Notes under the pieces: generated by a model | The model's database searches: none | Seen by the model: only the letters and a program-made list of their open reading frames with translations | What the model was told of the DNA's origin: nothing | Shown here: positions 1-64,000 of the stretch, piece by piece | Position numbering within the stretch: position 1 is the stretch's first letter | Layout of the letters: every line of letters begins with the position of its first letter | Position numbers and translations under genes: made by a program | Origin: a bacterium | Lineage (GTDB): Bacteria > Elusimicrobiota > Elusimicrobia > UBA1565 > UBA9628 | Length of the DNA stretch: 64,000 nucleotides | Assembly (NCBI GenBank): GCA_021810245.1 | Contig: JAJZJF010000001.1 | Location: 5,582 to 69,581 of the forward strand | Direction of reading: 5' to 3'

Positions 1-392
1 CTCCATCTTCAAAAATAAACTGCGAAGGAATTTCTTTCGCGGCTATCTTACAGAATAGGCAGGAACCCATTGATTATCTTTATTATTATAACCTTTCCAA
101 GTCTCTCCCCGCAAGGCTAAGCACGCCCCCCCCAAGTTCAATATGCTATTGCAACACTTTGAAAAGTGAAGACCTGCGGTAGGATAGGCAGGTATGAGGA
201 AATACAAGCGTATAACGTTGCATGAACGAGAAAAGATTGCAGTTTGGAGAAGCTCGTAATCGTATGTCCAGATCCTTCTCGTTAAAGTATAATGTCCTCA
301 CTGGGTATAGCCTCCTGTTCTCTCAAGAACGAGCTATGCCCTTACTTCTTTTCTACCCGCTCATTAAAGTCCGAACTTTATTTTGCGTTATC

Positions 393-474
393 GCGAATGC
401 GAATTTGCTCCTCAAGCCCGGATTAAACAACTATTGACGGCTGAAGACTAGAAAATTAGGGAAGGTGCGGAATT
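393..474. repeat. Left copy of an 82-bp perfect direct repeat (identical to 11016..11097); it also supplies the last 6 codons and the stop of hsdR
   Basis: I aligned the two stretches by eye. 393..474 and 11016..11097 are identical over 82 bp (gcgaatgcgaatttgctcctcaagcccggattaaac...gggaaggtgcggaatt). Confidence 0.9.
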
Positions 475-2774
475 GTTGGGGAGGGGTTTCGTTCATAGAG
501 ATATTTTTGAAAATCAATAAAAGCGGCGCTGATGGATTCAACGCTGCCAAGTGTTTTTATGGCATCGTCCAGCGCGTGATATTTCAGGGTTAAAAGTTCG
601 GGTAGTTTTTCTCGGTCAAGTTCCTCAACCCCGGTTTCAATATACTTGGAGAGGACAAATTCCAAAAACTCTTTCTGGTTTTCGTTTAATGTGTCGAAGA
701 TATCAAACTGGGCTTTGGCTACGCGCATTTCCCGCGTGATCGGTTTTCCCGCGAAAGAAATGTATTCCAGAACATCGAATAAATCGCTTTTTTCGGCGTC
801 AATTAATTTCTGCAAGCTCGCCAGCTCGTCTTTGCCGTATCCGGCGTCATTAAGTTTTTGAAGCAACGATTTGCGCGTAATGGGACTAGACCAGATTTTA
901 CGCAATTCATCTTCGCTCTTAAAAAAATCGGGCAACTTTCCAAACAGATTTCGTAAAAACTCTTCCGCTGAAACGGGCTTGCCGTCGGCGCTCCAAAAAG
1001 ATGTCGCTATCATGTGTTGGATTTCGCGCTCTTTCCCATCTCGAAGTTTAATTTTGATTTTCTTTCTCGGCTGCGACGGCTCAGGTGGATCGGGCGGCTC
1101 AATAGGAGGTTCCTTGGGCCGTTTTATTTTCGGCTCGGGCTCTATCGGTTCTCCGTCCCATTCAGGATCGGCAAAATGATGATAGGCGTTCACAAAATCA
1201 TAAATAGTGAAATACTCTTTGCCGTCAAAAAGCCGCGTTCCGCGTCCGATGATTTGCTTAAACTCAATCATGGAATTAATCGGACGCATAAGAATGATAT
1301 TGCGGATATTGCGGGCGTCCACTCCAGTGGAGAGCTTCTGCGATGTCGTCAAAATGGTCGGGATAGTCTTTTCATTGTCTTGAAAGTGGCGCAAATACTG
1401 TTCTCCCAGAAGACCATCATTGGCGGTGACGCGCACGCAGTAGTTTGGCTCTTTACTCGTTTTGTATTGATTGACTAAATCACGGACGGCTGTCGCATGA
1501 TCTATAGTGGCGCAGAATACGATGGATTTTTCGTTTTGGTTCATTTCAGATAGAAATATCTGCACTCGTTTGGCTTCGCGCTCTTTAATCTCAATGATTC
1601 TGTTGAAGTCAGGCTCTTTATAAAGTTTTTCTTTTTCTATCTCGCCATCTAAGATCCTGTCATCAGCTGTGTAAATATAGTCATCAATCGTAGTCTTAAT
1701 CCGTTTTATTTTAAAGGGCGTTAGAAAGCCGTCATTGATGCCTTCTTTAAGCGAATAGATATACACGGGTTCGCCGAAATAACGGTAGGTGTCCGCGTTT
1801 TCTTGGCGTTTAGGTGTTGCGGTCAGGCCCAACTGAACAGCGGATGAAAAATATTCCATGATACCCCGCCAGTTGCTTTCGTCATTGGCGCCACCGCGAT
1901 GGCACTCATCGATAATAATGAAATCAAAATAATCGGCGGGGTATTGGCCGAAATAAGGCTGGTTGTTGGGGCCGCTCATGAAAGTCTGGAAAATAGTGAA
2001 GAAAATGCTGGCATTGGTTGGCACCGCGCCCGCTTTTTTGATTTCTTCAGGCCTAATTCGCGCTAAGGCATCTTCGGGAAATGCGGAAAATTCATTAAAG
2101 GCTTGGTCCGCCAGAATGTTCCGATCTGCCAGAAACAAGATGCGCGGTCTTCTTGAACCGTCACGCTTCAAATTCCAACGAGTTTGAAAAAGTTTCCACG
2201 CGATCTGAAAGGCGATAAAAGTTTTTCCCGTGCCTGTCGCTAAGGTCAACAAGATGCGCGGATTTCCATCGGCGATGGCAGACATTGTTTTATTGATCGC
2301 AATTTCCTGATAATAGCGGAGACTTCTCGCTCCACCCATATCGTTAAAAGGAACCTGATTAAATTGATCTCTCCAATGGTTTTTTGGGGCAAAAGATTTA
2401 TTCCAGAGTTCATCCGGCGTAGGAAATTTAGCGACCAAGCCTTCTTCACCGGTTTCCATGCAAATCTGATAAATTTCTTTTCCATTGCTGGAAAAGGTCG
2501 TGTCTAAATGGAGTTTCTCGGCGTAATTCTTGGCTTGCCCTACGCCTTCCCCCACTTCTTCCTCATCGCTTTTCGCTTCAAGAGCGGCGAGTTTTCTACC
2601 CTGGTACATCAACACATAATCGGCGATGAGCGGCTTGGCGCGCCCTCCGCCGGTCTGGATTTTTCCGTTAGTAATGCGATATTCCCGAAGGATTTTAGAA
2701 TTCTCGACTACACCCCAGCCGCTCGCTTTGAGCGCGGGATCAATAAGTTCAGCTCTGGTGTCGGCTTCGTTCAT
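456..2774 (-). CDS. hsdR: Type I restriction enzyme R subunit (HsdR, 772 aa)
   Basis: The N-terminus MNEADTRAELIDPALKASGWGV is the characteristic HsdR start. It has the DEAD-box helicase motifs TGTGKT and DECHR. It is the last gene of the hsdM/hsdS operon, and its start overlaps the stop of the upstream gene (ATGA). Confidence 0.9.
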   Translation of the reverse strand: MNEADTRAELIDPALKASGWGVVENSKILREYRITNGKIQTGGGRAKPLIADYVLMYQGRKLAALEAKSDEEEVGEGVGQAKNYAEKLHLDTTFSSNGKEIYQICMETGEEGLVAKFPTPDELWNKSFAPKNHWRDQFNQVPFNDMGGARSLRYYQEIAINKTMSAIADGNPRILLTLATGTGKTFIAFQIAWKLFQTRWNLKRDGSRRPRILFLADRNILADQAFNEFSAFPEDALARIRPEEIKKAGAVPTNASIFFTIFQTFMSGPNNQPYFGQYPADYFDFIIIDECHRGGANDESNWRGIMEYFSSAVQLGLTATPKRQENADTYRYFGEPVYIYSLKEGINDGFLTPFKIKRIKTTIDDYIYTADDRILDGEIEKEKLYKEPDFNRIIEIKEREAKRVQIFLSEMNQNEKSIVFCATIDHATAVRDLVNQYKTSKEPNYCVRVTANDGLLGEQYLRHFQDNEKTIPTILTTSQKLSTGVDARNIRNIILMRPINSMIEFKQIIGRGTRLFDGKEYFTIYDFVNAYHHFADPEWDGEPIEPEPKIKRPKEPPIEPPDPPEPSQPRKKIKIKLRDGKEREIQHMIATSFWSADGKPVSAEEFLRNLFGKLPDFFKSEDELRKIWSSPITRKSLLQKLNDAGYGKDELASLQKLIDAEKSDLFDVLEYISFAGKPITREMRVAKAQFDIFDTLNENQKEFLEFVLSKYIETGVEELDREKLPELLTLKYHALDDAIKTLGSVESISAAFIDFQKYLYERNPSPTIPHLP

Positions 2775-3607
2775 TGGAGTTTCTTTAAGTCTTTGGGCGG
2801 CGGCAAATAGCTTTCATTGGAAATGACTTTTCTGCCGGTTTTGCTTTCTAGTTCTACTCGGGCCTTTTTAGCGATGCTGCCCCCCGTCTTTGCCGCAGAT
2901 TTATTTTCAGTCATTCCGGTGGCCTCAGCGCTTTCAGCGATCTGGCGTGTGGACAATTCGGCAAGAGCGGTAAAGATCAGCTCCGCCTCAGTCATATGGT
3001 CGCGCAGGTTTTGGGTTTTAAGGCCTTTGAGATTTTTATGTTCCTGAACGCTAATGTCGGCCCATTCCTGATGGATGATGTTGGTCAGAATGGCGTATTC
3101 ATCGCCTTTTTTAATTTTATGATTGGCCCAATAATCGGTTAGCTTATTGCGCGTTTCCTGCCCCGTCATGCGCTGCTCAATCCACTTCTCGCTGCGGCCA
3201 TGTTTTTTCCAAGTTTCGCGGGCGCGGTCAAGGGAAAGCGCGGGGTCAGACATCTCTTGCATCCGTTCGTAACCGACTTTTGCCAGCCAGAGTTTAATGG
3301 GTTCGGCCTTTGGGCTGGGAACGCTCTGCACAAGGCGCAAGAGAGTTTCCGCGGTAGCGGCATCGGTCAGCCGCATCTTCCCGTCATCGGCGGCCATTTT
3401 CAACTGGTAACAATTTGATACCAGTTGACTGCCCTCCTTGGCCAAGCGGCCTTTTAAGACCTTCCAATACTTCCTGGCTGCCTGATAGTCCGGCTGTCGC
3501 GTTAGGACTCGGATAATATCTACGACTGAAAACCACCAGGTTTCGGTCTTTTCATCGTAACTGCGGCGAATCTTATGACCTTCGAAAATAGCTAGATTAT
3601 TTAACAT
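2771..3607 (-). CDS. DinD/RhuM-like Bro-N domain protein (DNA-damage-inducible protein D family)
   Basis: The N-terminal FEGHKIRRSYDEKTETWWFSVVDIIRVL matches the Bro-N/DinD pattern, and the C-terminal layout resembles E. coli DinD. A strong AAGGAGG RBS sits 5 nt upstream of the ATG. The ORF overlaps the hsdR start by 4 nt. Confidence 0.7.
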   Translation of the reverse strand: MLNNLAIFEGHKIRRSYDEKTETWWFSVVDIIRVLTRQPDYQAARKYWKVLKGRLAKEGSQLVSNCYQLKMAADDGKMRLTDAATAETLLRLVQSVPSPKAEPIKLWLAKVGYERMQEMSDPALSLDRARETWKKHGRSEKWIEQRMTGQETRNKLTDYWANHKIKKGDEYAILTNIIHQEWADISVQEHKNLKGLKTQNLRDHMTEAELIFTALAELSTRQIAESAEATGMTENKSAAKTGGSIAKKARVELESKTGRKVISNESYLPPPKDLKKLQ

Positions 3608-3700
3608 TGCATCCTCCTTGATGGCCCATGATATGTATACGATTAGTGGCGCTATTTAGTTCCATTGCTAAGAGTTTTCCACTTGCCGTTCCATAATGTC

Positions 3701-3840
3701 TCATCGGTGGCGGCATCGGCCAGTCGCATCTTGCATCTTCCCATTATCGGCGGCCATTTTCAACTGGTAACAATTTGATACCAGTTGACTGCCTTCTTTG
3801 CCAAGGCGCTCTTTGAGTTTATTCCAATACTTCCTAGTGG
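3701..3840 (-). pseudogene. Diverged partial duplicate of the central part of the DinD-like gene (about 35 codons, RKYWxKLKxRLxKEGSQLVSNCYQLKMAADxGKM)
   Basis: The nucleotide stretch around 3730..3835 is near-identical to around 3368..3470 (ggcggccattttcaactggtaacaatttgataccagttgactgcc...). There is no matching N-terminus, and the reading frame is broken by an indel after GKM. Confidence 0.7.
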
Positions 3841-3872
3841 AGTGTCTTCCATAAATCCATTTACAGTCCGTC

Positions 3873-3963
3873 ACCCCGGCAATCCGTAAGCCGGGGTCCA
3901 GACGCAAGCCTCCTGTCAATTTCAGCCGATCTCTCAAGCCTGGATTCCGGCTTCCGCCGGAAT
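3873..3963 (-). other. Two GC-rich perfect hairpins (accccggc/gccggggt at 3873..3897; attccggc-ttcc-gccggaat at 3944..3963) downstream of the RT gene, with no following T-run
   Basis: The 8-bp perfect stems were read directly from the sequence. They are not followed by U-tracts on the transcribed strand, so they are not classical intrinsic terminators. Confidence 0.5.
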
Positions 3964-4004
3964 GACGAGGGAGCCAAATGGAAAGAAGCGTTGGAGCGAC
4001 TAAA

Positions 4005-5654
4005 CTATTTGGCATTGGCGCCCCTCGGCGATTTGGAATTTTTCGTTGATGATGCCTTAGTTTTTGACGGTGTATGAGGCCTAGAAGGAAATTGGAGGAA
4101 TCTGAAATTCGATTTCTTTAAGATGGATAAAAATGATTGGGCATTCCTTTCCAGATCTTTAGCCGACCATGTTTGATAGATGAGTAGCCATTGCCTGTCG
4201 CGTGCGCGTGAATCGTCGGATTTTAAAGCGTCGGATCTAATTTGAATTTCTTTTTGAATTAGCTTCAGATTGTGGCGTTTAGAATATTCCAGTAAAAGCA
4301 CGGAGAGAAGGCAATCATTCAAATCAAGCGCTTTTAAGAGTTCGGATTCCTGTAGTTTTAGATGGGTCTCATGCTTCAGTGCGTAGTAAAGTGCATACGC
4401 TATTGCATCGGGATAAATCTTCTTGAGCCCAATACGAATCAGATTCGCTGCAAATCCCGCCACAGCAACACCCAGTTTTTCATGCGGATATTGGTCAAAG
4501 ACATGTTGGTCCAAAATGGGAGCTAGGTATGGATAAGCGAGTACCAGGTTGATGGCCTCTTGGAGATACATCTTCCGCGCTCGCTGGTTGAGGTTTCTCG
4601 GCATCATTTTAATTGCGTAATTAAGAGGAGAGGATGTGCTATTTAATTGCGAAAGCTCAATGGCCAAATCAAGAAAAGAACGGATATTTGAATACTTGAC
4701 GTCTTCACCACTAGGAAATACAAATCGATTCAACTCCCGAACCCAATTTTCCTCGCTTGGCCTAGGGAGGGGAAATATCCGTGTCTTCTTCTCATTGATC
4801 GTCAACTCGTATTCTCTTAAGGCTAACCCGAGGTCATGGAGGAATTGTTCGGCTTCATCACGCGAGTCAGCGTAGAATTCGTAATCATCGATGTACCGTT
4901 TTAATTTGGTGTATCTCTTTTTCAACATTTCATCATCGATGTGGGTTAGAATAATCTCAGAAATGATATTTGAAGCGTGTGGTCCTATTAGCAATCCATT
5001 GGTCTGACTATCGCGAGTGTGCTGCGTGCACTGATCAAGCATATTCCCATACAGCGTCAGTAGGCGATGGTCTTTCTTAGCGGCATTGCGGCCATGTAGT
5101 GCCCATGGAATTGAATGTGTGTAGATGCTGGGAAAGCACGCTGAGATATCCGTTTTAGCGATGTATTGTGCGCCTGCCATCCACTGGAGCTCGTTCTCCT
5201 CTAACTCAAAGCGATCTGAACCCTTATAATTCATTTCAAAAATCCGACCTCCACTTAGTGGGCGTACATAAACCTGACTCACTCTTCTCTTCGGCTTAGC
5301 GTAATGCGCACGGAGTTTGTCCCAGTGTTGTTTGATAGCGAGTGCTTGAACGGAATAGCTCTCTGGATGAGGGATGCCGAGGTGACGGGGAATGTTAATA
5401 TCGCGTAGCGCCGCATAGCGTATATAGTCATGCGAGCATTTCTTGAGGACTTTCTTAAGTTTTTCCTCATTGGACTGAGAGAAGATATTTTTGAAATGAT
5501 TGCGAGCCATTTCTGCTAGGCCCTTGGAGGTAAAGCAAGGTGGTGGTTTCTCGCCGAAAAGACCGTGATCCAAGAGACCGATTAAGATCGCATCGGCAGT
5601 TAGTTCTCTGTTTCGGGCCAGGAATATTTTCATTGCTGGTTCATAGTTGGCCAT
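4005..5654 (-). CDS. Stand-alone reverse transcriptase (549 aa) of Abi/DRT-like defence type, with an RT domain and a C-terminal alpha-helical domain of about 220 aa
   Basis: RT motif 1/2 is TDISACFPSIYTHSIPWAL, and the finger/palm region is GLLIGPHASNIISEIILTHIDDEM. The catalytic motif C is YIDDYEFYA (YxDD). There is no maturase/X domain, endonuclease or Cas domain. The ATG sits 14 nt upstream of the hsdS stop, so the two are translationally coupled. Local GC is lower, about 40%. Confidence 0.8.
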   Translation of the reverse strand: MANYEPAMKIFLARNRELTADAILIGLLDHGLFGEKPPPCFTSKGLAEMARNHFKNIFSQSNEEKLKKVLKKCSHDYIRYAALRDINIPRHLGIPHPESYSVQALAIKQHWDKLRAHYAKPKRRVSQVYVRPLSGGRIFEMNYKGSDRFELEENELQWMAGAQYIAKTDISACFPSIYTHSIPWALHGRNAAKKDHRLLTLYGNMLDQCTQHTRDSQTNGLLIGPHASNIISEIILTHIDDEMLKKRYTKLKRYIDDYEFYADSRDEAEQFLHDLGLALREYELTINEKKTRIFPLPRPSEENWVRELNRFVFPSGEDVKYSNIRSFLDLAIELSQLNSTSSPLNYAIKMMPRNLNQRARKMYLQEAINLVLAYPYLAPILDQHVFDQYPHEKLGVAVAGFAANLIRIGLKKIYPDAIAYALYYALKHETHLKLQESELLKALDLNDCLLSVLLLEYSKRHNLKLIQKEIQIRSDALKSDDSRARDRQWLLIYQTWSAKDLERNAQSFLSILKKSNFRFLQFPSRPHTPSKTKASSTKNSKSPRGANAK

Positions 5655-6792
5655 GAAAGGCTTGGCGCAACAGCGATTTCTTCAACTCATCAAGCGCGGC
5701 GAGTTTTTTCTTATAGATGGCTTCGAGATACTGGGTTTCATTCGACAATTCATTGAGTTTTTCAGTAATTTTGATCTGTATCGCAAGCGGAGGAATATTG
5801 ATGGGAAACCCCCTAAGATAACCAAGGCCAACGAACTTTTGTGTCGTACCCCTGGCATCCTTCATCATTTTTGAAATTACCAAACCTGAACCCAAGTAAT
5901 ACTTCAGAAACGCGCCATTTTGTCCTGGAGGGACCTTGAACAATGCGACATTCTTTATCGCAAACTTTGGCTCAATAGTTACACGCGTTGGATTGCCAAT
6001 CGTTCCAATCATCGCAAACAATACGTCTCCTTTGTGAACCGCGCTTCGCTCGTTGATTTTATTGTAATCCTGTTCATTGATCAGATTAACTTTATCGAAC
6101 GATAACCCTTCATGTTTTAGGTTCTTCGATGTTATTAATGGGTAACCGGTCTCATGATATTTCGGCGAATCGTGTGTCCCATCGCGAACATCATACACTT
6201 CTCCCAAACTGGCTTTCACCCACCCCGCGCCGCGCTGGGTAAAGATGGTTTGCAGATGACTTTCAAAAAGCTCGCGGGCATTTCGCAGGTTCTTTTCGGC
6301 GTTGGCTTTGGCTGTGGCGATGCCGTCAAATGCTTTGTCGAGGATGCCGACGATGCGCTTTTGTTCAGGAAGCGGAGGGCATGGAAACTGAAGATCGTAC
6401 AGGGCATTCTTATCGAGATGTGGAATTGCAGCGCCAGTTTTCGCTCCATTGAAGACTTCAAATGTAGAAGCCAAGAATGCCCGAAGGTAGTTGTCATCAA
6501 TTTCCGCTTTCTTGGAAATTTTTCCCATCGTTGAAGAAAGAATGCCTCGGAACCCGGTAAATACTTCGCCAGAATTTGACCCATCACAAATGATGATAGT
6601 CTCTGATGTTTCGACAGCGATGGAGTTTCGATCTTTAAGCGACGCGTATTCAGCATCTTTGCTATTGCGCATAACCTTTGCGACTAAGTAAGGCAAGTCG
6701 CCATTCAATGGAGTTCTTTTTAAAACTGGTTTGCGGCCCTTGATTATTTCACAAACATCGCCAAGACGCTTATATTGCCACCCGTTTTTCAT
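5641..6792 (-). CDS. hsdS: Type I restriction-modification specificity subunit (HsdS)
   Basis: The conserved central HsdS spacer LPEQKRIVGILDKAFDGIATAKANAEKNLRNARELFESHLQ is present, with two variable target-recognition halves. It lies between hsdM and hsdR. Confidence 0.85.
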   Translation of the reverse strand: MKNGWQYKRLGDVCEIIKGRKPVLKRTPLNGDLPYLVAKVMRNSKDAEYASLKDRNSIAVETSETIIICDGSNSGEVFTGFRGILSSTMGKISKKAEIDDNYLRAFLASTFEVFNGAKTGAAIPHLDKNALYDLQFPCPPLPEQKRIVGILDKAFDGIATAKANAEKNLRNARELFESHLQTIFTQRGAGWVKASLGEVYDVRDGTHDSPKYHETGYPLITSKNLKHEGLSFDKVNLINEQDYNKINERSAVHKGDVLFAMIGTIGNPTRVTIEPKFAIKNVALFKVPPGQNGAFLKYYLGSGLVISKMMKDARGTTQKFVGLGYLRGFPINIPPLAIQIKITEKLNELSNETQYLEAIYKKKLAALDELKKSLLRQAFHGQL

Positions 6793-6841
6793 ATCAGCAA
6801 CTTAATTTTCCCTAGCACTCCCGCGCTTTCGGCGTCCAGCG

Positions 6842-7675
6842 CTACTCATCGCCGTCCTTCTTGCCTTCCCTCAACTTTGGCAAACGCCGATCGCCGCTGA
6901 GTATGCGCATTTGTTGGATGGCGATTTGGTTCAGGCGGCGAAGACGCTCGGATTGGACGTGGCCTTCAGCGATAAAGAGCGCATTGAGGTTTTCTAAGTT
7001 AGACAAGCAGACAAGCTGGGCGCTACCGGCCTGATCCCGGATATTTCCTTTTTTGCCTGGATTTTCCCCGCGCCATTGGGCTGCGGTCTTTCCGAACAGC
7101 GCCATGTTTAGCACGTCGGCTTCACTGGCATAGATCAGAGCAGTTTGCGCAGGACTTAACTCAGGCGGAATCAAGTGTTCGCGTACGGCATCGGTGTGAA
7201 TGTGGTAGTTGAGTTTGGCGAGGTTGCGCCGGATGTCCCAGCCGAGCGTCTTATGCTCTTCCTCCTTAAGTCGCTGGAATTCCTTGATGAGATAAAGTTT
7301 GAACTCGACCGAAATCCACGACGCGAATTCAAAGGCGATGTCCTTATGGGCATAGGTGCCGCCGTAGCGCCCGGCTTTGGAAATAACGCCGACGGCGGCG
7401 GTTCTCTGTATCCACTGCTTGGGGGTCAATGTAAAGCTATTGAGCCCGGCCAACTTTTTAATCCCGTCGAATTCGACGGGATTAAAAGCGGGGTTATTGA
7501 TCTGTTCCCAGACCCCTAAAAATTCGATGGTGTTGCGGTTCCGTAGCCAATTGCGGATAAGATCATCGGTGGCATCTTTGTTCTTATAGCGGGCGATGTC
7601 GGTGAGACAGATATAATCCTCTTCCGCGACCGTCAGCATTTGGATCTCACGGCTTAGCACATTGAGCTTGGCCAT
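6842..7675 (-). CDS. KilA-N domain protein embedded between hsdM and hsdS
   Basis: The N-terminus MAKLNVLSREIQMLTVAEEDYICLTDIARYKNKDATDDLIRNWLRNRNTIEFLGVWE matches the KilA-N pattern. The ATG lies 1 nt after the hsdM stop (TAGAATGGCC), and the ORF track start at 7747 is an upstream over-extension. Confidence 0.75.
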   Translation of the reverse strand: MAKLNVLSREIQMLTVAEEDYICLTDIARYKNKDATDDLIRNWLRNRNTIEFLGVWEQINNPAFNPVEFDGIKKLAGLNSFTLTPKQWIQRTAAVGVISKAGRYGGTYAHKDIAFEFASWISVEFKLYLIKEFQRLKEEEHKTLGWDIRRNLAKLNYHIHTDAVREHLIPPELSPAQTALIYASEADVLNMALFGKTAAQWRGENPGKKGNIRDQAGSAQLVCLSNLENLNALFIAEGHVQSERLRRLNQIAIQQMRILSGDRRLPKLREGKKDGDE

Positions 7676-7676
7676 T

Positions 7677-9137
7677 CTATTTTGGAAGCAACACTTTGAT
7701 ATCCCCCAGCGCCTTTGCGCTTTCGGCGTCCAGCGCGGCAATTTCATCCATGATTATTTTTGGGTCGCGGAGAACTGTTTCATCTTTCTTGTGCGGATTT
7801 TTTACTGAGAGGTCAAAAGTATTTGTATCAACATTGGCAATATTGATTGACCATGAATTTTCTGAATCGGCTTTGGTTTTTTGCAATTTCACGAATTCCG
7901 CCAAGTCATTTTCATTGAGCGGATTGGTCTTGCCGAGGTTTCGGTCTAAATTGAGTTGGTAAAACCAAATTTTGCGCGTGGACGCGCCCTTCTCAAAAAA
8001 CAGCACGACTGTTTTTACGCCTGCGCCTTGAAACGTGCCTCCGGGGCAGTCCAGAATTGTATGCAGATTGCAATTTTCTAGCAAAAGTTTTCGCAGACTG
8101 ACAGAGGCATTATCGGTGTTGGAAAGAAACGTGTTTTTGATCACGACACCCGCCTTGCCCCCCGCTTTCAGTATTTTGATGAAATGCTGGAGAAACAGAA
8201 AAGCGGTTTCGCCGGTCTTAATCGGAAAATTTTGCTGGACCTCGGCGCGTTCTTTGCCGCCAAACGGCGGATTGGCAAGAACGATGTCATAACGGTCTTT
8301 TTCCTGAATATCGGCTAAATTTTCCGCGAGGGTGTTCGTATGCACGATATTGGGGGCTTCGATGCCGTGCAAAATCATATTCATCGTGCCGATGATATAG
8401 GCGAGTGATTTTTTCTCTTTGCCGTAAAAGGTCTTTTTTTGAAGCGTTTCCGAGTCTTTGGTATTTAGGCTCTTGCTGGTTTTTAAGTATTCAAACGCTT
8501 CGCACAAAAAACCCGCCGATCCGACTGCGCCGTCATACACTTTATCGCCTATGCTGGGCGCTACCACCTTAACGATGGTTTTAATGAGTGGACGGGGCGT
8601 GTAGTATTCGCCACCGTTTCTGCCCGCGTTGCCCATATTCTTGATTTTGCCTTCATAGAGATGCGACATCTCGTGTTTTTCGGCGCTGGAGCGAAAGCGC
8701 AGTTCATTAACGCGGTTGATGACCTCGCGCAGGTTGTAGCCGCTTTGGATTTTATTTTTGATCTCGCTGAAAATTTCGCCGATCTTGTATTCGATGGTGT
8801 CAGCGCTTTCGGCCGAAGTATTAAATTTTTTGAGATAGGGAAACAGTTTTTGATCAACAAAATCTTTAAGGTCATCGCCCGTCAAGGCTTTGTGGTGGTC
8901 AATTTTTCCGTCTTTATCTTTGGGAAACGCCCAGACTTCCCATTGATATTGTTTGTCGATAATCCCGTCATAGGATTTGCCGGAAAGCTGGGCGGCAGTT
9001 TTTTTGTCTTTCTCAAAATCATCCAGATATTTTAAAAAGAGAATCCATGAGGTTTGCTCCACATAATCTAATTCGCTGCTGCATCCCGCATCTTTGTGAA
9101 GTATGTCGTCTATGTTTTTAAAGGTTTGTTCAAACAT
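7677..9137 (-). CDS. hsdM: Type I R-M N6-adenine DNA methyltransferase (HsdM)
   Basis: It carries the NPPFGG catalytic motif (LANPPFGGKERAE) and an N-terminal HsdM-type domain. It is followed by hsdS and hsdR on the same strand. Confidence 0.9.
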   Translation of the reverse strand: MFEQTFKNIDDILHKDAGCSSELDYVEQTSWILFLKYLDDFEKDKKTAAQLSGKSYDGIIDKQYQWEVWAFPKDKDGKIDHHKALTGDDLKDFVDQKLFPYLKKFNTSAESADTIEYKIGEIFSEIKNKIQSGYNLREVINRVNELRFRSSAEKHEMSHLYEGKIKNMGNAGRNGGEYYTPRPLIKTIVKVVAPSIGDKVYDGAVGSAGFLCEAFEYLKTSKSLNTKDSETLQKKTFYGKEKKSLAYIIGTMNMILHGIEAPNIVHTNTLAENLADIQEKDRYDIVLANPPFGGKERAEVQQNFPIKTGETAFLFLQHFIKILKAGGKAGVVIKNTFLSNTDNASVSLRKLLLENCNLHTILDCPGGTFQGAGVKTVVLFFEKGASTRKIWFYQLNLDRNLGKTNPLNENDLAEFVKLQKTKADSENSWSINIANVDTNTFDLSVKNPHKKDETVLRDPKIIMDEIAALDAESAKALGDIKVLLPK

Positions 9138-9759
9138 GGCGATTCCTCAATTGTTGATTCATTGGAAGCAAGAGCTTATTTATGGGAAGGCTCTTTTCCT
9201 TCTTAAAAAAATAATCGAGATTTTCTTTCCCTCCCGGCAGCAATTCCTTCGATTCGGAATCATAATGCATCCATTTAGGATATCCCCATTGTTCCTGAAG
9301 CCAAAAGATGTTCTCCCAATCCTCCGAATCGGCATAGTGCTCTTTCTGTATGGATGCCTTGGTAATATAAAAATAGGGAGCAAAAAAATCGAAGAGACTC
9401 TGGCGGACAGTGTCACGGTTCACTTTCTCATTTTTTATTAGGTAGCCTAGGTTTTCGAAGAAAATCATTATTGGAGCGTAAACTCTTTCTAAAGCATCTT
9501 TATCTGCGCTGGACCTTTTACAGGAATAATGAAGGGCGCAGAGCCCTCTATCTCCTCTAAGAGTGTATGCGAATTCATTCCACATCAAACGCCACAAATC
9601 GACTTGTGCCTGCTGAATTTGATGGTTTAACGTCTTATTGGCGGTCCTCGTAGTCCACAAAGCGGCAAAGGCGGCTCCGGCTGTTGCAATTGCCCCTACC
9701 GCCATCCAAAAGGTAGACGAGACAAGTAATTTTAAATATATCCAATGACTAGGGCACAT
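9130..9759 (-). CDS. Uncharacterised protein with an N-terminal transmembrane helix (209 aa); first gene of the hsd operon
   Basis: The ORF has a hydrophobic N-terminus (LKLLVSSTFWMAVGAIATAGAAFAALW) and its stop overlaps the hsdM start by 8 nt. I found no recognisable domain. Confidence 0.5.
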   Translation of the reverse strand: MCPSHWIYLKLLVSSTFWMAVGAIATAGAAFAALWTTRTANKTLNHQIQQAQVDLWRLMWNEFAYTLRGDRGLCALHYSCKRSSADKDALERVYAPIMIFFENLGYLIKNEKVNRDTVRQSLFDFFAPYFYITKASIQKEHYADSEDWENIFWLQEQWGYPKWMHYDSESKELLPGGKENLDYFFKKEKSLPINKLLLPMNQQLRNRHV

Positions 9760-10163
9760 CGGCTTAATTTTAGCATTCTAAAATACCGTGTAACTGCTCT
9801 TGCGTCTCTCCCCAGCAATTCCGCACATCGCAGCGGAAGCGTCGGAAAATGTGGCGAAATCCAAGCTGGCAGATTCGCGGATCATGATTTTGAGCCTAGG
9901 AGCGACGCGGAAGCGGCGTGACGGTCATAAAATCAAGACCGGCCCCAACACCGCCGCCCCAGCGGCTTGCCAGGGTGGTAGGATAATATTGCGCGGCAAG
10001 ATAATAGTCTAAGGAGGTTGCGCCCAAAAGGATTCCAGCTTCTGTAAAACCAAGTCATCCATGAATAGCCGTGATAGATGTAGCCTGGTGCGGCCTTGAC
10101 GCTGCGGCCGCTTGAGATTACGGTCAAAGAACACCGTCGTTAAAAAGAACGCTAAAAAAAGAA

Positions 10164-10989
10164 TCATAAAATTGGCCAGCATCGCTTGGTGAACCGCTTT
10201 AATAACCGCAGACCCGCCGAAGCCTCCGTATCCCCCGGCAAGAGCGGCTCTATATCCAGTTCAAGGACGGGCGTAACGCCAACCAACTGCAACACAACGT
10301 AGCGATGGTAATATTGGGTTTTTATTCCGCCCTCGACTTTAATGTCTCGCCTCATGCAGCCAGGACAGCGCCGCTTAAAGCTGCAGTAGGGTTCCTGCCC
10401 ATCTAATGCGCCGACCCAAGGATCCCAGCGGGCGGGGATTTTTAACTCCTGCCCTAGAGCGTTGTGGCTGCCCAGGCGCATGGCGTGCATCCCAAATTCG
10501 CTCAGCCACACCGCCCGAACGGGAATTTGAGGTTCTAAGCGCCCATCATGAACATGGGACAATAACTCCTCAAAATCCCATGTCCGCTCCAAATACTTCG
10601 CAAAGCGCGACAACACTTTCTTTTTAGGCTTTTCCCCTTCCGATTTCCTTCCAACGTTCATCCCCAACAATCGCAAGAAGCCTCCGCGCTTCTTGGTAGC
10701 TCTTGGCCCAGTCTCGAATCTCATCAAGCTGCTTGGGCGGGATGCTTTTCATTCTCATTTTCCCATGTTGGCTTTGGCTGGCATACCATGAGATATGCCA
10801 GTAGCGCTTCCCCTTAGCGCAGCGGCAGGTGGCCGTGCCGCAATACCGCTTCATGGGAACCAGGTTGGCTCTCAATATCCCTCTGCTGCCGTTCATTATT
10901 TGACGAAGGCGGGCGCGAGCCGTCCGTTCTTTAGCTGATTTTAACGCCATGACGACCTCCTTAAACATGATATTACTAATATATATCAT
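10164..10989 (-). pseudogene. Zinc-ribbon (CGTATCRCAKGKRYW...) protein split into two overlapping frames (121 aa and 187 aa); possibly a degraded mobile-element recombinase or transposase gene
   Basis: Two same-strand ORFs (10624..10989 and 10164..10727) overlap by 104 nt in different frames. Cys-rich motifs are present (CxxxCxC and CSFKRRCPGC). It sits 26 bp inside the right direct repeat. Confidence 0.4.
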
Positions 10990-11015
10990 GTTATAGCGAT
11001 AAAGTCAAGCAAAAT

Positions 11016-11097
11016 GCGAATGCGAATTTGCTCCTCAAGCCCGGATTAAACAACTATTGACGGCTGAAGACTAGAAAATTAGGGAAGGTGCGGAATT
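11016..11097. repeat. Right copy of the 82-bp perfect direct repeat
   Basis: Identical to 393..474. Confidence 0.9.
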
Positions 11098-11232
11098 ACA
11101 GACGACCCTCAAGATTCTGACTGATTTTATCCGACGATGTTGCTGGGGGAACGAACTCTTTTGGTTAAAAAGCGTATTAGGGTTGGGCGATTTAAAATGC
11201 CTAAAGAAACGATAAAAGGAAGGGATATTTGT

Positions 11233-12144
11233 ATGAAAAGCTCTATCAATGGCATGGCCGAGGAGTTCCGCTCCCAACTTAACAAACCAGGCGCCGTCGA
11301 ACTTCCCGGCTGCTACGACGTCTTAAGCGCGATGATTCTTGAGGAGGCCGGGTTTAATGCGGTTTTTCTCAGCGGCTACGGAGTCGCGGCGAGCATGCTG
11401 GGCAATCCGGACATCGGTCTTACTAGTTTAGCCGAAACGGCGGCAGCGGCAAAGAGCGTGGTCAATGCGTTAAAAATTCCGATAGTAGTTGACATCGACA
11501 ACGGCTACGGCAATGAAGACAATGTCCTCCGTGTAATTCACGAACTCGAATACTCCGGGGTCGCCGCAGTGATCATGGAAGACCAGATCATGCCCAAGCG
11601 CTGCGGCCATTCCGGAAACAAACAAGTTATTCCGATTGAGCAATACATGGCCAAATTAGAATGCGCTTTAAAAAGCAGGCAGACGCCCATGACGGTCATC
11701 GCCCGCACCGATTCCATGGATCTAAGCGAAGCGATTTCCCGCGCCAAGATGTTTCACTCCGCGGGAGCGGATGTGACGCTCATTGATGGATTGTCGTCGC
11801 GCGACGCAATCAAACGGGTCGCCGATGAAGTTCCTGGGCACAAACAAATTAATCTCATTTATGGAGGAAAGACGCCGCTTCTCTCTGTTAAGGAGCTCGC
11901 CGAACTTGGGTTTAAAGTCGTTTTATACTCCACGCCCGCGCTTTACGCGGCGGCTCAAACGCTTCTTGAGTCAATGCGCCGATTACGAGAGTCTCATGAT
12001 ATCAACTCAATCTCGAGCGAGAGTATTCCGTTTAAGAATTTTCAGGAATTTATCGAGAGGAAATACGCTGAAAGAAACGCTCGCAAATTAGAGCGATCTA
12101 ATCACAAATCCACGACTGCTCCATCATCGGCGGCGATAAGATAG
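11233..12144 (+). CDS. PEP mutase/isocitrate lyase superfamily enzyme (2-methylisocitrate lyase or carboxyvinyl-carboxyphosphonate phosphorylmutase-like)
   Basis: Characteristic sequences VFLSGYGVAAS, DIDNGYGNEDNV and GVAAVIMEDQ are present. The AGGAAGG RBS sits 8 nt before the ATG at 11233, so the 11137 ORF start is likely an over-extension. Confidence 0.75.
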   Translation: MKSSINGMAEEFRSQLNKPGAVELPGCYDVLSAMILEEAGFNAVFLSGYGVAASMLGNPDIGLTSLAETAAAAKSVVNALKIPIVVDIDNGYGNEDNVLRVIHELEYSGVAAVIMEDQIMPKRCGHSGNKQVIPIEQYMAKLECALKSRQTPMTVIARTDSMDLSEAISRAKMFHSAGADVTLIDGLSSRDAIKRVADEVPGHKQINLIYGGKTPLLSVKELAELGFKVVLYSTPALYAAAQTLLESMRRLRESHDINSISSESIPFKNFQEFIERKYAERNARKLERSNHKSTTAPSSAAIR

Positions 12145-12156
12145 CTCAGAGATTCT

Positions 12157-13974
12157 TTATTTTTTCTGGGGCAGAGGCGGCGCCCTATTAGCCAGACCGT
12201 TTCGCATCCCCATAATTGTTTTTAATCGCGCACGCAAAACCTCCTCTTTCTTTTGAAGGTCTCCTTGGGTTAGGGTTTTCCGACTCGCGATCGTTAAAGC
12301 AGCATTCTTTAAGGCAAATATGGAAGCTTCAAAAAAATCCTCGACTGTTTTTTGCGCTTCACCCGCCGTTGCCTCAAGCCTTATCTCATAATCATAACGC
12401 AATCTCCCGGCATTGACATCCATGGCCTCTTCCACCTTCCTCTTGAGGGCCTTTAAAAAAATAGATTTAAACATCCGCAGCGTCGGCATAGGCAAGAAAC
12501 TCCTCTCCCAAATCGGAACTTCCTCTAAAACAAACCAGACGGTGGGCGGAGAAACGATAAGCGTGGGTTTATGGACAACCTCGTGTTCGGTTTTGGCAAC
12601 CGCGCAAACTTCTTTAAGAGACTCGTTAAGCATATCCGTTGCATTTTCCAAATATCTATCCGTTATCTCTTGAAAAGTTTTGGCCCAATGAGGCTCTTCT
12701 TTTTCCAGATACCGAAGAAAAGACGTCTCGACGGAATTTAAAAAATACCTATTGAGCTGGGAACGAATTTTCGATGAGGACTGATGACAAATATTTTGGT
12801 AAAGCGCCGTTAATTGGGCCGTTATTTCCTTCAATTGAATTTGAACGTATTCATACAAGTCTTCCTGCATCGTCCGAATATGGTCTTTTAAATCGCAACG
12901 ATAGAGTTTTGAAAGTTCATATTGCCGTCGGCGAGTTGTTTCTAAAATTTGTTTAAATACCGCTTCTTGATTTTCAATATCTTGCGCGGCCTTGGTTAAT
13001 GACCCCAGCTCAAGTTCAATTTCAAGACAAAGATTTCCAAGAAGGCGTTCCGCTCTCTCTGATACCGATTGTCTCAAAAGATTTCTTTTTCCCTCGATCA
13101 TGAGATGGTTTAAAGAGTCCTCAAGACTCTGCATGCCGCTTTGCCGCCACAACTCGGCATCCGCGTTTTTCTTGGCCTCAAGACCTCGCTTGGCGGAAAT
13201 GGGAAAGAGGAGCGCATTCCCTTCGCCCAAGACCGATCGAAGCGCGCTTCTTATAAATCGGAGCGACTGTTCCAGTTCTTCGGTGGAAAAATAATCCACC
13301 TTGTTGACAATCACATAAAGCCTTTTCGTCCAGCGCCGAATGGAGTTGAGAAATTCCAATTCCAACTCGCTTATCGGCGGATCCACGCTTAAGACCAAGA
13401 TCATGGCATCGGCCTTGGGAAAATAGCGTTCGGCAACTTGCGTGTTGTGTCGGTAGATGGACCCCACTCCCGGCGTATCAACGAGGATGGTCCCTTCGCG
13501 CAGGAAGGGAGATGGGATATCGACGATGACCCTATCCACTTTCTTTTCATTCTTTGGGTTGCGGTCCTCGGCCACGAAATCGGGGATATGGTTGAAGGAT
13601 ATGTTCTCCCGGTGTCCGCCTAAAAACTCGACATTGGCCGCTTTCTCTTTGCCGCAGCGCACCAAGGTGACCACCGAAGTCAGCGGCACGACGGCCATCG
13701 GCAGAACTGGCTCGCCGACCAAAGCGTTAATCAGCGTGGATTTCCCACGCTTAAAAGACCCGACCACCACGATTTGAAGCTCATTTTCAGACAGTTTACG
13801 CTTGAGTTCCTGCAGCCGTGAATTCAAATCTTCCCGGCCGATTTCGGCCAAAAAATCAGAAATACGATCAAGATATCGCTTCGCTCCATCCAGGCTCATT
13901 TGGCCTGCGCCTAATGAACAAAGCGCGGCTTCATTTAACTCAATGAAATTGGATGATTCGTTTTTTAAGGCCAT
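12157..13974 (-). CDS. Bacterial dynamin-like GTPase (605 aa)
   Basis: G1 P-loop GSFKRGKSTLINAL, G3 DTPGVGS and G4 NKVD are present, followed by a long helical C-terminal region. Confidence 0.75.
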   Translation of the reverse strand: MALKNESSNFIELNEAALCSLGAGQMSLDGAKRYLDRISDFLAEIGREDLNSRLQELKRKLSENELQIVVVGSFKRGKSTLINALVGEPVLPMAVVPLTSVVTLVRCGKEKAANVEFLGGHRENISFNHIPDFVAEDRNPKNEKKVDRVIVDIPSPFLREGTILVDTPGVGSIYRHNTQVAERYFPKADAMILVLSVDPPISELELEFLNSIRRWTKRLYVIVNKVDYFSTEELEQSLRFIRSALRSVLGEGNALLFPISAKRGLEAKKNADAELWRQSGMQSLEDSLNHLMIEGKRNLLRQSVSERAERLLGNLCLEIELELGSLTKAAQDIENQEAVFKQILETTRRRQYELSKLYRCDLKDHIRTMQEDLYEYVQIQLKEITAQLTALYQNICHQSSSKIRSQLNRYFLNSVETSFLRYLEKEEPHWAKTFQEITDRYLENATDMLNESLKEVCAVAKTEHEVVHKPTLIVSPPTVWFVLEEVPIWERSFLPMPTLRMFKSIFLKALKRKVEEAMDVNAGRLRYDYEIRLEATAGEAQKTVEDFFEASIFALKNAALTIASRKTLTQGDLQKKEEVLRARLKTIMGMRNGLANRAPPLPQKK

Positions 13975-13977
13975 AAA

Positions 13978-14472
13978 TTATGCGCTTCGGAGCTTCTCCT
14001 TTTCCAACTCCATGAGATTTCGGATGTTCTCCTCCAAATCAGCGCGAATTCCTATCGGCGGCTTCGACGCCGCGCAACGACGATAACAATCAAGAGCCGC
14101 GCCAGTTTTCCCATGTTTTTCATAAAACAACCCCAGGCAAAAAAGCGCTCCTGACTCGTCCGGCTTTTGACGCAAAGCCTCTAGCGCCCAGAACTCCGCA
14201 TCCTTCCATCGCCCCCACGCGAGATACGCGCGGGACAAGTTCGCCTTGAAGCGCGCATTCCATGGATTGATTTCAGCTGCGATCTTAAATTCTCGCGCGG
14301 ATGTTTCCCAGAAGCGCCCTTGAAAAAACTCCAATCCAAGGGCATTGTGGTTATGGCCGCCCCATGGATTGCGCCCGAGAATTTTTTCGCGCCGCCTAAC
14401 CCCTTCAGGCGTCATGGCCTTTCCGGGACTGATAAATTTTTTGCGGTAATTATTCGACACATCCCCCCTCAA
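13978..14472 (-). CDS. TPR-repeat protein
   Basis: TPR-like helical repeats (AEINPWNARFKANLSRAYLAWGRWKDAEFWALEALRQKP...ALFCLGLFYEKHGK). It is directly upstream of the dynamin-like gene, with a 3-nt gap. Confidence 0.55.
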   Translation of the reverse strand: MRGDVSNNYRKKFISPGKAMTPEGVRRREKILGRNPWGGHNHNALGLEFFQGRFWETSAREFKIAAEINPWNARFKANLSRAYLAWGRWKDAEFWALEALRQKPDESGALFCLGLFYEKHGKTGAALDCYRRCAASKPPIGIRADLEENIRNLMELEKEKLRSA

Positions 14473-14491
14473 CTATTTTCATTGACAGGCT

Positions 14492-16416
<1,925 letters not shown>

Positions 16417-16417
16417 A

Positions 16418-16795
16418 TCAGCCCCCCTTCTTTTCCGTTAGATTTTTTGATCGAGGGCGCGTCGCATCGGCGCGATAGAGGATCACATGAACCTTCTCCA
16501 TTGTGACCAGGCCTTCTTTGACCATCTCATCAATCTTAGGCAATAGCTTGTTAATATTCTCTTCGCTATCGACGATCTCGATGACAATAGGAAGATCGTA
16601 GGACAACTCCAGCATTTTAGCTGTATGAATATGGGCCTTGAGGCCAAATCCCATGAACCCGCGAGTCGCTGTCGCCCCCGCCATGCCGAGTTCGCGCGCC
16701 GCTCCGATGATAGCCTCATACAAAGGCGCTCCACTCCAGACGTCCTGCTCTCCAATAAAAATACGCAACAGTTTTTGTTCTCCCTCTAGTTTCAT
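16418..16795 (-). CDS. DUF190 (PII-like) domain protein
   Basis: LLRIFIGEQD...PLYEAII matches the DUF190 pattern. The protein is small, about 125 aa. Confidence 0.6.
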   Translation of the reverse strand: MKLEGEQKLLRIFIGEQDVWSGAPLYEAIIGAARELGMAGATATRGFMGFGLKAHIHTAKMLELSYDLPIVIEIVDSEENINKLLPKIDEMVKEGLVTMEKVHVILYRADATRPRSKNLTEKKGG

Positions 16796-16810
16796 ATTTT
16801 CTCCTTTGGC

Positions 16811-18355
16811 CTATCGCGCCGGGGCCAATCTTGCCCATGCGTCGGATGAAACTCCAACCGCGTAGTCAAGGTTCGCTGAAGCCGTCAAAAAATCCGCCGT
16901 CGCTAAAATTTTCGTGTAACGGGCGCGCGCAAAATCGCGCTGGGCTGACATCAGTTCGACGATATTGCTTAATCCTTCTTTGTAGCTTTTACTATAGGCG
17001 TCATAGGACTCAGACGCCGCGTCCCACAGCTTAAGAGCATCCTCATATTTCTGCCGCATCGCGTCAAAAACAAAATAGGCGCGCCATACATCCGCGATGA
17101 TCTGAAGTTCATGCAACTTCAGAATATCCTCACGGGAATGGACCATCGCATGGGCTCGGCTCAAGTCGTTATGACGACGAAAACCATTGAACAAGTCCCA
17201 TCTTAAAGTAAACAGAGCTGAATAAAAAGGTTGCGCCTCGGAGTAATAAGGCGTTTGAACGGGGGCGTTGCCCATCGCGGGCAGCGGCGTTGGATGGTGC
17301 AAATTGAGCCACCACTGCGTTTCATTGTAATACCCGCCAAAGCTTAGGGTCGGGCGGAACTCCGCTTCAGCGCGAGCCGCAATGGCCTCGCTATTTTTGA
17401 GCCTTTCCACTTCCGCCGCAAGATCTGGACGCGCATTCAAGGCCTGGTTAATAAAAGTCCCCGCATCCAACCCTAGGAACTTTGGAATTTCCTGTTCCCC
17501 CAATGTCCCGACTTTTAAATTTACGTCGGATGGAACCCCAACAGCCACCGCGAGAGCCGCCTGCGCCTCAGCCCGACGGGCTCTTGCATCATCCACGTCT
17601 AGTTTCGCGCGCGCGCGCCTTTCCTCCGCGAATTTTAAATCCGGCAGGGTTGAGAGCCCGCGCTTCATCATATCCGATACCGATAAAAAATCTGTTTCGG
17701 CAAACTCAAGATTGACCTTGGCCGCATCCACCATTTCTTGCGCCGCCGCCAAGGCGTAAAAAGATCCTTTAACTCTGAAAATAATTTCCTCTATCTTGCG
17801 GTTAAAATCGAGATTGGCCGATAAGAGAGCCGCGTGAGCGGCCGCAACCTCGGACCTGCGGCGCCCAAATTCGCTAATCGAATACTCTAAGCCAATTTGA
17901 GCGTTCGCCGAACCTAGGCGATCGTCTCCCGGAGGGACAATCGAGTTATACATAAAACGGCTATAGCCGTCTTGCGAAGAAAAACTAATGCGCGGATAGT
18001 ACCGCGAAAAAGACATTCCATAAGTCGCGGCCTTAACTCGAGTTCTTTCCCAAATAGCTTCAAGCTCGGGATTGGAGTTTAAAGCCGTATTAATTAAGCT
18101 GTCAATCTTTTTCTCTCCTGAATTAGATTCAAATCCGGGGGGAGTAAGAGATTTTTTTTCAAAGCCTTTAGGCTTGGCTGAGGACGATTTTCCTTGGCTT
18201 GAAACCCAAAACGTATTGGAAGACTCTGGAGCATAAAGATTGGGGTTTGTCTCGGGGCGAGAAGCGAGAAAGGAAGAATAACCCCTCCGCGCGAGCGCCG
18301 CGACAAAGATACTGACGATAAGACTTCGGCGAGCTAAACCGGCTGTGCGTTCCAT
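16811..18355 (-). CDS. TolC-family outer-membrane efflux protein
   Basis: It is an outer-membrane efflux (OEP) type protein with two repeated halves. The likely start is MERTAGLARRSLIVSIFVAALA with a GGAGAG RBS; the ORF track start at 18448 overlaps the upstream gene. Confidence 0.75.
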   Translation of the reverse strand: MERTAGLARRSLIVSIFVAALARRGYSSFLASRPETNPNLYAPESSNTFWVSSQGKSSSAKPKGFEKKSLTPPGFESNSGEKKIDSLINTALNSNPELEAIWERTRVKAATYGMSFSRYYPRISFSSQDGYSRFMYNSIVPPGDDRLGSANAQIGLEYSISEFGRRRSEVAAAHAALLSANLDFNRKIEEIIFRVKGSFYALAAAQEMVDAAKVNLEFAETDFLSVSDMMKRGLSTLPDLKFAEERRARAKLDVDDARARRAEAQAALAVAVGVPSDVNLKVGTLGEQEIPKFLGLDAGTFINQALNARPDLAAEVERLKNSEAIAARAEAEFRPTLSFGGYYNETQWWLNLHHPTPLPAMGNAPVQTPYYSEAQPFYSALFTLRWDLFNGFRRHNDLSRAHAMVHSREDILKLHELQIIADVWRAYFVFDAMRQKYEDALKLWDAASESYDAYSKSYKEGLSNIVELMSAQRDFARARYTKILATADFLTASANLDYAVGVSSDAWARLAPAR

Positions 18356-20652
18356 ATGAGTTCTCTCCAGTCCCTGCGCATTTTCCCCCCGGGAAAAACC
18401 GCGGGCAGGGCCGCGTTTAATTTTCCGATCAAATAATGCAGATGCCAAAAAAGTTCAAAATCTCCGCGTAAGGCTAATTCATTGCTGCCCGAAACTTCCT
18501 TCCCGAGCAGCCAGTCTTCCCAGGACCTGGGGCCATGGACATTGGCTTGAATCTGAGACGCAAAAGACCAAGCCGATGAAGTTTTCCATTTTTCATTCTC
18601 GAAAAAATCAGCCCATGCTTCAAGCTGTCGTAAAAAACCGGACAATTCTCCATCCCGCGCAAGAGACATCTTGGGAAAATTTCGAGAAACATCCGGATTC
18701 ATATGCCTGAAGCTAATGGCCGAAAAGCGATGCGAAATTTTCCACAAAGCGTCTGAAGCTTCTAAAACCGCCGCGGAATTAACATTGCTTTGGTATCCCT
18801 CTAATTTCACGTCGTCAGCGAGATTTACCAAATCGGCAAGAATTTGAGTCGCGCCATGCCCCTCAAAGCGAGAATTTTTCGCGGAATCGCCCGCTGAAGA
18901 TTCCTCTGCCATGTCCAAAATTCCATGAAGAAACCGCGATAGGAGAGCCGCGATTTGATCGCCTGCCCTCTGTGGCCAAAGAATTTTATAAATCAAAAGC
19001 GGAACGAGAATTCCGATAAAGATGGCGGAAATCCTCCAAAAGGGATCATAAATATTCAGCGGTTGGCCGAGGCCGACGAAAATAATGATAAAAACATCTC
19101 CTATTTGGCGTCCGGCATAGGCTATTTTTTCATGACTTTGTCCCGCATACCCCGCGATAAAAACGACAATAAAGGCCGTGATCATATAAGCTGGAAGGGT
19201 AGAAAAATTTGGCGTTATGACCGACATCAGAAAAAGGATGAGGAGTCCGCCGATGACGCTTCCTCCCAATCGAAGAAACATCCTGCGAATAGCCGTTCCA
19301 TAAGATTGAAACGCGACGGTGAATACCGTGACCGGCGCGACCCACAAGCGCGGGTCATGAGAAACAAAACCAAAAATAAAACAGATGACAACGGCAAGGG
19401 CCGTCTTGAGGCTGAAACGGAGCAAAACAGGGTCAAGCGGAGATTTGATCAGGGAAGACAAAGATAATTCTTGGAGCGCGGCATTGTTTGCCTCTTCAAT
19501 CGGCCGAGTTAGGATATGCGATAGTTCATGGAGGGATATGATGACTCCGCTCATCCTGGACAACCCCTCAGGATTCCCGGAAGTCCGTCTTTCAAGATGT
19601 TCAATTTCAGAAATAAAAATGCGCAAACGATCTCTCAAAGCCAAGCTTGACAGAGTCAGCCGCGAGGCTGCGGATTTTGAAAATATAAAAATATTATCCG
19701 CCGCTTCATTAACCGCCCCCACTGCGGCATGAATGACCCGCTTAACATCCGAATCTTCTTCTGAGTATCCAGCCTCTCCCGCCGCATTGATAAGGAGAGA
19801 AGCGAGACGTTCCATTTGAGAAAATATCTTTTCCGCGCGAACAATCTGACCAAGAAAAAAAGAGCTCTTTTGAGCGTCGCGAGCTTCTTGATTCACGCGC
19901 TCAAGAAGACGGAGATGAACCGAGATGTCGGACTCAACCGCGGATATAGGGCGAAACTCACCCGCTTTTTTAACTTCCCCAATCTCAATAGTTTGAAGAA
20001 GCCTCTTGCCTCCCCGGCGCAAACTATCAGAAAGAGATTCCAACAGGATGGGTTCGGCCGGGCTGGGCCATAAAAAGGCGTCAAAAAGAAAGAGCGTTAA
20101 AAATGCGATTGCATACCCCGCGAAAGTGTTGGCAGCTTGCAATCCAGCTTGGGATGGGCTGACGACCATGGTATAAAACGCTTCTAAAAAAATAAGTTGG
20201 AGAACAAATCCGCGCGCGCCAAGTCTTAAAGCGTTGACCGCGTAAACGGACGCGGCTGCTATAAGGCCAACAAATAAAAGCATCACTCCGGGAGCCTGGG
20301 CCATAAAGCCGGCCAGGGGAACCGATAAAGCCATGAGCCCAGCGGCGGCAAAAGCGAGAGTAAATGTTTGAGAAGGCCTCATCATTGGCCCGGGAGGCGC
20401 CACCAAGAGCCAAAACGCATACTGAGCAGTCCCGCTTTGAACGTGAAAAATCGCCATTAAGGCGGCGAAAACAGCGACCATAGCCGAGATCCTTAAGGCC
20501 GCTTTAAAGCGGCCGGGTCTGTAAGACAACTGCTCGGAAACGACAAAATCAATCGTTTCCCTTGATTGCCGCAGGCAACGCCTGAAACTCAATGCAAACG
20601 CAGTTCGCAGGCGACGCAAAAAAAATGTTTTTTTATGATTTGTGATAGCCAT
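18334..20652 (-). CDS. FUSC/ArAE-family inner-membrane efflux protein (AaeB-like, 772 aa)
   Basis: It has two clusters of multiple transmembrane segments separated by a cytoplasmic helical region. Its operon context with an HlyD gene and a DUF1656 gene matches the FUSC arrangement. Confidence 0.7.
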   Translation of the reverse strand: MAITNHKKTFFLRRLRTAFALSFRRCLRQSRETIDFVVSEQLSYRPGRFKAALRISAMVAVFAALMAIFHVQSGTAQYAFWLLVAPPGPMMRPSQTFTLAFAAAGLMALSVPLAGFMAQAPGVMLLFVGLIAAASVYAVNALRLGARGFVLQLIFLEAFYTMVVSPSQAGLQAANTFAGYAIAFLTLFLFDAFLWPSPAEPILLESLSDSLRRGGKRLLQTIEIGEVKKAGEFRPISAVESDISVHLRLLERVNQEARDAQKSSFFLGQIVRAEKIFSQMERLASLLINAAGEAGYSEEDSDVKRVIHAAVGAVNEAADNIFIFSKSAASRLTLSSLALRDRLRIFISEIEHLERRTSGNPEGLSRMSGVIISLHELSHILTRPIEEANNAALQELSLSSLIKSPLDPVLLRFSLKTALAVVICFIFGFVSHDPRLWVAPVTVFTVAFQSYGTAIRRMFLRLGGSVIGGLLILFLMSVITPNFSTLPAYMITAFIVVFIAGYAGQSHEKIAYAGRQIGDVFIIIFVGLGQPLNIYDPFWRISAIFIGILVPLLIYKILWPQRAGDQIAALLSRFLHGILDMAEESSAGDSAKNSRFEGHGATQILADLVNLADDVKLEGYQSNVNSAAVLEASDALWKISHRFSAISFRHMNPDVSRNFPKMSLARDGELSGFLRQLEAWADFFENEKWKTSSAWSFASQIQANVHGPRSWEDWLLGKEVSGSNELALRGDFELFWHLHYLIGKLNAALPAVFPGGKMRRDWRELIWNAQPV

Positions 20653-21508
20653 CTATAGTGACGACAGCGGTTTGCCCCATCCTCAATGGTTGAGCGGGGT
20701 GGCGTTCATCAATAATGACGCGAACAGGAAAGCGCTGAGATAAAATAACCCAATTAAGGGTCGGGCTAATATTAGGGACAAGATTTACGGGGGGCCGATC
20801 TCCTGGAACGTGAATTCCCCATGCCAGTCCCTCCACGTGCCCCCGAAAAGCTTGATGAGGGTAGCTTTGAACGTATATCTTGACCGCCATTCCTGGTTTT
20901 ATAAATCGGAGAAACTCTTCTCTATAATTGGCGAGAACATACCAGACCGAATCATCCACCAAGGTTAAAACCGGACGCCCCTCATTGGCATACTCATGAA
21001 GCGAAATATTAAGGTTAGTGACATATCCATCAAATGGAGCTCGGACTTTGCAATAAGAAACATCCAGTTTCGCGAGATCAACCGCGGCCTCATCCGCCTG
21101 AACCTGGGTGCGAGCCCGAATAACGTCATTGGGCGTGACAAAGCGCTTGGGAAGGAGTTTCTGAACCCTCTCAAGGTATTGCCTCGAATAGGCGAGATTC
21201 GCTTCTCTTCTGGCCAATTTCGCCGCATAGGGCCGCGCGTCTACAGTAAAAAGAACGCTTCCTTTTTTAACATATTGATTATCTACAATAGGCAATTCCA
21301 TAATCCAACCGCTCACATGCGGCGCCATGGATATGGTATTGGGGCGGACATAGGCGTCATAGGTGCGCGGGTAGAAGTAATAGAGATAAAAAACATATGA
21401 AAGCGCTCCTATCGCAAGAGCAATAGAGCCAAGACTAATAAGCGCCGCCAGCAAATGTCTGGGATTCTCTTTAACGCCGTTTTTCACCCTCGAAGAAATT
21501 GTTTCCAT
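20633..21508 (-). CDS. HlyD-family periplasmic adaptor (AaeA-like membrane fusion protein)
   Basis: An N-terminal TM anchor is followed by a coiled-coil and barrel-sandwich architecture (YVRPNTISMAPHVSGWIMEL...). It overlaps the FUSC gene. Confidence 0.75.
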   Translation of the reverse strand: METISSRVKNGVKENPRHLLAALISLGSIALAIGALSYVFYLYYFYPRTYDAYVRPNTISMAPHVSGWIMELPIVDNQYVKKGSVLFTVDARPYAAKLARREANLAYSRQYLERVQKLLPKRFVTPNDVIRARTQVQADEAAVDLAKLDVSYCKVRAPFDGYVTNLNISLHEYANEGRPVLTLVDDSVWYVLANYREEFLRFIKPGMAVKIYVQSYPHQAFRGHVEGLAWGIHVPGDRPPVNLVPNISPTLNWVILSQRFPVRVIIDERHPAQPLRMGQTAVVTIDGYHKS

Positions 21509-21511
21509 ATC

Positions 21512-21772
21512 TTATCGAAAAAAAAGAATATAGCTCAGGCAAGCTATAAAAACCGCAATGGAAGGATAAACAAGAGCGCGCGGCCACAACAAATCCTCAA
21601 CCCTTAAGGCAATAAATAGGGGGCGGCAAAGGAAGGAAAGAAACGCTCCTAGGATAGGACAAAACAACCAGCAGGGGAAGAAAGCCCCTCCGATTTGAAT
21701 CAGAGGATCGCATCCAGAAACAAAAACAAGAACGGCGGAGAGAGACGCGAATAAGAGTAAGCCCTTGCGCAT
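21512..21772 (-). CDS. DUF1656 small membrane protein (AaeX-like)
   Basis: GGAFFPCWLF...WPRALVYPSIAVFIACLSYILF resembles the AaeX pattern. An AAGGAGG RBS precedes MRKGLLL, and the ORF track start at 21802 is an over-extension. Confidence 0.6.
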   Translation of the reverse strand: MRKGLLLFASLSAVLVFVSGCDPLIQIGGAFFPCWLFCPILGAFLSFLCRPLFIALRVEDLLWPRALVYPSIAVFIACLSYILFFR

Positions 21773-21785
21773 GACAACCTCCTTT

Positions 21786-21812
21786 TTAAAAAAACCTACC
21801 ATCTCTGGTAGG
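21786..21812 (-). terminator. Rho-independent terminator for the upstream minus-strand gene
   Basis: On the minus strand a perfect hairpin cctacca-gaga-tggtagg is followed by TTTTTTT, just upstream of the aaeX-like RBS. Confidence 0.6.
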
Positions 21813-21979
21813 AGTTATTATCCCTTACAATCCAGGGAGGTTGCGGCGAACTCCATCGCCTATCCTTTTATTATAGCAAATCCATCAAAATATATTTCTC
21901 TTTTCCCGAAAAATTTGCCGCATTAAAATCATTGAAAGAGCCCGCCGAGCGAAAATTTCACCCGGCGTCTTCTCTTCTT

Positions 21980-22780
21980 TTATTTCCCGCAAAGCTCCAA
22001 AGAAAAGCCTTTGAGGGCGGTAAATTGATCGAACTGGGCAGTGGGCGCCGCTGTTTCGCGAAAAGACGCCAACGTCCTGGGAGAAGGGGCAAAATCTCCC
22101 CCGCAAACAACCGTCAGATACCTGTCGAGGATAAAGTTGACGTCTTTTTCCTCTTCTTCGGACAAGGCGCCGATTTTCGCGATATCGCTTCCCAACTGAT
22201 CGGCGCCCGCGCCATTGGGAATATAAAATTGGCGCGACCACCTTCTCCTGGAAGGGAAATTGGTGTGGATAAAGAAAATGTCCGCAGCGAGCCTATTGCG
22301 AATTTGTAGGGCCTGGGTCAAATTCAAGGATTGGTATATTCCAGGCTCTTGCGAGTCCCCGCTTCCCAACATTGCGGCGGTGAAGAGTTTTAAGGCTCGT
22401 AACCGCGTCACATATTTTCCATAGTCCTGTCGAAACTGGTTTTCAGCATTCAAGCATTCAAGACCCTTTTCGCTTGAAACTTCCGGATTATCTTGACATC
22501 CCAGTCTCACGCCTACACCTAAATCGTCAAAAACCCGTCCCAGATGTTTGACGAGTTCATGATTGAGCACGTCCATCCGCGAAATCAAAGAATCAACAGC
22601 GTCGCCTTGAACTAAAGCCGCGGGAGGGGCGAGCTTCGATGATGCCGCCGCCTTTTTGATCGCCGGCATGGAGGGCATCGCGAACTTCTGGGCCGCGAGG
22701 GTTTCAAAGTCTCCCGCGCGAACGCAACTCGCAGCCAACAATAACGCAGGGAGAGTTCCGGCCAACTTCTTGATTTTCAT
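21980..22780 (-). CDS. Secreted hypothetical protein (signal peptide MKIKKLAGTLPALLLAASCVRA)
   Basis: The ORF has a signal peptide. I found no recognisable domain. Confidence 0.5.
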   Translation of the reverse strand: MKIKKLAGTLPALLLAASCVRAGDFETLAAQKFAMPSMPAIKKAAASSKLAPPAALVQGDAVDSLISRMDVLNHELVKHLGRVFDDLGVGVRLGCQDNPEVSSEKGLECLNAENQFRQDYGKYVTRLRALKLFTAAMLGSGDSQEPGIYQSLNLTQALQIRNRLAADIFFIHTNFPSRRRWSRQFYIPNGAGADQLGSDIAKIGALSEEEEKDVNFILDRYLTVVCGGDFAPSPRTLASFRETAAPTAQFDQFTALKGFSLELCGK

Positions 22781-22924
22781 TTTCGTTTACCTCGTTTTAG
22801 ACTTTTTCCGACGCTTGACTTCCGCGCCATCCTCCCATCATAGCACGCCGCGGGAAAATCCGCATGGGTCCAAAGGCCCAGATGAGTTCCGGCAAAAGAC
22901 CCAAACCCAGCCGCGAATTTTATT

Positions 22925-22958
22925 GACACTTGCCCGCATAATTATTAATCTAATATCC
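22925..22958 (+). promoter_or_regulatory. Candidate sigma70-like promoter (TTGACA-N17-TAATCT) upstream of the PEGA lipoprotein gene
   Basis: ttgacacttgcccgcataattattaatct, about 60 nt upstream of the ATG at 23018. Confidence 0.3.
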
Positions 22959-23017
22959 AACGCGGGGGAATTAAACCTCCCGCGGCGAAGGCAAAATAAA
23001 AGGGAAAAGGAGAATCC

Positions 23018-23641
23018 ATGTCAACAAAGACTGCATTAATGGCAGTTGCACTTGTAGGGCTAACGGCTGGTTGCGCCTCAATCATGTCTGGAAGCAACCA
23101 GGAAGTAACTTTCAATTCCAGTCCTGATGGGGCCACGGTGGCGATAGATGGCAGGGTAATTGGCAAAACTCCAATTACGACAATGTTAAAAAAGAAATCA
23201 GGCCAAACACTTACCTTCTCCAAAAATGATTATATGCCTTTGACAATGCAACTAGAAACGCAAATTGATGGCTGGTTTTGGGGAAATATCGTGATTGGCG
23301 GATTATTTGGATCGACTACCGATGGATTATCTGGAGCGGTAAACGAATATTCCCCAAACCAATATATGGTCACACTCCAGCCATCTGGAAGTACCTCATT
23401 AGAGCGCAACACGTCTCTGTCATCCGATCAAAAGATAAAGAATTTTATCATTGTTGGATACAACAATATTATGACAGACCTGAGTCAGGGGAAGGGCAAT
23501 TATCTAGCATCCTTATTTGATCTTCTGCATATTCCATCGAACAAACGAGCAAAAGCGGTGAAGAAACTAAAGGCACTTTCCGAGGTCTACACGTCCATTC
23601 CTGAATTTGCAGATCATGTTATCAAAATCTATTCAAAATGA
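23018..23641 (+). CDS. PEGA-domain lipoprotein
   Basis: A lipobox LTAGC is present, and the PEGA-like stretch is VTFNSSPDGATVAIDGRVIGKTPIT. Confidence 0.6.
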   Translation: MSTKTALMAVALVGLTAGCASIMSGSNQEVTFNSSPDGATVAIDGRVIGKTPITTMLKKKSGQTLTFSKNDYMPLTMQLETQIDGWFWGNIVIGGLFGSTTDGLSGAVNEYSPNQYMVTLQPSGSTSLERNTSLSSDQKIKNFIIVGYNNIMTDLSQGKGNYLASLFDLLHIPSNKRAKAVKKLKALSEVYTSIPEFADHVIKIYSK

Positions 23642-23656
23642 GCCACAAGTCAACTA

Positions 23657-25525
23657 ATGTTGTCGCTCACTATATTGCTCTTAATCGCATCAAATGGATT
23701 CGCACAACCTACTACTAAGCTAAGCGACCAAGATAAGTTCGTCATACAAGCTCGTAATGAAAAATTAGCCAAACGCCGCCTGTGGCGGCTTCTCCTCCAT
23801 TACCGCTCGGGACCCTTTGGCTTAGAGAGCGAAGCCTCTAGCCCGAGTTTCTTTCTCGCCTCAGATGGAAGGCGAAACCCCGAAGCGGAAATTGAGGCCG
23901 ATATCGCGGCCATGTTCGGCCCCGGAACCCAGAACCGCGAAAAAATCATTTGCCGCTTCCCGGCGCGCTACGCTTGGCTTAAATCAAAACTCGAGATCAA
24001 GACCGCCGCTGTCTCTTGCCCCGCTTTTGAGGCTTGGAAAAAAGGGGTCTTCGCTCCATCAATCAGCTTGATTTTCGCCTCGGCTTACCTTGGAAATCCC
24101 GCCTCTTTATACGGCCATACCTTTTTCCGATTAAATCGCAACCCATCGCACCCTCTCCTTGACCCCGCCATTAATTTCGCGGCCCACCCGCACACAAAAA
24201 ACGGAATCTTATTCGCTTTGGGCGGTCTCCTCGGCTTTTTCCCGGGACGCTACTCCGCATTGCCTTACTATATCAAGGTCCAACAATATGGAGATTTTGA
24301 AAATCGCGATCTTTGGGAGTATCAGCTTAATCTTGATTCCGCCGCCATCAACAGGCTCTTGACCCATCTATGGGAATTAAACGGGGTAGGCTTCCCTTAT
24401 TACTTCTTCAACAAAAATTGCTCCTATCAAATCCTGGAGCTCATCGAAGTCGCCGATCCACGCGTACATTTAATTGACCACTGGCCGCTGTATGTGATTC
24501 CGGCCGACACGATCCGTGCCATCAAAAAAGCGGGGCTCGTTGAGAAAGAAACATATGAGCCGTCCATTCTCACTCAAATTATCAGCCGCAGGAATCATTT
24601 GCGCCCAAAAGAAATTCGTCTGATTTCGCGCCTTATTCAATCGCCCAAGGCCGCGCTCAAAACGCTTAAGACCCTGCCGCCCAAACGGCAGGCCCGCATT
24701 CTCGATTTGGCCGGAGAGTATCTCCAATATCAAACGGATTACCGAAAGAAAAAAGAAGACGCCTCAAAAAATGTCCGCTATCAGCTTTTATCGGCGCGCG
24801 CGGAATTGGGGATTTCCTCTCCTTCGGATCAAATTCCCGTTCCGGTTCCTCCTGAAGACGGACACCCGAGCGCTCGCATGAGCTTCGGCCAAAGCGCGGG
24901 AAGCACCAATTTCACTGAATTTGACTGGCGGCCAGGGCTTCATGATCTTCTCGATCCGCCGGAGGGATACAATTCAAATGGTGAATTGGCGATGATGAAT
25001 CTCGATCTGCGCCGCGATCTTAGGACCGGACGCGCCTATCTCCACGATCTCGATCTCGTTAAAATACTCGCCGTTCCGCCGTTTGACCCCATCGCGAGGA
25101 AACCCTCTTGGGATTTTAATTTCGGAGTCAAAACCGCCGATGAACTCGCCCCCAAGGACCCTTGGAACGCGAACTATTTTGGCGGGCGCCTAGGCGGCGG
25201 ATATTCCCTTAGTATGCCGCTTGTCCCCTGGAAAGAGACTAATTACGCCCTTTTGGACGCCGACGCGGGAACGGGACAGATTTTTAGGAATTTATATCGC
25301 CTCGGAGGCGGGACGAGAATCGGGACCGTGGCGTATTTGACGCCGCATTGGCGCCTGCGGCTGGAGGGATTTGCCTTCGGCTATTTTCTGGGAGATACCC
25401 GGCCCGATATCGGAGCGTGCGCGGAAAGTCAATACGATCTGACGAAATCCGTCTCTCTTCGCCTCAACGCCGAGAGAAACGGGGCCGACCAGCAAGCGGG
25501 CCTTAATTTTTTAATATATTATTGA
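23657..25525 (+). CDS. DUF4105 (Lnb-like) domain protein, secreted
   Basis: A signal peptide is present, and YGHTFFRLN resembles the DUF4105 signature. Confidence 0.45.
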   Translation: MLSLTILLLIASNGFAQPTTKLSDQDKFVIQARNEKLAKRRLWRLLLHYRSGPFGLESEASSPSFFLASDGRRNPEAEIEADIAAMFGPGTQNREKIICRFPARYAWLKSKLEIKTAAVSCPAFEAWKKGVFAPSISLIFASAYLGNPASLYGHTFFRLNRNPSHPLLDPAINFAAHPHTKNGILFALGGLLGFFPGRYSALPYYIKVQQYGDFENRDLWEYQLNLDSAAINRLLTHLWELNGVGFPYYFFNKNCSYQILELIEVADPRVHLIDHWPLYVIPADTIRAIKKAGLVEKETYEPSILTQIISRRNHLRPKEIRLISRLIQSPKAALKTLKTLPPKRQARILDLAGEYLQYQTDYRKKKEDASKNVRYQLLSARAELGISSPSDQIPVPVPPEDGHPSARMSFGQSAGSTNFTEFDWRPGLHDLLDPPEGYNSNGELAMMNLDLRRDLRTGRAYLHDLDLVKILAVPPFDPIARKPSWDFNFGVKTADELAPKDPWNANYFGGRLGGGYSLSMPLVPWKETNYALLDADAGTGQIFRNLYRLGGGTRIGTVAYLTPHWRLRLEGFAFGYFLGDTRPDIGACAESQYDLTKSVSLRLNAERNGADQQAGLNFLIYY

Positions 25526-25555
25526 GCCCTTGGTTTGGTAGAATAAGACAATCCC

Positions 25556-27079
25556 ATGAAACTGACAATCGCTGTTCTTTCTTTATTGGCTCCGCTTTCC
25601 GCCTTCGCCCAAGGAGTAGCGGTCTCAACGCCCACCGCGCCCGCCCGTCCCCTGACAGTCGCGATTTCAAGCTCCACCCAAGCCCAAACCCAGACTCAAA
25701 TTGTTTCGACTCGCACGCTGAACACGTCTTTGGCCTCGCCGGCGACTCCTAAAATTTCCTCATCAACCGCCATTATCCGGGCTCCCGCAATATCCTCCTC
25801 AACCGCGCAAAAGCAGGTTTCCCAACCCGCCCCCACTCCTTTAGATGGGATTTCCCAGGCAAAACTGGATTACCAAGAGGGAATTATCGATTTCAAAAAC
25901 GGACAAGACAGCGCCGGGCGGGAAAAAATGGCGGACGCCTTTAGCATCGTCATCTCCCGCTTTCGCGAGCCGGGCCTGCCAAGAATTCTCGCGCCCGACT
26001 TCGATCGAATGCTGAAAAAAATACGAGTTTCCATTACTTCCAATACCGAGCACATCGCCATTAATCCCAATGACCCGAAAGTTCAGCAGATGATTCAGCT
26101 TTATCTGCGCCGTCCAAAAGCGACCGAGGCGGCCCTGTCGCGCTCCGGAATGTATCGAGACATGATTATGTCGGCGCTCAAGAAAAAAGGCCTGCCGCCG
26201 GAACTGTTCTATTTAGTCATGGCGGAAAGCGAATTTAAAGACGATGCCCTAAGCCGCTCGGGCGCTGCGGGCCTGTGGCAATTCATGCCGGGCACCGCGG
26301 TTAAATACGGCCTTAAGGTCAGCTACTGGGAAGACGATCGCTATGTTCCCGAGAAAGAAACCATGGCCGCCATCCATTATCTTTCGGATCTTCGCCGTTG
26401 GTTTGGCGATTGGGCCCTGGCTTTAGCCGCTTATAACCGCGGAGAAGGCGGCTTGGGCTATGAAATGAAGATGAGCCGCTCTCTTAATTTCGGCTCCCTT
26501 TCATCCCGCGGGGCTCTGCCGACCCAAACGAATTTCTATGTCCCTAAGTTCGAGGCCTGCGTTTTGATTGGAGAAAACCCCGAGAAATATGGTTTTCACC
26601 CTCAGTATGCCGCTCCGGGGTCCTTTGATACCGTCACCATTCCGCACGCTCTCGATTTGGGAATAGCGGCGCGCTGCGCTCAAACGAGCGAAAGCGTCTT
26701 GCGCCAATTAAACCCGGAGCTTCGCGCCTGGTGCACGCCGGAAAAAAAATCCGGATTTAAGCTTAAAATCCCCAAAGGCTCCGCGAAAAATTTTGAGGCG
26801 GCCTTGGCCCAAGTCAAGGATTGGAATCCTGGACCGACGATGCTCCGCTACCGAATCAGAAGGGGCGATATTCTCGGAAAGATTGCGCGACGATACCACA
26901 CCACCATTTCAAGCCTCATTAAAATCAACCACATCCGCAGCGTAAGAACCCTCAAGCCTGGGCGCATTATTTTAATCCGGCCGGGAATACGCCGCGTTCA
27001 CATACGCCGATTGGCCCGCCGAAAACGCTGGCAATCCCGCGTCTCTCGCTCAAAGAAAAGAAAAAGGGTTCGTGGTTGA
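25556..27079 (+). CDS. Membrane-bound lytic murein transglycosylase (SLT domain plus C-terminal LysM), MltD-like
   Basis: SLT catalytic region AESEFKDDALSRSGAAGLWQFMPGTA...AYNRGEGG. The LysM is YRIRRGDILGKIARRYHTTISSLIKIN. Confidence 0.8.
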   Translation: MKLTIAVLSLLAPLSAFAQGVAVSTPTAPARPLTVAISSSTQAQTQTQIVSTRTLNTSLASPATPKISSSTAIIRAPAISSSTAQKQVSQPAPTPLDGISQAKLDYQEGIIDFKNGQDSAGREKMADAFSIVISRFREPGLPRILAPDFDRMLKKIRVSITSNTEHIAINPNDPKVQQMIQLYLRRPKATEAALSRSGMYRDMIMSALKKKGLPPELFYLVMAESEFKDDALSRSGAAGLWQFMPGTAVKYGLKVSYWEDDRYVPEKETMAAIHYLSDLRRWFGDWALALAAYNRGEGGLGYEMKMSRSLNFGSLSSRGALPTQTNFYVPKFEACVLIGENPEKYGFHPQYAAPGSFDTVTIPHALDLGIAARCAQTSESVLRQLNPELRAWCTPEKKSGFKLKIPKGSAKNFEAALAQVKDWNPGPTMLRYRIRRGDILGKIARRYHTTISSLIKINHIRSVRTLKPGRIILIRPGIRRVHIRRLARRKRWQSRVSRSKKRKRVRG

Positions 27080-27942
27080 ATGCTCATCGCTTTAATTGCG
27101 CGCGCCTCTACAGTTTAATTCTGGGGCTGGTCTTTCCATTTCTTTCCGGATGCACGCATGATTTCTTTTTTCCAACTCACCGCCTCTACCGCCGCCCAGA
27201 AACGCTAGGAATCAACTCCGAGTGGTTTAAATTTCCATCCAAAGATGGAACCGCCATCACCGGACTCTTAATGAAAACATCCCAGCCAAAAGCCAAGGGA
27301 ATTTTGGTTCAGTTCCACGGCAACGGAGAGAACATGACTTCTCACTTTATGTTCTCTTATTGGCTACCCGCCCAAGGCTATGACGTGCTGATTTTCGATT
27401 ATCGCGGATACGGAGCGTCGGCGGGAAAGCCCTCGGTCAAAGGCGCCATTAAAGACGGAGAAGCGGCCATTGACTATGTTTTAAAGCGCCGTGATTTGCC
27501 TTCTGACGTTTTTATCTGGGGGCAAAGCCTGGGCGGAGCCATTAGCATCGCTTCTCTGGCCCTGGGGCGCTTTCAAAACCCGCGCATTAAGGCCCTCATC
27601 ATCGAAAACTCTTTTGACTCTTATCAGGATATGGCCGAAGCCGCGTTGGGGCGCTCATGGATAACCCGGCTTTTCCGGTGGCCGCTTTCAAGGCTGTTTA
27701 TCTCCGACCGCTACGCGCCCCTTCGCTACGCGCGCCAATTGCCGCATATTCCGATTCTGGTGATTGCCTCCACTAAAGATACGATTGTTCCATTTCGATT
27801 GGAAAAAAAACTTTTTGAGGAACTCCCGCAGCCAAAGACCCTATGGATCGTTTCCGGGGGAGATCATTTGTCGGCCTTTACGCGATTTGGAGACTCCTTT
27901 AAGCCTAAACTCCTTGAATTTCTCAGCGAACGCCGCCATTAA
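27076..27942 (+). CDS. Alpha/beta hydrolase (lipoprotein)
   Basis: GxSxG nucleophile elbow WGQSLGGA, with a lipobox-like N-terminus FLSGC. Confidence 0.65.
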   Translation: MNAHRFNCARLYSLILGLVFPFLSGCTHDFFFPTHRLYRRPETLGINSEWFKFPSKDGTAITGLLMKTSQPKAKGILVQFHGNGENMTSHFMFSYWLPAQGYDVLIFDYRGYGASAGKPSVKGAIKDGEAAIDYVLKRRDLPSDVFIWGQSLGGAISIASLALGRFQNPRIKALIIENSFDSYQDMAEAALGRSWITRLFRWPLSRLFISDRYAPLRYARQLPHIPILVIASTKDTIVPFRLEKKLFEELPQPKTLWIVSGGDHLSAFTRFGDSFKPKLLEFLSERRH

Positions 27943-28006
27943 AATCTATAAACCGTCTTGAGAAGGGAAATAGATTTAGTAGAATGAAGTGTTCCCCTAT
28001 TCAACG

Positions 28007-30187
28007 ATGAATCTTGACCTTCTCAACCCCGAACAAGCGCGCGCGGTTCTTCATAAAGAAGGCCCGCTCTTGGTTTTGGCCGCGGCGGGAACCGGAAAAA
28101 CTCGGGTCATCACTTACCGAATCGCGCGGCTTATCGAAGAAGGCGTTTCCCCCGAAAGAATCCTAGCCGTTACCTTCACAAACAAAGCCGCCGAGGAAAT
28201 GCGGCAAAGAATCGAGTCCTTGTCTCCCGGAAAGGGCGGCGCGGTCTGGGTTTTTACCTTCCACGGCTTCTGCGCGAAACTCTTGCGCCAACACTATGAG
28301 TTAGCCAAACTCAGCCGCCATTTCACGATTTACGATCAATCCGATCAGAAAAGACTGATCACCGAAGCGATGAAGGAACTCGGCTTCGATAAAGAGACCG
28401 CAAAGGCCTCAATGTATGCCGGAATTATCTCGCGCGCCAAAGACGATCTTTTAGACGCCGAGTCTTACGCCATCTATGCCGAAACGACCGTTGACTCTTC
28501 CAGAAAAACCGCCGCGAAAATTTACAGCGTTTATCAAAAGAAGCTGGAAAACGCGGGCGGAGTCGATTTTGGGGATCTCTTGCTTAAAGTTTGCTCTCTT
28601 TTAAAGGAACACCCTTCCATCCGCGAATACTACCAAGATTATTTCCGGCACATTCTCGTAGATGAATACCAAGACACCAACCACGCCCAATACATCATCA
28701 CCAAAACCCTGGCCGCTAAGCATAAAAATCTGTGCGTGGTCGGAGACGACGATCAAAGCGTTTATTCTTGGCGCGGAGCCGATATCCGAAACATCCTGGA
28801 ATTTGAGCGCGATTTCAAAGACACCGGCGTCGTCACCTTGGAACAAAATTATCGTTCGACCAAGCCGATTCTCGACGCCGCAGGGCGGGTCATCCGCAAT
28901 AACGGCAAGCGCAAAGCCAAAACCTTGTGGACCCAAAAAGAAGGCGGCAACGCCATCCACGTCCAAGAGTTAATGGATGAAAGAGAAGAGGCTTCCTGGG
29001 TCGTGCGCAAAATCGAAGAGGAAAAAAGAGCCGGACGCTCTCTGTCTGATTTCGCGATTTTTTACCGAACCAACGCTCAAAGCCGCTCTTTTGAAGAGGC
29101 CTTGCGCCGCGCCGGAATCAATTATCGTTTGATTGGGGCGATGCGCTTTTATCAAAGGCAAGAAATCAAGGACGCCCTGGCCTACGCGCGCGTAATTTTA
29201 AATCCGCGAGATGAAATTAGCCTGATGAGAATCGTCAATACGCCCCCCAGAGGAATCGGGAAAACCAGCCTTGAAAGAATCAAGGCTTACGCGAATTCTA
29301 AAAATTTAAGCGCTTTGGACGCCTTTAAGGCCGCCTCAGAAATCGAGAATCTAACGCCTTCTTGCCGCAAATCCTTGGCGGATCTAACTTCCTTTCTTGA
29401 GAAAATTCAAGCCGATTTGCCGTCTTTGTCGGCCAGCGCCGCGATGGCGCGTATTTTAGAAGAATCCCGATATTTTTCTTGGCTAGAACAAGAAAGCGAA
29501 ACCGATCTCGATGCCGCCTCTCGTCTCGCCAACGTTCAAGAACTTCTAAACTCAGTCAAGGAATACGAAGAAAGAAGACAGACCTCCGGTTCTTCCTTAA
29601 GCCTTAGCCAATATCTGGAAGAAATCTCCCTTCAAACCGACAATTTCGATGCGCCGGGAGTTGATGATTCAATAACGCTGATGACCATTCATCTTGCCAA
29701 GGGCCTTGAGTTTCCCGTCGTTTTTCTGACCGGTCTTGAAGAGGGGCTATTTCCAATCGGCTCGAATAACTCCTCTCAAGAGGAATTAGAAGAAGAAAGG
29801 CGGCTTTGCTATGTTGGGATGACGCGCGCAAAGGAAATGTTGTATTTGACCCATGCCTCGACTCGGCGCGTTTTCGGGCAAACCTATTCCAATATCCCTT
29901 CTCGCTTTATCATGGAAGCCCGGCTTGAAAGCGAATATTTACCGTCTTCCAAAAGACCGCCCGCGACGTCCGCGGCGACGGGCTCTTCTCTTGAGCCTCC
30001 AAACTCCTACGCGCAAAGAATGGGAGCGGCGCTGAAAGTGGGCTCTCGGGTTCGACACCCCCTTTTCGGCGCCGGAGAAGTCCTTGAAAAATCCGGCAGC
30101 GGAGAAGGCGCAAAAGCTCTCATTCGCTTTCAAAATGGGAGAATCGCCAAGCTCGTTTTGCGCTACGCCCCCTTGGAGGTTATTTGA
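28007..30187 (+). CDS. pcrA: ATP-dependent DNA helicase PcrA/UvrD
   Basis: Walker A AAAGTGKT, the UvrD motifs VDEYQDTN and TIHLAKGLEF, and a C-terminal domain are present. An alternative GTG start lies at 27989. Confidence 0.9.
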   Translation: MNLDLLNPEQARAVLHKEGPLLVLAAAGTGKTRVITYRIARLIEEGVSPERILAVTFTNKAAEEMRQRIESLSPGKGGAVWVFTFHGFCAKLLRQHYELAKLSRHFTIYDQSDQKRLITEAMKELGFDKETAKASMYAGIISRAKDDLLDAESYAIYAETTVDSSRKTAAKIYSVYQKKLENAGGVDFGDLLLKVCSLLKEHPSIREYYQDYFRHILVDEYQDTNHAQYIITKTLAAKHKNLCVVGDDDQSVYSWRGADIRNILEFERDFKDTGVVTLEQNYRSTKPILDAAGRVIRNNGKRKAKTLWTQKEGGNAIHVQELMDEREEASWVVRKIEEEKRAGRSLSDFAIFYRTNAQSRSFEEALRRAGINYRLIGAMRFYQRQEIKDALAYARVILNPRDEISLMRIVNTPPRGIGKTSLERIKAYANSKNLSALDAFKAASEIENLTPSCRKSLADLTSFLEKIQADLPSLSASAAMARILEESRYFSWLEQESETDLDAASRLANVQELLNSVKEYEERRQTSGSSLSLSQYLEEISLQTDNFDAPGVDDSITLMTIHLAKGLEFPVVFLTGLEEGLFPIGSNNSSQEELEEERRLCYVGMTRAKEMLYLTHASTRRVFGQTYSNIPSRFIMEARLESEYLPSSKRPPATSAATGSSLEPPNSYAQRMGAALKVGSRVRHPLFGAGEVLEKSGSGEGAKALIRFQNGRIAKLVLRYAPLEVI

Positions 30188-30486
30188 TGGAAAAATCTTC
30201 TCTGATTACGAAAGAAGACGTGCTTAAAATCGCTGCCTTGGCTAAATTGTCCTTGTCCGCCGATGAAGTTTCCCGCTACCAATCGCAATTCACAAAGATA
30301 TTGGACTCGATCGCGGAATTATCCCGTTTAAATGTGGAAAACGTCCCCCCAACATCTTCAGTCCTGGGTCTCAAAAATGCCTTGCGCGAGGATGAAATAG
30401 CGTCTTTTGAAAACATGGAAGCGCTGATCGATAACGCCCCGGAAAAAGACGGCCCTTATTTCAAAGTTCCTAAAATAATCGAATGA
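30187..30486 (+). CDS. gatC: Glu/Asp-tRNA amidotransferase subunit C
   Basis: MEKSSLITKEDVLKIAALAKLSLSADEV is GatC-like. The ATG overlaps the pcrA stop (TGATG). Confidence 0.85.
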   Translation: MEKSSLITKEDVLKIAALAKLSLSADEVSRYQSQFTKILDSIAELSRLNVENVPPTSSVLGLKNALREDEIASFENMEALIDNAPEKDGPYFKVPKIIE

Positions 30487-31946
30487 AACATTTAACTTCG
30501 CTCTCTGCCGCTCAAATCGCAAAAAACGTATCGGATGGAAGCCTGAAGGCCGAAGAAGTCGCCGCCGCTCACTTAAGCCGCATTACATCCGAAGATCCCA
30601 AGGTCAAGGCCTTTATAGCCGTCTTGGAAGAAGACGCGCTTGAAGCCGCCCGTCAAATTGATTCAAAAAGGGCTCAGGGAAAAAAACTCGGCAAATTAGC
30701 CGGAGTTCCCATCGCCATCAAAGACAATATTTTAGTTAAAGGCGTTGAGACCACCTGCGCCTCTAAAATTCTCAAGGGCTTTAAAGCCCCTTACGACGCG
30801 ACCATTATTGAAAAACTCAAACAAGAAGACGCCATCGTTATCGGAAAAACCAATCTCGATGAGTTTGCCATGGGCTCATCCAACGAGAATTCCGCTTTTT
30901 TTAAAACTAGAAATCCCTGGAATTTAGACGCCGTTCCCGGAGGTTCCTCGGGAGGATCAGCCGCGGCGGTCGCAGCCAAAATGGCGCCTTTATCCTTAGG
31001 ATCGGACACCGGAGGATCTATCAGGCAACCCGCCGCATTCTGCGGCTTAGTGGGACTTAAGCCCACCTACGGCCTTGTCTCCAGATACGGCCTTATCGCC
31101 TTTGCCTCGTCTCTTGACCAAATCGGCCCCATGGCCCGAAGCGTCGAAGACGCCGCTCTTTTATTATCCTCTATCGCGGGACACGATTTAAAGGATTCGA
31201 CCTCTTCTCCTCAAGCCCCTACCCATTTTTCGGGAAAGCCGCTTGAAAGCGCCCGCGGGCTTAGAATCGGAATGCCAAGGGAATATTTCGCCGAGGGTCT
31301 TGATCCTGAAATCCGAAAATCCGTTTGGAACGCCGTCAATTTCCTAAAAACCATCGGCGCTGAAGTCAAAGACGTCTCTCTGCCGCATACCGCTTATGCC
31401 GTCGCAACCTATTATATCATCGCGCCATCCGAAGCCGCCTCAAATCTCGCCCGATTTGATGGAGTCCGCTATGGGCGCCGCGCGCAAGACGCTAGAAGCC
31501 TGTCAGAGCTCTACGAAAAAACCCGCGGGGAAGGTTTTGGCCCTGAGGTTAAAAGGCGCATCATGCTGGGAACCTACGCCTTAAGTTCTGGTTATTATGA
31601 CGCCTATTATAACCGCGCGCAAAAAGCGCGAACCTTGATCGCCCAAGACTTTGAAAACGTTTTTAAGGAAGTCGATTTTCTTGCCACCCCCACCACTCCC
31701 ACGGCCGCCTTTAAATTCGGCGAAAAATCTTCCGACCCAGTGGCGATGTATTTATCGGATATCTTTACGATACCTTCTAATCTCGCCGGAAACGCCAGCC
31801 TCTCTATTCCCTGCGGGTTGACCAAAGAGCATTTGCCCATCGGGCTTCAGCTGATCGCGCCGGCCTTTCAAGATGAAAAATTATTGGCGCTCGCGGCCAC
31901 CGTAGAAAAGGCCGTTTGTTTCCCGCAACTCACTGGACACGGATGA
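30483..31946 (+). CDS. gatA: Glu/Asp-tRNA amidotransferase subunit A
   Basis: Amidase signature GVPIAIKDNI and GGSSGGSAAAVA. It overlaps gatC (ATGA). Confidence 0.93.
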   Translation: MKHLTSLSAAQIAKNVSDGSLKAEEVAAAHLSRITSEDPKVKAFIAVLEEDALEAARQIDSKRAQGKKLGKLAGVPIAIKDNILVKGVETTCASKILKGFKAPYDATIIEKLKQEDAIVIGKTNLDEFAMGSSNENSAFFKTRNPWNLDAVPGGSSGGSAAAVAAKMAPLSLGSDTGGSIRQPAAFCGLVGLKPTYGLVSRYGLIAFASSLDQIGPMARSVEDAALLLSSIAGHDLKDSTSSPQAPTHFSGKPLESARGLRIGMPREYFAEGLDPEIRKSVWNAVNFLKTIGAEVKDVSLPHTAYAVATYYIIAPSEAASNLARFDGVRYGRRAQDARSLSELYEKTRGEGFGPEVKRRIMLGTYALSSGYYDAYYNRAQKARTLIAQDFENVFKEVDFLATPTTPTAAFKFGEKSSDPVAMYLSDIFTIPSNLAGNASLSIPCGLTKEHLPIGLQLIAPAFQDEKLLALAATVEKAVCFPQLTGHG

Positions 31947-31956
31947 AAACGGACTG

Positions 31957-33120
31957 ATGGAAGCGCCAAAGCAATCAGAATGGAAGCAGCCAATAGAACC
32001 TCCATCAAGAGAGGCGCCAACAAGTACACCGCTAGTGCACAGGGCCTCTCCCACGGCACAGGGCTACTTGTTTGAGGATAATTCGCCTCCTCATATGCCG
32101 TCAGTGCAGTTTCTTGGCAATAAGGAAAAATTATTGCCTTGGATTTTTAGTTTCGTGCCAACTTCAACTTTACAGAAACCCTTGCGTTTCCTTGATGGTT
32201 TTTCCGGTTCAGCCGTAGTATCATATGAAGCCAAGCGCAGAGGATTTCAGGTCACTAGTAATGATCTATTGCAATCGTGTTGGCAATCGGCGGCAGGCCT
32301 AATAGAAAACGGGACAAATACGCTCTCATTGGCGAAAGCAGAGCGTTTATTCGAGCGCCCCACTGGGGCAAGCGAAATGATGAGACGCCTATTCGCCGGA
32401 CGATTTTTTACGGAATCCGAAGCTGGGTTGCTGGATTCCTTCCGATCCAACGTAGAAATATTGCCGGCGGCTACACAAGCGCTCGCGATGGCGGTGATGA
32501 ATCGCGCTTTAACGCGAAAAATTTTGATGGGGCATTTTGCCCATTGCCAAGCGTTAAGATATGCCGCCGATCCCACGCGAATTCGGCGTAATCCTAGTAT
32601 TGCTAAACCTATTCAGCAATTGTTCTTTGATCTCCTGCCAGAGTTTAATCAAGCGGTATTTGATAATGGTTTAGCGCATCGCGCGCATAACATGGATTTG
32701 CTGGAGTTATTGCATGATGAAGCAGATTTTGATGTGGCATATTTTGATCCGCCATACTGCATGAGTCATAGCGATTACCAATCGTTCTACCACCTATTAG
32801 AGACCTTTTCGCGCCGATGGACGAACAAAGAATTTGTTGGGGGCACTAATCGATACTGGCCTCCTCTAGGCACCGACTTTGACAAAAAAGCGACAGTAAT
32901 TGATGCCTTCGGTAGACTGTTCAAATTAGCGGCTCCCATTCCATTATGGCTGATCTCATACAACGACAGAAGCTATCCCAATGTGGAAATGTTTCATAAC
33001 CTATTATTGGCGACCGGACGAACGATAGAAGTTCATCGTTATCAATACCAAAATAGCCGCGGCGGAAAAGGTTCGGTTAAGGGCTCTCACGAAATTTTGT
33101 TTGTGGCGCGCAATGAATAA
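31957..33120 (+). CDS. Dam-like (D12 class) N6-adenine DNA methyltransferase
   Basis: Motif I is FLDGFSGSAVV, motif IV is DPPY (AYFDPPYC), and the N-terminus FLGNKEKLLPWI is Dam-like. GC is low. An alternative ATG start at 32095 removes a low-complexity leader of about 46 aa. Confidence 0.75.
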   Translation: MEAPKQSEWKQPIEPPSREAPTSTPLVHRASPTAQGYLFEDNSPPHMPSVQFLGNKEKLLPWIFSFVPTSTLQKPLRFLDGFSGSAVVSYEAKRRGFQVTSNDLLQSCWQSAAGLIENGTNTLSLAKAERLFERPTGASEMMRRLFAGRFFTESEAGLLDSFRSNVEILPAATQALAMAVMNRALTRKILMGHFAHCQALRYAADPTRIRRNPSIAKPIQQLFFDLLPEFNQAVFDNGLAHRAHNMDLLELLHDEADFDVAYFDPPYCMSHSDYQSFYHLLETFSRRWTNKEFVGGTNRYWPPLGTDFDKKATVIDAFGRLFKLAAPIPLWLISYNDRSYPNVEMFHNLLLATGRTIEVHRYQYQNSRGGKGSVKGSHEILFVARNE

Positions 33121-34198
33121 ATTTGAACATTGGTTGAAATGTTACGAAACGGATGATTTATTGCCGTTTACAGAGAACGCCGACGCTTTGCTTTGGTTAA
33201 AACTCAAATCCATTGCGCGAAGAGAATACCTGAATGGGTTTTTGCATTACAGTGGGGTAAAATTAAAACAGGGCACGTTAAGAGAGCAATGGCGAGAGCT
33301 GTTTATTGCATTACATCAGCGACATGATGCGCATTCATTGCTGGACGCTTTTATTCGCGAGCAAGATCGCCGCATAGCGTTAGCTTTACCTGTTCAGCAA
33401 CTAGTTTCCGAACTTTATAAAATGCGTTCCTTTGACTGGGGCGGAAACTATCAGAATAATTTAGACCGTTTCTTGGTGGATCGCTATATCAAGAATATTC
33501 CGTCGTTTGATATTCTTTCGTCCAAGATGCAAACAGAAATTGCGGCGAGCGTTTCCGGCTATGTGTTGTGCTCATGGTATAACCACTGGTCATCCATTTT
33601 AATCGAGCATTTATTCAAGCAATCCCCAAAAGTCCTGCCGACAATCGGCATGATAAAAAAAGTTGATTTTTTTGTTGATCAAGTGCCGTTCGATCTAAAG
33701 GTAACTTATCTGCCACAGGGTTACATCTCAGAGCAACGCAAGGCGATGGGACTAAAGCCTGAACTAACGGAGCTAAAAGAATATGCGCGCGCTGAAAAGA
33801 TATCTTTCGATAAAACCGTCGACGGCCCAACGCAAACATATGAGATTACACAAAAATTACTTGATGTGGGAAGTTCTAATGCAGGACAGATTCAGCGCAT
33901 CAGGACTCTCATTCTAAAGCAGGCAATGAAATCGCCAAAACTCTTGGCACGTTGGTTATATGAAAATCAAGGCGAACGCCGATTTGACGCTTCAAATCGC
34001 ATTTTTCTAGTTATGGTGGATACCACAGATTGGGATGCAAGTTGGAAACTAAAACGAAATTTAGGCGCGCTTAAGCCATCAATTGATGGCTGGATTAATT
34101 CGTTTGACCGCAAGAAGTTAGAACGTTTGAAGATGGAATTTAGTTTCGCAGGAAAACCATATGGGTGTTTTTCTGACGTTATCTTTATTGTGCGATAA
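33113..34198 (+). CDS. Hypothetical protein, candidate cognate Type II restriction endonuclease
   Basis: It overlaps the MTase stop (ATGAATAA) and shares the same AT-rich composition. VDFFVDQVPFDLKV is a possible PD-(D/E)xK element. No other domain was recognised. Confidence 0.4.
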   Translation: MNKFEHWLKCYETDDLLPFTENADALLWLKLKSIARREYLNGFLHYSGVKLKQGTLREQWRELFIALHQRHDAHSLLDAFIREQDRRIALALPVQQLVSELYKMRSFDWGGNYQNNLDRFLVDRYIKNIPSFDILSSKMQTEIAASVSGYVLCSWYNHWSSILIEHLFKQSPKVLPTIGMIKKVDFFVDQVPFDLKVTYLPQGYISEQRKAMGLKPELTELKEYARAEKISFDKTVDGPTQTYEITQKLLDVGSSNAGQIQRIRTLILKQAMKSPKLLARWLYENQGERRFDASNRIFLVMVDTTDWDASWKLKRNLGALKPSIDGWINSFDRKKLERLKMEFSFAGKPYGCFSDVIFIVR

Positions 34199-34204
34199 TT
34201 CTAA

Positions 34205-34612
34205 ATGGATAAAGAACAATCGGCGGGTGGAGTTCTCAGTAAAAATGGCAAGCTCATGCTAGTCCGCGTCAAGAATCTCATGGGAGAAAAAGTTTGGACT
34301 TTTCCGAAAGGGCATATCGAAAAAAACGAGACCCCTCGGAAAGCCGCTCTCAGAGAGGTTTGGGAAGAGACTGGCTGGGAATGCAAAATTATCCGCCCCC
34401 TTTTTCTCGCCCGCTATAGTTTTGAGAGAAACGGCAAGCCGGTCTCTAAAACCGTCCGCTGGTATCTCATGGAACCGCTTTTAAAATCAGGACGCCCGAT
34501 GGCGGGCGAAATTTTTTCGGCCCAATGGCTGAGTCCTAAACTCGCCGAAAAAAGGCTTAAATACAAATCGGACCTCAAACTTTTAAGCCTCTGGAAAAAA
34601 CTAGCTCAATGA
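34205..34612 (+). CDS. NUDIX hydrolase
   Basis: Nudix box GHIEKNETPRKAALREVWEETG. Confidence 0.85.
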   Translation: MDKEQSAGGVLSKNGKLMLVRVKNLMGEKVWTFPKGHIEKNETPRKAALREVWEETGWECKIIRPLFLARYSFERNGKPVSKTVRWYLMEPLLKSGRPMAGEIFSAQWLSPKLAEKRLKYKSDLKLLSLWKKLAQ

Positions 34613-34629
34613 TAGAACGGAAGGAAACC

Positions 34630-36054
34630 ATGACAGAATCTTTTGATATGGTCGTCGGACTCGAAGTCCATGTGCAACTCGCAACAAAAACAAAACTTTT
34701 TTGCGCCTGTTCCAATGACGGTTTTGGCGCTCCCCCCAATAGCCGGGTTTGTCCGGTCTGCACCGGCCAGCCCGGGGCCTTGCCGGTTCTTAACAAAAAA
34801 GCCGTGGAATTGGCTTTCAAGGCGGCTTTGGCTTTAAATGGGAAGCTCGCGCACAAATCCATTTTCGCGCGCAAAAATTATTTCTATCCCGATCTGCCAA
34901 AGGCCTATCAAATCTCCCAATATGACGAACCTTTTTGTTTGGGCGGAGAAGTCCCCTTGCGCCTCAAAGGCGGAAAAATGAAAATCGTCGAATTGGCACG
35001 CATCCATATGGAAGAAGACGCGGGAAAGCTTCTCCATGCCATCGGGTCCCAAGCCTTGAATTATTCCTTGGTTGATTTCAACCGCGGCGGGGTTCCCCTC
35101 ATTGAAATCGTCTCAAAGCCCGAAATTTTTTCAAGCGATGAGGCCTACGCTTATCTGACCGGCCTCAAAGAAATTCTTCAATATGCCCGCGTTTCCAACT
35201 GCGACATGGAGAAAGGCGAGATGAGATGCGACGCCAACATTTCTTTAAGACCAAAAGGTTCTACCAAACTTGGCACGCGAGCCGAAATCAAAAATCTCAA
35301 TTCATTTAAAAACGTCAAAGACGCCTTGGAATATGAACTTCTGCGCCAAGCCGATGTTCTTTCCTCAGGCGGTAAAATTATCCAGGAAACGCGGCTTTGG
35401 AACGGGAAAGAAACCGTCTCAATGCGCTCAAAAGAAGAAGCCCACGATTATCGCTATTTCCCCGATCCGGATCTGGTCCCCATAGACCTTTCTCCTGAAT
35501 GGATCGAAAAACTTAAGTCCGAGATTCCAGAACTTCCGCAATCCCGCCGCGCGCGCTTTGTTTCGGATTACCATTTATCCCCATATGAAGCCGAGGTCTT
35601 GGTCTCAGATCAAAGAACATCGGATTATTTTATCGAGGTTTTGAAGTTTCCTGAAGCTCAAAATGACGCGGGAGTGTTAGCCAAACTCATCATGAATATC
35701 CCTGATTTTGATCCCATTTTGCCGGAACAGATGGCCTCTCTCGTTGGCCTTTGCCATCAAAAAACCATCACCCTCAATCAGGCCAAAGAAATTTATCCCG
35801 AAATTCTCAAATCAAAAAAAGACCCGAAGATTCTAGTGGAAGAGAAAGGCTTAGCCCAGGTTTTAGACGAAAAAATTTTACGGGATTGGGTGCGAGAGGC
35901 TCTGGCCGCAAACCCAAAGGCGATATCGGATATCAAGGGCGGCAAAAAACAAGCCGCAGGGGCCTTGGTCGGGGCGGTGATGAAATTATCCAAGGGCAAA
36001 GCCAATCCCGCCTTGGTCAACAAACTCATATTCGAGGGGATTGACAAAGCGTAA
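34630..36054 (+). CDS. gatB: Glu/Asp-tRNA amidotransferase subunit B
   Basis: MTESFDMVVGLEVHVQL is the GatB N-terminus, with a GGAAGGA RBS 5 nt upstream. An alternative start at 34609 overlaps the Nudix stop (ATGA). Confidence 0.92.
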   Translation: MTESFDMVVGLEVHVQLATKTKLFCACSNDGFGAPPNSRVCPVCTGQPGALPVLNKKAVELAFKAALALNGKLAHKSIFARKNYFYPDLPKAYQISQYDEPFCLGGEVPLRLKGGKMKIVELARIHMEEDAGKLLHAIGSQALNYSLVDFNRGGVPLIEIVSKPEIFSSDEAYAYLTGLKEILQYARVSNCDMEKGEMRCDANISLRPKGSTKLGTRAEIKNLNSFKNVKDALEYELLRQADVLSSGGKIIQETRLWNGKETVSMRSKEEAHDYRYFPDPDLVPIDLSPEWIEKLKSEIPELPQSRRARFVSDYHLSPYEAEVLVSDQRTSDYFIEVLKFPEAQNDAGVLAKLIMNIPDFDPILPEQMASLVGLCHQKTITLNQAKEIYPEILKSKKDPKILVEEKGLAQVLDEKILRDWVREALAANPKAISDIKGGKKQAAGALVGAVMKLSKGKANPALVNKLIFEGIDKA

Positions 36055-36158
36055 TTTTAGGGATATACTCTTTGACAAGCAGGTCATGGGTGACAGAATT
36101 CGCCGATACGGCTATTTTTCCCCGTGATTCATTATAACGGCGAAAAGGGGGTCATACC

Positions 36159-36623
36159 ATGAAGGAAACAAAAGCAGTGAAAGGAGCGCGGGCTTCGGGA
36201 TTCACGCTCATTGAACTAATGATCGTGGTCGCTATTATCGGTATTTTGGCGGCTATCGCCATACCGAAGTTCGCGAATCTTATCAGGCAGTCTCAAGAAG
36301 GAGCGACGAAAGGAAACCTGTCAGGGATCCGCTCGGCGTTGAGCATCTATTACGGAGATAACACCGGAGTTTATCCGACGGATCTCCCAGGGCTCACCGT
36401 CAACGGAAAGTATCTGTCGGTCATCCCGAACGCGACCATTCCTCCGTATCACACGGCCACTTCCCTTGATGTCAACGAGGCGACATCTGGCGGCGGCCCT
36501 GGAGCGGCAACTGATAATGGAGAATGGCTCTACGACAGCCTTTCAACCGATGGCAATTACGGTGGAGTATGGGTGAGTTGCACACACACCGATACCCATG
36601 GGACAACCTGGACGACCTATTAA
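36159..36623 (+). CDS. Type IV pilin / pseudopilin (prepilin-type N-terminal methylation domain)
   Basis: GFTLIELMIVVAIIGILAAIAIP matches the class III signal peptide and N-methylation motif. Confidence 0.85.
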   Translation: MKETKAVKGARASGFTLIELMIVVAIIGILAAIAIPKFANLIRQSQEGATKGNLSGIRSALSIYYGDNTGVYPTDLPGLTVNGKYLSVIPNATIPPYHTATSLDVNEATSGGGPGAATDNGEWLYDSLSTDGNYGGVWVSCTHTDTHGTTWTTY

Positions 36624-36647
36624 TTCTGAGTTAAACCAGACAGGTCA

Positions 36648-36680
36648 AGGGCCCCTCCCCAAGAGGGGCCCTTCTTCTTA
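36648..36680 (+). terminator. Rho-independent terminator after the pilin gene
   Basis: A 10-bp perfect stem agggcccctc / gaggggccct with loop cccaa is followed by a T-rich tail tcttctt. Confidence 0.6.
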
Positions 36681-36683
36681 ACG

Positions 36684-37493
36684 ATGATTAAATCTCTGAT
36701 CACTCAACAAAGCCGTCTTCATATCTCTCATTGGGGCGGAACGGGAAGGCCCATCCTCTTGGTTCATGGACTTGCCGGAAGCGTGTCTTGGTGGGACCAG
36801 GTATGTCCATTACTCAAAGACGATTTTGAAGTCGCGGCCCTAGACCTCTCGGGACACGGAGACAGCGCTTGGTCTAAAGACGGACAATACGCGATGGATT
36901 TATTTCTATCGAATATCGACGAAGCCAAAGAATTTCTCAACTGGGAAAAATTTATTCTCGTGGGCCACTCCTTGGGAGCCCGAATCAGCGTCGAATACGC
37001 CTCCCGCGCGAGCCCTTCTTTAGAAGGCCTCATCGCCATTGATTTCATGCCTCGCGTAAAAGAGTCTAGTCCAAGATTCTCAAAACTCGCTGGATTGCGC
37101 CAACCCGTTTTTTCAAGTCAAGAAGCGATGATCAGCCGCTTTCATCTGCAACCACGAGGAACAAATCTTTCCGAACCAGAAATGAAAGAATTGGCTAAAA
37201 AGTTAATCATGCCTTGGAAAAACGGCTTTAGCTGGAAATGCGATTGGAGAGCTTTTTTAACCCGTTACGATTCTGTCTGGCCGCTTTTACCCCGGATTCA
37301 AACGCCCAGCTTAATCATCCGTGGAGAGTTCAGCCCCATCATGGACCGGGAAGACATTGAAAAAGTCTGCCAGCAAATAGCCAGAAGCGAATCGCTAGAA
37401 ATTCCGGGCGCTTACCATCACGTGCCTCTCGACGCGCCAGAAAAGACAGCGGAAGCAATTTTTCATTTCACACAGAAACTGGTTTCTCTATGA
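36684..37493 (+). CDS. Alpha/beta hydrolase
   Basis: It has HGLAGS and the nucleophile elbow VGHSLGA, in an alpha/beta hydrolase fold. Confidence 0.7.
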   Translation: MIKSLITQQSRLHISHWGGTGRPILLVHGLAGSVSWWDQVCPLLKDDFEVAALDLSGHGDSAWSKDGQYAMDLFLSNIDEAKEFLNWEKFILVGHSLGARISVEYASRASPSLEGLIAIDFMPRVKESSPRFSKLAGLRQPVFSSQEAMISRFHLQPRGTNLSEPEMKELAKKLIMPWKNGFSWKCDWRAFLTRYDSVWPLLPRIQTPSLIIRGEFSPIMDREDIEKVCQQIARSESLEIPGAYHHVPLDAPEKTAEAIFHFTQKLVSL

Positions 37494-37942
37494 TGGAGTC
37501 TCACTTTGTCGCCACAGGATATGTCGTTAAAAATGGGAAAACCCTTCTTTTGCTCCATAAGAAATTAGGATTTTGGCTCCCGCCCGGAGGGCACATTGAA
37601 GAAAATGAAAATCCGATTAAAGCTCTCCTGCGGGAAGTGCGGGAAGAAACCGGACTTAAAGTTAAAATTCTATCGCCCTTGATTTCCCCTCCTCCCAAGG
37701 AAAAAGACGTCAAGTTTCTTAACGTTCCCAATCACTTTCAGATGGAAACATTGCCCGGGCACGGAATTCATTTTGATCTCGTCTATTTTTGCAAACCCAT
37801 CGGAGGCCGGGAAAAGTTTTCCATCCAAGAAAGCCGCGACATGAAATGGTTCTCTCCCAAAGATCTGGCTTTGCCTCAAATACGCGATGAAGTCAGGCGC
37901 GTGGCCCTTCAAGCCATTAATTACGTCAAAAAAGCCCGATAA
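37490..37942 (+). CDS. NUDIX hydrolase
   Basis: Nudix box GGHIEENENPIKALLREVREETGL. Confidence 0.85.
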   Translation: MMESHFVATGYVVKNGKTLLLLHKKLGFWLPPGGHIEENENPIKALLREVREETGLKVKILSPLISPPPKEKDVKFLNVPNHFQMETLPGHGIHFDLVYFCKPIGGREKFSIQESRDMKWFSPKDLALPQIRDEVRRVALQAINYVKKAR

Positions 37943-37989
37943 ACTCCTAGAAATAGCCATCTTGGCGGGATTTTTGCTAATCTAAAATA

Positions 37990-39093
37990 ATGACTGGGCA
38001 AGCTCCCGTTTCACTTCTTAAAAAAACTCCACTCAATCAACTCCACAAAAACCATGCGGCCAAGATGGTCGACTTTTTCGGCTGGGAGCTTCCGCTCTAT
38101 TTTGAGAGTATCCTAAAAGAACACGAGTCCGTCCGCTCCCGTTGCGGGATTTTTGACGTTTCCCATATGGGACGACTCAAAATAGAAGGCCCCTCAACGC
38201 TTGAGCTTCTCCAAAAAACTAATACCAATGATATTTCCTCGTTAAAACCCGGCCAAGCCCTTTATTCCCATATGCCAAGCGAGAGCGGAGGGATCATCGA
38301 CGATTTAATCGTCAGCTGTCTGAGCCCTAATCATTATTATGCGGTGGTCAACGCCTCCAGAATTGACGCCGATAAAGAATGGATCGAGAAAAACAACTCC
38401 CAGGGGGTTGTCATCGCCGATCAAAGCCCCGAGACCGCCATGATCGCGGTTCAAGGTCCGATGGCAGAAGAGATTCTTTCCCGGCATTTGAAATTTAAAG
38501 AAGCTCAAAGCCTTCCAAGATTTGGAGTCATTCAAACAGAGATTCTCAATTGCCAAACTCTTATCAGCCGCACGGGATATACGGGAGAAGACGGATTTGA
38601 AATCGTCGTTTCATCTCAAGAGGCTCCTTCCCTTTGGCGCGCGCTTATCTCGGGCGGCGCTACTCCCTGCGGACTAGCCGCGCGCGACACCTTAAGGCTT
38701 GAAGCCGGGCTTCTTTTATACGGACAAGACATGAACGAAGAGACCTCAAGCCTTGAGGCCAATTGCGCCTGGCTCGTCAAATTTGAAAAAGATTTTATCG
38801 GAAAAAACGCCCTCTTAAACCAGAAAACCCGCGGGCTGACCCGCCGACTCTGCGGCGTCAAATTGATGGATAAGGGGGTTCCGCGCCACGGAAACGAAGT
38901 CTTTTTAGGCGAAAGCCAAGCGGGAATTTTGACCAGCGCGACATTTTCCCCGACATTAAAAACCGGAATCGGACTCGCTTATCTTCCCGCCAGCGTCAAG
39001 GCGGGAGAAAAGCTTTTTGTCTTGGTTCACGGCCGTAAAATTCCGGCCCAGGCCGCGCCGATTCAATTCTACAAAGGAAAAATCCATGCCTAA
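37990..39093 (+). CDS. gcvT: Glycine cleavage system T protein (aminomethyltransferase)
   Basis: The N-terminus LHKNHAAKMVDFFGWELPLYF...GIFDVSHMGRL is GcvT-like, and the gene is followed by gcvH and gcvP. Confidence 0.92.
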   Translation: MTGQAPVSLLKKTPLNQLHKNHAAKMVDFFGWELPLYFESILKEHESVRSRCGIFDVSHMGRLKIEGPSTLELLQKTNTNDISSLKPGQALYSHMPSESGGIIDDLIVSCLSPNHYYAVVNASRIDADKEWIEKNNSQGVVIADQSPETAMIAVQGPMAEEILSRHLKFKEAQSLPRFGVIQTEILNCQTLISRTGYTGEDGFEIVVSSQEAPSLWRALISGGATPCGLAARDTLRLEAGLLLYGQDMNEETSSLEANCAWLVKFEKDFIGKNALLNQKTRGLTRRLCGVKLMDKGVPRHGNEVFLGESQAGILTSATFSPTLKTGIGLAYLPASVKAGEKLFVLVHGRKIPAQAAPIQFYKGKIHA

Positions 39094-39475
39094 AAACGAA
39101 GAATGCCGTTATATGAAATCCCACGAGTGGGCTTATATGGACGGAACAGAGGCTCTCGTTGGAATCTCCGATCACGCCCAAAAAGAAATCACAGACATCG
39201 TCTTTGTCGAAACGCCCAAGTTGGGGCGCAAGGTTTCTTCGGGAGAATCCGTCGCGACAGTTGAATCGGTCAAAGCCGCTTTCGATATTTATAGCCCTCT
39301 CTCGGGAGAAATTTCCGCCGTCAACCCGGAGATAAGCAAAGATCCAGCTATCGTCAATAAAGACCCGCATGGACAAGGCTGGCTTTTCCGCATCAGGCCT
39401 TCCCGCAAGGAAGAGCTGAACTCTCTCATGGATTGGGAGCAGTATCAGGAGTTTCTCAAGACCCAGAAGCATTAA
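39086..39475 (+). CDS. gcvH: Glycine cleavage system H protein
   Basis: [20 protein letters not shown]...[18 protein letters not shown] contains the lipoyl-lysine motif ESVKA. Confidence 0.92.
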
Positions 39476-39477
39476 AT

Positions 39478-42381
39478 ATGATCTCTTCAACCTTGGAACC
39501 AGAACCCGTCGCATCAGAAAACCAGATTCCGCCTGAAGACCTTTTCTCCAAGCGACATATCGGCCCATCCGATCAAGATATCGCCGAGATGTTGTCTTAT
39601 CTTCAAGTCACAAGTCTTGAAGAATTGATCGAACGCGCGGCGCCAAAAACTATATTATCGCGCAAGGCCGTGCGCTTATCTCAAGCCTTAAGCGAACGCC
39701 AAGCCCTTCAAAAATTAAAGGAGCTCGCCGGAAAAAACAAAATTTTTAAATCTTATATTGGGATGGGATATTACGATACCTTTACCCCCCCCGTAATCAA
39801 AAAAAACATTCTCGAAAACCCGGGCTGGTACACCGCCTATACCCCGTATCAAGCGGAAATCGCGCAAGGGCGTCTGGAAGCTCTTCTTAATTTTCAAACA
39901 ATGGTGGAAGACTTAACGGCTCTTCCGGTAGCCAATGCCTCTTTGCTCGATGAAGCCACCGCCGCCGCTGAAGCCATGCTTATGATGCGGAATTTATCGG
40001 AAAATAATTCCTCTCTTTTTTTGGTCTCAAATGATTGTTTCCCGCAAACCTTGGCGGTCGTCTCAACCCGCGCCAGGGCCTTGGGAATTCAAATTGAAAT
40101 AGCGTCTGAAGAGGCTTTTGATTTCTCAAAAAAGCCCTTCGGCATCCTCATTCAATATCCAACCAAGCGCGGCCTCGTCAAAAATTACGAGTCTCTATGC
40201 CAAAAAGCGCATGCGGCAGGCGCTTACGTCGCGGCCGCATGCGACCTCTTAAGCCTCACCTTGTTTAAAGCCCCGGGAGAATTCGGCGCCGATATCGCTT
40301 TAGGGTCCACGCAGAGATTTGGAATCCCCATGGGCGGCGGCGGGCCTCACGCCGCTTATTTAGCGACCAAGGATGAATTTAAGCGCCATATGCCAGGAAG
40401 AATTGTCGGGGTCTCAAAAGACTCTTCCGGAAAAACCGCTTTGAGACTTAGCCTCCAAACTAGAGAACAGCACATTCGTCGAGAAAAAGCGACCTCAAAT
40501 ATCTGCACTGCGCAAGTTCTCTTGGCTGTCGCCGCCGGAGCCTACGCGGTTTATCACGGTCCCAAGGGGCTTCGCCAAATAGCGGAGAGAATTCGTCAAC
40601 TCGCGCAATCTTTGGCGGAAGGCCTTCAAAATCTCGGCTTTGAGATCCAAAATAAATTCGCTATTTTTGACACCCTTTTTATATCTCTTTCCCCAGATGA
40701 AATAGGAAAACTCCGCACTGCCGCGGAAAAGCGGAAGATCAATTTCTGGTTTGAAAAAGAGGGAGTCGGAATTTCTCTGGGAGAAACGACCACGAAAAAA
40801 GACGTCTTGGAAATTCTCTCGGCGTTCGCTTCGGTCAAAGGAGCCGCCTCTCCCATAAATCTTTCCGCAGCAAGCGCTCCAATGGATGAATCGCTCAAAA
40901 GAAAAAGCGCTTACCTCGCCCATCCGGTTTTTAACTCCTATCGCTCAGAGACCGAAATGATGCGTTATCTCAAGCGCCTTGAGAATCGCGATCTATCTTT
41001 AGTCCATTCGATGATCTCTCTAGGTTCCTGCACGATGAAGCTCAACGCCGCCTCCGAAATGGAAGCCATGACCTGGCCGGAATTTGCCCAGATTCATCCA
41101 TATGCGCCTCAAACGCAAACCCGCGGGTATCAGGCCTTGATCAAGGATTTGGAAAGGAGGCTTTGCGCCATAACCGGCTTTGACGCTTTTTCCTTTCAAC
41201 CGAACGCGGGTTCTCAAGGAGAGTATGCCGGGCTCTTGGCGATCAAAAGATATCATGAGAATCGCGGCGAAAGACAAAGAAGCGTGTGTCTGATTCCCGC
41301 TTCCGCCCACGGCACCAATCCCGCTTCCGCGGCTCTGGCGGGGCTTTCAGTCGTCGTGGTTTCGACCACCGAAAATGGAGACATCGATGTCGCGGATTTA
41401 AAATCAAAAGCGGGAGAATTTAAAGAACGCCTCGCCGCTTTGATGGTCACCTATCCCTCGACCCATGGGGTCTTTGAAGCTCAAATACGGGAAATCTGCT
41501 CTATCATCCATAGAAACGGCGGCCTGGTTTATTTAGACGGAGCCAATATGAACGCCTTGGTAGGCCTGGGAAAACCCGCGGAATTGGGAGCGGATGTGTG
41601 TCATCTCAATCTCCATAAAACCTTCGCCATTCCGCATGGCGGGGGAGGTCCGGGGATGGGGCCAATTGGCGTCACAAAAACCCTTAAGCCCTATCTTCCG
41701 GGAAACCCGCTCGATGGAGAAAATAGCTATGCCGTCTCTTCCGCGCCTTGGGGATCTGCCTCGATTTTGACTATTTCCTGGGCCTATATCGCCCAGATGG
41801 GTTCTGAGGGACTTCTCAAGGCAACCCAGGTAGCCATACTCAACGCCAATTACCTCGCGAAAAAATTAGAGACCGCCTACCCGGTTCTCTTCAAAGGTCC
41901 GGGCGGTTGGTCCGCCCATGAGTGCATCATCGAACTGAGGCCCCTTAAAAATTCGGCGGAAGTGACCGCTGAAGACATCGCCAAACGCCTGATGGATTAC
42001 GGATTTCACGCCCCCACCGTTTCTTTTCCCGTGTCGGGAACGATGATGATTGAGCCGACTGAATCGGAATCAAAAGCTGAGATCGACCGTTTCTGTAACG
42101 CAATGATTTCTATTCGTTCAGAAATTCGCGAAATTGAGGAAGGTAGCGCCGATAAAGTCAACAATCTCCTTAAAAACGCGCCGCATACCCTGGAACAGGT
42201 TTGTTCAGACCGTTGGGATAAGCCATATGGGCGGGAAAAAGCCGCTTTCCCCTTGCAGGGCATGAAAGACCGCAAGTTTTGGCCCGCGGTGTCCCGCATC
42301 GACAACGCCTGGGGCGATCGCAACTTCTTCTGCTCCTGCCCGCCGTGGGGAAATGAAGGAGTTATCCCATCGAAACAATAG
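39478..42381 (+). CDS. gcvP: Glycine dehydrogenase (decarboxylating), single-chain P protein
   Basis: It is about 968 aa with two PLP-dependent halves, and it contains the PLP-Lys motif [16 protein letters not shown]. Confidence 0.93.
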
Positions 42382-42410
42382 CCAAAGCTACTTTAGACGT
42401 TTATTCCCAA

Positions 42411-43052
42411 ATGGCTTTAGACGAGGCGTCGCTTCTTTTTTCACCCGAGAATGTGGTGACATTGCGGTTTTACTCTTGGGCGGAACCCTCCGCGACCTTC
42501 GGACGGCATCAGTCTTTTCAATTCGTCGAAAGAGAACTTAAAAAAGAGGGAAAACCAGCCCTTCCCTGCGCGAGAAGAATCACCGGAGGAGGACTGGTCT
42601 TTCACGGGGAAGACCTGACGTTTTCCATAACTTTCCCCTGGGGAGAGCCTGTGACTCCAAATGAAATCTACCAAAGTCTTCACAATCTTATCGGCGAAGA
42701 ATTGCGCCAAGAGGGGATTTCTCTCAATTTAAAATCTGAGCCCTCCGCAATCACCGGGCTTAATAAAATTTGTTTTTCCGTCCCCGAAAAATCTGACATT
42801 ACCACTCCCCATGGGGACAAAATTCTAGGCGGAGCGCTGTGCCGAAAAAACAAGCGCGGGCTTTATCAAGGTTCGCTAAAAACATCTCTTATTTCTCTTT
42901 CACTTTCCCGAATCAAACAGGCGATATTTCGCGGCGTTTGCGTCTTTGGAAGGCAAAAACCAAAAGAGGATATCCATTTTCTTGAGCATTCACAAACAGC
43001 TCTTCTCGTCGAAAAATACCGCTCTCAAAACTGGCGCCTCCGCGTCCCTTGA
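42411..43052 (+). CDS. Lipoate-protein ligase/octanoyltransferase family protein (LplA/LipM-like catalytic domain)
   Basis: RRITGGGLVFHGEDLTFSI resembles the LplA RRxSGGGAVYHD motif. It lies adjacent to the gcv operon, which encodes the lipoylated H protein. Confidence 0.6.
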   Translation: MALDEASLLFSPENVVTLRFYSWAEPSATFGRHQSFQFVERELKKEGKPALPCARRITGGGLVFHGEDLTFSITFPWGEPVTPNEIYQSLHNLIGEELRQEGISLNLKSEPSAITGLNKICFSVPEKSDITTPHGDKILGGALCRKNKRGLYQGSLKTSLISLSLSRIKQAIFRGVCVFGRQKPKEDIHFLEHSQTALLVEKYRSQNWRLRVP

Positions 43053-43087
43053 ATAAAGTTGAAAATATGTGCTATGATAATAACGTT

Positions 43088-43393
43088 ATGTACGCGGTCA
43101 TAGAAACAGGCGGTAAGCAATATAAGGTTGAACCTGGAGAGGTTATCCGGGTTGAGAAGCTCGATTTAGCTTCCGGAAGCGAGATTAAATGGAAAGCCCT
43201 TTGGGCTTCTAAGGGCGAAGATTCGCCTTCAACGGGAATTCCCAAGGCGACAGTGACAGCCGAGGTTGTTTCCCAAAAGAAAGCCCCCAAGATTTTAGTT
43301 TTCCGAAAGAAAACGAAAAAGGCTTACAAAAAAATGCATGGACATCGCCAGTCCCTGACCGAAGTTAAAATTAAGGATATTTCTTTCAACTGA
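43088..43393 (+). CDS. rplU: 50S ribosomal protein L21
   Basis: [25 protein letters not shown]. The ORF track start at 43049 may extend the N-terminus. Confidence 0.92.
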
Positions 43394-43394
43394 T

Positions 43395-43643
43395 ATGGCT
43401 CACACCAAAGCTCAAGGTTCATCCTCCAACGGTCGCGATTCAAACGGTCAACGCCTCGGCGTTAAGATCTACGGAGGCCAAAAAATCAAGGCGGGAATGA
43501 TCATCGTCAGGCAGCGCGGGACAAAATTTTTGCCGGGCGAAAACGTTGGGCGCGGCAAAGACGATACCTTGTTTGCCAAGGCTTCCGGCTCCGTCCAATT
43601 TGAGTGGGCATACAAAGACAAAAAGCGCGTCAGCGTCCGCTAA
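43395..43643 (+). CDS. rpmA: 50S ribosomal protein L27
   Basis: [24 protein letters not shown]. Confidence 0.93.
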
Positions 43644-43673
43644 AGTTTTTTCGCCTCCTCCTCTCTTCTTATC

Positions 43674-44993
43674 ATGAATTTCATTGATCGAGCTCGCTTT
43701 TTTCTTGAAGGTGGCCGCGGTGGAGATGGCTGCCTTGCTTTCCGAAGGGAAAAATACGTCGCATATGGCGGCCCGATTGGGGGCGATGGCGGCAACGGCG
43801 GCGACATCATTCTTAAAGCGAGTTTACGCTTAACCACCCTCTTTGACTTATCCCGACAGACCCATATTTATGGAAATCCTGGAGGGCACGGAAAAGGAAG
43901 CAACAAAGCGGGAAAAGACGGCGAGCCAATCACCATTGAAGTTCCCGTCGGCACCCTAGTTTACAAAGACAATATCTTGGTCGCCGATCTTAATTTGCCG
44001 GACAAAACCTATCTCGCGGCCAAAGGCGGAAGAGGCGGAAGAGGAAATCTTTCTTTTAAAACCCAATGGATGACCGCCCCACGAATCCGCGAAAGAGGGG
44101 CCCCCGGCGAATCGGCTCATTTTGAACTAGAGCTTAAGCTCTTGGCCGATGTGGGCTTGGTTGGTTTTCCTAATGCCGGAAAATCAAGTCTTCTTGCTCA
44201 TTTATCCAAAGCCAGGCCCAAGATTGCGGACTATCCATTTACGACTCTTTCCCCCAACCTGGGAGTGGTCGTTCACAAAGGAGTCTCTTTTGTTTTGGCC
44301 GATATCCCAGGCCTCATTGAAGGAGCCCATGAAGGCAAGGGCTTGGGCTTTGATTTTTTAAGGCATATTGAGAGAACGCGAGTTCTCATTCATCTCGTTG
44401 ACCCCCAAGGCTTTGAGCCGTATTCCCCCGCTGAAGGAATCACCTTGATTGAAAAAGAACTAAACTCTTACTCCGCAAGCCTCAAGAAAAAGCCCCGCCT
44501 TTTAGCGGTCAACAAAATGGACCTCCCACAATCCGCGGAAGTTTTCAAGAAATTAAAAAAGAGATTTTCCAAACGCGAGATTTTTCCGATCTCAGCGGCG
44601 ACAGGAGAAGGTCTTAAGCCCTTGCTCGATTCCCTGATCAAGATTCTCTCAAAAACCCCGCCACCGATGTTTAAAACAACAGAGGAATCGGAAGCGAGAT
44701 TAGAAATACAAAAAGGCTTTGAAATCGAACCCCTGGGAAACGGCATTTTTAATCTCAAAGGCGCCTCCATTGAACGCGCTGCGGCCATGTTGGACTTTGA
44801 ACTGCCGGAAGCCGTAATGAGATTTCAAGCAATGCTCAAGAGAATTGGGGTTGACCGCGCTCTTAGAGCCGCCCATGTCCGCGATGGAAATGAAATCCGC
44901 TGCGGAAAGGTTTCTTTTGAATGGAGCGGCGAAACGCCCAAGCCCCTTCCCAAACTTTCGCGCGATCGCCCAACCAAACTAGGAATTTATTGA
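43674..44993 (+). CDS. obg: GTPase Obg (with C-terminal Obg-CT/TGS-like extension)
   Basis: The Obg fold N-terminus is FIDRARFFLEGGRGGDGCLAFRREKYVAYGGPIGGDGGNGGDI. The G domain has GFPNAGKSSL, DIPGLIEGA and NKMD. Confidence 0.93.
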   Translation: MNFIDRARFFLEGGRGGDGCLAFRREKYVAYGGPIGGDGGNGGDIILKASLRLTTLFDLSRQTHIYGNPGGHGKGSNKAGKDGEPITIEVPVGTLVYKDNILVADLNLPDKTYLAAKGGRGGRGNLSFKTQWMTAPRIRERGAPGESAHFELELKLLADVGLVGFPNAGKSSLLAHLSKARPKIADYPFTTLSPNLGVVVHKGVSFVLADIPGLIEGAHEGKGLGFDFLRHIERTRVLIHLVDPQGFEPYSPAEGITLIEKELNSYSASLKKKPRLLAVNKMDLPQSAEVFKKLKKRFSKREIFPISAATGEGLKPLLDSLIKILSKTPPPMFKTTEESEARLEIQKGFEIEPLGNGIFNLKGASIERAAAMLDFELPEAVMRFQAMLKRIGVDRALRAAHVRDGNEIRCGKVSFEWSGETPKPLPKLSRDRPTKLGIY

Positions 44994-45877
44994 TGGCAGA
45001 AACCCTCAAAGCCTATCAGGCTCGGCAAGAAAATCCACAAGACATCGCGGCGGCCTATTTGTTTTGCTTAAATCTGGCGAGTTCGCATTATGAAAATTTT
45101 CCCGTCGCTTCGAGTTTTATCTTTCCAAAACTCAGAAAACACGTCGCTTGTCTCTACAGCTTTGCCCGCATAGCCGATGACTTTTCAGACGAGCCGGAAT
45201 ATGAGGGCGTTCGGCGCGAAAGGCTTTTAGAATGGCGCGAAAATCTAAACAACATCAATCTCAAAACTCCCACCCATCCCGTTTTTATCGCCCTCAAAGA
45301 CACTTTAAAAACCCTCAATCTCCCCCTCCAGCCCTTTGACGATTTGTTGGACGCTTTTTTGCAAGACACCGTCAAAAACCGTTATCAAAATTTTGATGAG
45401 GTCTTGGATTACTGCCGGCGTTCGGCCAACCCCGTAGGCCGGATCGTTCTCATGATTCATGGCTATGACCAAGAAGAGCTCTTTAAACTCTCCGACTCAA
45501 TCTGCACCGGTCTTCAATTGGCCAATTTCTGGCAAGATATCTCGGTCGATCTAAAAAAAGAGCGCATCTATATCCCGCAGGAAGATTTCGCCCGATTTTC
45601 CTACTCGGAAGCGGATTTAAGAATGGGAGTCGTCAATGAACGGTTCCGCAATCTAATGAAATTTGAAGTCGCGAGAGTCTGTCAAATATTTGAAGAAGGA
45701 AAAACTCTTCCTAAAAAACTTTCCTGGCCCCTGTCCTGGGAAATTCGCCTAACAGAATTAGGCGGGCGCCAAATTCTTCGCAAAATCAGAAAGCAAAATT
45801 ATGACACCCTCCACTCTCGTCCCGTTTTAACCAAGTGGGAATGGATTCCGCTTATTTTGCGCGCCGTTTTAAAATGA
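44993..45877 (+). CDS. hpnC: Squalene synthase HpnC (squalene/phytoene synthase family)
   Basis: It has the Asp-rich motifs of the SQS/PSY family (FARIADDFSDE). The ATG overlaps the obg stop (tgATG). Confidence 0.75.
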   Translation: MAETLKAYQARQENPQDIAAAYLFCLNLASSHYENFPVASSFIFPKLRKHVACLYSFARIADDFSDEPEYEGVRRERLLEWRENLNNINLKTPTHPVFIALKDTLKTLNLPLQPFDDLLDAFLQDTVKNRYQNFDEVLDYCRRSANPVGRIVLMIHGYDQEELFKLSDSICTGLQLANFWQDISVDLKKERIYIPQEDFARFSYSEADLRMGVVNERFRNLMKFEVARVCQIFEEGKTLPKKLSWPLSWEIRLTELGGRQILRKIRKQNYDTLHSRPVLTKWEWIPLILRAVLK

Positions 45878-46734
45878 CTCCCGCAAGTTCGCCCGCAGAA
45901 ACGCTTCCTCAATCCGAAAAAAGCTCGAATTTCTTTTTAGGCTTTCTTTTTCTTTCTCCAGTTCAGCGCCAGGCTTTGTCTGCCGTCTACGCCTATTGCC
46001 GCCTCATCGATGACTTAGTTGATGACACCCAAAAAACCGAAAAAGAAGCCAGAGAAGGGCTGGATTTTTGGCGAAATGAGATAGAGAAAATTTTTCAAGG
46101 CCAAGGAACCCACCCGGTGTCCCGCGAAATTGAAAAGGCCCTTAAACATTTTCCCCTCTCCAAGGAAGCTTTTTTTGAAATGATCCGGGGATGTGAAATG
46201 GATCTAAACAAGACCCATTATCAAACTTTTTCTGATCTAGAACCTTATCTGAGAGGGGTCGCGGTTTCGGTAGGGCAGCTTTCGGTCGAAATTTTCGGCT
46301 ATCAACACACAACCCGTGATAAAATGAGGGAGTTTGTAGATTCTTTCGGCTACGCCTTTCAGATGACCAATATTCTAAGGGATGTCGGAGATGACTTAAG
46401 CCTCGGACGCATCTATATTCCCGAAAGCGAAATGGAAAAAGCGGGATACACCCGAGCGGAACTCTTAAAGCGAGAACACAATTTAGCCTTTGAACGCCTG
46501 ATGCAAGGACTCTGGCAAAAAACAAAAGGATTTTACCGGCAGGGAAGAGTCGCCCTTGACTTTAGAGATCGCCCCGCGCTACTCCCGGCTGAAATTATGG
46601 CTCATGTCTATGAAGGGATTTTAGATGAAATTAAAAGAAAGGATTTCCGAGTTTTTTTCTCCAAGACTACTCTCTCTCCGCTAAAAAAACTCCGATTGGC
46701 GTTGAAGGCTTGGCTCTATTGCCATGGATTTTGA
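45874..46734 (+). CDS. hpnD: Presqualene diphosphate synthase HpnD (squalene/phytoene synthase family)
   Basis: YAYCRLIDDLVDD and NILRDVGDDL. It overlaps hpnC (ATGA). Confidence 0.75.
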   Translation: MTPASSPAETLPQSEKSSNFFLGFLFLSPVQRQALSAVYAYCRLIDDLVDDTQKTEKEAREGLDFWRNEIEKIFQGQGTHPVSREIEKALKHFPLSKEAFFEMIRGCEMDLNKTHYQTFSDLEPYLRGVAVSVGQLSVEIFGYQHTTRDKMREFVDSFGYAFQMTNILRDVGDDLSLGRIYIPESEMEKAGYTRAELLKREHNLAFERLMQGLWQKTKGFYRQGRVALDFRDRPALLPAEIMAHVYEGILDEIKRKDFRVFFSKTTLSPLKKLRLALKAWLYCHGF

Positions 46735-48058
46735 CGTCCTAGTCGTTGGAGGAGGCTTTGCCGGCCTTTCCGCCGCGACGGCCTTATCCGAGCAAGGCAA
46801 AAAAGTTTTGCTCCTTGAAAAAAAGCCCCACCTTGGGGGAAGGGCTTATTCTTTTATCGATTCTAAGACTGGACACGAAATTGACAACGGACAGCACCTG
46901 TTTATCGGAGCTTATGCCGAGACCAGACAATTTCTCGCCCGCATCGGTTCAAGCCCGCTTTTGCGCTTTGAGGAAAAGATCAATCTCCATTTTAAAGATT
47001 CCTCCGGAAAAAGCGACCATCTCTCGGCCCCTTCTCTATTTTCCGCCCCGATTGATTTTGCCTGGGGAGTGTTCAATCTCAAAGGTCTTTCCCTTAAAGA
47101 AAAAATTTCGGCGGGAAAAGTATTTCAAGAAATCAAAAAATTTAAAGTTAACCCCGATTATTCGGGGAAAATTGAACGCCTGACTGTGCGTCAATGGCTT
47201 GAATCGCTAGGCCAAAGCTTATCCATCCAAAAAAGATTATGGGAGCCTCTCGCAATCGGAATTCTCAATGAAAACGCCCAGACGGCCTCGGCCTTGGGGC
47301 TTGCACAGGCCTTGGAAAAAATCTTAAGCGGGACCCCTAAAAATGCCTCCAGGCTTGGCTACTCCCAGGTTGGATTAAGTTCGCTTTACGCCAAACAAGC
47401 GGAAAATTATATTCAGAAGCGCCAAGGTTTAGTTCTCTATTCTTCAAAGATTAGTTCGATTATCTACCAAGACGGACGCGCCTGCGGGGTAGTTTGCGAT
47501 GATGGGCGCACATTTCAGGGGCTCCATATTTTACTGACGCTTCCGCCCTGGGATCTCAAGCGCCTCAATGTTCCCGATTACCTCAAAACCGGACTTGAGT
47601 CGTTTGCGACTTCTCCGATTATCGGGCTTTCCTTATGGTTGGACAGGCCGATTACTCCCAATCAAGCCACCGGGCTCATCAATACTCAATTTCATTGGGC
47701 GTTCAATAAAAACCTCATTTGGAGCCTTCCCGGAAAAACCCAATATCTGGCCTTGGTCATCAGCGCCGCCCACGCTGAACTCAAAAAAGAGCCGCAAGAA
47801 ATTTTCGAAATCGCAAAAAAAGAGCTCACGGTTTTTCCCGAATTTAAAAAAGCTAAAATTATCCATTGGAGGCTGATCAAGGAGCCTTTCGCGACGCCTT
47901 CTCCGAAACCCGGCTTAGAAGAAATGCGGCCGTTTCCCGGAGAGGTTTCGCCCGGGCTGATAATCGCTGGCGACTGGACCCGAACAGGCCTTCCAGCCAC
48001 CATTGAGAGCGCGGTCTTAAGCGGACACAAAGCCGCCCAAATCGCGTTAAGAAGTTAA
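46724..48058 (+). CDS. hpnE: Hydroxysqualene dehydroxylase HpnE (FAD-dependent amine oxidase family)
   Basis: The FAD-binding motif VLVVGGGFAGLSAA is present, and the gene follows hpnC and hpnD. Confidence 0.75.
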   Translation: MDFDVLVVGGGFAGLSAATALSEQGKKVLLLEKKPHLGGRAYSFIDSKTGHEIDNGQHLFIGAYAETRQFLARIGSSPLLRFEEKINLHFKDSSGKSDHLSAPSLFSAPIDFAWGVFNLKGLSLKEKISAGKVFQEIKKFKVNPDYSGKIERLTVRQWLESLGQSLSIQKRLWEPLAIGILNENAQTASALGLAQALEKILSGTPKNASRLGYSQVGLSSLYAKQAENYIQKRQGLVLYSSKISSIIYQDGRACGVVCDDGRTFQGLHILLTLPPWDLKRLNVPDYLKTGLESFATSPIIGLSLWLDRPITPNQATGLINTQFHWAFNKNLIWSLPGKTQYLALVISAAHAELKKEPQEIFEIAKKELTVFPEFKKAKIIHWRLIKEPFATPSPKPGLEEMRPFPGEVSPGLIIAGDWTRTGLPATIESAVLSGHKAAQIALRS

Positions 48059-48078
48059 AATTTAAGGAGAATTAAATT

Positions 48079-48642
48079 ATGCTGAAATCGGACCGCTGGA
48101 TTAGGAAGATGTGCCTTGAGACAAAAATGATTGAGCCTTTTGTCGATAAGCAGCAGGGCGAAGGAAAAATATCCTACGGTCTTTCCTCCTACGGATACGA
48201 CATCCGCTTGGCCGATGAATATAAGATTTTTACCAATGTCTTTGGCGCCGTTGTCGATCCTAAGAACTTTGATCCGAAATCCTTTGTCGATTACAAAGGC
48301 CCGGACTGCATCGTGCCGCCTAATTCTTTTGCCTTGGCGCGCTCGGTTGAGCGCTTTAAAATTCCCAGAAACGTCCTGGCTATTTGCCTCGGGAAAAGCA
48401 CCTTTGCCCGCTGCGGAATCATCGTCAATGTCACTCCTCTTGAGCCGACCTGGGAGGGATATCTGACGATTGAAATATCAAACACGACTCCGCTTCCGGC
48501 CAAAGTGTATTCCGGAGAAGGCATCGCCCAGCTTTTATTTTTAGAGTCAGACGAGGTCTGCGAAACCAGCTATGCCGACAGAAAAGGCAAATATCAATCT
48601 CAGACGGGCGTGGTTGTCCCAAGGATTCTTTCAAAAGCCTAA
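48079..48642 (+). CDS. dcd: dCTP deaminase
   Basis: [11 protein letters not shown]...SSYGYDIRL is a Dcd signature. Confidence 0.9.
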
Positions 48643-49216
48643 TCGGACTTTAAACGCCCTTCTCATTAGTTTTTTTCTAATCCCATTGGGATTGCTTTTT
48701 TCCCGTCGCTTAGTTTGCGCGGCGCCGCCTTCCAATAGTCAAGCCGCAACGCCTAGCGTCATTGAGGAATTAAAAAAAAGACAAATTATAGCCCCGGACG
48801 CCGAGGATTACACGGAAGAAGATTTAGAAACGCTCGTGCGGATGAAAAAGGCGGAATCTCTCGGAGGGATAGACTTTTTGTCTCGAAAACTGGGCAATAT
48901 TAAAGCTTTTACTTTTGAGGAACGGGGAAAAAGCGATTCTCCGGTTAAACTTAACAAAGCGGGTTTTGAAAAATACATTTTTTTCCTTTCTCAAAAAGCG
49001 ATCGCTTATTTTTCATTACATCATGTAAAACCCAAACGAGTCTTTAATCTCACCGACATCCAGGGCCGGAAAGTTTTTGATAAAGACGGGCTTTTAACTC
49101 TTCCCGGAGAGAATCTTTTCGATCAAATCCTGGAAAAACGCCGGGTTGAGTGGGAGCTTTCCGGCAAAATCATGGCCAATTACAAGATCAAAAAAAGCTC
49201 TTTACCCTCCCCATGA
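48572..49216 (+). CDS. Hypothetical secreted protein; start uncertain
   Basis: The ORF overlaps the dcd 3-prime end by 70 nt, so the true start is probably a downstream TTG. It has a hydrophobic N-terminal segment. Confidence 0.35.
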
Positions 49217-49908
49217 TTCGAGAAGAAGTCGTCTTTTATTTAAAGTCCAACCTCGGGAAATTCCCATTTCCCGAACTCAAGGCGCAATTATTGTCGGAAG
49301 GCGTTTCAGAAGAAGAAATTAAAAGCGCCCTAAAAGCGGCCAAGCGCGCTCAAAGCCGCCAGCGCTTTGGGCGCTTCTTAATGATTCTAGGAGGAGTCGC
49401 CTTATTTTCTTCGCTTGTTTTTGTTTTTCTTAGGCCGACAAGGCCGCCCTTGGGAGTTCCGGTGACCAGACCCGTTTTCATCAGCCATTTTGGCTATACC
49501 CTTCATATCCCCGAGGGGTATGAAGCCATCATCGGCCAAAAAACAAAAAGGCGAGAAACCGTATTTTTCTGCCAAAAAGGGACCGATCCCAGCACCTTTT
49601 TAGACCGAAGCCTTTATGGGCAATTGGGAATTCTGCGGCTTAAGGTCTTACCCAATCCCTTTCCCAACGACTTGTCAGCTTTTAATAAACTCAGCCGCAT
49701 CATCGAATCCAAAGCCAGAACTAACGGCTCGCCCTTTCACTTGGAAGCTCTCAGCATCTCCAATATGCCGGGCTTAGAAGTGGATTTTGACGCTCCCGCC
49801 TCTAAAACCCTGACCTATGTTCTCGGCGCGAAAAATCTTTATATTTTTCTCACCGGTCCCAGCAATCCCAACGCGCCTATCATCATTAAAAGCTTGCGGG
49901 AAATATAA
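49213..49908 (+). CDS. Hypothetical membrane-anchored protein
   Basis: [12 protein letters not shown]... with a TM segment FLMILGGVALFSSLVFVFL. It overlaps the preceding ORF (ATGA). Confidence 0.45.
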   Translation: MIREEVVFYLKSNLGKFPFPELKAQLLSEGVSEEEIKSALKAAKRAQSRQRFGRFLMILGGVALFSSLVFVFLRPTRPPLGVPVTRPVFISHFGYTLHIPEGYEAIIGQKTKRRETVFFCQKGTDPSTFLDRSLYGQLGILRLKVLPNPFPNDLSAFNKLSRIIESKARTNGSPFHLEALSISNMPGLEVDFDAPASKTLTYVLGAKNLYIFLTGPSNPNAPIIIKSLREI

Positions 49909-49978
49909 AAATCCCGCGAACTCCCGAACTTTCGCGCGATTGACGACGTAATAATTAATAGAGACGCTTTGACTGGAC

Positions 49979-51331
49979 ATGACAAAAACGCTCTTTCTTT
50001 TCTTATCGGGAACTTGCGCCAGTCTCTTAACGCCAATCAATCTCAAGGCCGCCGCGTTCCCCCAACTCTCCAACCCCGCTCCGATCTTGACTCCGGGCTC
50101 AAGCGCCAACGAGCAAGTCTCCAGAATTGAAAAGAAAAAAATCTGGCCTCACGCGGCGGTTTTGCGCGCCCTCTCAAACTGCTGGAAACCCACTTGCTGG
50201 CCTTGGAAGAGCTCGATTTCGGAAATAAAAACGGAAAAAGAGACCGTAAAAAAATATCCCACCCCTATTCCCAAGATAAAACCGACGCAGCGCAAAAAAA
50301 TGCGAGTTCTACTCAAAAATCTAAGTTCCAAATATCCCCAAGATATACTCAAATCTTTAACGCAAGAAAATACTTCTGCCGCCAAGAAAATCAAGATCCT
50401 CAACCGTTTTGACAAGGAACAGACTCTCTTGATCCATCAATACTGGCCCCATTGGAAAGATCCCGCGGCTCAAAATTCCGCCACGCCAATCACTGTTGGC
50501 GGAGGCTCGGGAAAAACATCCGGCGAAAAGAAGAAAAACAAAAAAAACGGAATTTCAGGCGGAACAGGCGCAGGCTCAGGTGGAGGCGGGAGTGGGAGCG
50601 GTAGTGGTGGAGGAGGTGGTGGTGGCGGAGGCGGCGCTTCTTCTCCCAGCTCAAATCAATCTCCAAAAAATTCCAATTCAAAAACCGCTTCTCTTCCGAC
50701 CCCGCCTAAGCCTTCCCCCAAACCAATTCCAAAACTTAAAAAAGCTCCCGCGCCCAAAATCAAAAAATCTACCCCCCAAATCCAACATGCTCCCACGGTC
50801 CTCCCAGCGGCAAAAAAATCGGCCGCGCCAAAGCCGGTAAACTCAAAGCCTCCGCTTCTTAATCCAAAAGCCGCTACTCCCATAAATTCTCATCTTCAAA
50901 AGCCTATTTCCGCATCCAAAGCCAAGAAAAAATCGCCCAGAACTCAAATTCCCAAAAAGAGACCCGGCCTCACGCCCAATTTCCCTCCCTTAAAAAGCAA
51001 TCCGCCTCCCCAAACAGGGAAAAATGCGGCTCCAGGCTTAGGACTGTCGAATCAAAGCGAAAAAACTCTGCCTAAAAGCCTAAAAACTCGAAGGGCCAAG
51101 AACTCATTTCCCCTCGGGGCAGAGACTGCACTGGCACAAAAAGAGACGGCAATCCCGCCAACTAATCCAGCTGTTCCGCAAAACCGTCAGGAAAAAGTCC
51201 AGACTGAGAGCCGCCCCTTGCCCCTTGATTCCATGAGCCCGCCTTCCAAAACCTCCAATCCCTCTCTTTTTTTACTCTCCTCTTCTCTAGGCGCCCTCGC
51301 CATTTTAATTTTCATCCTTTGGATGATTTAG
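49979..51331 (+). CDS. Low-complexity Gly-, Pro- and Lys-rich secreted protein with a C-terminal hydrophobic anchor
   Basis: It has a signal peptide, a G/S tract (GGGGSGSGSGGGGGGGGGG), a PKP-rich central region, and a C-terminus LFLLSSSLGALAILIFILWMI. Confidence 0.55.
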   Translation: MTKTLFLFLSGTCASLLTPINLKAAAFPQLSNPAPILTPGSSANEQVSRIEKKKIWPHAAVLRALSNCWKPTCWPWKSSISEIKTEKETVKKYPTPIPKIKPTQRKKMRVLLKNLSSKYPQDILKSLTQENTSAAKKIKILNRFDKEQTLLIHQYWPHWKDPAAQNSATPITVGGGSGKTSGEKKKNKKNGISGGTGAGSGGGGSGSGSGGGGGGGGGGASSPSSNQSPKNSNSKTASLPTPPKPSPKPIPKLKKAPAPKIKKSTPQIQHAPTVLPAAKKSAAPKPVNSKPPLLNPKAATPINSHLQKPISASKAKKKSPRTQIPKKRPGLTPNFPPLKSNPPPQTGKNAAPGLGLSNQSEKTLPKSLKTRRAKNSFPLGAETALAQKETAIPPTNPAVPQNRQEKVQTESRPLPLDSMSPPSKTSNPSLFLLSSSLGALAILIFILWMI

Positions 51332-51391
51332 TCCTTGCCCAAGAAACAATTTAGGACTTGAAAATTTCCTGTTTGGGGGTTATAAAAGGGT

Positions 51392-52534
51392 ATGCGGCTT
51401 TCTCGAGGGCAAATTCTGATACCGGCTCTTTTGATGTTTCCGACTTTAATGCTTTTTGTCTATTTAATATTTGAGACCGCGAAACTCTCCCGAGAAAAAA
51501 TACGCCATCAATTCGCCATTGATTCCGCCGCCTTCGTCGAAATGACCAATTATTCCGATTTTCTCAATCGCACGGCCTACGTCAACGGGGCTTTCCCTAT
51601 GCGCATTTTCTATGAGGGGTTTCATTCGACTCAATTAACCAATCTGGGAAAAAGCAATTGCGATGCCGCCGTCAATCAATACGCGACCGGAGGATCGTTG
51701 GCTCTAGATGATCTTCTCTACGCGGAAGGCGCCTTTCCCCGCGATCCCGCTTACGCCTATAGCGATTCTGAAGCTCCGGGATCTGCCTCATGGAAAATTG
51801 CTTACGACCCTGCTTCTGTCCGCGGCCCTAATCTCAATACTCCCACCCCGACAAATTTTGATTCCTCTAATGCGCATAATGATTCTCAGGGGAAAAACTG
51901 TCAGCAGACCCCATGTCTAACCCTCATCAGCGAACAAACCGCCAATTGTTGGAATATCAATTGGCAGGACGCCACCGAGGTCATGAATCTCTATGTCCAA
52001 ATCTATCAGCTCCTGGGTTCGGTTGAATCCGCGCAATTTTCGGTTTTGCAACGCCTGGCCAATGGACATCAGTTTTTCACCAAATCCTATTGGCTCAATC
52101 TCGGCACTCAAGAAGCCCTCAGCGAAGCCCAAGGGGTTAGTTTTCCTCCGGTCAATTTTATGAGCGGCATCCAAATGCACTGCGTGCCCGCCCTTTTTTA
52201 CTATGCCAATAAACTGATGCCGGGAAATATGTATCAACCATATGGAATATTCAACAACACCCCCGGAACCACTATGACCAGTTCTATTAGCGGATGCGAC
52301 GGGCTTTTTCAATTGGCCAGCGTCAACCCCAGCGTCATTGAATCAGCGGAACAGGGAAGCCCTTACCCTGGATGGCCGGCCTCGATTAGCTGGACGCCGC
52401 CCCAGAATTCTTTTAATGTCCCCCTGAGCCCGGCCCAGGTCCACGCCACCGTGTCTTTGTGGCCAGGAGCCAATGATGAGGCTTCGGTCTGGCCCGATCC
52501 CACGCCCCATTTTCAGACGAGGCTATACCCATGA
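51392..52534 (+). CDS. TadE/TadG-like pseudopilin-family protein (380 aa)
   Basis: The N-terminus RGQILIPALLMFPTLMLFVYLIFETAK fits the TadE-like pattern rGQ..v...P.ll.l....E. Confidence 0.5.
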   Translation: MRLSRGQILIPALLMFPTLMLFVYLIFETAKLSREKIRHQFAIDSAAFVEMTNYSDFLNRTAYVNGAFPMRIFYEGFHSTQLTNLGKSNCDAAVNQYATGGSLALDDLLYAEGAFPRDPAYAYSDSEAPGSASWKIAYDPASVRGPNLNTPTPTNFDSSNAHNDSQGKNCQQTPCLTLISEQTANCWNINWQDATEVMNLYVQIYQLLGSVESAQFSVLQRLANGHQFFTKSYWLNLGTQEALSEAQGVSFPPVNFMSGIQMHCVPALFYYANKLMPGNMYQPYGIFNNTPGTTMTSSISGCDGLFQLASVNPSVIESAEQGSPYPGWPASISWTPPQNSFNVPLSPAQVHATVSLWPGANDEASVWPDPTPHFQTRLYP

Positions 52535-53049
52535 AAAAGGGGACTGTCCCTTTTTTGGCTTTTAAGAAGAAAAGGGGACTGTCCCCTTTTTCAGGCCAGG
52601 CGACGACCGAAACGGTGTTGCTGTTTCCAATCTTCATGTTTTTTCTTTTTGTCTTCGCCAAAATATTCGCGATGTTAATTTTAGTTCAAAAAATGGAAAT
52701 CGCATCCTACTACGGAGCGCGGCGATGGCAGCTTGAATCCCACAGAAATGAAACCGTGTTTTCGGACAACGGGCTTCAAAGCGACATTCAACAGAAAGTG
52801 AGCTCCTATCTTGGATACGGAAGTCCCTCGCAGAGTTTTTTAGGCTTGGCCCCGACCGGATCCAACGGAGGGGCTTCTTTTCAGTGCACGCCAACTGAGT
52901 TTTGGCAGGTTTGCACGCTCAAAGTTAAAACCCAACCCATTGACATCGCCTGGATGTATCAATCCCCGGGATACACTTTCGAGGTGACAAAATATGTGCC
53001 GCACCGCGACCGTCCAATACCATTTGTCCTTCCGGGAATGGGACCTTGA
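52531..53049 (+). CDS. TadE-like protein (172 aa)
   Basis: SGQATTETVLLFPIFMFFLFVFAKIFA fits the TadE-like N-terminal motif. It overlaps the previous gene (ATGA). Confidence 0.5.
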   Translation: MKKGTVPFLAFKKKRGLSPFSGQATTETVLLFPIFMFFLFVFAKIFAMLILVQKMEIASYYGARRWQLESHRNETVFSDNGLQSDIQQKVSSYLGYGSPSQSFLGLAPTGSNGGASFQCTPTEFWQVCTLKVKTQPIDIAWMYQSPGYTFEVTKYVPHRDRPIPFVLPGMGP

Positions 53050-53092
53050 TTTTAATGAGAGTCAGTATATTGATATATTCTAAGGAGTTTCT

Positions 53093-54898
53093 ATGATCGC
53101 CTCTTATATTATCGAAGTCGCCGTTAGCATCGCGTTCCTATCTGTTTTGATGCTGTTGATCGGCCCGGGGAAACACGGAAGCCTTAAGGCTCGAATTTGG
53201 CTTTTTTTTCAACGCAATTGGCTGTGGTTTGCGATCGTCGCGGGAGTAATTATATCCATTGTCATCCCCATTTGGTACATGGCCGGAATGGAAGAAAGCG
53301 TGCGCAAATATATCATTGGAATTAATATCGCCTCTCTGCCCTGGGGCATCATCCAAACTCTCGTCTTTGTCGGGTTTCTTTATTTACTCCAATACGGCGG
53401 GGGATTTGCCCAATTCAGAAAATCTCGGGTCAAAGAGGGCCATGTCAATGTCCGGTTTTCGGATGTGATCGGCCTCAATGAGGCCAAAAAAGACGCTTGG
53501 GAAATGGTCCAACTTATTAAGGACCGCGCGGTTCTAAAAAAAGTCGGCGGAAAAATTCTACATGGGATGCTCATGGTCGGGCCTCCAGGATGCGGAAAAA
53601 CGCTGATGGCCAAGGCGATAGCGACGGAAGCCGGAGTCCCATTTTTGTCGGCTTCCGGTTCAGAATTTGTCGAAGTTTTTGTTGGGGTCGGGGCGGCCCG
53701 CGTCAGAAAACTTTTCAAACAAGCCCGGCAATTTTCCAAGGCCTACGGGGCCTGCATCATCTTTATCGACGAATTGGAGGTTCTAGGACGTTCTCGGGTT
53801 TATCTTGACGCCTTTGGCGGAAACCAGGAAGGAAATCAAACCCTCAATCAACTTTTAGTTGAAATGGACGGTCTCAATGACGACGGAAGCCCGATTGTCG
53901 TCATCGGAGCGATGAACGCTCAAGAAGAGGTCTTAGACGCCGCGCTATTGCGCCCCGGACGATTCGACCGCACGATTGCCATCGGACGCCCAAATCTCCA
54001 GGAACGGACCGAAATTTTTGAATATTACGCGAAAAAAATTAATCTTGATCCCGCCATTGATATCGCGCGTTTGGCGAGAAAGGCGGTTTATAAAACCCCG
54101 GCAGAAATAGAAAATATCCTTAAAGAATCGGCCCTAATCGCAACGAGAGACCGGAGAGAAGTCATCACTTATAAAGATATTTCCGCAGCTATTGAAAGAA
54201 TCGAACTCGGCGTCGCCCATCGCCTCAACATGACGCCTCGTGAAAGAGAAATGACCGCGTTTCACGAAGCGGGACACCTCCTTATTCTCTATTTGACGCA
54301 TCCAACCAATGACGTCTTTAAGGCATCCATCATTCAGCGCGGAGGAATCTTGGGCGTCGTTCATTCCATTCCCAGAGAAGAACTCTTTAGTTCGGATATG
54401 AACACGCTCAAAGCCCATATCAAGGTCGCCCTGGGGGGATATGTCGCAGAAAAATTAAGATTCGGAGTGACGACCGACGGCGTAGCGTCGGATTTTTCAA
54501 ACGCGACCAATATCGCCCACAATATGGTTTGGAGATACGGAATGGGCGAAAAGGGATTTGTCGGAGATTACACCCGCATCCCAAAAGAGCAATTATCCGA
54601 AGCTCTCAAAGAGCGCCTCAACGCCGCGACTCAAAGGCTCCTTCAACAATCAATGGAAGAAGTCGAAATGACGCTAAAAACGGAATCGACAATTTTGGAG
54701 CGTTTCGCGCAAGAACTTCTCAAACGCGATGAGCTTGATTACGATGAAATTGTGGCCATTTTCAAGGAATACGGAAAGCCGCCAAAATCTCTTCCCTCAA
54801 GTTCCGAAGTATCCCAGCCAAAAGCGGAGCCAGCCTTGCCCGTCATCGCCAGCAATGAGACCAAAAATCCTAATGAATCTTTAAAGCCGTTAGAATAA
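53093..54898 (+). CDS. FtsH-family AAA+ zinc metalloprotease paralogue with an atypical multi-TM N-terminus
   Basis: Walker A GPPGCGKT, second region of homology, HEAGH zinc motif. The N-terminus has 3-4 TM helices with no large periplasmic domain. Confidence 0.8.
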   Translation: MIASYIIEVAVSIAFLSVLMLLIGPGKHGSLKARIWLFFQRNWLWFAIVAGVIISIVIPIWYMAGMEESVRKYIIGINIASLPWGIIQTLVFVGFLYLLQYGGGFAQFRKSRVKEGHVNVRFSDVIGLNEAKKDAWEMVQLIKDRAVLKKVGGKILHGMLMVGPPGCGKTLMAKAIATEAGVPFLSASGSEFVEVFVGVGAARVRKLFKQARQFSKAYGACIIFIDELEVLGRSRVYLDAFGGNQEGNQTLNQLLVEMDGLNDDGSPIVVIGAMNAQEEVLDAALLRPGRFDRTIAIGRPNLQERTEIFEYYAKKINLDPAIDIARLARKAVYKTPAEIENILKESALIATRDRREVITYKDISAAIERIELGVAHRLNMTPREREMTAFHEAGHLLILYLTHPTNDVFKASIIQRGGILGVVHSIPREELFSSDMNTLKAHIKVALGGYVAEKLRFGVTTDGVASDFSNATNIAHNMVWRYGMGEKGFVGDYTRIPKEQLSEALKERLNAATQRLLQQSMEEVEMTLKTESTILERFAQELLKRDELDYDEIVAIFKEYGKPPKSLPSSSEVSQPKAEPALPVIASNETKNPNESLKPLE

Positions 54899-55481
54899 AC
54901 TGAACCCCTATCGCGGCCAGCATAAGACCCATTAAGCGCGTAATGATATTGAGAACAGTTGGCCCCAGGCGTTTGGCTCCGGAGCTGGAAAAAGTCAAGA
55001 TCAAATAAGACAAGGCGGCGACTGCGGCAATCGTCAAATAAAGAATCCCCCGCCTCCCCCAGCCATGCGCGCGGTCAGACAAAACAATCGCGGTCGTAAT
55101 GGCCCCCGGGCCGGCCAACATTGGAACGGCCAGTGGAGTAATGGCGATGTCTTCTTTCGCCATTCCCTCGCGGGTTTCTTCTTCGGTTTCTTGTAAAGGA
55201 GAGCGCTTGGCGCGAAGCATGTCTAAAGCGGAGAGAAGAACAATCAAGCCGCCCGCAACCTGAAAAGCGGCCAAGGTAATTCCAAAAAGGCTAAAAATTT
55301 CGCTTCCCAAAAGGGCGAAGGCCGTTAAAATCAGCCAACAAACGATGCAGGCCGTTCGAGCGGTGTGCTGGCGATCTTGAGAATCTAATTTTTCCGTCAT
55401 CGCCAGAAACGCTGGAATTGCGGCAAAAGGATCGACGATCGCAAAAAGCGACCCGAAAGTTAAAAGGAAATATCCAACCAT
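54870..55481 (-). CDS. MarC-family (UPF0056) integral membrane protein
   Basis: FGSLFAIVDPFAAIPAFLAM is a MarC family signature. There are about 6 TM helices. Confidence 0.75.
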   Translation of the reverse strand: MVGYFLLTFGSLFAIVDPFAAIPAFLAMTEKLDSQDRQHTARTACIVCWLILTAFALLGSEIFSLFGITLAAFQVAGGLIVLLSALDMLRAKRSPLQETEEETREGMAKEDIAITPLAVPMLAGPGAITTAIVLSDRAHGWGRRGILYLTIAAVAALSYLILTFSSSGAKRLGPTVLNIITRLMGLMLAAIGVQFILTALKIH

Positions 55482-55493
55482 TTCACGATTGTA

Positions 55494-57032
55494 TCAAAAC
55501 GCCATGACTATCGATGTTCCCGTCAGATAGACATTGTCTAAGCGGTAGCCGGGCACGCTCGTATAGGTATAAGCGCTGGTCGCAATCCCGTGCAAATTCC
55601 AATAAGAGTATTCGAGCTTGAACCAAAAATGATCGCTGAGCTGCCAATCAATCGCGGCGGTATATTTATCCATGACGGAAGTCGCATAACCGTTTGCGGG
55701 ATTAATCGCGGTCACGGAGGGATATAAGGTATCGTCTAAGGTCTGATTATCCAAGAGGTCTTCCACCGGGCCCCTTCGATACATTTGGTTATAGACCAGA
55801 ACGCCCATGACGTCTTTGCCGAATTTAGGATGGCGAATCAGAGGAGCCGAGGCCTGAACGAAATACCCGTAATTTTCCTCCGCGCTTTCCCCCAATAGAG
55901 AATTACAACCAGTGGAGGTCCCCGCAGACAAACAGGGAGGACCGGAAGCCTGAAGATAATTCCCATTGGATTCAAGCGGAGCTATAAACTGAGTGTAACT
56001 GTAAATGCCTTGTCCTGAAAAATTAAGCCCGAGATAATCGAAACTCCAGTCCACTGAATAAATTTGATAGTTTAAATTCCCCTCTAGGTTGTACTGCCCA
56101 TCCATCCCGGACAGGTCCATCGTAACGCCTTTTAAATCGGAAGCGCCTTCCGGAAAAGGCCAGGGAAAACGCAAGTCTCCCAATGCCCAGACCAAGCGCG
56201 CGCCGACCGATTTTTGATTATTGTTGTCGGCCAAATTATTGTCCTGATGCCCAAAATCAATATTGGTTCCATTGCCGGGAATGGGAGGAACGCCAAGGTT
56301 TCCGGTGTTTGGAAAAGTGCGCAGGCGATTATTAGATTCCCCCAAGCCGTTGACCACATAAAAAGTGATCTCATCGGGAATCAGAGGGTTTTTAATGGGA
56401 GGATAGAAACTCGTCCGCGCTCCGATGTCGGTATATCCAATACTGACCGGAGGAGTTGGAGAGTTAGCGCGAACGACAAAGCCGGGGTTTTCCGGCGAAA
56501 CCATGGATAACGGCTGCGTAATCGTCAGATAATCTTCCGGGCGATAAAGCTCGTTATAACGCCCGAATGGAACGATGAATTTCCCAAGCTGAAAATCCCA
56601 ATTCTGAATTTTCTGATAGCTGAAATTAAGTTGATTGAGCTGAATGGAGCCCTGCCCAGTTGTTGGCATATGCCACTCGGCTACGATAGGAACGCTATCG
56701 ACGATCGGCCCGTTAAAACCCGCGTACATTCCCCCCATATAAACATCGTCTTGAACCTGCGTTTCATAACCGGGATAGCGGGGGCCAATATTAATCCAAT
56801 CAAGGGACATGCTCCCCGTGGGACGCAATCGCGAAAAGTGCGCGAGAAAACTATCCACGGCTCCTGATTTGGAACCCGAGGCTGAGCCCGTTGAGAGGTC
56901 CGCCGAAAAACCGATCGCTTGAGAGGCCGAGACAAGGCAAAAAATCAACCAAAAAGCGCAAAGGGCTATTTCTTGACAGCGAGAGAGAAAAGAGCTAACA
57001 TGAAAGCGTCGCATCGTTTTAAATCTTATCAA
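55494..57032 (-). CDS. Putative outer-membrane beta-barrel protein
   Basis: It has a signal peptide, alternating amphipathic beta-strand-like segments, and a C-terminal aromatic residue (…SIVMAF). Confidence 0.5.
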   Translation of the reverse strand: MIRFKTMRRFHVSSFLSRCQEIALCAFWLIFCLVSASQAIGFSADLSTGSASGSKSGAVDSFLAHFSRLRPTGSMSLDWINIGPRYPGYETQVQDDVYMGGMYAGFNGPIVDSVPIVAEWHMPTTGQGSIQLNQLNFSYQKIQNWDFQLGKFIVPFGRYNELYRPEDYLTITQPLSMVSPENPGFVVRANSPTPPVSIGYTDIGARTSFYPPIKNPLIPDEITFYVVNGLGESNNRLRTFPNTGNLGVPPIPGNGTNIDFGHQDNNLADNNNQKSVGARLVWALGDLRFPWPFPEGASDLKGVTMDLSGMDGQYNLEGNLNYQIYSVDWSFDYLGLNFSGQGIYSYTQFIAPLESNGNYLQASGPPCLSAGTSTGCNSLLGESAEENYGYFVQASAPLIRHPKFGKDVMGVLVYNQMYRRGPVEDLLDNQTLDDTLYPSVTAINPANGYATSVMDKYTAAIDWQLSDHFWFKLEYSYWNLHGIATSAYTYTSVPGYRLDNVYLTGTSIVMAF

Positions 57033-57053
57033 ACAAACAGGGAGAAGAGTTCA

Positions 57054-57368
57054 ATGGCTCATGTCATCAACGAAGCCTGCTTAGGGGAAGTGTACGCTTC
57101 ATGCGTCGATGTCTGCCCGGTTGAGTGCATTCATCCGGGAGATTACAAGGGTCAGCCGTTTATGATCATTGATCCAGAGGTCTGCATTGACTGCGGCGTC
57201 TGCCTCCCAGAATGTCCGATTGGGGCGATTGTCGGCTCGGTTGACGAATCTCCAGAATGGGCCAAAGTTAACGCCGAATTAGCCCCTTCTTTTAAAAACA
57301 ATCCGAAAACAACGCCGCGTCCGGCCAACGATACGCCCAGGAAAGCCACTAACAAGTTGGTCAAATAG
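57054..57368 (+). CDS. 4Fe-4S ferredoxin
   Basis: MAHVINEACLGEVYASCVDVCPVECIH...CIDCGVCLPECP contains two Cys clusters. A GGGAGA RBS is present. Confidence 0.85.
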   Translation: MAHVINEACLGEVYASCVDVCPVECIHPGDYKGQPFMIIDPEVCIDCGVCLPECPIGAIVGSVDESPEWAKVNAELAPSFKNNPKTTPRPANDTPRKATNKLVK

Positions 57369-57375
57369 TTTTTGA

Positions 57376-59373
57376 TTGATCTCTATAAAAAGGCGAGTCG
57401 GCTTTTTGGGGGTCGGCGTTTTTTTGCTTCTCTTCGCGCCACGCGCTAAGGCTATGAGTTATACCTATCTGTGCCGAGCCCCGCTAGATTGGAAAGGCGC
57501 GGTTCTCTCGGGTCTCAAACCCATTCCATTTGAAGAAGGCCTTTTTGAAACCAGCGCCAGCTCTTCGGTTTTTCTGTCTCGGGTTATTTCATCCCCGATT
57601 CCCTTCGATCAGTTGATAGGTTCATGGAACGCAATTGTGCCTCTCCACAATTCTCTGCGGATGGAAGCGCGCGTTCAAATAGGAAATCGCTGGACGCCCT
57701 GGTTTATTCTTGGAACTCAAAAAGGAGCGCTTTTCTTCTCGCATAAAAGCGAAAAGAAATCTTCTACCGCCTTTGTCGATATCGACACTCTAAAACTAAA
57801 AAAAAGCTCTCGCGTTTTTCAATACCGCGTTTTATTCTCATCTCCTAAAAAACCGACGATTCTAAAACTTCTCGCCGTTAACGTCTCAAACCCGGAAGGA
57901 TACCGCCAAAAACCGCTTCCATTCAAGCCCGGCCCCTGGGTCAGGGAGCTCAAGGTTCAAGCCCGCTCTCAAATGCAGGAAGAAAAGAAATATCGGCGCA
58001 ATGTTTGCAGCCCCACTTCCCTGGGAATGGCGCTTGACTATTGGAAAATTCCCATTAAAACCGCAAAAATCGCCGAAGCAGTGCGGGATCAGACAACCCT
58101 TAATTTCGGAGATTGGACGTTTAACACCGCTTTTGCCGGCTCCTTGGGCCTTTTGTCATATGTTTCACGCTTTAACGACTTAAGCGAAGTCGAGAAAGAA
58201 ATCGCAAAAGGGCGGCCCGTCATCGCCAGCGTTTCTTTTAAAGCCGGAGAAATGCCTCGCGCTCCCATTCAAAAAACGGCGGGACACCTGCTTGTGATCA
58301 TCGGATTTACAAAAACGGGAGACGTCATCGTCAATGATCCCGCCGCGCCTAACGCTTCTTCCGTTAGACGAGTCTATCCAAGAGCTTCTTTCGATAAAGC
58401 CTGGAGAACTAACAAAAGAGGATTGGTTTATCTCCTCAGTACCCTTCAAGGCCTCTCGGCCATCATCGGAGTCCCGGTCTCGGATTTAATGTCTCAGCCG
58501 ACGCCCAAACTAAACAAGCTGAAAGTAAAGCTTGATGATCCAAAACACCTCTCGCAACTCCTCTATGGCGAGAAAATAACGATTTTAAAGGCCAAAGGCC
58601 AATGGGTTGAGATCGCGGCTGACGAACAAATGGATTTTAGAAATGGCCGCTGGCAGGGATATCAAGGCTGGGTTCAGGCTAAAGATATCTCCTTTGCCTT
58701 AAACCCGACCCCTAATTCGGTGGTCAGAATTAGGCAAGCCATTTTACACCGCGGCCAAGAATTTCTAAACCTATCGGTTGGCACCAGGCTTAGGAAACTT
58801 GGAAATAACGGCAGCCTTTCCATTGTTCAGCTTCCAGACGACACAACCGCCGAGATTGATTCCAGCGCTCTCTATCCTTCCCAGGATACAATAGACGCCC
58901 AGAGCCGAGCGGAAATTATCCGCACCGCCGAACTTTTTCTTGGAACCAGTTATTACTGGGGCGGCAGATCCGGAGTTCAACCCGACCTCTCCATCGGGGT
59001 TGATTGCTCGGGGCTCGTCAACCTCGCCTACCGGGTCATTGGAATCGACATCCCCAGGGATTCTTTCGCGCAAAAGCTCAAAAGCCTTCCAATTAACAAC
59101 ACGGAACTCAAAACAGGCGATCTTATTTTCTTAACCGATCCTAAAAATAAAAAACGCATCAGCCATGTCATGATATATACCGGCGGAGATGGATTTATCG
59201 AAAGCCGAAAATCATCCGGACAGGTTTTGCGCTCCTCGTTTAAAGAGAGATTTGGCCGTCCCTTGCGCGAAATTGCCACGGGTTCCGAAGTCACGGACTA
59301 CTCCTACCCAAGGCCCAAGAAAAGATTTATTTATTTTGGCTCTTATTTGGATCAACCACTTCATCCAAATTAA
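57376..59373 (+). CDS. Multidomain secreted cell-wall hydrolase (C39-like cysteine peptidase-like region, SH3b, C-terminal NlpC/P60)
   Basis: The NlpC/P60 domain is YYWGGRSG...GVDCSGLVNLAY...ISHVMIYTG. The central region is CSPTSLGMALDYW...GHLLVIIGF. A signal peptide ...APRAKA is present. Confidence 0.7.
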   Translation: MISIKRRVGFLGVGVFLLLFAPRAKAMSYTYLCRAPLDWKGAVLSGLKPIPFEEGLFETSASSSVFLSRVISSPIPFDQLIGSWNAIVPLHNSLRMEARVQIGNRWTPWFILGTQKGALFFSHKSEKKSSTAFVDIDTLKLKKSSRVFQYRVLFSSPKKPTILKLLAVNVSNPEGYRQKPLPFKPGPWVRELKVQARSQMQEEKKYRRNVCSPTSLGMALDYWKIPIKTAKIAEAVRDQTTLNFGDWTFNTAFAGSLGLLSYVSRFNDLSEVEKEIAKGRPVIASVSFKAGEMPRAPIQKTAGHLLVIIGFTKTGDVIVNDPAAPNASSVRRVYPRASFDKAWRTNKRGLVYLLSTLQGLSAIIGVPVSDLMSQPTPKLNKLKVKLDDPKHLSQLLYGEKITILKAKGQWVEIAADEQMDFRNGRWQGYQGWVQAKDISFALNPTPNSVVRIRQAILHRGQEFLNLSVGTRLRKLGNNGSLSIVQLPDDTTAEIDSSALYPSQDTIDAQSRAEIIRTAELFLGTSYYWGGRSGVQPDLSIGVDCSGLVNLAYRVIGIDIPRDSFAQKLKSLPINNTELKTGDLIFLTDPKNKKRISHVMIYTGGDGFIESRKSSGQVLRSSFKERFGRPLREIATGSEVTDYSYPRPKKRFIYFGSYLDQPLHPN

Positions 59374-60250
59374 TTCCAAGGAGCGGCCACTTGGAACTTT
59401 CGTATCTGGAAAAATATTCCAAGGCTGGAACGTCTTTAACGACGCTATCAAAAGCCGCGTGGCGAATATAAGTCTCTCCCCCCTTCTGGATGATAAACAC
59501 TTGATGGGAAATCAAAACCGGCTTATCTAAGCGATCGGCGCGAACGAGATTGGCGATAGTCCCTGAGGGAATTTGCGCCAAGCGCTCCTCGAAATCACGG
59601 ATTGGCAGATAGGGAATTTGAGCTTCTTCATCCGGCATTGATTCTCCGAGTCCGCGCAAAGCTTGAAGCAAATTCTCTTTTTCCTCAGGCGACATCTTTG
59701 GAAAGCCTGTAATGTCTGATATTTTTTTCTCCCGATACCATTTTTCTTTTGATATCCACTTTGAGGCCACCTCGACATCCGGTCCGGCGATGCGGGCGGT
59801 AATATCTTTGATAAACCCAGCGGCAATATTATTGGGAATCCAATCGACCGAAGGAAAATGATTTCTTGTCTGATAAGAGACGACCCCGCCTTTATAACGA
59901 ATGCGCTTTAAAATTTCCTTGGCTTCATTGAGGTCGCGCGCTAAAGATAAAGCCATCGTTTCCTCGACAAAGGTCGTGCAGTCAACCGCGGAAAACGAAA
60001 TAAGAGGTTTGCGGTCAAATTCCCCGCGGGAGCCTTCGCCCAAAGGCCCCAAGCGATAAGGGATCCCCAGAAAATGCGCGCTAATCTCAACTATTCGTTG
60101 GGAAACCCGCGGATAATTTTTATGAATTTCTGAAATCGTCTGGTTAATTTCGCGATTATTCATCCGGTCAAAAGACTTGTTCAAAGCGCTCTGGGCCGTA
60201 CAGTCCCAACAGAGAAAAATTAACGGAATAAACAAGGCCTTAAATCTCAT
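59327..60250 (-). CDS. DUF1460-like (amidase-like) secreted protein
   Basis: Signal peptide MRFKALFIPLIFLCWDCTAQS. FLGIPYRLGPLGEG...FSAVDCTTFVEETMAL resembles the DUF1460 pattern. Confidence 0.5.
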   Translation of the reverse strand: MRFKALFIPLIFLCWDCTAQSALNKSFDRMNNREINQTISEIHKNYPRVSQRIVEISAHFLGIPYRLGPLGEGSRGEFDRKPLISFSAVDCTTFVEETMALSLARDLNEAKEILKRIRYKGGVVSYQTRNHFPSVDWIPNNIAAGFIKDITARIAGPDVEVASKWISKEKWYREKKISDITGFPKMSPEEKENLLQALRGLGESMPDEEAQIPYLPIRDFEERLAQIPSGTIANLVRADRLDKPVLISHQVFIIQKGGETYIRHAAFDSVVKDVPALEYFSRYESSKWPLLGINLDEVVDPNKSQNK

Positions 60251-60279
60251 GTTCCCAACCTCCTTGACGCGTTCGCGGC

Positions 60280-61239
60280 TTAAAACGGAGTCGAATGATA
60301 TCCCATTTTTTTGAGAATCCACCCGTAGAAAAACGTCATGTAAAGCATTCCGCGTTTCCCGATAAAAGAAGAATCAACCCCATATGGAGCTTGATAGGCC
60401 AAGCCGATTTGATACCAGTCCGTCTGATAATTAATCTCGTAGCTGGTATATCCGGCAGTGGCGCCTTGATGGCCATTAGAACTTTCATTAACCAAGGTCC
60501 GGGCCTCGACCGCGGGAACTATTTGATCTAAAAACTTGGGAACGTTCCAGCCCACCACGTCGTGAAGATAAAGGAAGCTGTATTCAAGAGCCCCGTCAAA
60601 GCGGAATGAATCCTGAAAATCATAGAGCCCGACATATGGAGACAAGGGCTCGGGACCATTTCCAAAAGGAGTGATTCCGGCAATGTCACTCTGAATGGCA
60701 AAAGGGCGGATCCAGGAAACCGGAATATCTCCCATCCCCTTGTTAAAAAGCAGGTATCCGTAAAGCGTCAGCGGATTTCCCTGCCCGGCTTGGGAGGCTC
60801 CCATCGGGGTGGTCGCCCGCACAATGGCCGTCGCCATGATCTCATGCGGGGCATTTTCATAAAACATATATTTGCCCTGAACTCCAAAATACTGAAAGCC
60901 CGAATGCGCGCCGCCGGGGGTTTCGACATCCTCATAATGAGATTCAAAGCGGATGCTCATTGAGTGCGTCAAACGCTTTTCAAGGGTGATCGGAGTTTGA
61001 AAAATATTGGCTCCGCCATAGGCCGGGCTCAAAGAGGGAGATAAGGTCAGTTGATTGTCCACATCCGCGTCTTTAACCACCAAGGGTTCGATAAAAATTC
61101 GGTTTCCCGCGCGCGCTAAATCGCTGTTGTAAACTCCTGTCGCTGTGTGGGAACTAGGGTGAACCGCCAAAAAAGCAGCGGCCCTTGCCGTTTGAACAAC
61201 CCACAAACCCAAGATAAGGGCCAAAAAAATCTTCCTCAT
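60280..61239 (-). CDS. Putative outer-membrane beta-barrel protein
   Basis: Signal peptide MRKIFLALILGLWVVQTARA and a C-terminal ...YHSTPF ending in Phe. Confidence 0.5.
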   Translation of the reverse strand: MRKIFLALILGLWVVQTARAAAFLAVHPSSHTATGVYNSDLARAGNRIFIEPLVVKDADVDNQLTLSPSLSPAYGGANIFQTPITLEKRLTHSMSIRFESHYEDVETPGGAHSGFQYFGVQGKYMFYENAPHEIMATAIVRATTPMGASQAGQGNPLTLYGYLLFNKGMGDIPVSWIRPFAIQSDIAGITPFGNGPEPLSPYVGLYDFQDSFRFDGALEYSFLYLHDVVGWNVPKFLDQIVPAVEARTLVNESSNGHQGATAGYTSYEINYQTDWYQIGLAYQAPYGVDSSFIGKRGMLYMTFFYGWILKKMGYHSTPF

Positions 61240-62240
61240 AAAAACCTCGCGATTTCATCGCGAGAAAAACGCGGAAACTCTTTTTGTCTTTTCCCATTTT
61301 TTAATAGAACTCCTTTTCCGCGGAAAGCCCTTCCGATAACAACCGCCGGAATTTTAAGACGCGAAAGCTTGGCCACAATTTTACCGGATGATTGCGAAGG
61401 TAAAGCGATCAAAAGAGCGCCTGAAGACAAAGCCCCCAAGACATTGAGTCCATAGAAATCCAATAAGCGCCGGACGCATTCTAAAACAGGAATTTTTTCC
61501 TCTTCAATTTCAATGCGCACTTGAGAGGCCTCGGCCATTTCATAAAGCCCGGAAGATAAGCCGCCTTCGGTGGGGTCATGCATGGCATGCACATTTCCGA
61601 CCTGATAAGCGGCCAAGGCCTCTTTGACTACTCCTATATTTTCGATTAGTTTCTCGCACTGGCGGGTAAAAGCCGCCCCAAATTTGGCCCGAACCCGCAA
61701 TTTTTTTTCTCGGGCGATGACGGAAGCCGCCTCTAACGCCGCGCTCTTCGTTAAAATAATGTCGTCTCCCGGGCAAACTCCCGAAGTCGACAGAGCTTTT
61801 TTCCCAAAAACCTCTCCCAACATGATTCCGGTCAAAACTGGACGCGTGACAGAGGAGGTAATTTCGGTATGGCCGCCGATAGAAGAAACCCCAAAGAGGC
61901 GGCAAGAGCGCTCAACCTCGGAAAAGATTTTTTCAATCATTGATGGAGAAGATTGCTTTTCAGGAAAAAGAGCTGAGCAGAGAAACCAGCGCGGCCTGGC
62001 CCCGCGAGTCGCGATATCATTGGCATTGACGGCCACCGCATAAAAGCCGGCTTCTTTGGACAAGAAAGTGACCGGGTCAACGGCTACCGCTATCATCTTC
62101 CTCCCAATTTTCAAAACAGCCGCGTCTTCGCCCAGCGCTGGCCCAATCAAAACTTGGGGATCGGAAACGCGGAATTTTTTAAGCATCCGTGATAAAAACA
62201 CAGGCGGAAGTTTTCCAGCGGGGAAATTAATTTGGCCCAT
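61236..62240 (-). CDS. AIR synthase-related (PurM-like) family protein
   Basis: The PurM-like N-terminal fold is GEDAAVLKIGRKMIAVAVD...NANDIATRGARP. It is related to the HypE/ThiL superfamily. Confidence 0.65.
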   Translation of the reverse strand: MGQINFPAGKLPPVFLSRMLKKFRVSDPQVLIGPALGEDAAVLKIGRKMIAVAVDPVTFLSKEAGFYAVAVNANDIATRGARPRWFLCSALFPEKQSSPSMIEKIFSEVERSCRLFGVSSIGGHTEITSSVTRPVLTGIMLGEVFGKKALSTSGVCPGDDIILTKSAALEAASVIAREKKLRVRAKFGAAFTRQCEKLIENIGVVKEALAAYQVGNVHAMHDPTEGGLSSGLYEMAEASQVRIEIEEEKIPVLECVRRLLDFYGLNVLGALSSGALLIALPSQSSGKIVAKLSRLKIPAVVIGRAFRGKGVLLKNGKRQKEFPRFSRDEIARFL

Positions 62241-63615
62241 ATGACATCCGTTTTTTAAAAATTGAATAAAGGTAAAACGAGCAGGCCACCATGAGCCCTG
62301 GATAAATAGGCGCCCAGCCTAGAGGCTGTTTAAGCAAGGTCCAAATAGCGGAAACCCCGCTTCCGCCAATCATAATCTTGCTTACGTCTTCCGAAAGGGG
62401 TTTTAAAGAGGGGAAATATCCCAAACAGAGCGGAAATAAAAGCCCGGCGACCGCAATGGAGCTAAGCGTATACCAGATATCGACAACCGAAGGCAAAACA
62501 ACGGCAACCGCCGTCCCTAAAATTAAGCCCAAAATTAGTCCTAATTGAACGTGGCGGGTCTCAGACAAGCCGGGGAGCTTAAAAAATTTCCAGACAATAT
62601 CTTTCCCGAGAGTCGAGGCGAACAAAAAGGCCAGAGAACTAAAAGCCGCGAAAATCGCGCCCAACATCCCCACATAGAAAAACCCTTTCCATAGCGGCGG
62701 AAGAATTCTGTCGGCTAAAGCCGGATAGGATAAAACCGGGTCCTTTAAGTTCGGCAAAATGGCGCGGGCATAGAGTCCGGCGACCGTAGTAATAAAATCA
62801 AATAGGATCCAGAATAAAACGCTGACGACAATTCCGCGACGCGCCACTTCCGGGCTTTTGGCCGCCAGGCATTTTTGATAAAACGTCGGCTCAACCAATG
62901 TCCACAAACCCAAAAACCACCAAGAGCCGATATAACCCAGGCTTTTGCCTCCGCTCCACTCTAAATGCGTTTTGGGGAGATGCGCGCGAAGAAAGGAAAG
63001 CCCGCCCCAAGCGTGATAGGCGGCTAAGGGCAAAACAATCAAGCCGCTGTACATTAAAATAAAATGCAAGACATCCGCCCGAACATCCGAGCGAAATCCA
63101 CCGACGAAAAGAAAGGCGGTCGCCGAAATCATCGCGATCGAAAAAGAAGCCCACAGAGAAATTCCGGCCAGCGATTTAACGAGGACCCATATCATGAGAA
63201 TATAGGGAGCCGGGGAAACAAGCAAAAGTAAAAGGGCCGCCCCAATGCCGGAGGCCCCAGGGCCGTAAAATTTTTCTAAAAGATCCGGCAAGGTCAAGGC
63301 GCCGGAACTGGCAATTTTGGGAGCCAGAAAATAAGCGTAGATAAGGGCGAAAATGTAATAGGGAAAACCCAAGACCACCCAGTTGAGAAGGCCATACCGG
63401 TAAGAAAACTCTCCCACTCCCAAAACTCCGCCATACCAACTGGAAACCAAGGCCGCGACAAAAACGGGAAGGCTAAGGCCGCGGCCCGCCAACAGGTAAT
63501 CCGCCATCTCCGAGGTATTTTGATTTTTCCTATAAAACCAGAAGCCGACCGCCAAATTAGCCGCGAAATAAAGAAGAATGACCGCGTAATCAACAACGCT
63601 AAGAGAAAATCTCAT
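62227..63615 (-). CDS. Sodium:solute symporter (SSS) family transporter
   Basis: The N-terminus DYAVILLYFAANLAVGFWFYRKN...YLLAGRGLSLPVFVAALVSSWYGG is typical of the SSS family. There are about 12-13 TM helices. Confidence 0.8.
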   Translation of the reverse strand: MRFSLSVVDYAVILLYFAANLAVGFWFYRKNQNTSEMADYLLAGRGLSLPVFVAALVSSWYGGVLGVGEFSYRYGLLNWVVLGFPYYIFALIYAYFLAPKIASSGALTLPDLLEKFYGPGASGIGAALLLLLVSPAPYILMIWVLVKSLAGISLWASFSIAMISATAFLFVGGFRSDVRADVLHFILMYSGLIVLPLAAYHAWGGLSFLRAHLPKTHLEWSGGKSLGYIGSWWFLGLWTLVEPTFYQKCLAAKSPEVARRGIVVSVLFWILFDFITTVAGLYARAILPNLKDPVLSYPALADRILPPLWKGFFYVGMLGAIFAAFSSLAFLFASTLGKDIVWKFFKLPGLSETRHVQLGLILGLILGTAVAVVLPSVVDIWYTLSSIAVAGLLFPLCLGYFPSLKPLSEDVSKIMIGGSGVSAIWTLLKQPLGWAPIYPGLMVACSFYLYSIFKKRMSYGPN

Positions 63616-63638
63616 ATTGATTTTCTTATAATACTATT

Positions 63639-64000
63639 ATGAAAGAAACATTCCTAACGCGAGCCGGCTATGAGAAACTCGTCACCGATCTTGAGCCGCT
63701 CAAAAAAATGAAGAATCAATTGTCTCAAGACATCGCCGAAGCTCGGGAAAAAGGCGATCTAAAAGAAAATGCGGAATATCACAGCGCCAAGGAAAAACTG
63801 GGCGAGGTGATGGGCCGAATCGCGAAAATACAAGATAAGCTCGAAAGCGCGAAAATCATCGATGATCTCGACGTTCCCAAGGGCGTCGTTTCCATCGGCA
63901 GCCGCGTCACGATACAAAACGAATCGGGAGATGAATCGGTCTATATGTTGGTCGGCGAAGACGAGTCCGATCCTACTGAAGGAAAGATTTCCGTCTACGC
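63639..64000 (+). CDS. greA: Transcription elongation factor GreA (3-prime partial at the window end)
   Basis: MKETFLTRAGYEKLVTDLEPLKK...GDLKENAEYHSAKE is the GreA N-terminal coiled-coil domain. Confidence 0.9.
   Translation, partial: MKETFLTRAGYEKLVTDLEPLKKMKNQLSQDIAEAREKGDLKENAEYHSAKEKLGEVMGRIAKIQDKLESAKIIDDLDVPKGVVSIGSRVTIQNESGDESVYMLVGEDESDPTEGKISVY

What the first reader, a model, noticed from the sequence alone, without database searches (positions are those of the whole stretch)
393..11097. 10.6-kb Type I R-M/RT island bounded by perfect 82-bp direct repeats
Identical 82-bp sequences at 393..474 and 11016..11097 bracket exactly the segment holding the whole minus-strand defence operon. 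A frameshifted zinc-ribbon gene lies just inside the right repeat. Long direct repeats flanking a defence cargo are the signature of a site-specifically integrated or recombination-mobilised island, with attL/attR-like duplication. The left copy also supplies the last codons and stop of hsdR, and the right copy lies in the upstream region of the PEP-mutase-family gene. No intact integrase is present, so mobilisation would need a trans-acting recombinase or homologous recombination between repeats. The repeats could mediate excision or loss of the defence island.
Basis: seen in the sequence. Interest (0 to 1): 0.75.

Follow-up and report, generated by a model that had tools for sequence, protein, structure and literature searches.

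The report
Insertion-sequence ends flanking a defence island
The two identical 82-bp sequences are real, but they are the end-piece of a decayed transposable element (an insertion sequence) rather than integration sites, so this is an ordinary relic of mobile DNA around a restriction-modification/reverse-transcriptase defence island.

Summary
The perfect 82-bp direct repeat (393-474, 11016-11097) is real. It appears in independent assemblies and has only two copies in the window. It is not an att duplication.

The repeat is the 5'-terminal region of a two-gene insertion sequence: orfA (DUF6788 zinc-ribbon protein) plus a roughly 413-429 aa DDE transposase. An intact relative in an unrelated contig (L018) carries the same sequence (88% identity) at the same place, starting at the element tip.

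- **Right copy:** the end of a resident but dead IS copy (window 9813-11101). It has 14-nt terminal inverted repeats, an intact orfA, and a transposase with two internal deletions.
- **Left copy:** a solo 82-nt IS-end remnant in the same orientation, fused to the very end of hsdR.

A related lineage (L012/L013) has HIT directly next to the PEP-mutase gene, so an empty site exists. That site contains no 82-mer. The inserted DNA there corresponds to window ~120-11102. This also includes an IS30-family fragment (120-253) and 139 orphan bases.

The island is an IS-littered accessory insertion in a rearrangement hotspot, with no integrase and no working transposase. The kind is ordinary and interest is low. 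Whether the two IS copies delivered the cargo or inserted independently is unresolved.

The parts
1..70 (-). 5' end of the HIT-family gene (runs off the window); first gene of the HIT-rpsU-dnaG-rpoD block
   Evidence: Gene calls and Pfam in L007, which is 100% identical to the window
71..119 (.). Ancestral HIT upstream DNA. Homology to all relatives ends at ~119, a recurrent breakpoint
   Evidence: blastn of the window against L012-L017
120..253 (+). Fragment (5' end plus first ~20 codons) of an IS30-family element
   Evidence: 97.6% identical to L017 up to position 253. The L017 ORF hits NCBIfam IS30 transposase at 186 bits
254..392 (.). 139-nt orphan sequence of unknown origin between the IS30 fragment and the left repeat
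   Evidence: Matches only same-strain contigs; no Rfam hit
393..474 (-). Left 82-nt repeat: a solo remnant of the IS 5' end (IS positions ~5-86), same orientation as the right copy. It supplies the last 5 codons and stop of hsdR
456..2774 (-). hsdR (Type I restriction subunit, 772 aa). Essentially full length; the junction with the IS end falls at the native stop region
   Evidence: Pfam ResIII/EcoEI_R_C and PADLOC REase_I. Homologues end 2-7 aa after the conserved 'LY'; this protein has 12
2771..3607 (-). Bro-N domain gene (PADLOC candidate PDC-S13) embedded in the R-M operon
3701..4015 (-). 104-aa ORF, a partial duplicate of the Bro-N gene N-terminus
   Evidence: Repeat D1; PDC-S13 partial hit
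4005..5654 (-). Drt4-like defence reverse transcriptase
   Evidence: NCBIfam Drt4 437.5 bits (cutoff 450), PADLOC Drt4 507.6 bits
5641..6792 (-). hsdS specificity subunit
6842..7675 (-). KilA-N domain gene (PADLOC candidate PDC-S22) embedded in the R-M operon
7677..9137 (-). hsdM methyltransferase subunit
9130..9759 (-). 209-aa ORF with no family match
9813..11101 (-). Resident, decayed copy of the insertion sequence (~1.29 kb against ~1.9 kb when intact)
   Evidence: Aligns in three blocks to the intact IS in L018. About 136 and 477 nt of orfB are missing
9813..9826 (+). 3'-end terminal inverted repeat CAGCAATTCCGCAC
   Evidence: The AATTCCGCAC motif occurs only 3 times in the window: here, inverted, and in the two repeats
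10009..10661 (-). Remnants of the DDE transposase orfB: the N-terminal 165 aa plus a C-terminal ~35 aa in another frame
   Evidence: Homologues are 413-429 aa and some pass the Pfam DDE_Tnp_1 cutoff
10624..10968 (-). orfA, a DUF6788 zinc-ribbon protein (114 aa, intact)
   Evidence: Pfam DUF6788. The same orfA+orfB pair is present in L018 and L020-L023
11016..11097 (-). Right 82-nt repeat: the 5'-terminal region of the resident IS, upstream of the orfA promoter
11088..11101 (-). 5'-end terminal inverted repeat CTGTAATTCCGCAC. The tip lies 4 nt beyond the repeat edge
11102..12144 (+). Ancestral DNA resumes: PEP-mutase upstream region and gene (11197-12144)
   Evidence: Homology to the empty-site contig L013 resumes at 11103; gene call

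Best explanation
The 82-bp repeats are two copies of the 5'-terminal region of an insertion sequence. Its structure is ~1.9 kb: tips CAG(C/T)AATTCCGCA, then ~85 nt of leader, then orfA (a DUF6788 zinc-ribbon protein), then orfB (a distant IS4-superfamily DDE transposase of ~413-429 aa).

The right copy is the end of a resident IS at 9813-11101. That IS is dead because two internal deletions remove the core of its transposase. The left copy is all that remains of a second IS copy in the same orientation. Its end was joined to the last codons of hsdR, and the rest was lost by deletion, leaving 82 nt next to 139 orphan bases and an IS30 fragment.

The R-M/Drt4 cargo therefore sits between remains of two directly oriented IS copies. 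This is the structure left by a composite transposon, by an IS-mediated cointegrate, or by Campbell-type recombination between IS copies. It lies in a rearrangement hotspot between the HIT-rpsU-dnaG-rpoD block and the PEP-mutase gene.

**Shown:**
- The repeat is an IS end.
- The resident IS has inverted repeats and internal deletions.
- The empty site lacks the repeat.
- The insertion boundaries differ from the repeat edges.

**Inferred:**
- A full second IS copy once existed on the left.
- The IS pair delivered the cargo.

Today nothing in the island can move it. The only route to loss via the repeats would be host homologous recombination across 82 bp, and no product of that was seen.
For: 1. 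**Intact relative.** The L018 IS carries the repeat sequence at its 5' end. The match starts at the tip and runs to the orfA promoter, at 88% over 84 nt and 89.5% over the first 695 nt.
2. **Different flanks.** DNA beyond the tip differs in three contexts: hsdR, PEP-mutase upstream, and the L018 flank.
3. **Inverted repeat.** The partner CAGCAATTCCGCAC lies at 9813-9826. The 10-mer occurs only at these three places in 64 kb, against 0.17 expected.
4. **Transposase homologues.** orfB homologues are 413-429 aa. Two pass the Pfam DDE_Tnp_1 cutoff. They sit on ~2-kb contigs with a DUF6788 orfA.
5. **Mobility of the family.** A more distant member (L020-L023) occurs in at least 3 flanking contexts with sharp common ends. 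It keeps the 18-nt motif GAGCAAATTCGCATTCGC that forms the inner end of the repeat.
6. **Empty site.** Contigs L012/L013 join window 119 to window 11103 with no 82-mer.
7. **No target duplication.** The resident IS has none, as expected if its two flanks come from different events.
8. **Parallel case.** In L019 a HAD gene reads into the same kind of IS tip and stops there, just as hsdR does here.
9. **No integrase features.** No tRNA, Rfam family or integrase is present.
Against: - The left repeat stops 4 nt short of the inferred IS tip. It has CAAC where the right copy has CTGT and the consensus is CAGY. The hsdR/IS junction is therefore either a tip variant or a breakpoint, not a clean transposition junction.
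- No contig shows a full second IS copy left of hsdR.
- No other locus shows this cargo between such IS copies.
- The target-duplication length (9 bp) rests on one inferred case in a distant family member.
- No intact identical IS copy was found, so activity in this genome is unproven.
- The IS family is not in any curated IS model.
Confidence: 0.82

Rival explanations
1. attL/attR duplication. A circular island carrying an attP identical to an 82-bp chromosomal attB integrated site-specifically; the recombinase is now missing or acts in trans.
For: Perfect direct repeats bracket the cargo. The region is accessory.
Against: - The unoccupied site in L012/L013 has no copy of the 82-mer, and the insertion boundaries are ~120 and ~11102.
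- The 82-mer is the tip region of an IS with inverted repeats.
- There is no integrase and no tRNA or tmRNA target.
Confidence: 0.03
2. Independent insertions. The R-M/Drt4 island arrived by some other route. Two copies of a then-active IS later inserted separately at its two edges, in the same orientation by chance, and decayed.
For: - The site is a hotspot that also collected IS30 and, in relatives, IS1634 elements.
- Same orientation has a 50% chance.
- The IS family inserts at gene 3' ends elsewhere (L019).
Against: A simple insertion of the resident IS should leave a target duplication, and none is seen. The duplication length for this family is poorly established. The right IS tip coincides with the outer boundary of the whole insertion, which fits the IS being the element that made that junction.
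Confidence: 0.3
3. Only one IS copy ever existed. An 82-nt piece of its end was copied or translocated to the hsdR end by illegitimate recombination or template switching.
For: The left copy lacks the outer 4 nt of the tip and ends abruptly on both sides.
Against: There is no microhomology or mechanism-specific signature. Truncated solo IS ends from deletion of a full copy are far commoner. The perfect orientation and near-tip boundary are naturally explained by a second copy.
Confidence: 0.08
4. Assembly artefact or chimeric join at a repeated k-mer.
For: Short Logan contigs break at the repeat (L010).
Against: The arrangement is identical in independent assemblies from different samples and pipelines. 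Both repeat-spanning junctions lie inside k=141 contigs.
Confidence: 0.01

Closest known systems
IS-bounded accessory regions: composite transposons such as Tn10/Tn5, or IS-mediated cointegrates, after decay
   Same: Cargo genes lie between two same-family IS copies or their remnants. No integrase is present. The cargo is absent from a related lineage. The element tips carry terminal inverted repeats.
   Different: One flank is reduced to 82 nt and the other has a deleted transposase. No target duplication or second locus demonstrates movement as a unit. The IS copies are in direct orientation; Tn10 and Tn5 have inverted copies, although direct-orientation composites and cointegrates are also known.
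IS4-superfamily (DDE_Tnp_1) insertion sequences
   Same: The transposase has weak to significant PF01609 matches. Tips begin with CAG, as many IS4/IS5-type ends begin CA or CTG (from general knowledge). A 9-bp target duplication is possible. The size is ~1.9 kb.
   Different: No curated NCBIfam IS-family model matches. The element carries an extra upstream orfA of family DUF6788, for which no paper was found in the library.
Integrative genomic islands with att direct repeats (tyrosine-recombinase islands at tRNA or gene 3' ends)
   Same: Direct repeats flank a defence cargo, and one repeat completes the 3' end of a gene.
   Different: There is no integrase. The repeat is absent from the empty site. 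The repeat belongs to an IS. The completed gene (hsdR) is cargo, not a chromosomal target.
Type I R-M operons with embedded defence genes (PrrC-type; 'guilt by embedding', bioRxiv 10.1101/2024.01.29.577857)
   Same: hsdM/hsdS/hsdR are interleaved with a Drt4-like RT and two PADLOC candidate genes (PDC-S13, PDC-S22).
   Different: This describes the cargo, not the repeat. The particular combination was not looked for elsewhere.

Membership tests
Site-specifically integrated island (attL/attR) | Integrase or recombinase gene in or next to the island | tested here: not met
   Pfam, NCBIfam and PADLOC scans of all main ORFs found no recombinase
Site-specifically integrated island (attL/attR) | The unoccupied site retains one copy of the repeat (attB) | tested here: not met
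   L012/L013 join window 119 to 11103 with no 82-mer
Site-specifically integrated island (attL/attR) | The repeats mark the exact ends of the inserted DNA | tested here: not met
   The left end of the insertion is ~120, which is 273 nt outside the left repeat. The right end is ~11102
Insertion sequence (DDE type) | Terminal inverted repeats | tested here: met
   CTGTAATTCCGCAC (11101-11088, minus strand) against CAGCAATTCCGCAC (9813-9826): 12 of 14 match, 10 of them contiguous. L019 has the same tips
Insertion sequence (DDE type) | Encodes a transposase | tested here: met
   The orfB remnant is homologous to 413-429 aa proteins. P0253 and P0260 pass the PF01609 cutoff (27.4 and 26.7 bits against 23). 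The window copy itself is internally deleted
Insertion sequence (DDE type) | Same unit with sharp common ends in different genomic contexts | tested here: met
   L018, L019 and L020-L023 have different flanks
Insertion sequence (DDE type) | Target-site duplication | tested here: inconclusive
   One inferred 9-bp duplication (AACATTTCC) in the distant L020/L022 member. None is present around the window copy
Curated IS families (IS4, IS1634, IS701, IS5 and others) | Score above the NCBIfam family cutoff | tested here: not met
   No family reaches its cutoff. The best is IS4 at 25.9 bits against a cutoff of 115
Composite transposon | Two functional or recognisable IS copies flanking the cargo | tested here: inconclusive
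   One decayed copy plus one 82-nt end
Composite transposon | The same IS-cargo-IS unit at another locus, or a target duplication at its outer ends | not testable with these tools
   The left outer end is deleted. All contigs with the cargo share this locus
Type I restriction-modification system | hsdR, hsdM and hsdS all present | tested here: met
   Pfam and PADLOC hits
DRT type 4 (Drt4) | Score above the NCBIfam equivalog cutoff | tested here: inconclusive
   437.5 bits against a cutoff of 450. PADLOC Drt4 scores 507.6 bits

The most novel reading that the evidence does not exclude
The DUF6788-orfA insertion-sequence family might mobilise adjacent defence cargo using a full copy plus a solo 5' end in direct orientation. 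The roughly 86-nt leader ends in a family-conserved 18-nt motif, and this leader would act as a self-sufficient recombination module. In that case the 82-bp repeats would be functional ends of a Type I R-M/Drt4 transposition unit rather than debris.
Probability: 0.05. Interest if true: 0.5.

Novelty: new member of a known kind. Interest (0 to 1): 0.18.

Why it matters
This result shows that long perfect direct repeats around a defence island do not by themselves indicate att sites. An empty-site comparison plus an intact copy of the repeat's parent element settled the question.

The biology is ordinary: IS elements accumulate at, and probably carry, defence cargo in a chromosomal hotspot. Two modest points remain of value.
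- A two-gene IS group (DUF6788 orfA plus a distant DDE transposase) is not covered by curated IS models. It now has defined tips and a defined leader.
- The window documents a Type I R-M operon with a Drt4-like RT and two candidate defence genes embedded in it.

Tried and rejected
- **Collection scans, uninformative.** An exact empty-site pattern gave 0 hits in metagenome contigs and genome contigs. A 30-mer core of the repeat gave 0 hits in genome, metagenome and viral collections. The JGI contig known to carry two copies was not returned either, so these collections do not hold the source population and the negatives carry little weight.
- **tRNA and Rfam searches.** Nothing was found in or near the repeats. 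A small-RNA or tRNA target is rejected.
- **Promoter and terminator scan.** Nothing beyond chance around either copy.
- **First inverted-repeat search.** A 20-mer at up to 3 mismatches missed the 14-nt inverted repeat. A 10-mer search and direct reading then found it.
- **First reading of the L019 tip was wrong.** I first took CTGTAATTC as the tip. The local alignment showed the true tip is CAGCAATTCCGCA, further upstream.
- **'CTG' as a 3-bp target duplication.** Considered for the resident IS and rejected. Those bases belong to the inverted repeat shared by all copies.
- **MITE reading of 254-474.** Rejected because no 3' inverted repeat lies in 254-392.
- **Origin of 254-392.** No match outside same-strain contigs.
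- **DUF6788 literature search.** No paper found.


Full report
**1. Observation**

The repeat finder and an approximate pattern search confirm two 100%-identical 82-nt direct copies at 393-474 and 11016-11097. Similarity does not extend beyond either edge. The 64-kb window holds no third copy even at 3 mismatches, and no shuffle gave two matches.

The arrangement is not an assembly artefact. Contigs from independent samples and assemblers are 100% identical to window 1-12774 and carry both copies. These are ENA ERZ27236973 (MEGAHIT k141, L007) and JGI 3300033990 (L008). The repeat is shorter than k=141, so each junction is directly supported.

Between the copies, all on the minus strand, lie these genes:

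| Coordinates | Gene |
|---|---|
| 456-2774 | hsdR |
| 2771-3607 | Bro-N gene |
| 3701-4015 | 104-aa ORF |
| 4005-5654 | Drt4-like reverse transcriptase |
| 5641-6792 | hsdS |
| 6842-7675 | KilA-N gene |
| 7677-9137 | hsdM |
| 9130-9759 | 209-aa ORF |
| 10624-10968 | DUF6788 gene |
| 10164-10661 | overlapping 165-aa ORF |

The left repeat provides hsdR's last five codons and its stop...ERNPSPT|IPHLP*.

**2. Flanks and the empty site**

Left of the window lies HIT-rpsU-dnaG-rpoD. To the right lie a PEP-mutase-family gene and a dynamin-like GTPase gene. All contigs carrying the identical PEP-mutase or GTPase protein have the island's right end next to PEP-mutase.

A related lineage has a PEP-mutase 92% identical in protein. 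Its contigs L012 and L013 have HIT directly adjacent to PEP-mutase. blastn shows window 1-119 matching L013 578-696 and window 11103-12357 matching L013 699-1956. Only two bases separate the two blocks, and no 82-mer is present.

The DNA inserted in the window therefore runs from ~120 to ~11102. The right repeat ends 4-5 nt from the right boundary. The left repeat lies 273 nt inside the left boundary. An att-type duplication predicts one repeat copy in the empty site and repeats at the exact ends of the insert. Neither holds.

**3. What the repeat is**

The 165-aa ORF next to the DUF6788 gene is homologous to the N-terminal part of 413-429 aa proteins. These are found on ~2-kb contigs, and two of them pass the Pfam DDE_Tnp_1 cutoff.

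One such contig is L018, from the same study and in an unrelated flanking context. It has an intact pair: DUF6788 orfA plus a 429-aa orfB. The DNA upstream of its orfA is the reverse complement of the 82-mer, at 88% identity over 84 nt. Homology begins at the element tip (L018 ...gga|CAGTAATTCCGCA...) and continues through a conserved promoter/palindrome into orfA.

The window copy aligns to L018 in three blocks: 11099-10409, 10419-10179 and 10188-9944. About 136 nt and 477 nt of orfB are missing.

At 9813-9826 the plus strand reads CAGCAATTCCGCAC. This is the inverted partner of the 5' tip CTGTAATTCCGCAC (11101-11088, minus strand). The 10-mer core occurs only three times in 64 kb, against 0.17 expected: at this site and in the two repeats. 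L019 shows the same tips, 5' CAGCAATTCCGCA and 3' ...GCGGAATTACTG.

A more distant member (57% identical transposase; L020-L023) occurs with sharp common ends in at least three different flanks. It keeps the 18-nt motif GAGCAAATTCGCATTCGC that forms the inner end of the 82-mer.

The 82-mer is therefore the 5' leader of an insertion sequence. The right copy belongs to a resident, dead IS at 9813-11101. The left copy is a solo end in the same orientation. An intact IS used as a query matches the window nowhere else.

**4. The rest of the left flank**

Window 120-253 is 97.6% identical to the start of an IS30-family element. In L017 that element sits at the same junction (position 119) next to HIT, with an IS1634-family element nested in it. 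Window 254-392 matches nothing outside same-strain contigs.

Other close relatives have yet other neighbours at position ~119: DUF190/CrcB in L014 and L015, and unrelated genes in L016. The HIT upstream region is a recurrent breakpoint and insertion hotspot.

**5. The hsdR junction**

Full-length hsdR homologues end 2-7 residues after a conserved '...Q.xLY' motif. The window protein has 12 residues after it, and the last five come from the IS end. The junction therefore lies at the native stop region, and hsdR is essentially intact.

In L019 a HAD-hydrolase ORF likewise reads into the IS tip and terminates there.

One detail is unresolved. The inferred IS tip extends 4 nt beyond the repeat (consensus CAGY). 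The right copy has CTGT and the left has CAAC. The left junction is either a tip variant or a breakpoint 4 nt inside the tip. A chance 3-of-4 match has a probability of about 9%, so this cannot be decided.

**6. Mechanism**

*Shown:*
- The repeats are IS ends.
- One IS copy is resident but has lost its transposase core.
- No integrase, tRNA or Rfam element is involved.
- The empty site lacks the repeat.

*Inferred:* a second full IS copy once lay left of hsdR. The cargo would then have sat between two directly oriented copies. That structure is produced by a composite transposon, by an IS-mediated cointegrate, or by homologous recombination of an IS-bearing circle with a resident IS. Later deletions reduced the left copy to 82 nt.

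The resident IS lacks a target duplication. This fits its two flanks coming from different events. However, the family's duplication length (9 bp) rests on one inferred case.

The main rival is two independent IS insertions at the edges of an island that arrived otherwise (about 0.3). The att reading is about 0.03 and an artefact about 0.01.

The 82-bp identity could still support rare RecA-type deletion of the island. No single-repeat site was seen among the contigs carrying the identical flanking genes. The exact-pattern scans were negative but uninformative, because those collections did not return even the known JGI contig.

**7. Comparison with known systems, and novelty**

This works like, and is best filed with, IS-bounded accessory regions. 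The IS itself belongs to the DDE_Tnp_1 (IS4-like) superfamily but matches no curated NCBIfam IS family. Its orfA family DUF6788 has no paper in the searched library. It is a new member of a known kind.

The cargo is a Type I R-M system with embedded Drt4-like RT, PDC-S13 and PDC-S22 genes. This follows the described 'embedded defence genes' pattern (bioRxiv 10.1101/2024.01.29.577857).

**8. Verdict**

| Item | Assessment |
|---|---|
| Observation | Confirmed |
| att/integration interpretation | Not supported; only the general idea of an accessory, mobile-DNA-associated island holds |
| Interest | Low (0.18) |
| Most novel reading not excluded | The 86-nt leader is a functional end allowing a full IS plus a solo end to mobilise the cargo; about 5% likely |

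Noticed in passing
window 456-9137: The Type I R-M operon is interleaved with three other genes. These are a Drt4-like reverse transcriptase (4005-5654), a Bro-N gene matching PADLOC candidate PDC-S13 (2771-3607) and a KilA-N gene matching PDC-S22 (6842-7675). This is an example of defence genes embedded in an R-M system.
   Followed up: partly
window 3373-3475 and 3733-3835; ORF 3701-4015: An 85%-identical 103-nt direct repeat. The 104-aa ORF is a partial duplicate of the N-terminus of the Bro-N/PDC-S13 gene.
   Followed up: partly
L001/L025 (GCA_027406885.1, DAHZHU010000001.1) against window ~2800-3079: A variant contig is 100% identical to the window from 3079 rightwards. It then diverges inside the Bro-N gene, lacks hsdR, and continues into HAD/ROK/ABC/SpoIID/RpiB/PGI genes. 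Several other assemblies break inside Bro-N (L009, L028, L030). This could be a real hsdR-less variant or a mis-join at a paralogous Bro-N segment (125 nt at 92%).
   Followed up: partly
window ~119; L012-L017: Position ~119 upstream of HIT is a recurrent breakpoint. Close relatives have PEP-mutase, DUF190/CrcB, unrelated genes, or IS30 plus IS1634 elements there.
   Followed up: partly
window 120-253; L017 1659-2669: A fragment of an IS30-family element (MRKYKRITLHEREKIAVWRS...) cut at 253. The fuller copy in L017 is itself interrupted by an IS1634-family element.
   Followed up: yes
window 254-392: A 139-nt orphan sequence between the IS30 fragment and the left repeat. Nothing similar was found outside same-strain contigs. 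Its end next to the repeat (ATTTTGCGTTATC) loosely resembles, in inverted orientation, the sequence that follows the repeat inside the IS.
   Followed up: partly
window 10969-11015 (minus strand); L018 723-784; L019 and L020 equivalents: A palindrome (ACATGATAT...ATATCATGT) overlaps a good TTGACT-N17-TATATA promoter upstream of orfA. It is conserved across IS family members and may be an autoregulatory operator. The 18-nt motif GAGCAAATTCGCATTCGC just upstream is conserved even in the 57%-identical family member.
   Followed up: no
L019 236-844: A HAD-hydrolase ORF reads into the 5' tip of a related IS and terminates inside it. This parallels hsdR in the window and may mean this IS family tends to land at gene 3' ends (n=2).
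   Followed up: no
L011 (ERZ27237410) 1-90: A strain with a 98%-identical PEP-mutase has the right repeat with one substitution (T>C at repeat position 70) and different downstream genes (DUF190, CrcB, DUF3015). The contig ends 5 nt beyond the repeat, so its island status is unknown.
   Followed up: no
window 9130-9759: A 209-aa ORF overlapping the hsdM start by 8 nt has no match in Pfam, NCBIfam or PADLOC. It may be a further embedded gene of the operon.
   Followed up: no

Follow-up and report, generated by a model that had tools for sequence, protein, structure and literature searches.

A DRT4-family reverse transcriptase as optional cargo in the hsdS–hsdR site of a Type I restriction-modification operon

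A Type I restriction-modification (R-M) operon in an Elusimicrobiota genome (assembly GCA_021810245.1) carries a reverse transcriptase (RT) gene between hsdS and hsdR, raising the question of whether the RT and the Type I enzyme form a single defence system or are separate systems that share an operon. The operon lies in the window, by which we mean the whole 64,000-nt stretch of DNA analyzed (contig JAJZJF010000001.1, positions 5,582 to 69,581). A sequence-only reading had proposed a composite R-M plus RT defence module of undescribed architecture or, alternatively, an RT that uses the hsd mRNA or a non-coding RNA (ncRNA) as template. On the minus strand the genes run hsdM, KilA-N, hsdS, RT, 104-aa ORF, Bro-N and hsdR with short gaps or overlaps, and a further ORF lies upstream (window coordinates):

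9130..9759, minus strand: ORF of 209 aa, hydrophobic helix at the N-terminus, overlapping the hsdM start by 8 nt at its end
7677..9137, minus strand: hsdM, Type I methyltransferase (Pfam N6_Mtase, 7.8e-64, plus HsdM_N)
6842..7675 (alternatively 6842-7747), minus strand: KilA-N protein, 277 aa, PADLOC candidate PDC-S22, cargo of the hsdM–hsdS slot
5641..6792, minus strand: hsdS, Type I specificity subunit (Pfam Methylase_S, 2.3e-33, in two stretches)
4005..5654, minus strand: RT (DRT4/UG15, class 1 UG/Abi), longest ORF 549 aa, with fingers, palm and C-terminal alpha-repeat domain
3701..4015, minus strand: 104-aa ORF in which residues 58-94 repeat Bro-N protein residues 42-78 (BLASTP, 78% over 37 aa)
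2771..3607, minus strand: Bro-N protein, 278 aa, PADLOC candidate PDC-S13 ('dinD-like'), second cargo of the hsdS–hsdR slot
456..2774, minus strand: hsdR, restriction/translocase subunit of EcoEI type (Pfam ResIII, 9e-38; EcoEI_R_C, 8e-27; Helicase_C; HSDR_N)

Judged by their sequences, hsdM, hsdS and hsdR, which are co-oriented and carry the characteristic domains, constitute a Type I R-M system. HsdS has two target-recognition domains (its gene ends in a TGA at 5643-5641), and the HsdR alignment shows the nuclease D...EAK motif together with a DECH motif. The accessory ORFs had been described as small, a description that does not suit the KilA-N protein (Pfam KilA-N, 1.8e-22; PHROG 2657, transcriptional regulator, 3e-58) or the Bro-N protein (Pfam Bro-N, 5.8e-07), both of which match catalogued defence candidates in PADLOC (PDC-S22, 6e-132, and PDC-S13, 3e-120, respectively). 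PDC-S13 cargo is also present in four related hsd operons (L091, L095, L111 and L158). The 104-aa ORF is probably a remnant of a Bro-N gene, with the DNA at 3733-3835 repeating that at 3373-3475 at 85% identity. The 209-aa ORF is possibly the first gene of the operon; it has no match in Pfam, PADLOC, NCBIfam or PHROGs, and we found no counterpart adjoining related hsd operons. A promoter/terminator scan returned sites at chance level (17 vs. 15.1 expected; 20 vs. 15.3 expected) and therefore says nothing on transcription units.

Profile, sequence and fold comparisons agree that the RT belongs to the DRT4/UG15 family (Gao et al. 2020; Mestre et al. 2022; Wang et al. 2025, PMC12783706), bearing out its earlier description as a UG/Abi/DRT-type defence RT. 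Placement by HMM against UG/Abi/DRT, retron, diversity-generating retroelement (DGR) and group II references puts it in class 1, with a full-length match to the PADLOC Drt4 model (1e-152, residues 9-521 vs. model positions 3-501 of 506) and lower scores for the sister models Drt6 (8e-100), UG30 (8e-61) and AbiK (1e-39). The best NCBIfam model is likewise Drt4, at 437.5 bits (12.5 below the 450-bit equivalog cut-off), with group II at 55 bits (cut-off 300) and retron at 37 bits (cut-off 235). In a PDB sequence search the top matches are DRT4/UG15 structures (E 1e-52), although the RT shares only ~28% identity with the E. coli DRT4 that has been characterised. Foldseek searches with an AF2 model (pLDDT 71.7, pTM 0.73) gave 9vdo (DRT4), 9l9s (UG15), 9wy8, DRT6, AbiK and Abi-P2 as top matches, the whole chain aligning with 9vdo (TM 0.73), 9l9s and 9wy8, while group II, retron and DGR RTs were far weaker fold matches (query-normalised TM <= 0.3). 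The C-terminal portion had been read as helical with no additional enzymatic domain and compared in prospect with AbiK and Abi-P2; both expectations held, as RVT_1 (residues 154-294, E 5.8e-13) is the sole Pfam domain, residues ~303-513 are all-helical in the model, and AbiK, Abi-P2 and DRT6 match it at E 7e-15 to 1e-5. These three share with DRT4 the RT plus alpha-repeat fold and untemplated, protein-primed synthesis of single-stranded DNA (ssDNA), but their profiles score much more weakly on this RT than Drt4 does, and in AbiK and Abi-P2 the priming tyrosine is placed elsewhere than in DRT4 (PMC12783706).

The gene order itself, a 549-aa RT ORF tightly packed between hsdS and hsdR on the hsd strand, is as the sequence-only reading gave it; two details required revision. 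YIDD (residues 254-257) is indeed motif C, but the 'TDISACFPSIY' stretch, though present, is motif A rather than motif 1/2, and its Asp169 is the counterpart, in the alignment, of Asp149, a metal-binding residue in E. coli DRT4. Similarly, the reported 14-nt overlap with hsdS (5641-5654) holds for the longest ORF, but homologue starts favour Met8 (ATG at 5633-5631), which lies 7 nt past the hsdS TGA: this position is the start in 18/18 aligned homologues, and the MKI N-terminus of the closest homologue corresponds to M8-K9-I10. Met8, at 5633, is thus the probable start by this comparison; whichever start is used, RT and hsdS are tightly juxtaposed. Residues of E. coli DRT4 with published functional roles (dNTP-binding Arg/Asn/Lys, metal Asp and priming Tyr; PMC12783706) are retained at the following positions, each invariant in 19 homologues:

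E. coli DRT4 Tyr125 (priming, 'MNYED'): Y143 here ('EMNYKG')
E. coli DRT4 Asp149: D169 here
E. coli DRT4 Asp240/241: D256/D257 here (YIDD 238-241 vs. Y254-I-D256-D257)
E. coli DRT4 Arg75: R90 here
E. coli DRT4 Asn271: N287 here
E. coli DRT4 Lys274: K290 here
E. coli DRT4 Tyr337: Y346 here

One exception is Phe140, a residue needed at the hexamer interface of the E. coli enzyme, which in the sequence alignment corresponds to an Ala here (the structure model being a monomer), so the oligomer may differ from the E. coli hexamer. The RT thus resembles characterised DRT4 in its fingers and palm, in an alpha-repeat domain that replaces the thumb, and in its retained YIDD, motif-A Asp, dNTP-binding and priming residues; it differs in its sequence divergence, in a score just below the equivalog cut-off, in the loss of Phe140, and in its setting, which is a Type I operon with probable cotranscription rather than a prophage hotspot or a solo position.

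We next asked how often this arrangement recurs, using a census of 80 species-level DRT4 loci that are the best-scoring of 536 and not a random sample. Among these best 80 of 536, the gene immediately upstream of the RT is hsdS in 17/77 loci (~22%), hsdR lies directly downstream in 7/74, and Type I operons hold ~26/80, or about a third. The distance from hsdS stop to RT start is -17 to +10 nt in 16 of the 17 hsdS-adjacent loci (208 nt in the remaining one, L061), several loci have an RT stop that overlaps the start of hsdR, and a 77%-identical RT homologue and several others abut hsdS and hsdR directly. The embedded state is spread across the whole DRT4 tree, occurring in both deep clades and with different HsdR types. 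The homologue search suggested earlier therefore finds the hsdS–RT–hsdR context in other genomes, and with DRT4 homologues recurring beside hsd genes, the prospect that they never co-occur with them falls away. Otherwise DRT4 behaves as a one-gene system, with neighbours that vary across the 80 loci and no conserved partner or ncRNA.

Viewed from the host operon, the RT appears in a different light. We compared 60 close hsd relatives with hsdS visible (HsdR 71-81% identical, median 76%; HsdM median 82%) and found hsdS abutting hsdR, i.e., an empty slot, in 42; the slot of the other 18 holds PDC-S13, SoFic, GajA+GajB (Gabija) or unknown genes, and DRT4 occupies it in 0/60. Conversely, DRT4s from the RT's own subclade also occur solo beside housekeeping genes. 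The RT is thus optional, swappable cargo in the hsdS–hsdR insertion site, and of the proposed composite R-M plus RT module the genetic linkage stands, but nothing beyond it, the closest hsd relatives almost all being without the RT. Within the DRT4-carrying group, RT divergence does correlate with that of HsdR (Mantel r 0.61, reached by 11/5000 permutations) and HsdM (Mantel r 0.71, reached by 4/5000 permutations). Together with the position after hsdS, this correlation would fit a functional link, although linkage alone would give correlated divergence too.

Taken with the family placement, these comparisons make it likely, in our judgment, that the RT is an autonomous one-gene abortive-infection DRT4, inserted as cargo between hsdS and hsdR and cotranscribed with the Type I operon. 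In E. coli, DRT4 acts as a one-gene abortive-infection system, producing ssDNA with a protein primer and no template, and it defends in BL21(DE3) (PMC12783706). For the RT here we infer enzymatic activity, trigger and abortive infection, as well as cotranscription, taking the steps of the activity from the E. coli system. By that analogy the protein would form a hexamer (a dimer of trimers in E. coli DRT4) and, self-primed at Tyr143 and without a template, would continuously make short random ssDNA that the 3'-5' exonucleases of the host would clear; a phage ssDNA-binding protein would shield this ssDNA, which would then build up, and the infected cell would be killed or arrested. The Type I enzyme, cutting unmodified DNA, would serve as a first line and DRT4 as a second against restriction-escaping phages, with embedding conferring shared transcription and joint horizontal transfer rather than any biochemical dependence of DRT4 on Hsd.

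The architecture, which had been thought undescribed, has several precedents in the literature. Mestre et al. (10.1101/2021.12.02.470933) take operons that combine UG/Abi RTs with Type I R-M as a defence signature, Payne et al. 2024 (10.1101/2024.01.29.577857) build on the embedding of defence genes in Type I R-M, and the hsdS–hsdR site has been called a probable hotspot of defence-system recombination (PMC12255303). Embedding at exactly this site is already described for PrrC, the classic case, and for DarTG2, and underlies 'guilt-by-embedding'. The present locus shares with the Payne et al. examples the phenomenon, the insertion site and the co-orientation with the host system, and their catalogue is the source of PDC-S22 and PDC-S13, both cargo here; it differs in that the cargo is DRT4, and we identified no RptR-like regulator upstream. 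We found no literature that picks DRT4 out as commonly occupying the hsdS–hsdR slot. In the supplements to Payne et al. and Mestre et al., the one usable DRT, hsd or operonisation entry we found is a defence-association frequency of 0.45 for UG15.

The PrrC precedent suggests a closer partnership, in which an embedded DRT4 is checked by, or senses, HsdMS/HsdR and is freed when a phage anti-restriction protein disables restriction, such that operon membership is required. The EcoprrI order is hsdM–hsdS–prrC–hsdR, and PrrC is almost exclusively R-M-embedded (10.1101/2024.01.29.577857). Like prrC, the RT is an abortive-infection gene in the same slot and orientation, and the narrow hsdS–RT spacing in 16 of 17 loci, the RT–hsdR overlaps, the association in both deep clades with different HsdR types, and the correlated divergence all speak for such a partnership. 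We nevertheless consider it unlikely. The restriction enzyme physically silences PrrC, an ABC-ATPase anticodon nuclease that is set off by the anti-restriction peptide Stp; DRT4 is a polymerase whose known trigger is a phage ssDNA-binding protein. The near-exclusive embedding of PrrC also contrasts with the roughly one-fifth of DRT4 loci following hsdS and the third in Type I operons among the best 80 of 536; close RT relatives are solo genes, and the closest hsd operon relatives are without the RT. BL21(DE3) is an hsdS-deficient strain. E. coli DRT4 works there alone, responding to an ssDNA-binding and not an anti-restriction protein (PMC12783706). In a similarly improbable, more general form of coupling, DRT4s in this slot might, for example, be restrained by Hsd or have their translation linked to the level of HsdS, with release once a phage blocks restriction; were it true, restriction and untemplated DNA synthesis would be combined in one two-layer sensor-effector unit.

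Templated synthesis, with the RT copying a flanking ncRNA or the hsd mRNA into cDNA in the manner of class 2 DRTs, retrons, DGRs or group II introns, is largely refuted and retains only a negligible probability. It draws on two features downstream of the RT: the 397-nt stretch between RT and Bro-N (3608-4004) folds more stably than shuffled sequences (z = -3.76), and the 103-nt repeat, just downstream of the RT and inside the next gene, superficially resembles a template/variable (TR/VR) pair. As a structured ncRNA, the former is rejected, the stretch, which the closest homologue lacks, being gene remnant with a palindrome common to the Bro-N gene; conservation of the RT does not extend to the spacer, and the 77%-identical homologue, like several others, has none. 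As a DGR element, the latter is rejected too, the repeat being a Bro-N gene remnant whose 20 mismatches are not adenine-specific. A search of the flanks, advised earlier and including 3608..4004, gave no Rfam match at E<=1 within 1-11000; HMM, sequence and fold all place the RT in class 1, well apart from the RTs of retrons, DGRs and group II introns, whose matching RNA or repeat elements were not found. DRT4 needs no ncRNA, and its published template-independent, protein-primed chemistry makes either proposed template unlikely (PMC12783706). That the RT is instead a decaying, functionless insertion tolerated in the operon is hardly more probable: the slot does hold debris (the 104-aa remnant) and MAG contig L001 carries the locus in rearranged form, with hsdR missing, but the 549-aa ORF is intact with all catalytic and priming residues, matches its family model full-length, and encodes a protein found with 100% identical sequence on 14 contigs from several samples.

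As a DRT4 in a known insertion site, the RT makes this a clear but fairly ordinary instance of stacked bacterial defences and no new kind of system. The locus nonetheless offers a clean natural case of DRT4, PDC-S22 and PDC-S13 stacked in one Type I R-M operon, which can be pictured as a chassis with two cargo slots that different lineages fill differently. The two census figures—a position directly after hsdS for about one-fifth of the species-level loci in the part of the DRT4 family closest to this RT (best 80 of 536), and a mostly empty slot in the nearest hsd relatives—are useful both for defence-island biology and for choosing loci in which to study synergy between restriction and abortive infection.

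Beyond the operon, the 9.5-kb locus has no megablast match in E. coli genomes and plasmids, tblastn with the RT gave only distant partial matches in plasmids and none in phages, and no public record that annotates this locus turned up. Among named relatives of the enolase, the nearest (<=71%) come from Elusimicrobiota and Omnitrophota MAGs. Looking for an empty island site in a relative gave no information because synteny was already broken. Within the window, perfect copies of a direct repeat bracket the whole hsd island:

393..474: right copy of the 82-bp direct repeat, taking in the last hsdR codons and stop (blastn, 100% over 82 bp)
11016..11097: left copy of the same 82-bp repeat, at a distance of 10,623 bp (blastn, 100% over 82 bp)

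The genes of the Type I restriction-modification (hsd) operon are all closely packed on the minus strand, and open reading frames and Pfam matches confirm the gene order proposed by the sequence-only reading:

7677-9137, minus strand: HsdM (Pfam N6_Mtase, 7.8e-64)
6842-7675, minus strand: KilA-N protein (Pfam KilA-N, 1.8e-22)
5641-6792, minus strand: HsdS (Pfam Methylase_S, two stretches)
4005-5654, minus strand: 549-aa reverse transcriptase, RT (Pfam RVT_1, 5.8e-13, residues 154-294; no other Pfam domain)
3701-4015, minus strand: 104-aa ORF (no Pfam match)
2771-3607, minus strand: Bro-N protein (Pfam Bro-N, 5.8e-07), previously called dinD-like
456-2774, minus strand: HsdR (Pfam ResIII, Helicase_C, EcoEI_R_C)

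The RT's two companion cargo genes, encoding the KilA-N and Bro-N proteins, are catalogued PADLOC defence candidates (PDC-S22 and PDC-S13, respectively). The 14-nt hsdS/RT overlap noted previously holds for the longest ORF, but not for the start used by homologues, as all 18 homologues in the alignment start at the residue corresponding to Met8 (ATG 5633-5631), 7 nt past the hsdS TGA.

The RT belongs to the DRT4 family and lies, as cargo, in a slot of the Type I operon already known to hold cargo genes. Among the UG/Abi/DRT, retron and group II affinities considered by the sequence-only reading, HMM placement lands in Drt4: PADLOC matches Drt4 over the full length at 1e-152 (Drt6, 8e-100), with the UG30, UG14, AbiK and Abi-P2 models scoring far lower, and the top NCBIfam match is "antiviral reverse transcriptase Drt4" at 437.5 bits, slightly below the 450-bit cut-off (group II, 55 bits against a cut-off of 300; retron, 37 against 235). 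This is a large family, with 1348 of the scored candidates reaching E <= 1e-10. By sequence, the nearest solved structures are E. coli DRT4/UG15 entries (E 1e-52, RT residues 37-496), and an AlphaFold2 model based on 19 homologues (pLDDT 71.7, pTM 0.73) has as its top folds DRT4 9vdo (TM 0.73 on target), UG15 9l9s, DRT6 9wy8, AbiK and Abi-P2, the last two being those proposed earlier for comparison with the C-terminal domain; group II, DGR and retron RTs are much poorer matches. The YIDD motif and helical C-terminus described from sequence are likewise recovered, while DISACFPSIY is motif A rather than motif 1/2, its Asp aligning with the metal-binding Asp149 of DRT4. All residues important in E. 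coli DRT4 experiments (PMC12783706) are kept in the RT and invariant across the alignment, whereas the interface residue Phe140 is not conserved.

E. coli DRT4 residues and their RT equivalents (numbered from Met1 of the 549-aa ORF)
Tyr125 (priming): Y143
Asp149: D169
Asp240/241: D256/D257
Arg75: R90
Asn271/Lys274: N287/K290
Tyr337: Y346

E. coli DRT4 is a hexamer that constitutively makes random ssDNA without a template, covalently primed on Tyr125; a host 3'-5' exonuclease clears this ssDNA, and activation follows once ORF55, the ssDNA-binding protein of phage T5, protects the 3' end, resulting in abortive infection, with neither an ncRNA nor a partner protein required (Wang et al., PMC12783706). 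The alpha-repeat C-terminus is required (Mestre et al., 10.1101/2021.12.02.470933). By analogy, the window RT would work by this mechanism, and nothing within the window contradicts it. The alternative of an RNA template, either an ncRNA or the hsd mRNA, could draw on the 397-nt stretch 3' of the RT, which has a stable fold (z -3.76), yet it is the remnant of a gene: the 104-aa ORF matches the Bro-N protein at 78% identity (residues 58-94 against 42-78), and the underlying DNA repeat (3733-3835 vs. 3373-3475) has 85% identity, including a common 29-nt palindrome. Nor is the spacer conserved with the RT, since the nearest homologue, at 77% identity, has a stop codon that overlaps the start of hsdR. 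On its upstream side the RT adjoins hsdS directly, and Rfam gave no match at E <= 1 across window 1-11000. A reading of the repeat as a DGR TR/VR pair was excluded, as the 20 mismatches in a 112-nt comparison show no adenine specificity. Bro-N/PDC-S13 fragments beside intact copies occur both here (3701-4015 vs. 3373-3484) and in related operons (locus L091, 2690-3541 and 6400-6609; locus L026, 11783-12663), suggesting cargo turnover through recombination among Bro-N alleles.

Homologues in the same hsdS-RT-hsdR context do exist, such as one in a Desulfobulbus MAG (RT 61% identical) with the order hsdM, MNT/HEPN-like pair, hsdS, RT, hsdR. We sampled 80 species-level DRT4 loci (the top scorers among 536 rather than a random draw) and used jackhmmer, started from the window proteins, to flag Hsd proteins in them. 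Within these best-scoring loci, Type I genes surround the RT in about 26 of 80, and an independent Pfam neighbour count places Methylase_S immediately upstream in 17/77 and an HsdR-type helicase directly downstream in 7/74, other downstream neighbours including Bro-N (3) and RhuM (2). The gap from hsdS stop to RT start is -17 to +10 nt in 16 of the 17 hsdS-RT loci (208 nt in the remaining one, L061), and in a neighbour-joining tree of the same best-scoring 80 the hsd-embedded DRT4s are dispersed over both deep clades. Our analysis also revealed a second recurrent R-M-type context, in which DRT4 directly follows not hsdS but a very large Eco57I/TaqI_C-type methyltransferase (up to ~1180 aa); it was seen in 6 further loci of this best-scoring set (L032, L034, L036, L040, L059 and L070), in a Verrucomicrobiota-rich subclade.

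The RT is nevertheless not integral to the hsd operon, contrary to the composite R-M plus RT module envisaged from sequence. A second search, anchored on HsdR, returned 80 metagenome loci whose HsdR shares 71-81% identity with that of the window (median 76%) and whose HsdM has a median of 82%, closer than the Hsd proteins of the DRT4-carrying loci (HsdR 61-66%). Among the 60 with hsdS visible, hsdS adjoins hsdR (gap <= 25 nt) in 42 and cargo lies between them in 18, but DRT4 occupies this slot in none (0/60). The cargo there includes PDC-S13/Bro-N (4 loci), unknowns, and the following:

L164, 341-4179: Gabija, complete pair
L098, 8844-10004: SoFic
L166, 2962-4611: 549-aa protein with weak SIR2/pAgo-type matches

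One of these relatives, L125, instead carries a distant class 1 RT (30% identical) between hsdM and hsdS. DRT4s from the window's own subclade neighbour a luciferase-like monooxygenase, phosphomethylpyrimidine kinase or amino-acid kinase, or adjoin RhuM or T5orf172 genes. Across the 12 operons with DRT4 between hsdS and hsdR, RT divergence correlates with that of HsdR (Mantel r 0.61, reached by 11/5000 permutations) and HsdM (r 0.71, reached by 4/5000), with discordant pairs such as locus L019, a pattern that fits partial co-inheritance with occasional exchange. Functional coupling of these DRT4s to the restriction enzyme seems to us quite improbable. The architecture, previously considered undescribed, has published precedent: operonisation of UG/Abi RTs with Type I R-M serves Mestre et al. 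as a signature of defence, the PDC catalogue was assembled from genes lying inside BREX, DISARM and Type I R-M systems, 96.7% of them co-oriented with the host system and with PrrC cited as the paradigm (Payne et al., 10.1101/2024.01.29.577857), and DarTG2 sits between hsdS and hsdR, a site described as a possible hotspot of recombination for defence systems (RptR paper, PMC12255303). We found no text naming DRT4 as a frequent occupant of this site.

Finally, we observed a perfect 82-bp direct repeat (393-474 and 11016-11097) flanking the entire 10.6-kb hsd island, the right copy (393-474) holding the final codons and stop of hsdR. It resembles an att-type duplication or recombination scar and would permit precise excision of the island; no integrase or tRNA was seen. 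Just inward of the repeat, at the island's left edge, a Cys-rich DUF6788 protein (121 aa) overlaps a 187-aa Cys-rich ORF (10164-10989, minus strand), a region that could be a mobile-element gene remnant. A 209-aa ORF (9130-9759, minus strand) has an N-terminal hydrophobic helix and, at its end, overlaps the first 8 nt of hsdM. Searches of Pfam, PADLOC, NCBIfam and PHROGs gave no match for it, and related hsd operons lack it as a neighbour; it could be an additional, uncatalogued cargo gene or else a regulator. The MAG contig L001 (GCA_027406885.1) matches the window at 100% identity between 15654 and 3079, a point within the Bro-N gene, and lacks hsdR because it switches there to unrelated genes (HAD hydrolase, ROK, ABC transporter), reflecting either a genuine deletion or rearrangement or a chimeric assembly.

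Follow-up and report, generated by a model that had tools for sequence, protein, structure and literature searches.

The DNA inserted between gatA and the genes that natively follow it is very likely a two-gene Type II restriction-modification (R-M) cassette, in which a D12-class DNA methyltransferase (MTase) is paired with a member of a so far uncharacterised nuclease family, here ORF2; the activities are predicted from sequence comparison and a structural model. In the mechanism we propose, the MTase would mark a specific DNA sequence on the host chromosome, and ORF2 would be a Mg2+-dependent PD-(D/E)xK-type endonuclease, with catalytic residues E165, D185, D194 and K196, which cleaves that sequence wherever the methyl mark is missing, for instance in incoming phage or plasmid DNA. 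The two proteins would then share one specificity and serve in defence or as an addiction module. As bacterial defence modules go, the cassette is of an ordinary type, though its position is slightly unusual; it is not a new kind of system.

The window, that is, the whole 64-kb stretch of DNA analysed, carries on its forward strand gatC (30184-30486; Pfam GatC), gatA (30483-31946; Pfam Amidase, E=2.5e-167), the MTase gene (31957-33120; 387 aa; PF02086 MethyltransfD12 and PADLOC MTase_II), ORF2 (33113-34198; 361 aa from its ATG; no family match), a NUDIX hydrolase gene (34205-34612; PF00293, E=4e-18) and gatB (34609-36054; Pfam GatB_N and GatB_Yqey). The genes gatA, NUDIX and gatB are native. 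A sequence-only reading of this stretch had placed two foreign genes between gatA and gatB; it was right about the position after gatA, and it missed the NUDIX gene, which lies outside the insert, starts 6 nt after ORF2, and precedes gatB, overlapping its start (34609-34612). The overlap of the MTase gene with the 361-aa frame, also claimed there, is of 8 nt (33113-33120, forward strand, ATGAATAA), and the region of the MTase stop and ORF2 start at these positions reads ...gcaATGAATAAatt.... This overlap suggests that translation of the two genes is coupled, with M first and R second. An overlap of the same 8 nt recurs in seven loci (L001-L007), and overlaps between the two genes are also usual among the metagenome loci described below. 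The longest frame of ORF2 begins at a TTG at 33101 and has 365 aa.

Comparison with empty sites shows that the MTase and ORF2 pair is an insertion, as had been claimed. In two sister MAGs (L011 and L012) and in an Elusimicrobia MAG (L013), with GatA proteins 88%, 86% and 69% identical to that of the window, gatA is followed directly by NUDIX-gatB. Because the sister genomes carry gatA-NUDIX-gatB, the NUDIX gene is native, and the operon before the insertion was already gatC-gatA-NUDIX-gatB. BLASTN homology to L011 and L012 ends at 31932 and restarts at 34211, which gives an insert of 2,278 bp (31933-34210, forward strand) consisting of the two cassette genes with some 24 nt of junction on their left and some 12 nt on their right. 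The insert has pushed gatB 2.3 kb further from gatA. GatA ends in FPQLTGHG* here and in FPQLN* in the empty-site relatives L011 and L012, so that, judging from these two endings, the insertion has rewritten the last codons of gatA. No integrase or transposase is found within the 2,278 bp, and a repeat search finds no direct or inverted repeats bounding the insert and no long target duplication. The cassette entered exactly at the junction of the gatA stop and the NUDIX start, in a forebear that the present organism shares with its closest relatives, an uncultured, Elusimicrobia-related lineage. These closest relatives carry the pair, the next sisters do not, and its composition is foreign; the sequence-only reading had named as evidence against itself a pair present in all relatives with native composition.

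The GC content is 44.3% for the insert and 41.5% for ORF2, against a window mean of 48.5-48.6%, and the insert is the lowest-GC 2.28-kb stretch of the 64 kb, about 2.3 standard deviations below the mean of windows of its size. Codon composition agrees, with a GC3 of 0.42 in ORF2 against 0.50-0.59 in the flanking genes. The AT-richness noted from the letters is therefore real, and it is modest. Six host loci were checked, and in five of them the cassette exceeds its host in AT content, for instance with 45.9% against 62.1% GC in L091. Two cassettes at 78-83% amino-acid identity lie in other surroundings: that of L001, in a ruvCAB-ybgC-tol neighbourhood of proteobacterial type, stands between yebC and ruvC, and that of L091 directly upstream of ruvC (a placement read from the downstream flank, the upstream one being only 295 nt long). 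Because no stretch of its size in the window is lower in GC, the cassette occurs in unrelated contexts elsewhere, and it is AT-rich relative to the host in most loci checked, we conclude that it is of foreign origin, acquired horizontally as first suggested, though not recently.

The insertion is common to relatives about 11% diverged in nucleotides. Between them, the cassette genes have dS of 0.38-0.46 and the flanking genes 0.40-0.44; dN/dS is 0.10 for the 341-aa core of the MTase and 0.125 for ORF2, compared with 0.06-0.15 for the housekeeping neighbours. Both cassette genes are under purifying selection. Since they are, and since their divergence is in step with that of their neighbours, the insertion is old and has been maintained. 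The same age, together with a location in an essential operon, in which selection may act against deletions, and with no site avoidance specific to carriers detectable in the lineage, would also suit a domesticated R-M system, in which the MTase is kept for an epigenetic or regulatory role and an attenuated or inactive ORF2 is retained within an essential transcript. An inactive gene would drift toward a dN/dS of 1, yet ORF2 is full length, keeps all of the family-invariant residues, and is constrained about as much as the housekeeping genes around it, which makes domestication quite improbable.

For the MTase, the match to PF02086 (MethyltransfD12) covers residues 52-283 with 60.3 bits (gathering cutoff 22), and the PADLOC MTase_II model PDLC03385 matches over the full length (E=1.7e-49). 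Motif IV is an exact DPPY (residues 264-267, nt 32746-32757), and motif I, DGFSGSA (residues 80-86, nt 32194-32214), lies N-terminal to it. The D12 class and the DPPY of the sequence-only reading are thus borne out, and its FxGxG is strictly an FxGxA, a near match. Across 16 homologues, D80, F82, G84 and S85 of motif I do not vary, nor does any of the four residues of DPPY. On these grounds, we take the protein to be a D12-class (alpha-group) N6-adenine DNA methyltransferase with m6A as the predicted product. The further label of "Dam-like" was too specific: the Dam family model TIGR00571 gives 26.1 bits against a cutoff of 114.85, and residues 47-99 alone align. An alternative start, the ATG at 32095 (Met47), gives a protein of 341 aa, and it is where the NCBI annotation of relatives begins the MTase. 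The first 46 codons are weakly constrained, with a dN/dS of 0.48. Their frame is nonetheless open in L002-L005, and the N-terminal M-x-A-P-x-Q and QxxLF are kept in homologues from other contexts, so we reject the short start as the sole reading and regard both starts as possible.

ORF2 has 3,066 homologues across phyla, in about 700 clusters at 50% identity. As the sequence-only reading had it, this partner belongs to no recognisable family. Searches find no meaningful match to ORF2 in PDB sequences (single sequence and profile), in Pfam (single sequence and all 30 family members), in NCBIfam, in PADLOC (single sequence and 16 divergent members), in PHROGs, or in plasmids and phages by tblastn; Pfam also reports no P-loop or helicase domain. 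Public resources annotate the family as hypothetical only. Literature searches for a characterised member, the R-M systems of Treponema pedis included, return nothing relevant, and we found no biochemical or methylome data for any member.

The AlphaFold2 (AF2) model of ORF2 (pLDDT 90.5) has an all-helical N-terminal domain (residues ~1-140) and a C-terminal PD-(D/E)xK-like domain. The elements of the latter are a helix at 145-169, strands at 174-181, 184-188 and 191-199, a helix at 202-211 and a strand at 296-302, which is, as an order of elements, the alpha-beta-beta-beta-alpha-beta core of PD-(D/E)xK nucleases. In the putative active site (33605-33700, forward strand), assigned from conservation and the AF2 secondary structure, E165 (33605-33607) stands where helix 145-169 ends, D185 (33665-33667) where strand 184-188 begins, and D194-L-K196 (33692-33700) within strand 191-199. 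These positions are the best conserved in ORF2. In 30 homologues they are invariant; in a set of 16 sequences reaching down to 22% identity, D185, D194 and L195 never vary, and conservation of E165 and K196 is 90% or higher. The PD-(D/E)xK element that had been suspected from the letters is thus present, in the best-conserved part of the family, and the predicted fold has the core order to go with it; Foldseek with the full model finds no significant match in the PDB (best E 0.36). Taken together, motif and model indicate that ORF2 is probably a PD-(D/E)xK-type endonuclease.

The genomic contexts of the family bear on this assignment. We collected 80 metagenome loci and counted as informative those in which 300 nt or more of sequence precede the ORF2 homologue, 75 in all. 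In every one of the 75, a DNA MTase lies directly upstream on the same strand; the D12 type accounts for 56 of these MTases and the beta class (PF01555, DPPH motif) for 19, two unrelated classes. The Treponema pedis genomes also pair ORF2 with a beta-class MTase, with an 8-nt overlap. Non-homologous MTases swapped beside one partner are a hallmark of restriction endonucleases. A 729-aa M-R fusion of methyltransferase and ORF2 (P0241) is the representative of its cluster. The arrangement is that of Type II systems: adjacent, separate genes for an MTase and a putative endonuclease, a linkage kept across genomes, and no ATPase, translocase or specificity subunit accompanying ORF2.

The sequence-only reading had also allowed for an orphan MTase with a novel effector. 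In that case a regulatory adenine MTase would stand beside a partner that is not a nuclease, such as a DNA-binding or specificity factor, or an effector that senses methylation status. Such a partner would account for the lack of detectable nuclease-family homology or of a significant fold match in ORF2, and our nuclease call does rest on a short motif and on secondary-structure order. What makes an orphan MTase improbable is the strict M-then-partner adjacency with MTases of two classes, the existence of fusions, and the nature of the top-conserved residues, acidic ones and a lysine that place PD...DxK on a beta-hairpin after a helix with a conserved Glu. The patchy distribution across phyla at about 50% identity, and the defence-island or integrase neighbourhoods of some homologues, also speak against it.

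The neighbours of these homologues are integrases or defence genes, the latter including a Shedu-like SduA_C protein and an AAA_13 ATPase. The defence genes could instead suggest that MTase and ORF2 are what is seen of a larger, multi-gene defence system (BREX-, DISARM- or MADS-like) that makes use of an MTase. The MTase also has a weak PADLOC match to mad2 (E=1.6e-5), but this is confined to the universal catalytic motif, in 46 residues around DPPY. The flanks, moreover, are wholly different from one context to another (gatA and NUDIX here, yebC and ruvC in L001, an integrase in L009, unrelated genes in T. pedis), and the MTase and ORF2 are the only genes conserved between them. We regard such a fragment as scarcely likely at all, and a stand-alone Type II pair as the better description.

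The analysis of palindrome avoidance in the window, the sister genomes, the pooled hosts and the controls allows no recognition site to be inferred. GTAC is extremely depleted in the window, and we reject it as the site of the cassette because cassette-free sister genomes show the same depletion. Among 6-mers, TTCGAA is the most strongly depleted, both in the window and in the pooled host loci; it is also low in cassette-free sisters and controls. For GATC, the median observed/expected ratio is 0.37 in hosts of D12-type cassettes and 0.99 in hosts of beta-class cassettes, a depletion that probably reflects host taxonomy, and in the window's own cassette GATC is not avoided (10 observed, 11.4 expected). 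Given the Dam score below cutoff, the occurrence of GATC in the cassette, and a depletion confined to D12-type hosts, we see no evidence for a GATC specificity.

Promoter-like and terminator-like sites are not commoner than in shuffled sequence (for terminators in 29800-36300, 13 against 10.0 +/- 3.2). Since neither a promoter nor a terminator is detectable in the cassette itself, it is probably co-transcribed with the operon, and transcription of NUDIX-gatB would have to read through it. We put forward two further ideas, tentatively and as somewhat less likely than not to hold together. One is that the ORF2 proteins may form a structural family of their own among Type II restriction endonucleases, as yet uncharacterised in biochemical terms, which takes either an alpha- or a beta-class m6A MTase as partner, maybe with a new specificity. 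The other is that these cassettes may persist by seamless embedding, without promoter or terminator, in essential operons such as gatCA-NUDIX-gatB and, in L001, yebC-ruvC; if so, precise loss would be rare and expression guaranteed.

For a large and widespread family, the analysis provides a probable function, that of a restriction endonuclease, and catalytic residues that can be tested; should the specificity be new, the family might yield a useful enzyme. The locus is also a clean natural example of an R-M cassette at a gene junction in an essential aminoacyl-tRNA amidotransferase operon, kept by purifying selection through speciation, and it is relevant to the question of how modules of a selfish or defensive kind come to be fixed.

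Type II R-M units inserted into operon-like gene clusters without mobility genes have been described (Furuta, Abe and Kobayashi 2010, PMC2853133). The present cassette resembles them in being an R-M unit at a gene boundary that spans a stop and a start, leaves the target genes intact, and has no integrase or transposase. It differs from them in that neither a long target duplication nor repeats at the flanks can be detected, traces that could have eroded because the insertion is old (dS about 0.4). With the GATC MTases of the E. coli Dam, T4 Dam and DpnII type, the cassette MTase has in common PF02086 and an N-terminal SAM-binding region that aligns (residues 47-99), and it falls far below the TIGR00571 cutoff. 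Among solved endonucleases, ThaI (PDB 3NDH) ranks first when Foldseek is run with the C-terminal domain of ORF2, over an aligned core of 46 columns, which is a hint and not a significant match (E=1.5, probability 0.20, TM 0.15). The known Type IIP systems with an alpha-group m6A MTase and a PD-(D/E)xK endonuclease, such as EcoRV, provide the general comparison, and PvuII and BglII that of the active-site spacing. ORF2 differs from the Type IIP enzymes in its large all-helical N-terminal domain, and it resembles no solved restriction endonuclease detectably in sequence or significantly in fold; the cassette has no controller (C) protein. The likeness is in two adjacent, co-oriented genes without ATPase or specificity subunit, in an MTase with motif I N-terminal to DPPY, and in a putative active site with a helix-borne Glu, an Asp at the start of a strand, and (D/E)xK in the next strand. 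The active site of PvuII is D58...E68-x-K70, and in ORF2 the spacing from the Asp to DxK, at 9 residues, is similarly short to that of PvuII and BglII.

All on the plus strand, the gatCAB region carries an ORF for a UvrD/PcrA-type helicase (27989-30187), gatC (30184-30486, Pfam GatC), gatA (30483-31946, Pfam Amidase, E=2.5e-167), a 387-aa D12-class methyltransferase (MTase; 31957-33120, Pfam PF02086), ORF2 (33101/33113-34198; 365 aa from a TTG, 361 aa from an ATG), a NUDIX gene (34205-34612, Pfam NUDIX), gatB (34609-36054, Pfam GatB_N/GatB_Yqey) and an ORF for a type IV pilin-like gene (36159-36623). The MTase stop overlaps the ORF2 ATG by 8 nt (ATGAATAA, 33113-33120), and the gap between ORF2 and the NUDIX gene is just 6 nt. 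The ORF map and Pfam matches agree with the coordinates and description of the MTase-ORF2 pair in the sequence-only reading, which placed the pair correctly after gatA and overlooked the NUDIX gene before gatB. A second NUDIX gene (37490-37942), after an alpha/beta-hydrolase gene, forms a pair with the first within 3.5 kb, and both are kept in relatives.

That the two genes are an insertion into the gat operon is borne out by uninterrupted relatives. A search for GatA relatives, with each species represented by one genome, gave the sister MAGs L011 (GatA 88% identical) and L012 (86%) and the Elusimicrobia MAG L013 (69%); each of these has the NUDIX gene and gatB immediately after gatA, without the insert. 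BLASTN aligns the window colinearly with L011 and L012 up to 31932 and again from 34211, which defines an insert of 2,278 bp whose sole content is the MTase and ORF2. From the empty sites and the break points, we infer that the operon was originally gatC-gatA-NUDIX-gatB and that the gatA/NUDIX junction was the cassette's point of entry. The insertion altered the GatA C-terminus from ...FPQLN-stop to ...FPQLTGHG-stop and left the NUDIX start unharmed. A repeat search at the insert borders found neither direct nor inverted repeats, and the insert has no integrase and no transposase.

The AT-richness noted for the pair is real and modest. The insert (31933-34210) has a GC content of 44.3%, against 48.5% for the whole window, and is the GC minimum when the 64 kb is scanned in windows of 2,278 bp (mean 48.6%, sd 1.8%). 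GC and GC3 are 46.7% and 0.45 for the MTase and 41.5% and 0.42 for ORF2, against a GC3 of 0.50-0.59 in neighbouring genes. The window's other low-GC stretches (~44.5%) coincide with a minus-strand Type I R-M locus with extra embedded genes (456-9137): hsdR (456-2774), a Bro-N protein (2771-3607), a reverse transcriptase (RVT_1, 4005-5654), hsdS (5641-6792), a KilA-N protein (6842-7747) and hsdM (7677-9137). This locus resembles a defence island, and its reverse transcriptase may be defence-associated.

In other hosts, the genes flanking the MTase-ORF2 pair are unrelated. The cassette lies between yebC and ruvC in L001, directly upstream of ruvC in L091, beside an integrase in L009 and, in L008, beside a Shedu-like and an AAA_13 gene. 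Junctions within housekeeping operons seem to serve repeatedly as landing sites. Cassette GC is below that of the surroundings in L001 (43.1 vs 48.4%), L091 (45.9 vs 62.1%), Treponema pedis (27.9 vs 34.3%) and L009 (33.0 vs 40.0%), with L008 the exception (33.8 vs 32.7%). L001 is a 3.14-Mb genome of proteobacterial-type synteny with an R-M region at 6878-13407; its ruvA/ruvB gap holds a second unit, in which a BsoBI-like endonuclease accompanies a C5 methyltransferase that is split into two ORF calls, together with an Xre/RES toxin-antitoxin pair.

Neither a recent arrival nor a decaying remnant fits the divergence data. Four close-relative assemblies (L002-L005), ~89% identical to the window in nucleotide sequence across 8.5 kb, have exactly this insertion, down to the junction sequence. 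We computed dS and dN/dS for the window versus L002/L003. dS is 0.46 for the MTase core and 0.38 for ORF2, like that of the flanking uvrD, gatA and gatB (0.44, 0.41 and 0.41 versus L002; 0.35, 0.40 and 0.41 versus L003), which, with the shared insertion, argues against recent entry. By these comparisons, the cassette entered before the window and L002-L005 lineages split and has been inherited vertically since. The dN/dS values of 0.10 (MTase core) and 0.125 (ORF2) speak against decay and show purifying selection; those of uvrD, gatA and gatB are 0.06-0.09.

The MTase matches PF02086, the D12-class N6-adenine DNA methyltransferases, with 60.3 bits (Pfam cutoff 22), and the PADLOC Type II methyltransferase model PDLC03385 covers it end to end (E=1.7e-49). 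Its description as Dam-like holds at the class level only, as the Dam subfamily model scores 26 bits, under its threshold of 114.85. Motif I (DGFSGSA, residues 80-86) lies N-terminal to an exact DPPY (residues 264-267), an order that assigns the enzyme by sequence to the alpha group. Codons 1-46 of the long ORF are under weak constraint (dN/dS 0.48). We keep 31957 as the likely start, with 32095 as the alternative, because this frame is open in relatives too and homologues in unrelated contexts share the N-terminal M-x-A-P-x-Q and QxxLF elements.

ORF2 was said to have no recognisable family, and indeed searches of Pfam, NCBIfam, PADLOC, PHROGs and PDB sequences (alone, as a profile and member by member) gave no match, nor did tblastn against plasmid and phage collections. 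At E<=1e-3, a 90%-clustered collection contains 3,066 ORF2 homologues, every one annotated "hypothetical", at ~50% identity across Fibrobacteres, Planctomycetes, Bacteroidota, spirochaetes and others; an exhaustive HMM search with the family gave 694 clusters at 50% identity (E<=1e-3).

Genomic linkage to methyltransferases is the decisive evidence on ORF2 function. Among 80 metagenome loci, 75 are informative (at least 300 nt of upstream sequence), and in all 75 the gene immediately upstream, in the same orientation and in most cases overlapping, encodes a DNA methyltransferase. The methyltransferase is of D12 type in 56 and an unrelated beta-class enzyme (~500 aa, PF01555, DPPH motif) in the other 19, which fall within L097-L170. 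Two complete Treponema pedis genomes (L006/L007) also pair an ORF2 homologue with a beta-class partner (4527-6008), with the same 8-nt overlap. The catalytic motif of this partner is DPPH instead of the usual DPPY/F in 17/17 loci in a motif search. In P0241, a 729-aa representative of a 50% cluster, the D12 domain (residues 18-270) and ORF2 (365-729) are fused. Apparent single stop-free frames joining the two also occur in metagenome sequence (L102 332-2563, L126 2888-5098, L162 2670-4952).

The structure prediction gives substance to the possible PD-(D/E)xK element. The AlphaFold2 model (30-sequence alignment; pLDDT 90.5, pTM 0.88) has an all-helical N-terminal part, followed by helix 145-169, strands 174-181, 184-188 and 191-199, helix 202-211, a helical insertion and strand 296-302. 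Residues invariant in that alignment include E165 at the helix end, D185 where the second strand begins, and D194-L-K196 on the third strand. In a 16-sequence alignment reaching down to 22% identity, only 12 columns are invariant, D185, D194 and L195 among them, and conservation reaches 90% or more at E165 and K196. One family member has Q at the K196 position, as BglII likewise has Q in place of the active-site K. The model thus predicts the expected alpha-beta-beta-beta-alpha-beta core bearing a PD-(D/E)xK signature.

Site avoidance in the window does not point to a recognition sequence for the cassette. GTAC is rare (21 sites in 64 kb, zero-order O/E 0.08; AGTACT absent, CGTACG, GGTACC and TGTACA once each), but it is equally rare in the cassette-free L011, L012 and L013 (O/E 0.05-0.12), which led us to reject it as the cassette's site. 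The rarity suggests that a GTAC-specific system at another place in the genome has long exerted pressure across the whole lineage. Among 6-mers, TTCGAA shows the strongest depletion, both in the window (3 vs 16.2) and in host loci taken together, and is also low in cassette-free relatives and controls. For GATC, hosts whose cassette is of D12 type show depletion (median O/E 0.37); beta-class hosts (0.99) and the cassette of the window itself (10 vs 11.4) do not.

In the proposed working, the MTase would methylate adenine within a specific sequence, at N6 to judge from its D12 class and DPPY motif, and ORF2, probably as a Mg2+-dependent homodimer, would cut that sequence if unmethylated. The M-then-R gene order and 8-nt overlap would favour the MTase being made first. 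Across 29800-36300, promoter-like and terminator-like sites are no more numerous than expected from shuffled sequence; because of this and the 6-nt ORF2-NUDIX gap, transcription of the cassette probably starts at the gatCAB promoter, and expression of NUDIX-gatB would have to read through the cassette.

Empty sites, AT-richness and methyltransferase linkage together support the proposal of a horizontally acquired R-M system inside the gat operon. Judged from sequence, the locus is a Type II R-M cassette, with a putative endonuclease of a large unannotated family, that came to lie between gatA and the NUDIX gene long ago and has been maintained by selection. The value of the finding lies mainly in this unnamed family and the tidy operon-embedded insertion. 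We read ORF2 as a putative Type II restriction endonuclease because its methyltransferase linkage is obligatory yet interchangeable, its distribution patchy and cross-phylum, and its composition AT-rich, the classical signature of such enzymes. Type II R-M units at gene boundaries in operon-like clusters, without mobility genes, have been described previously (PMC2853133).
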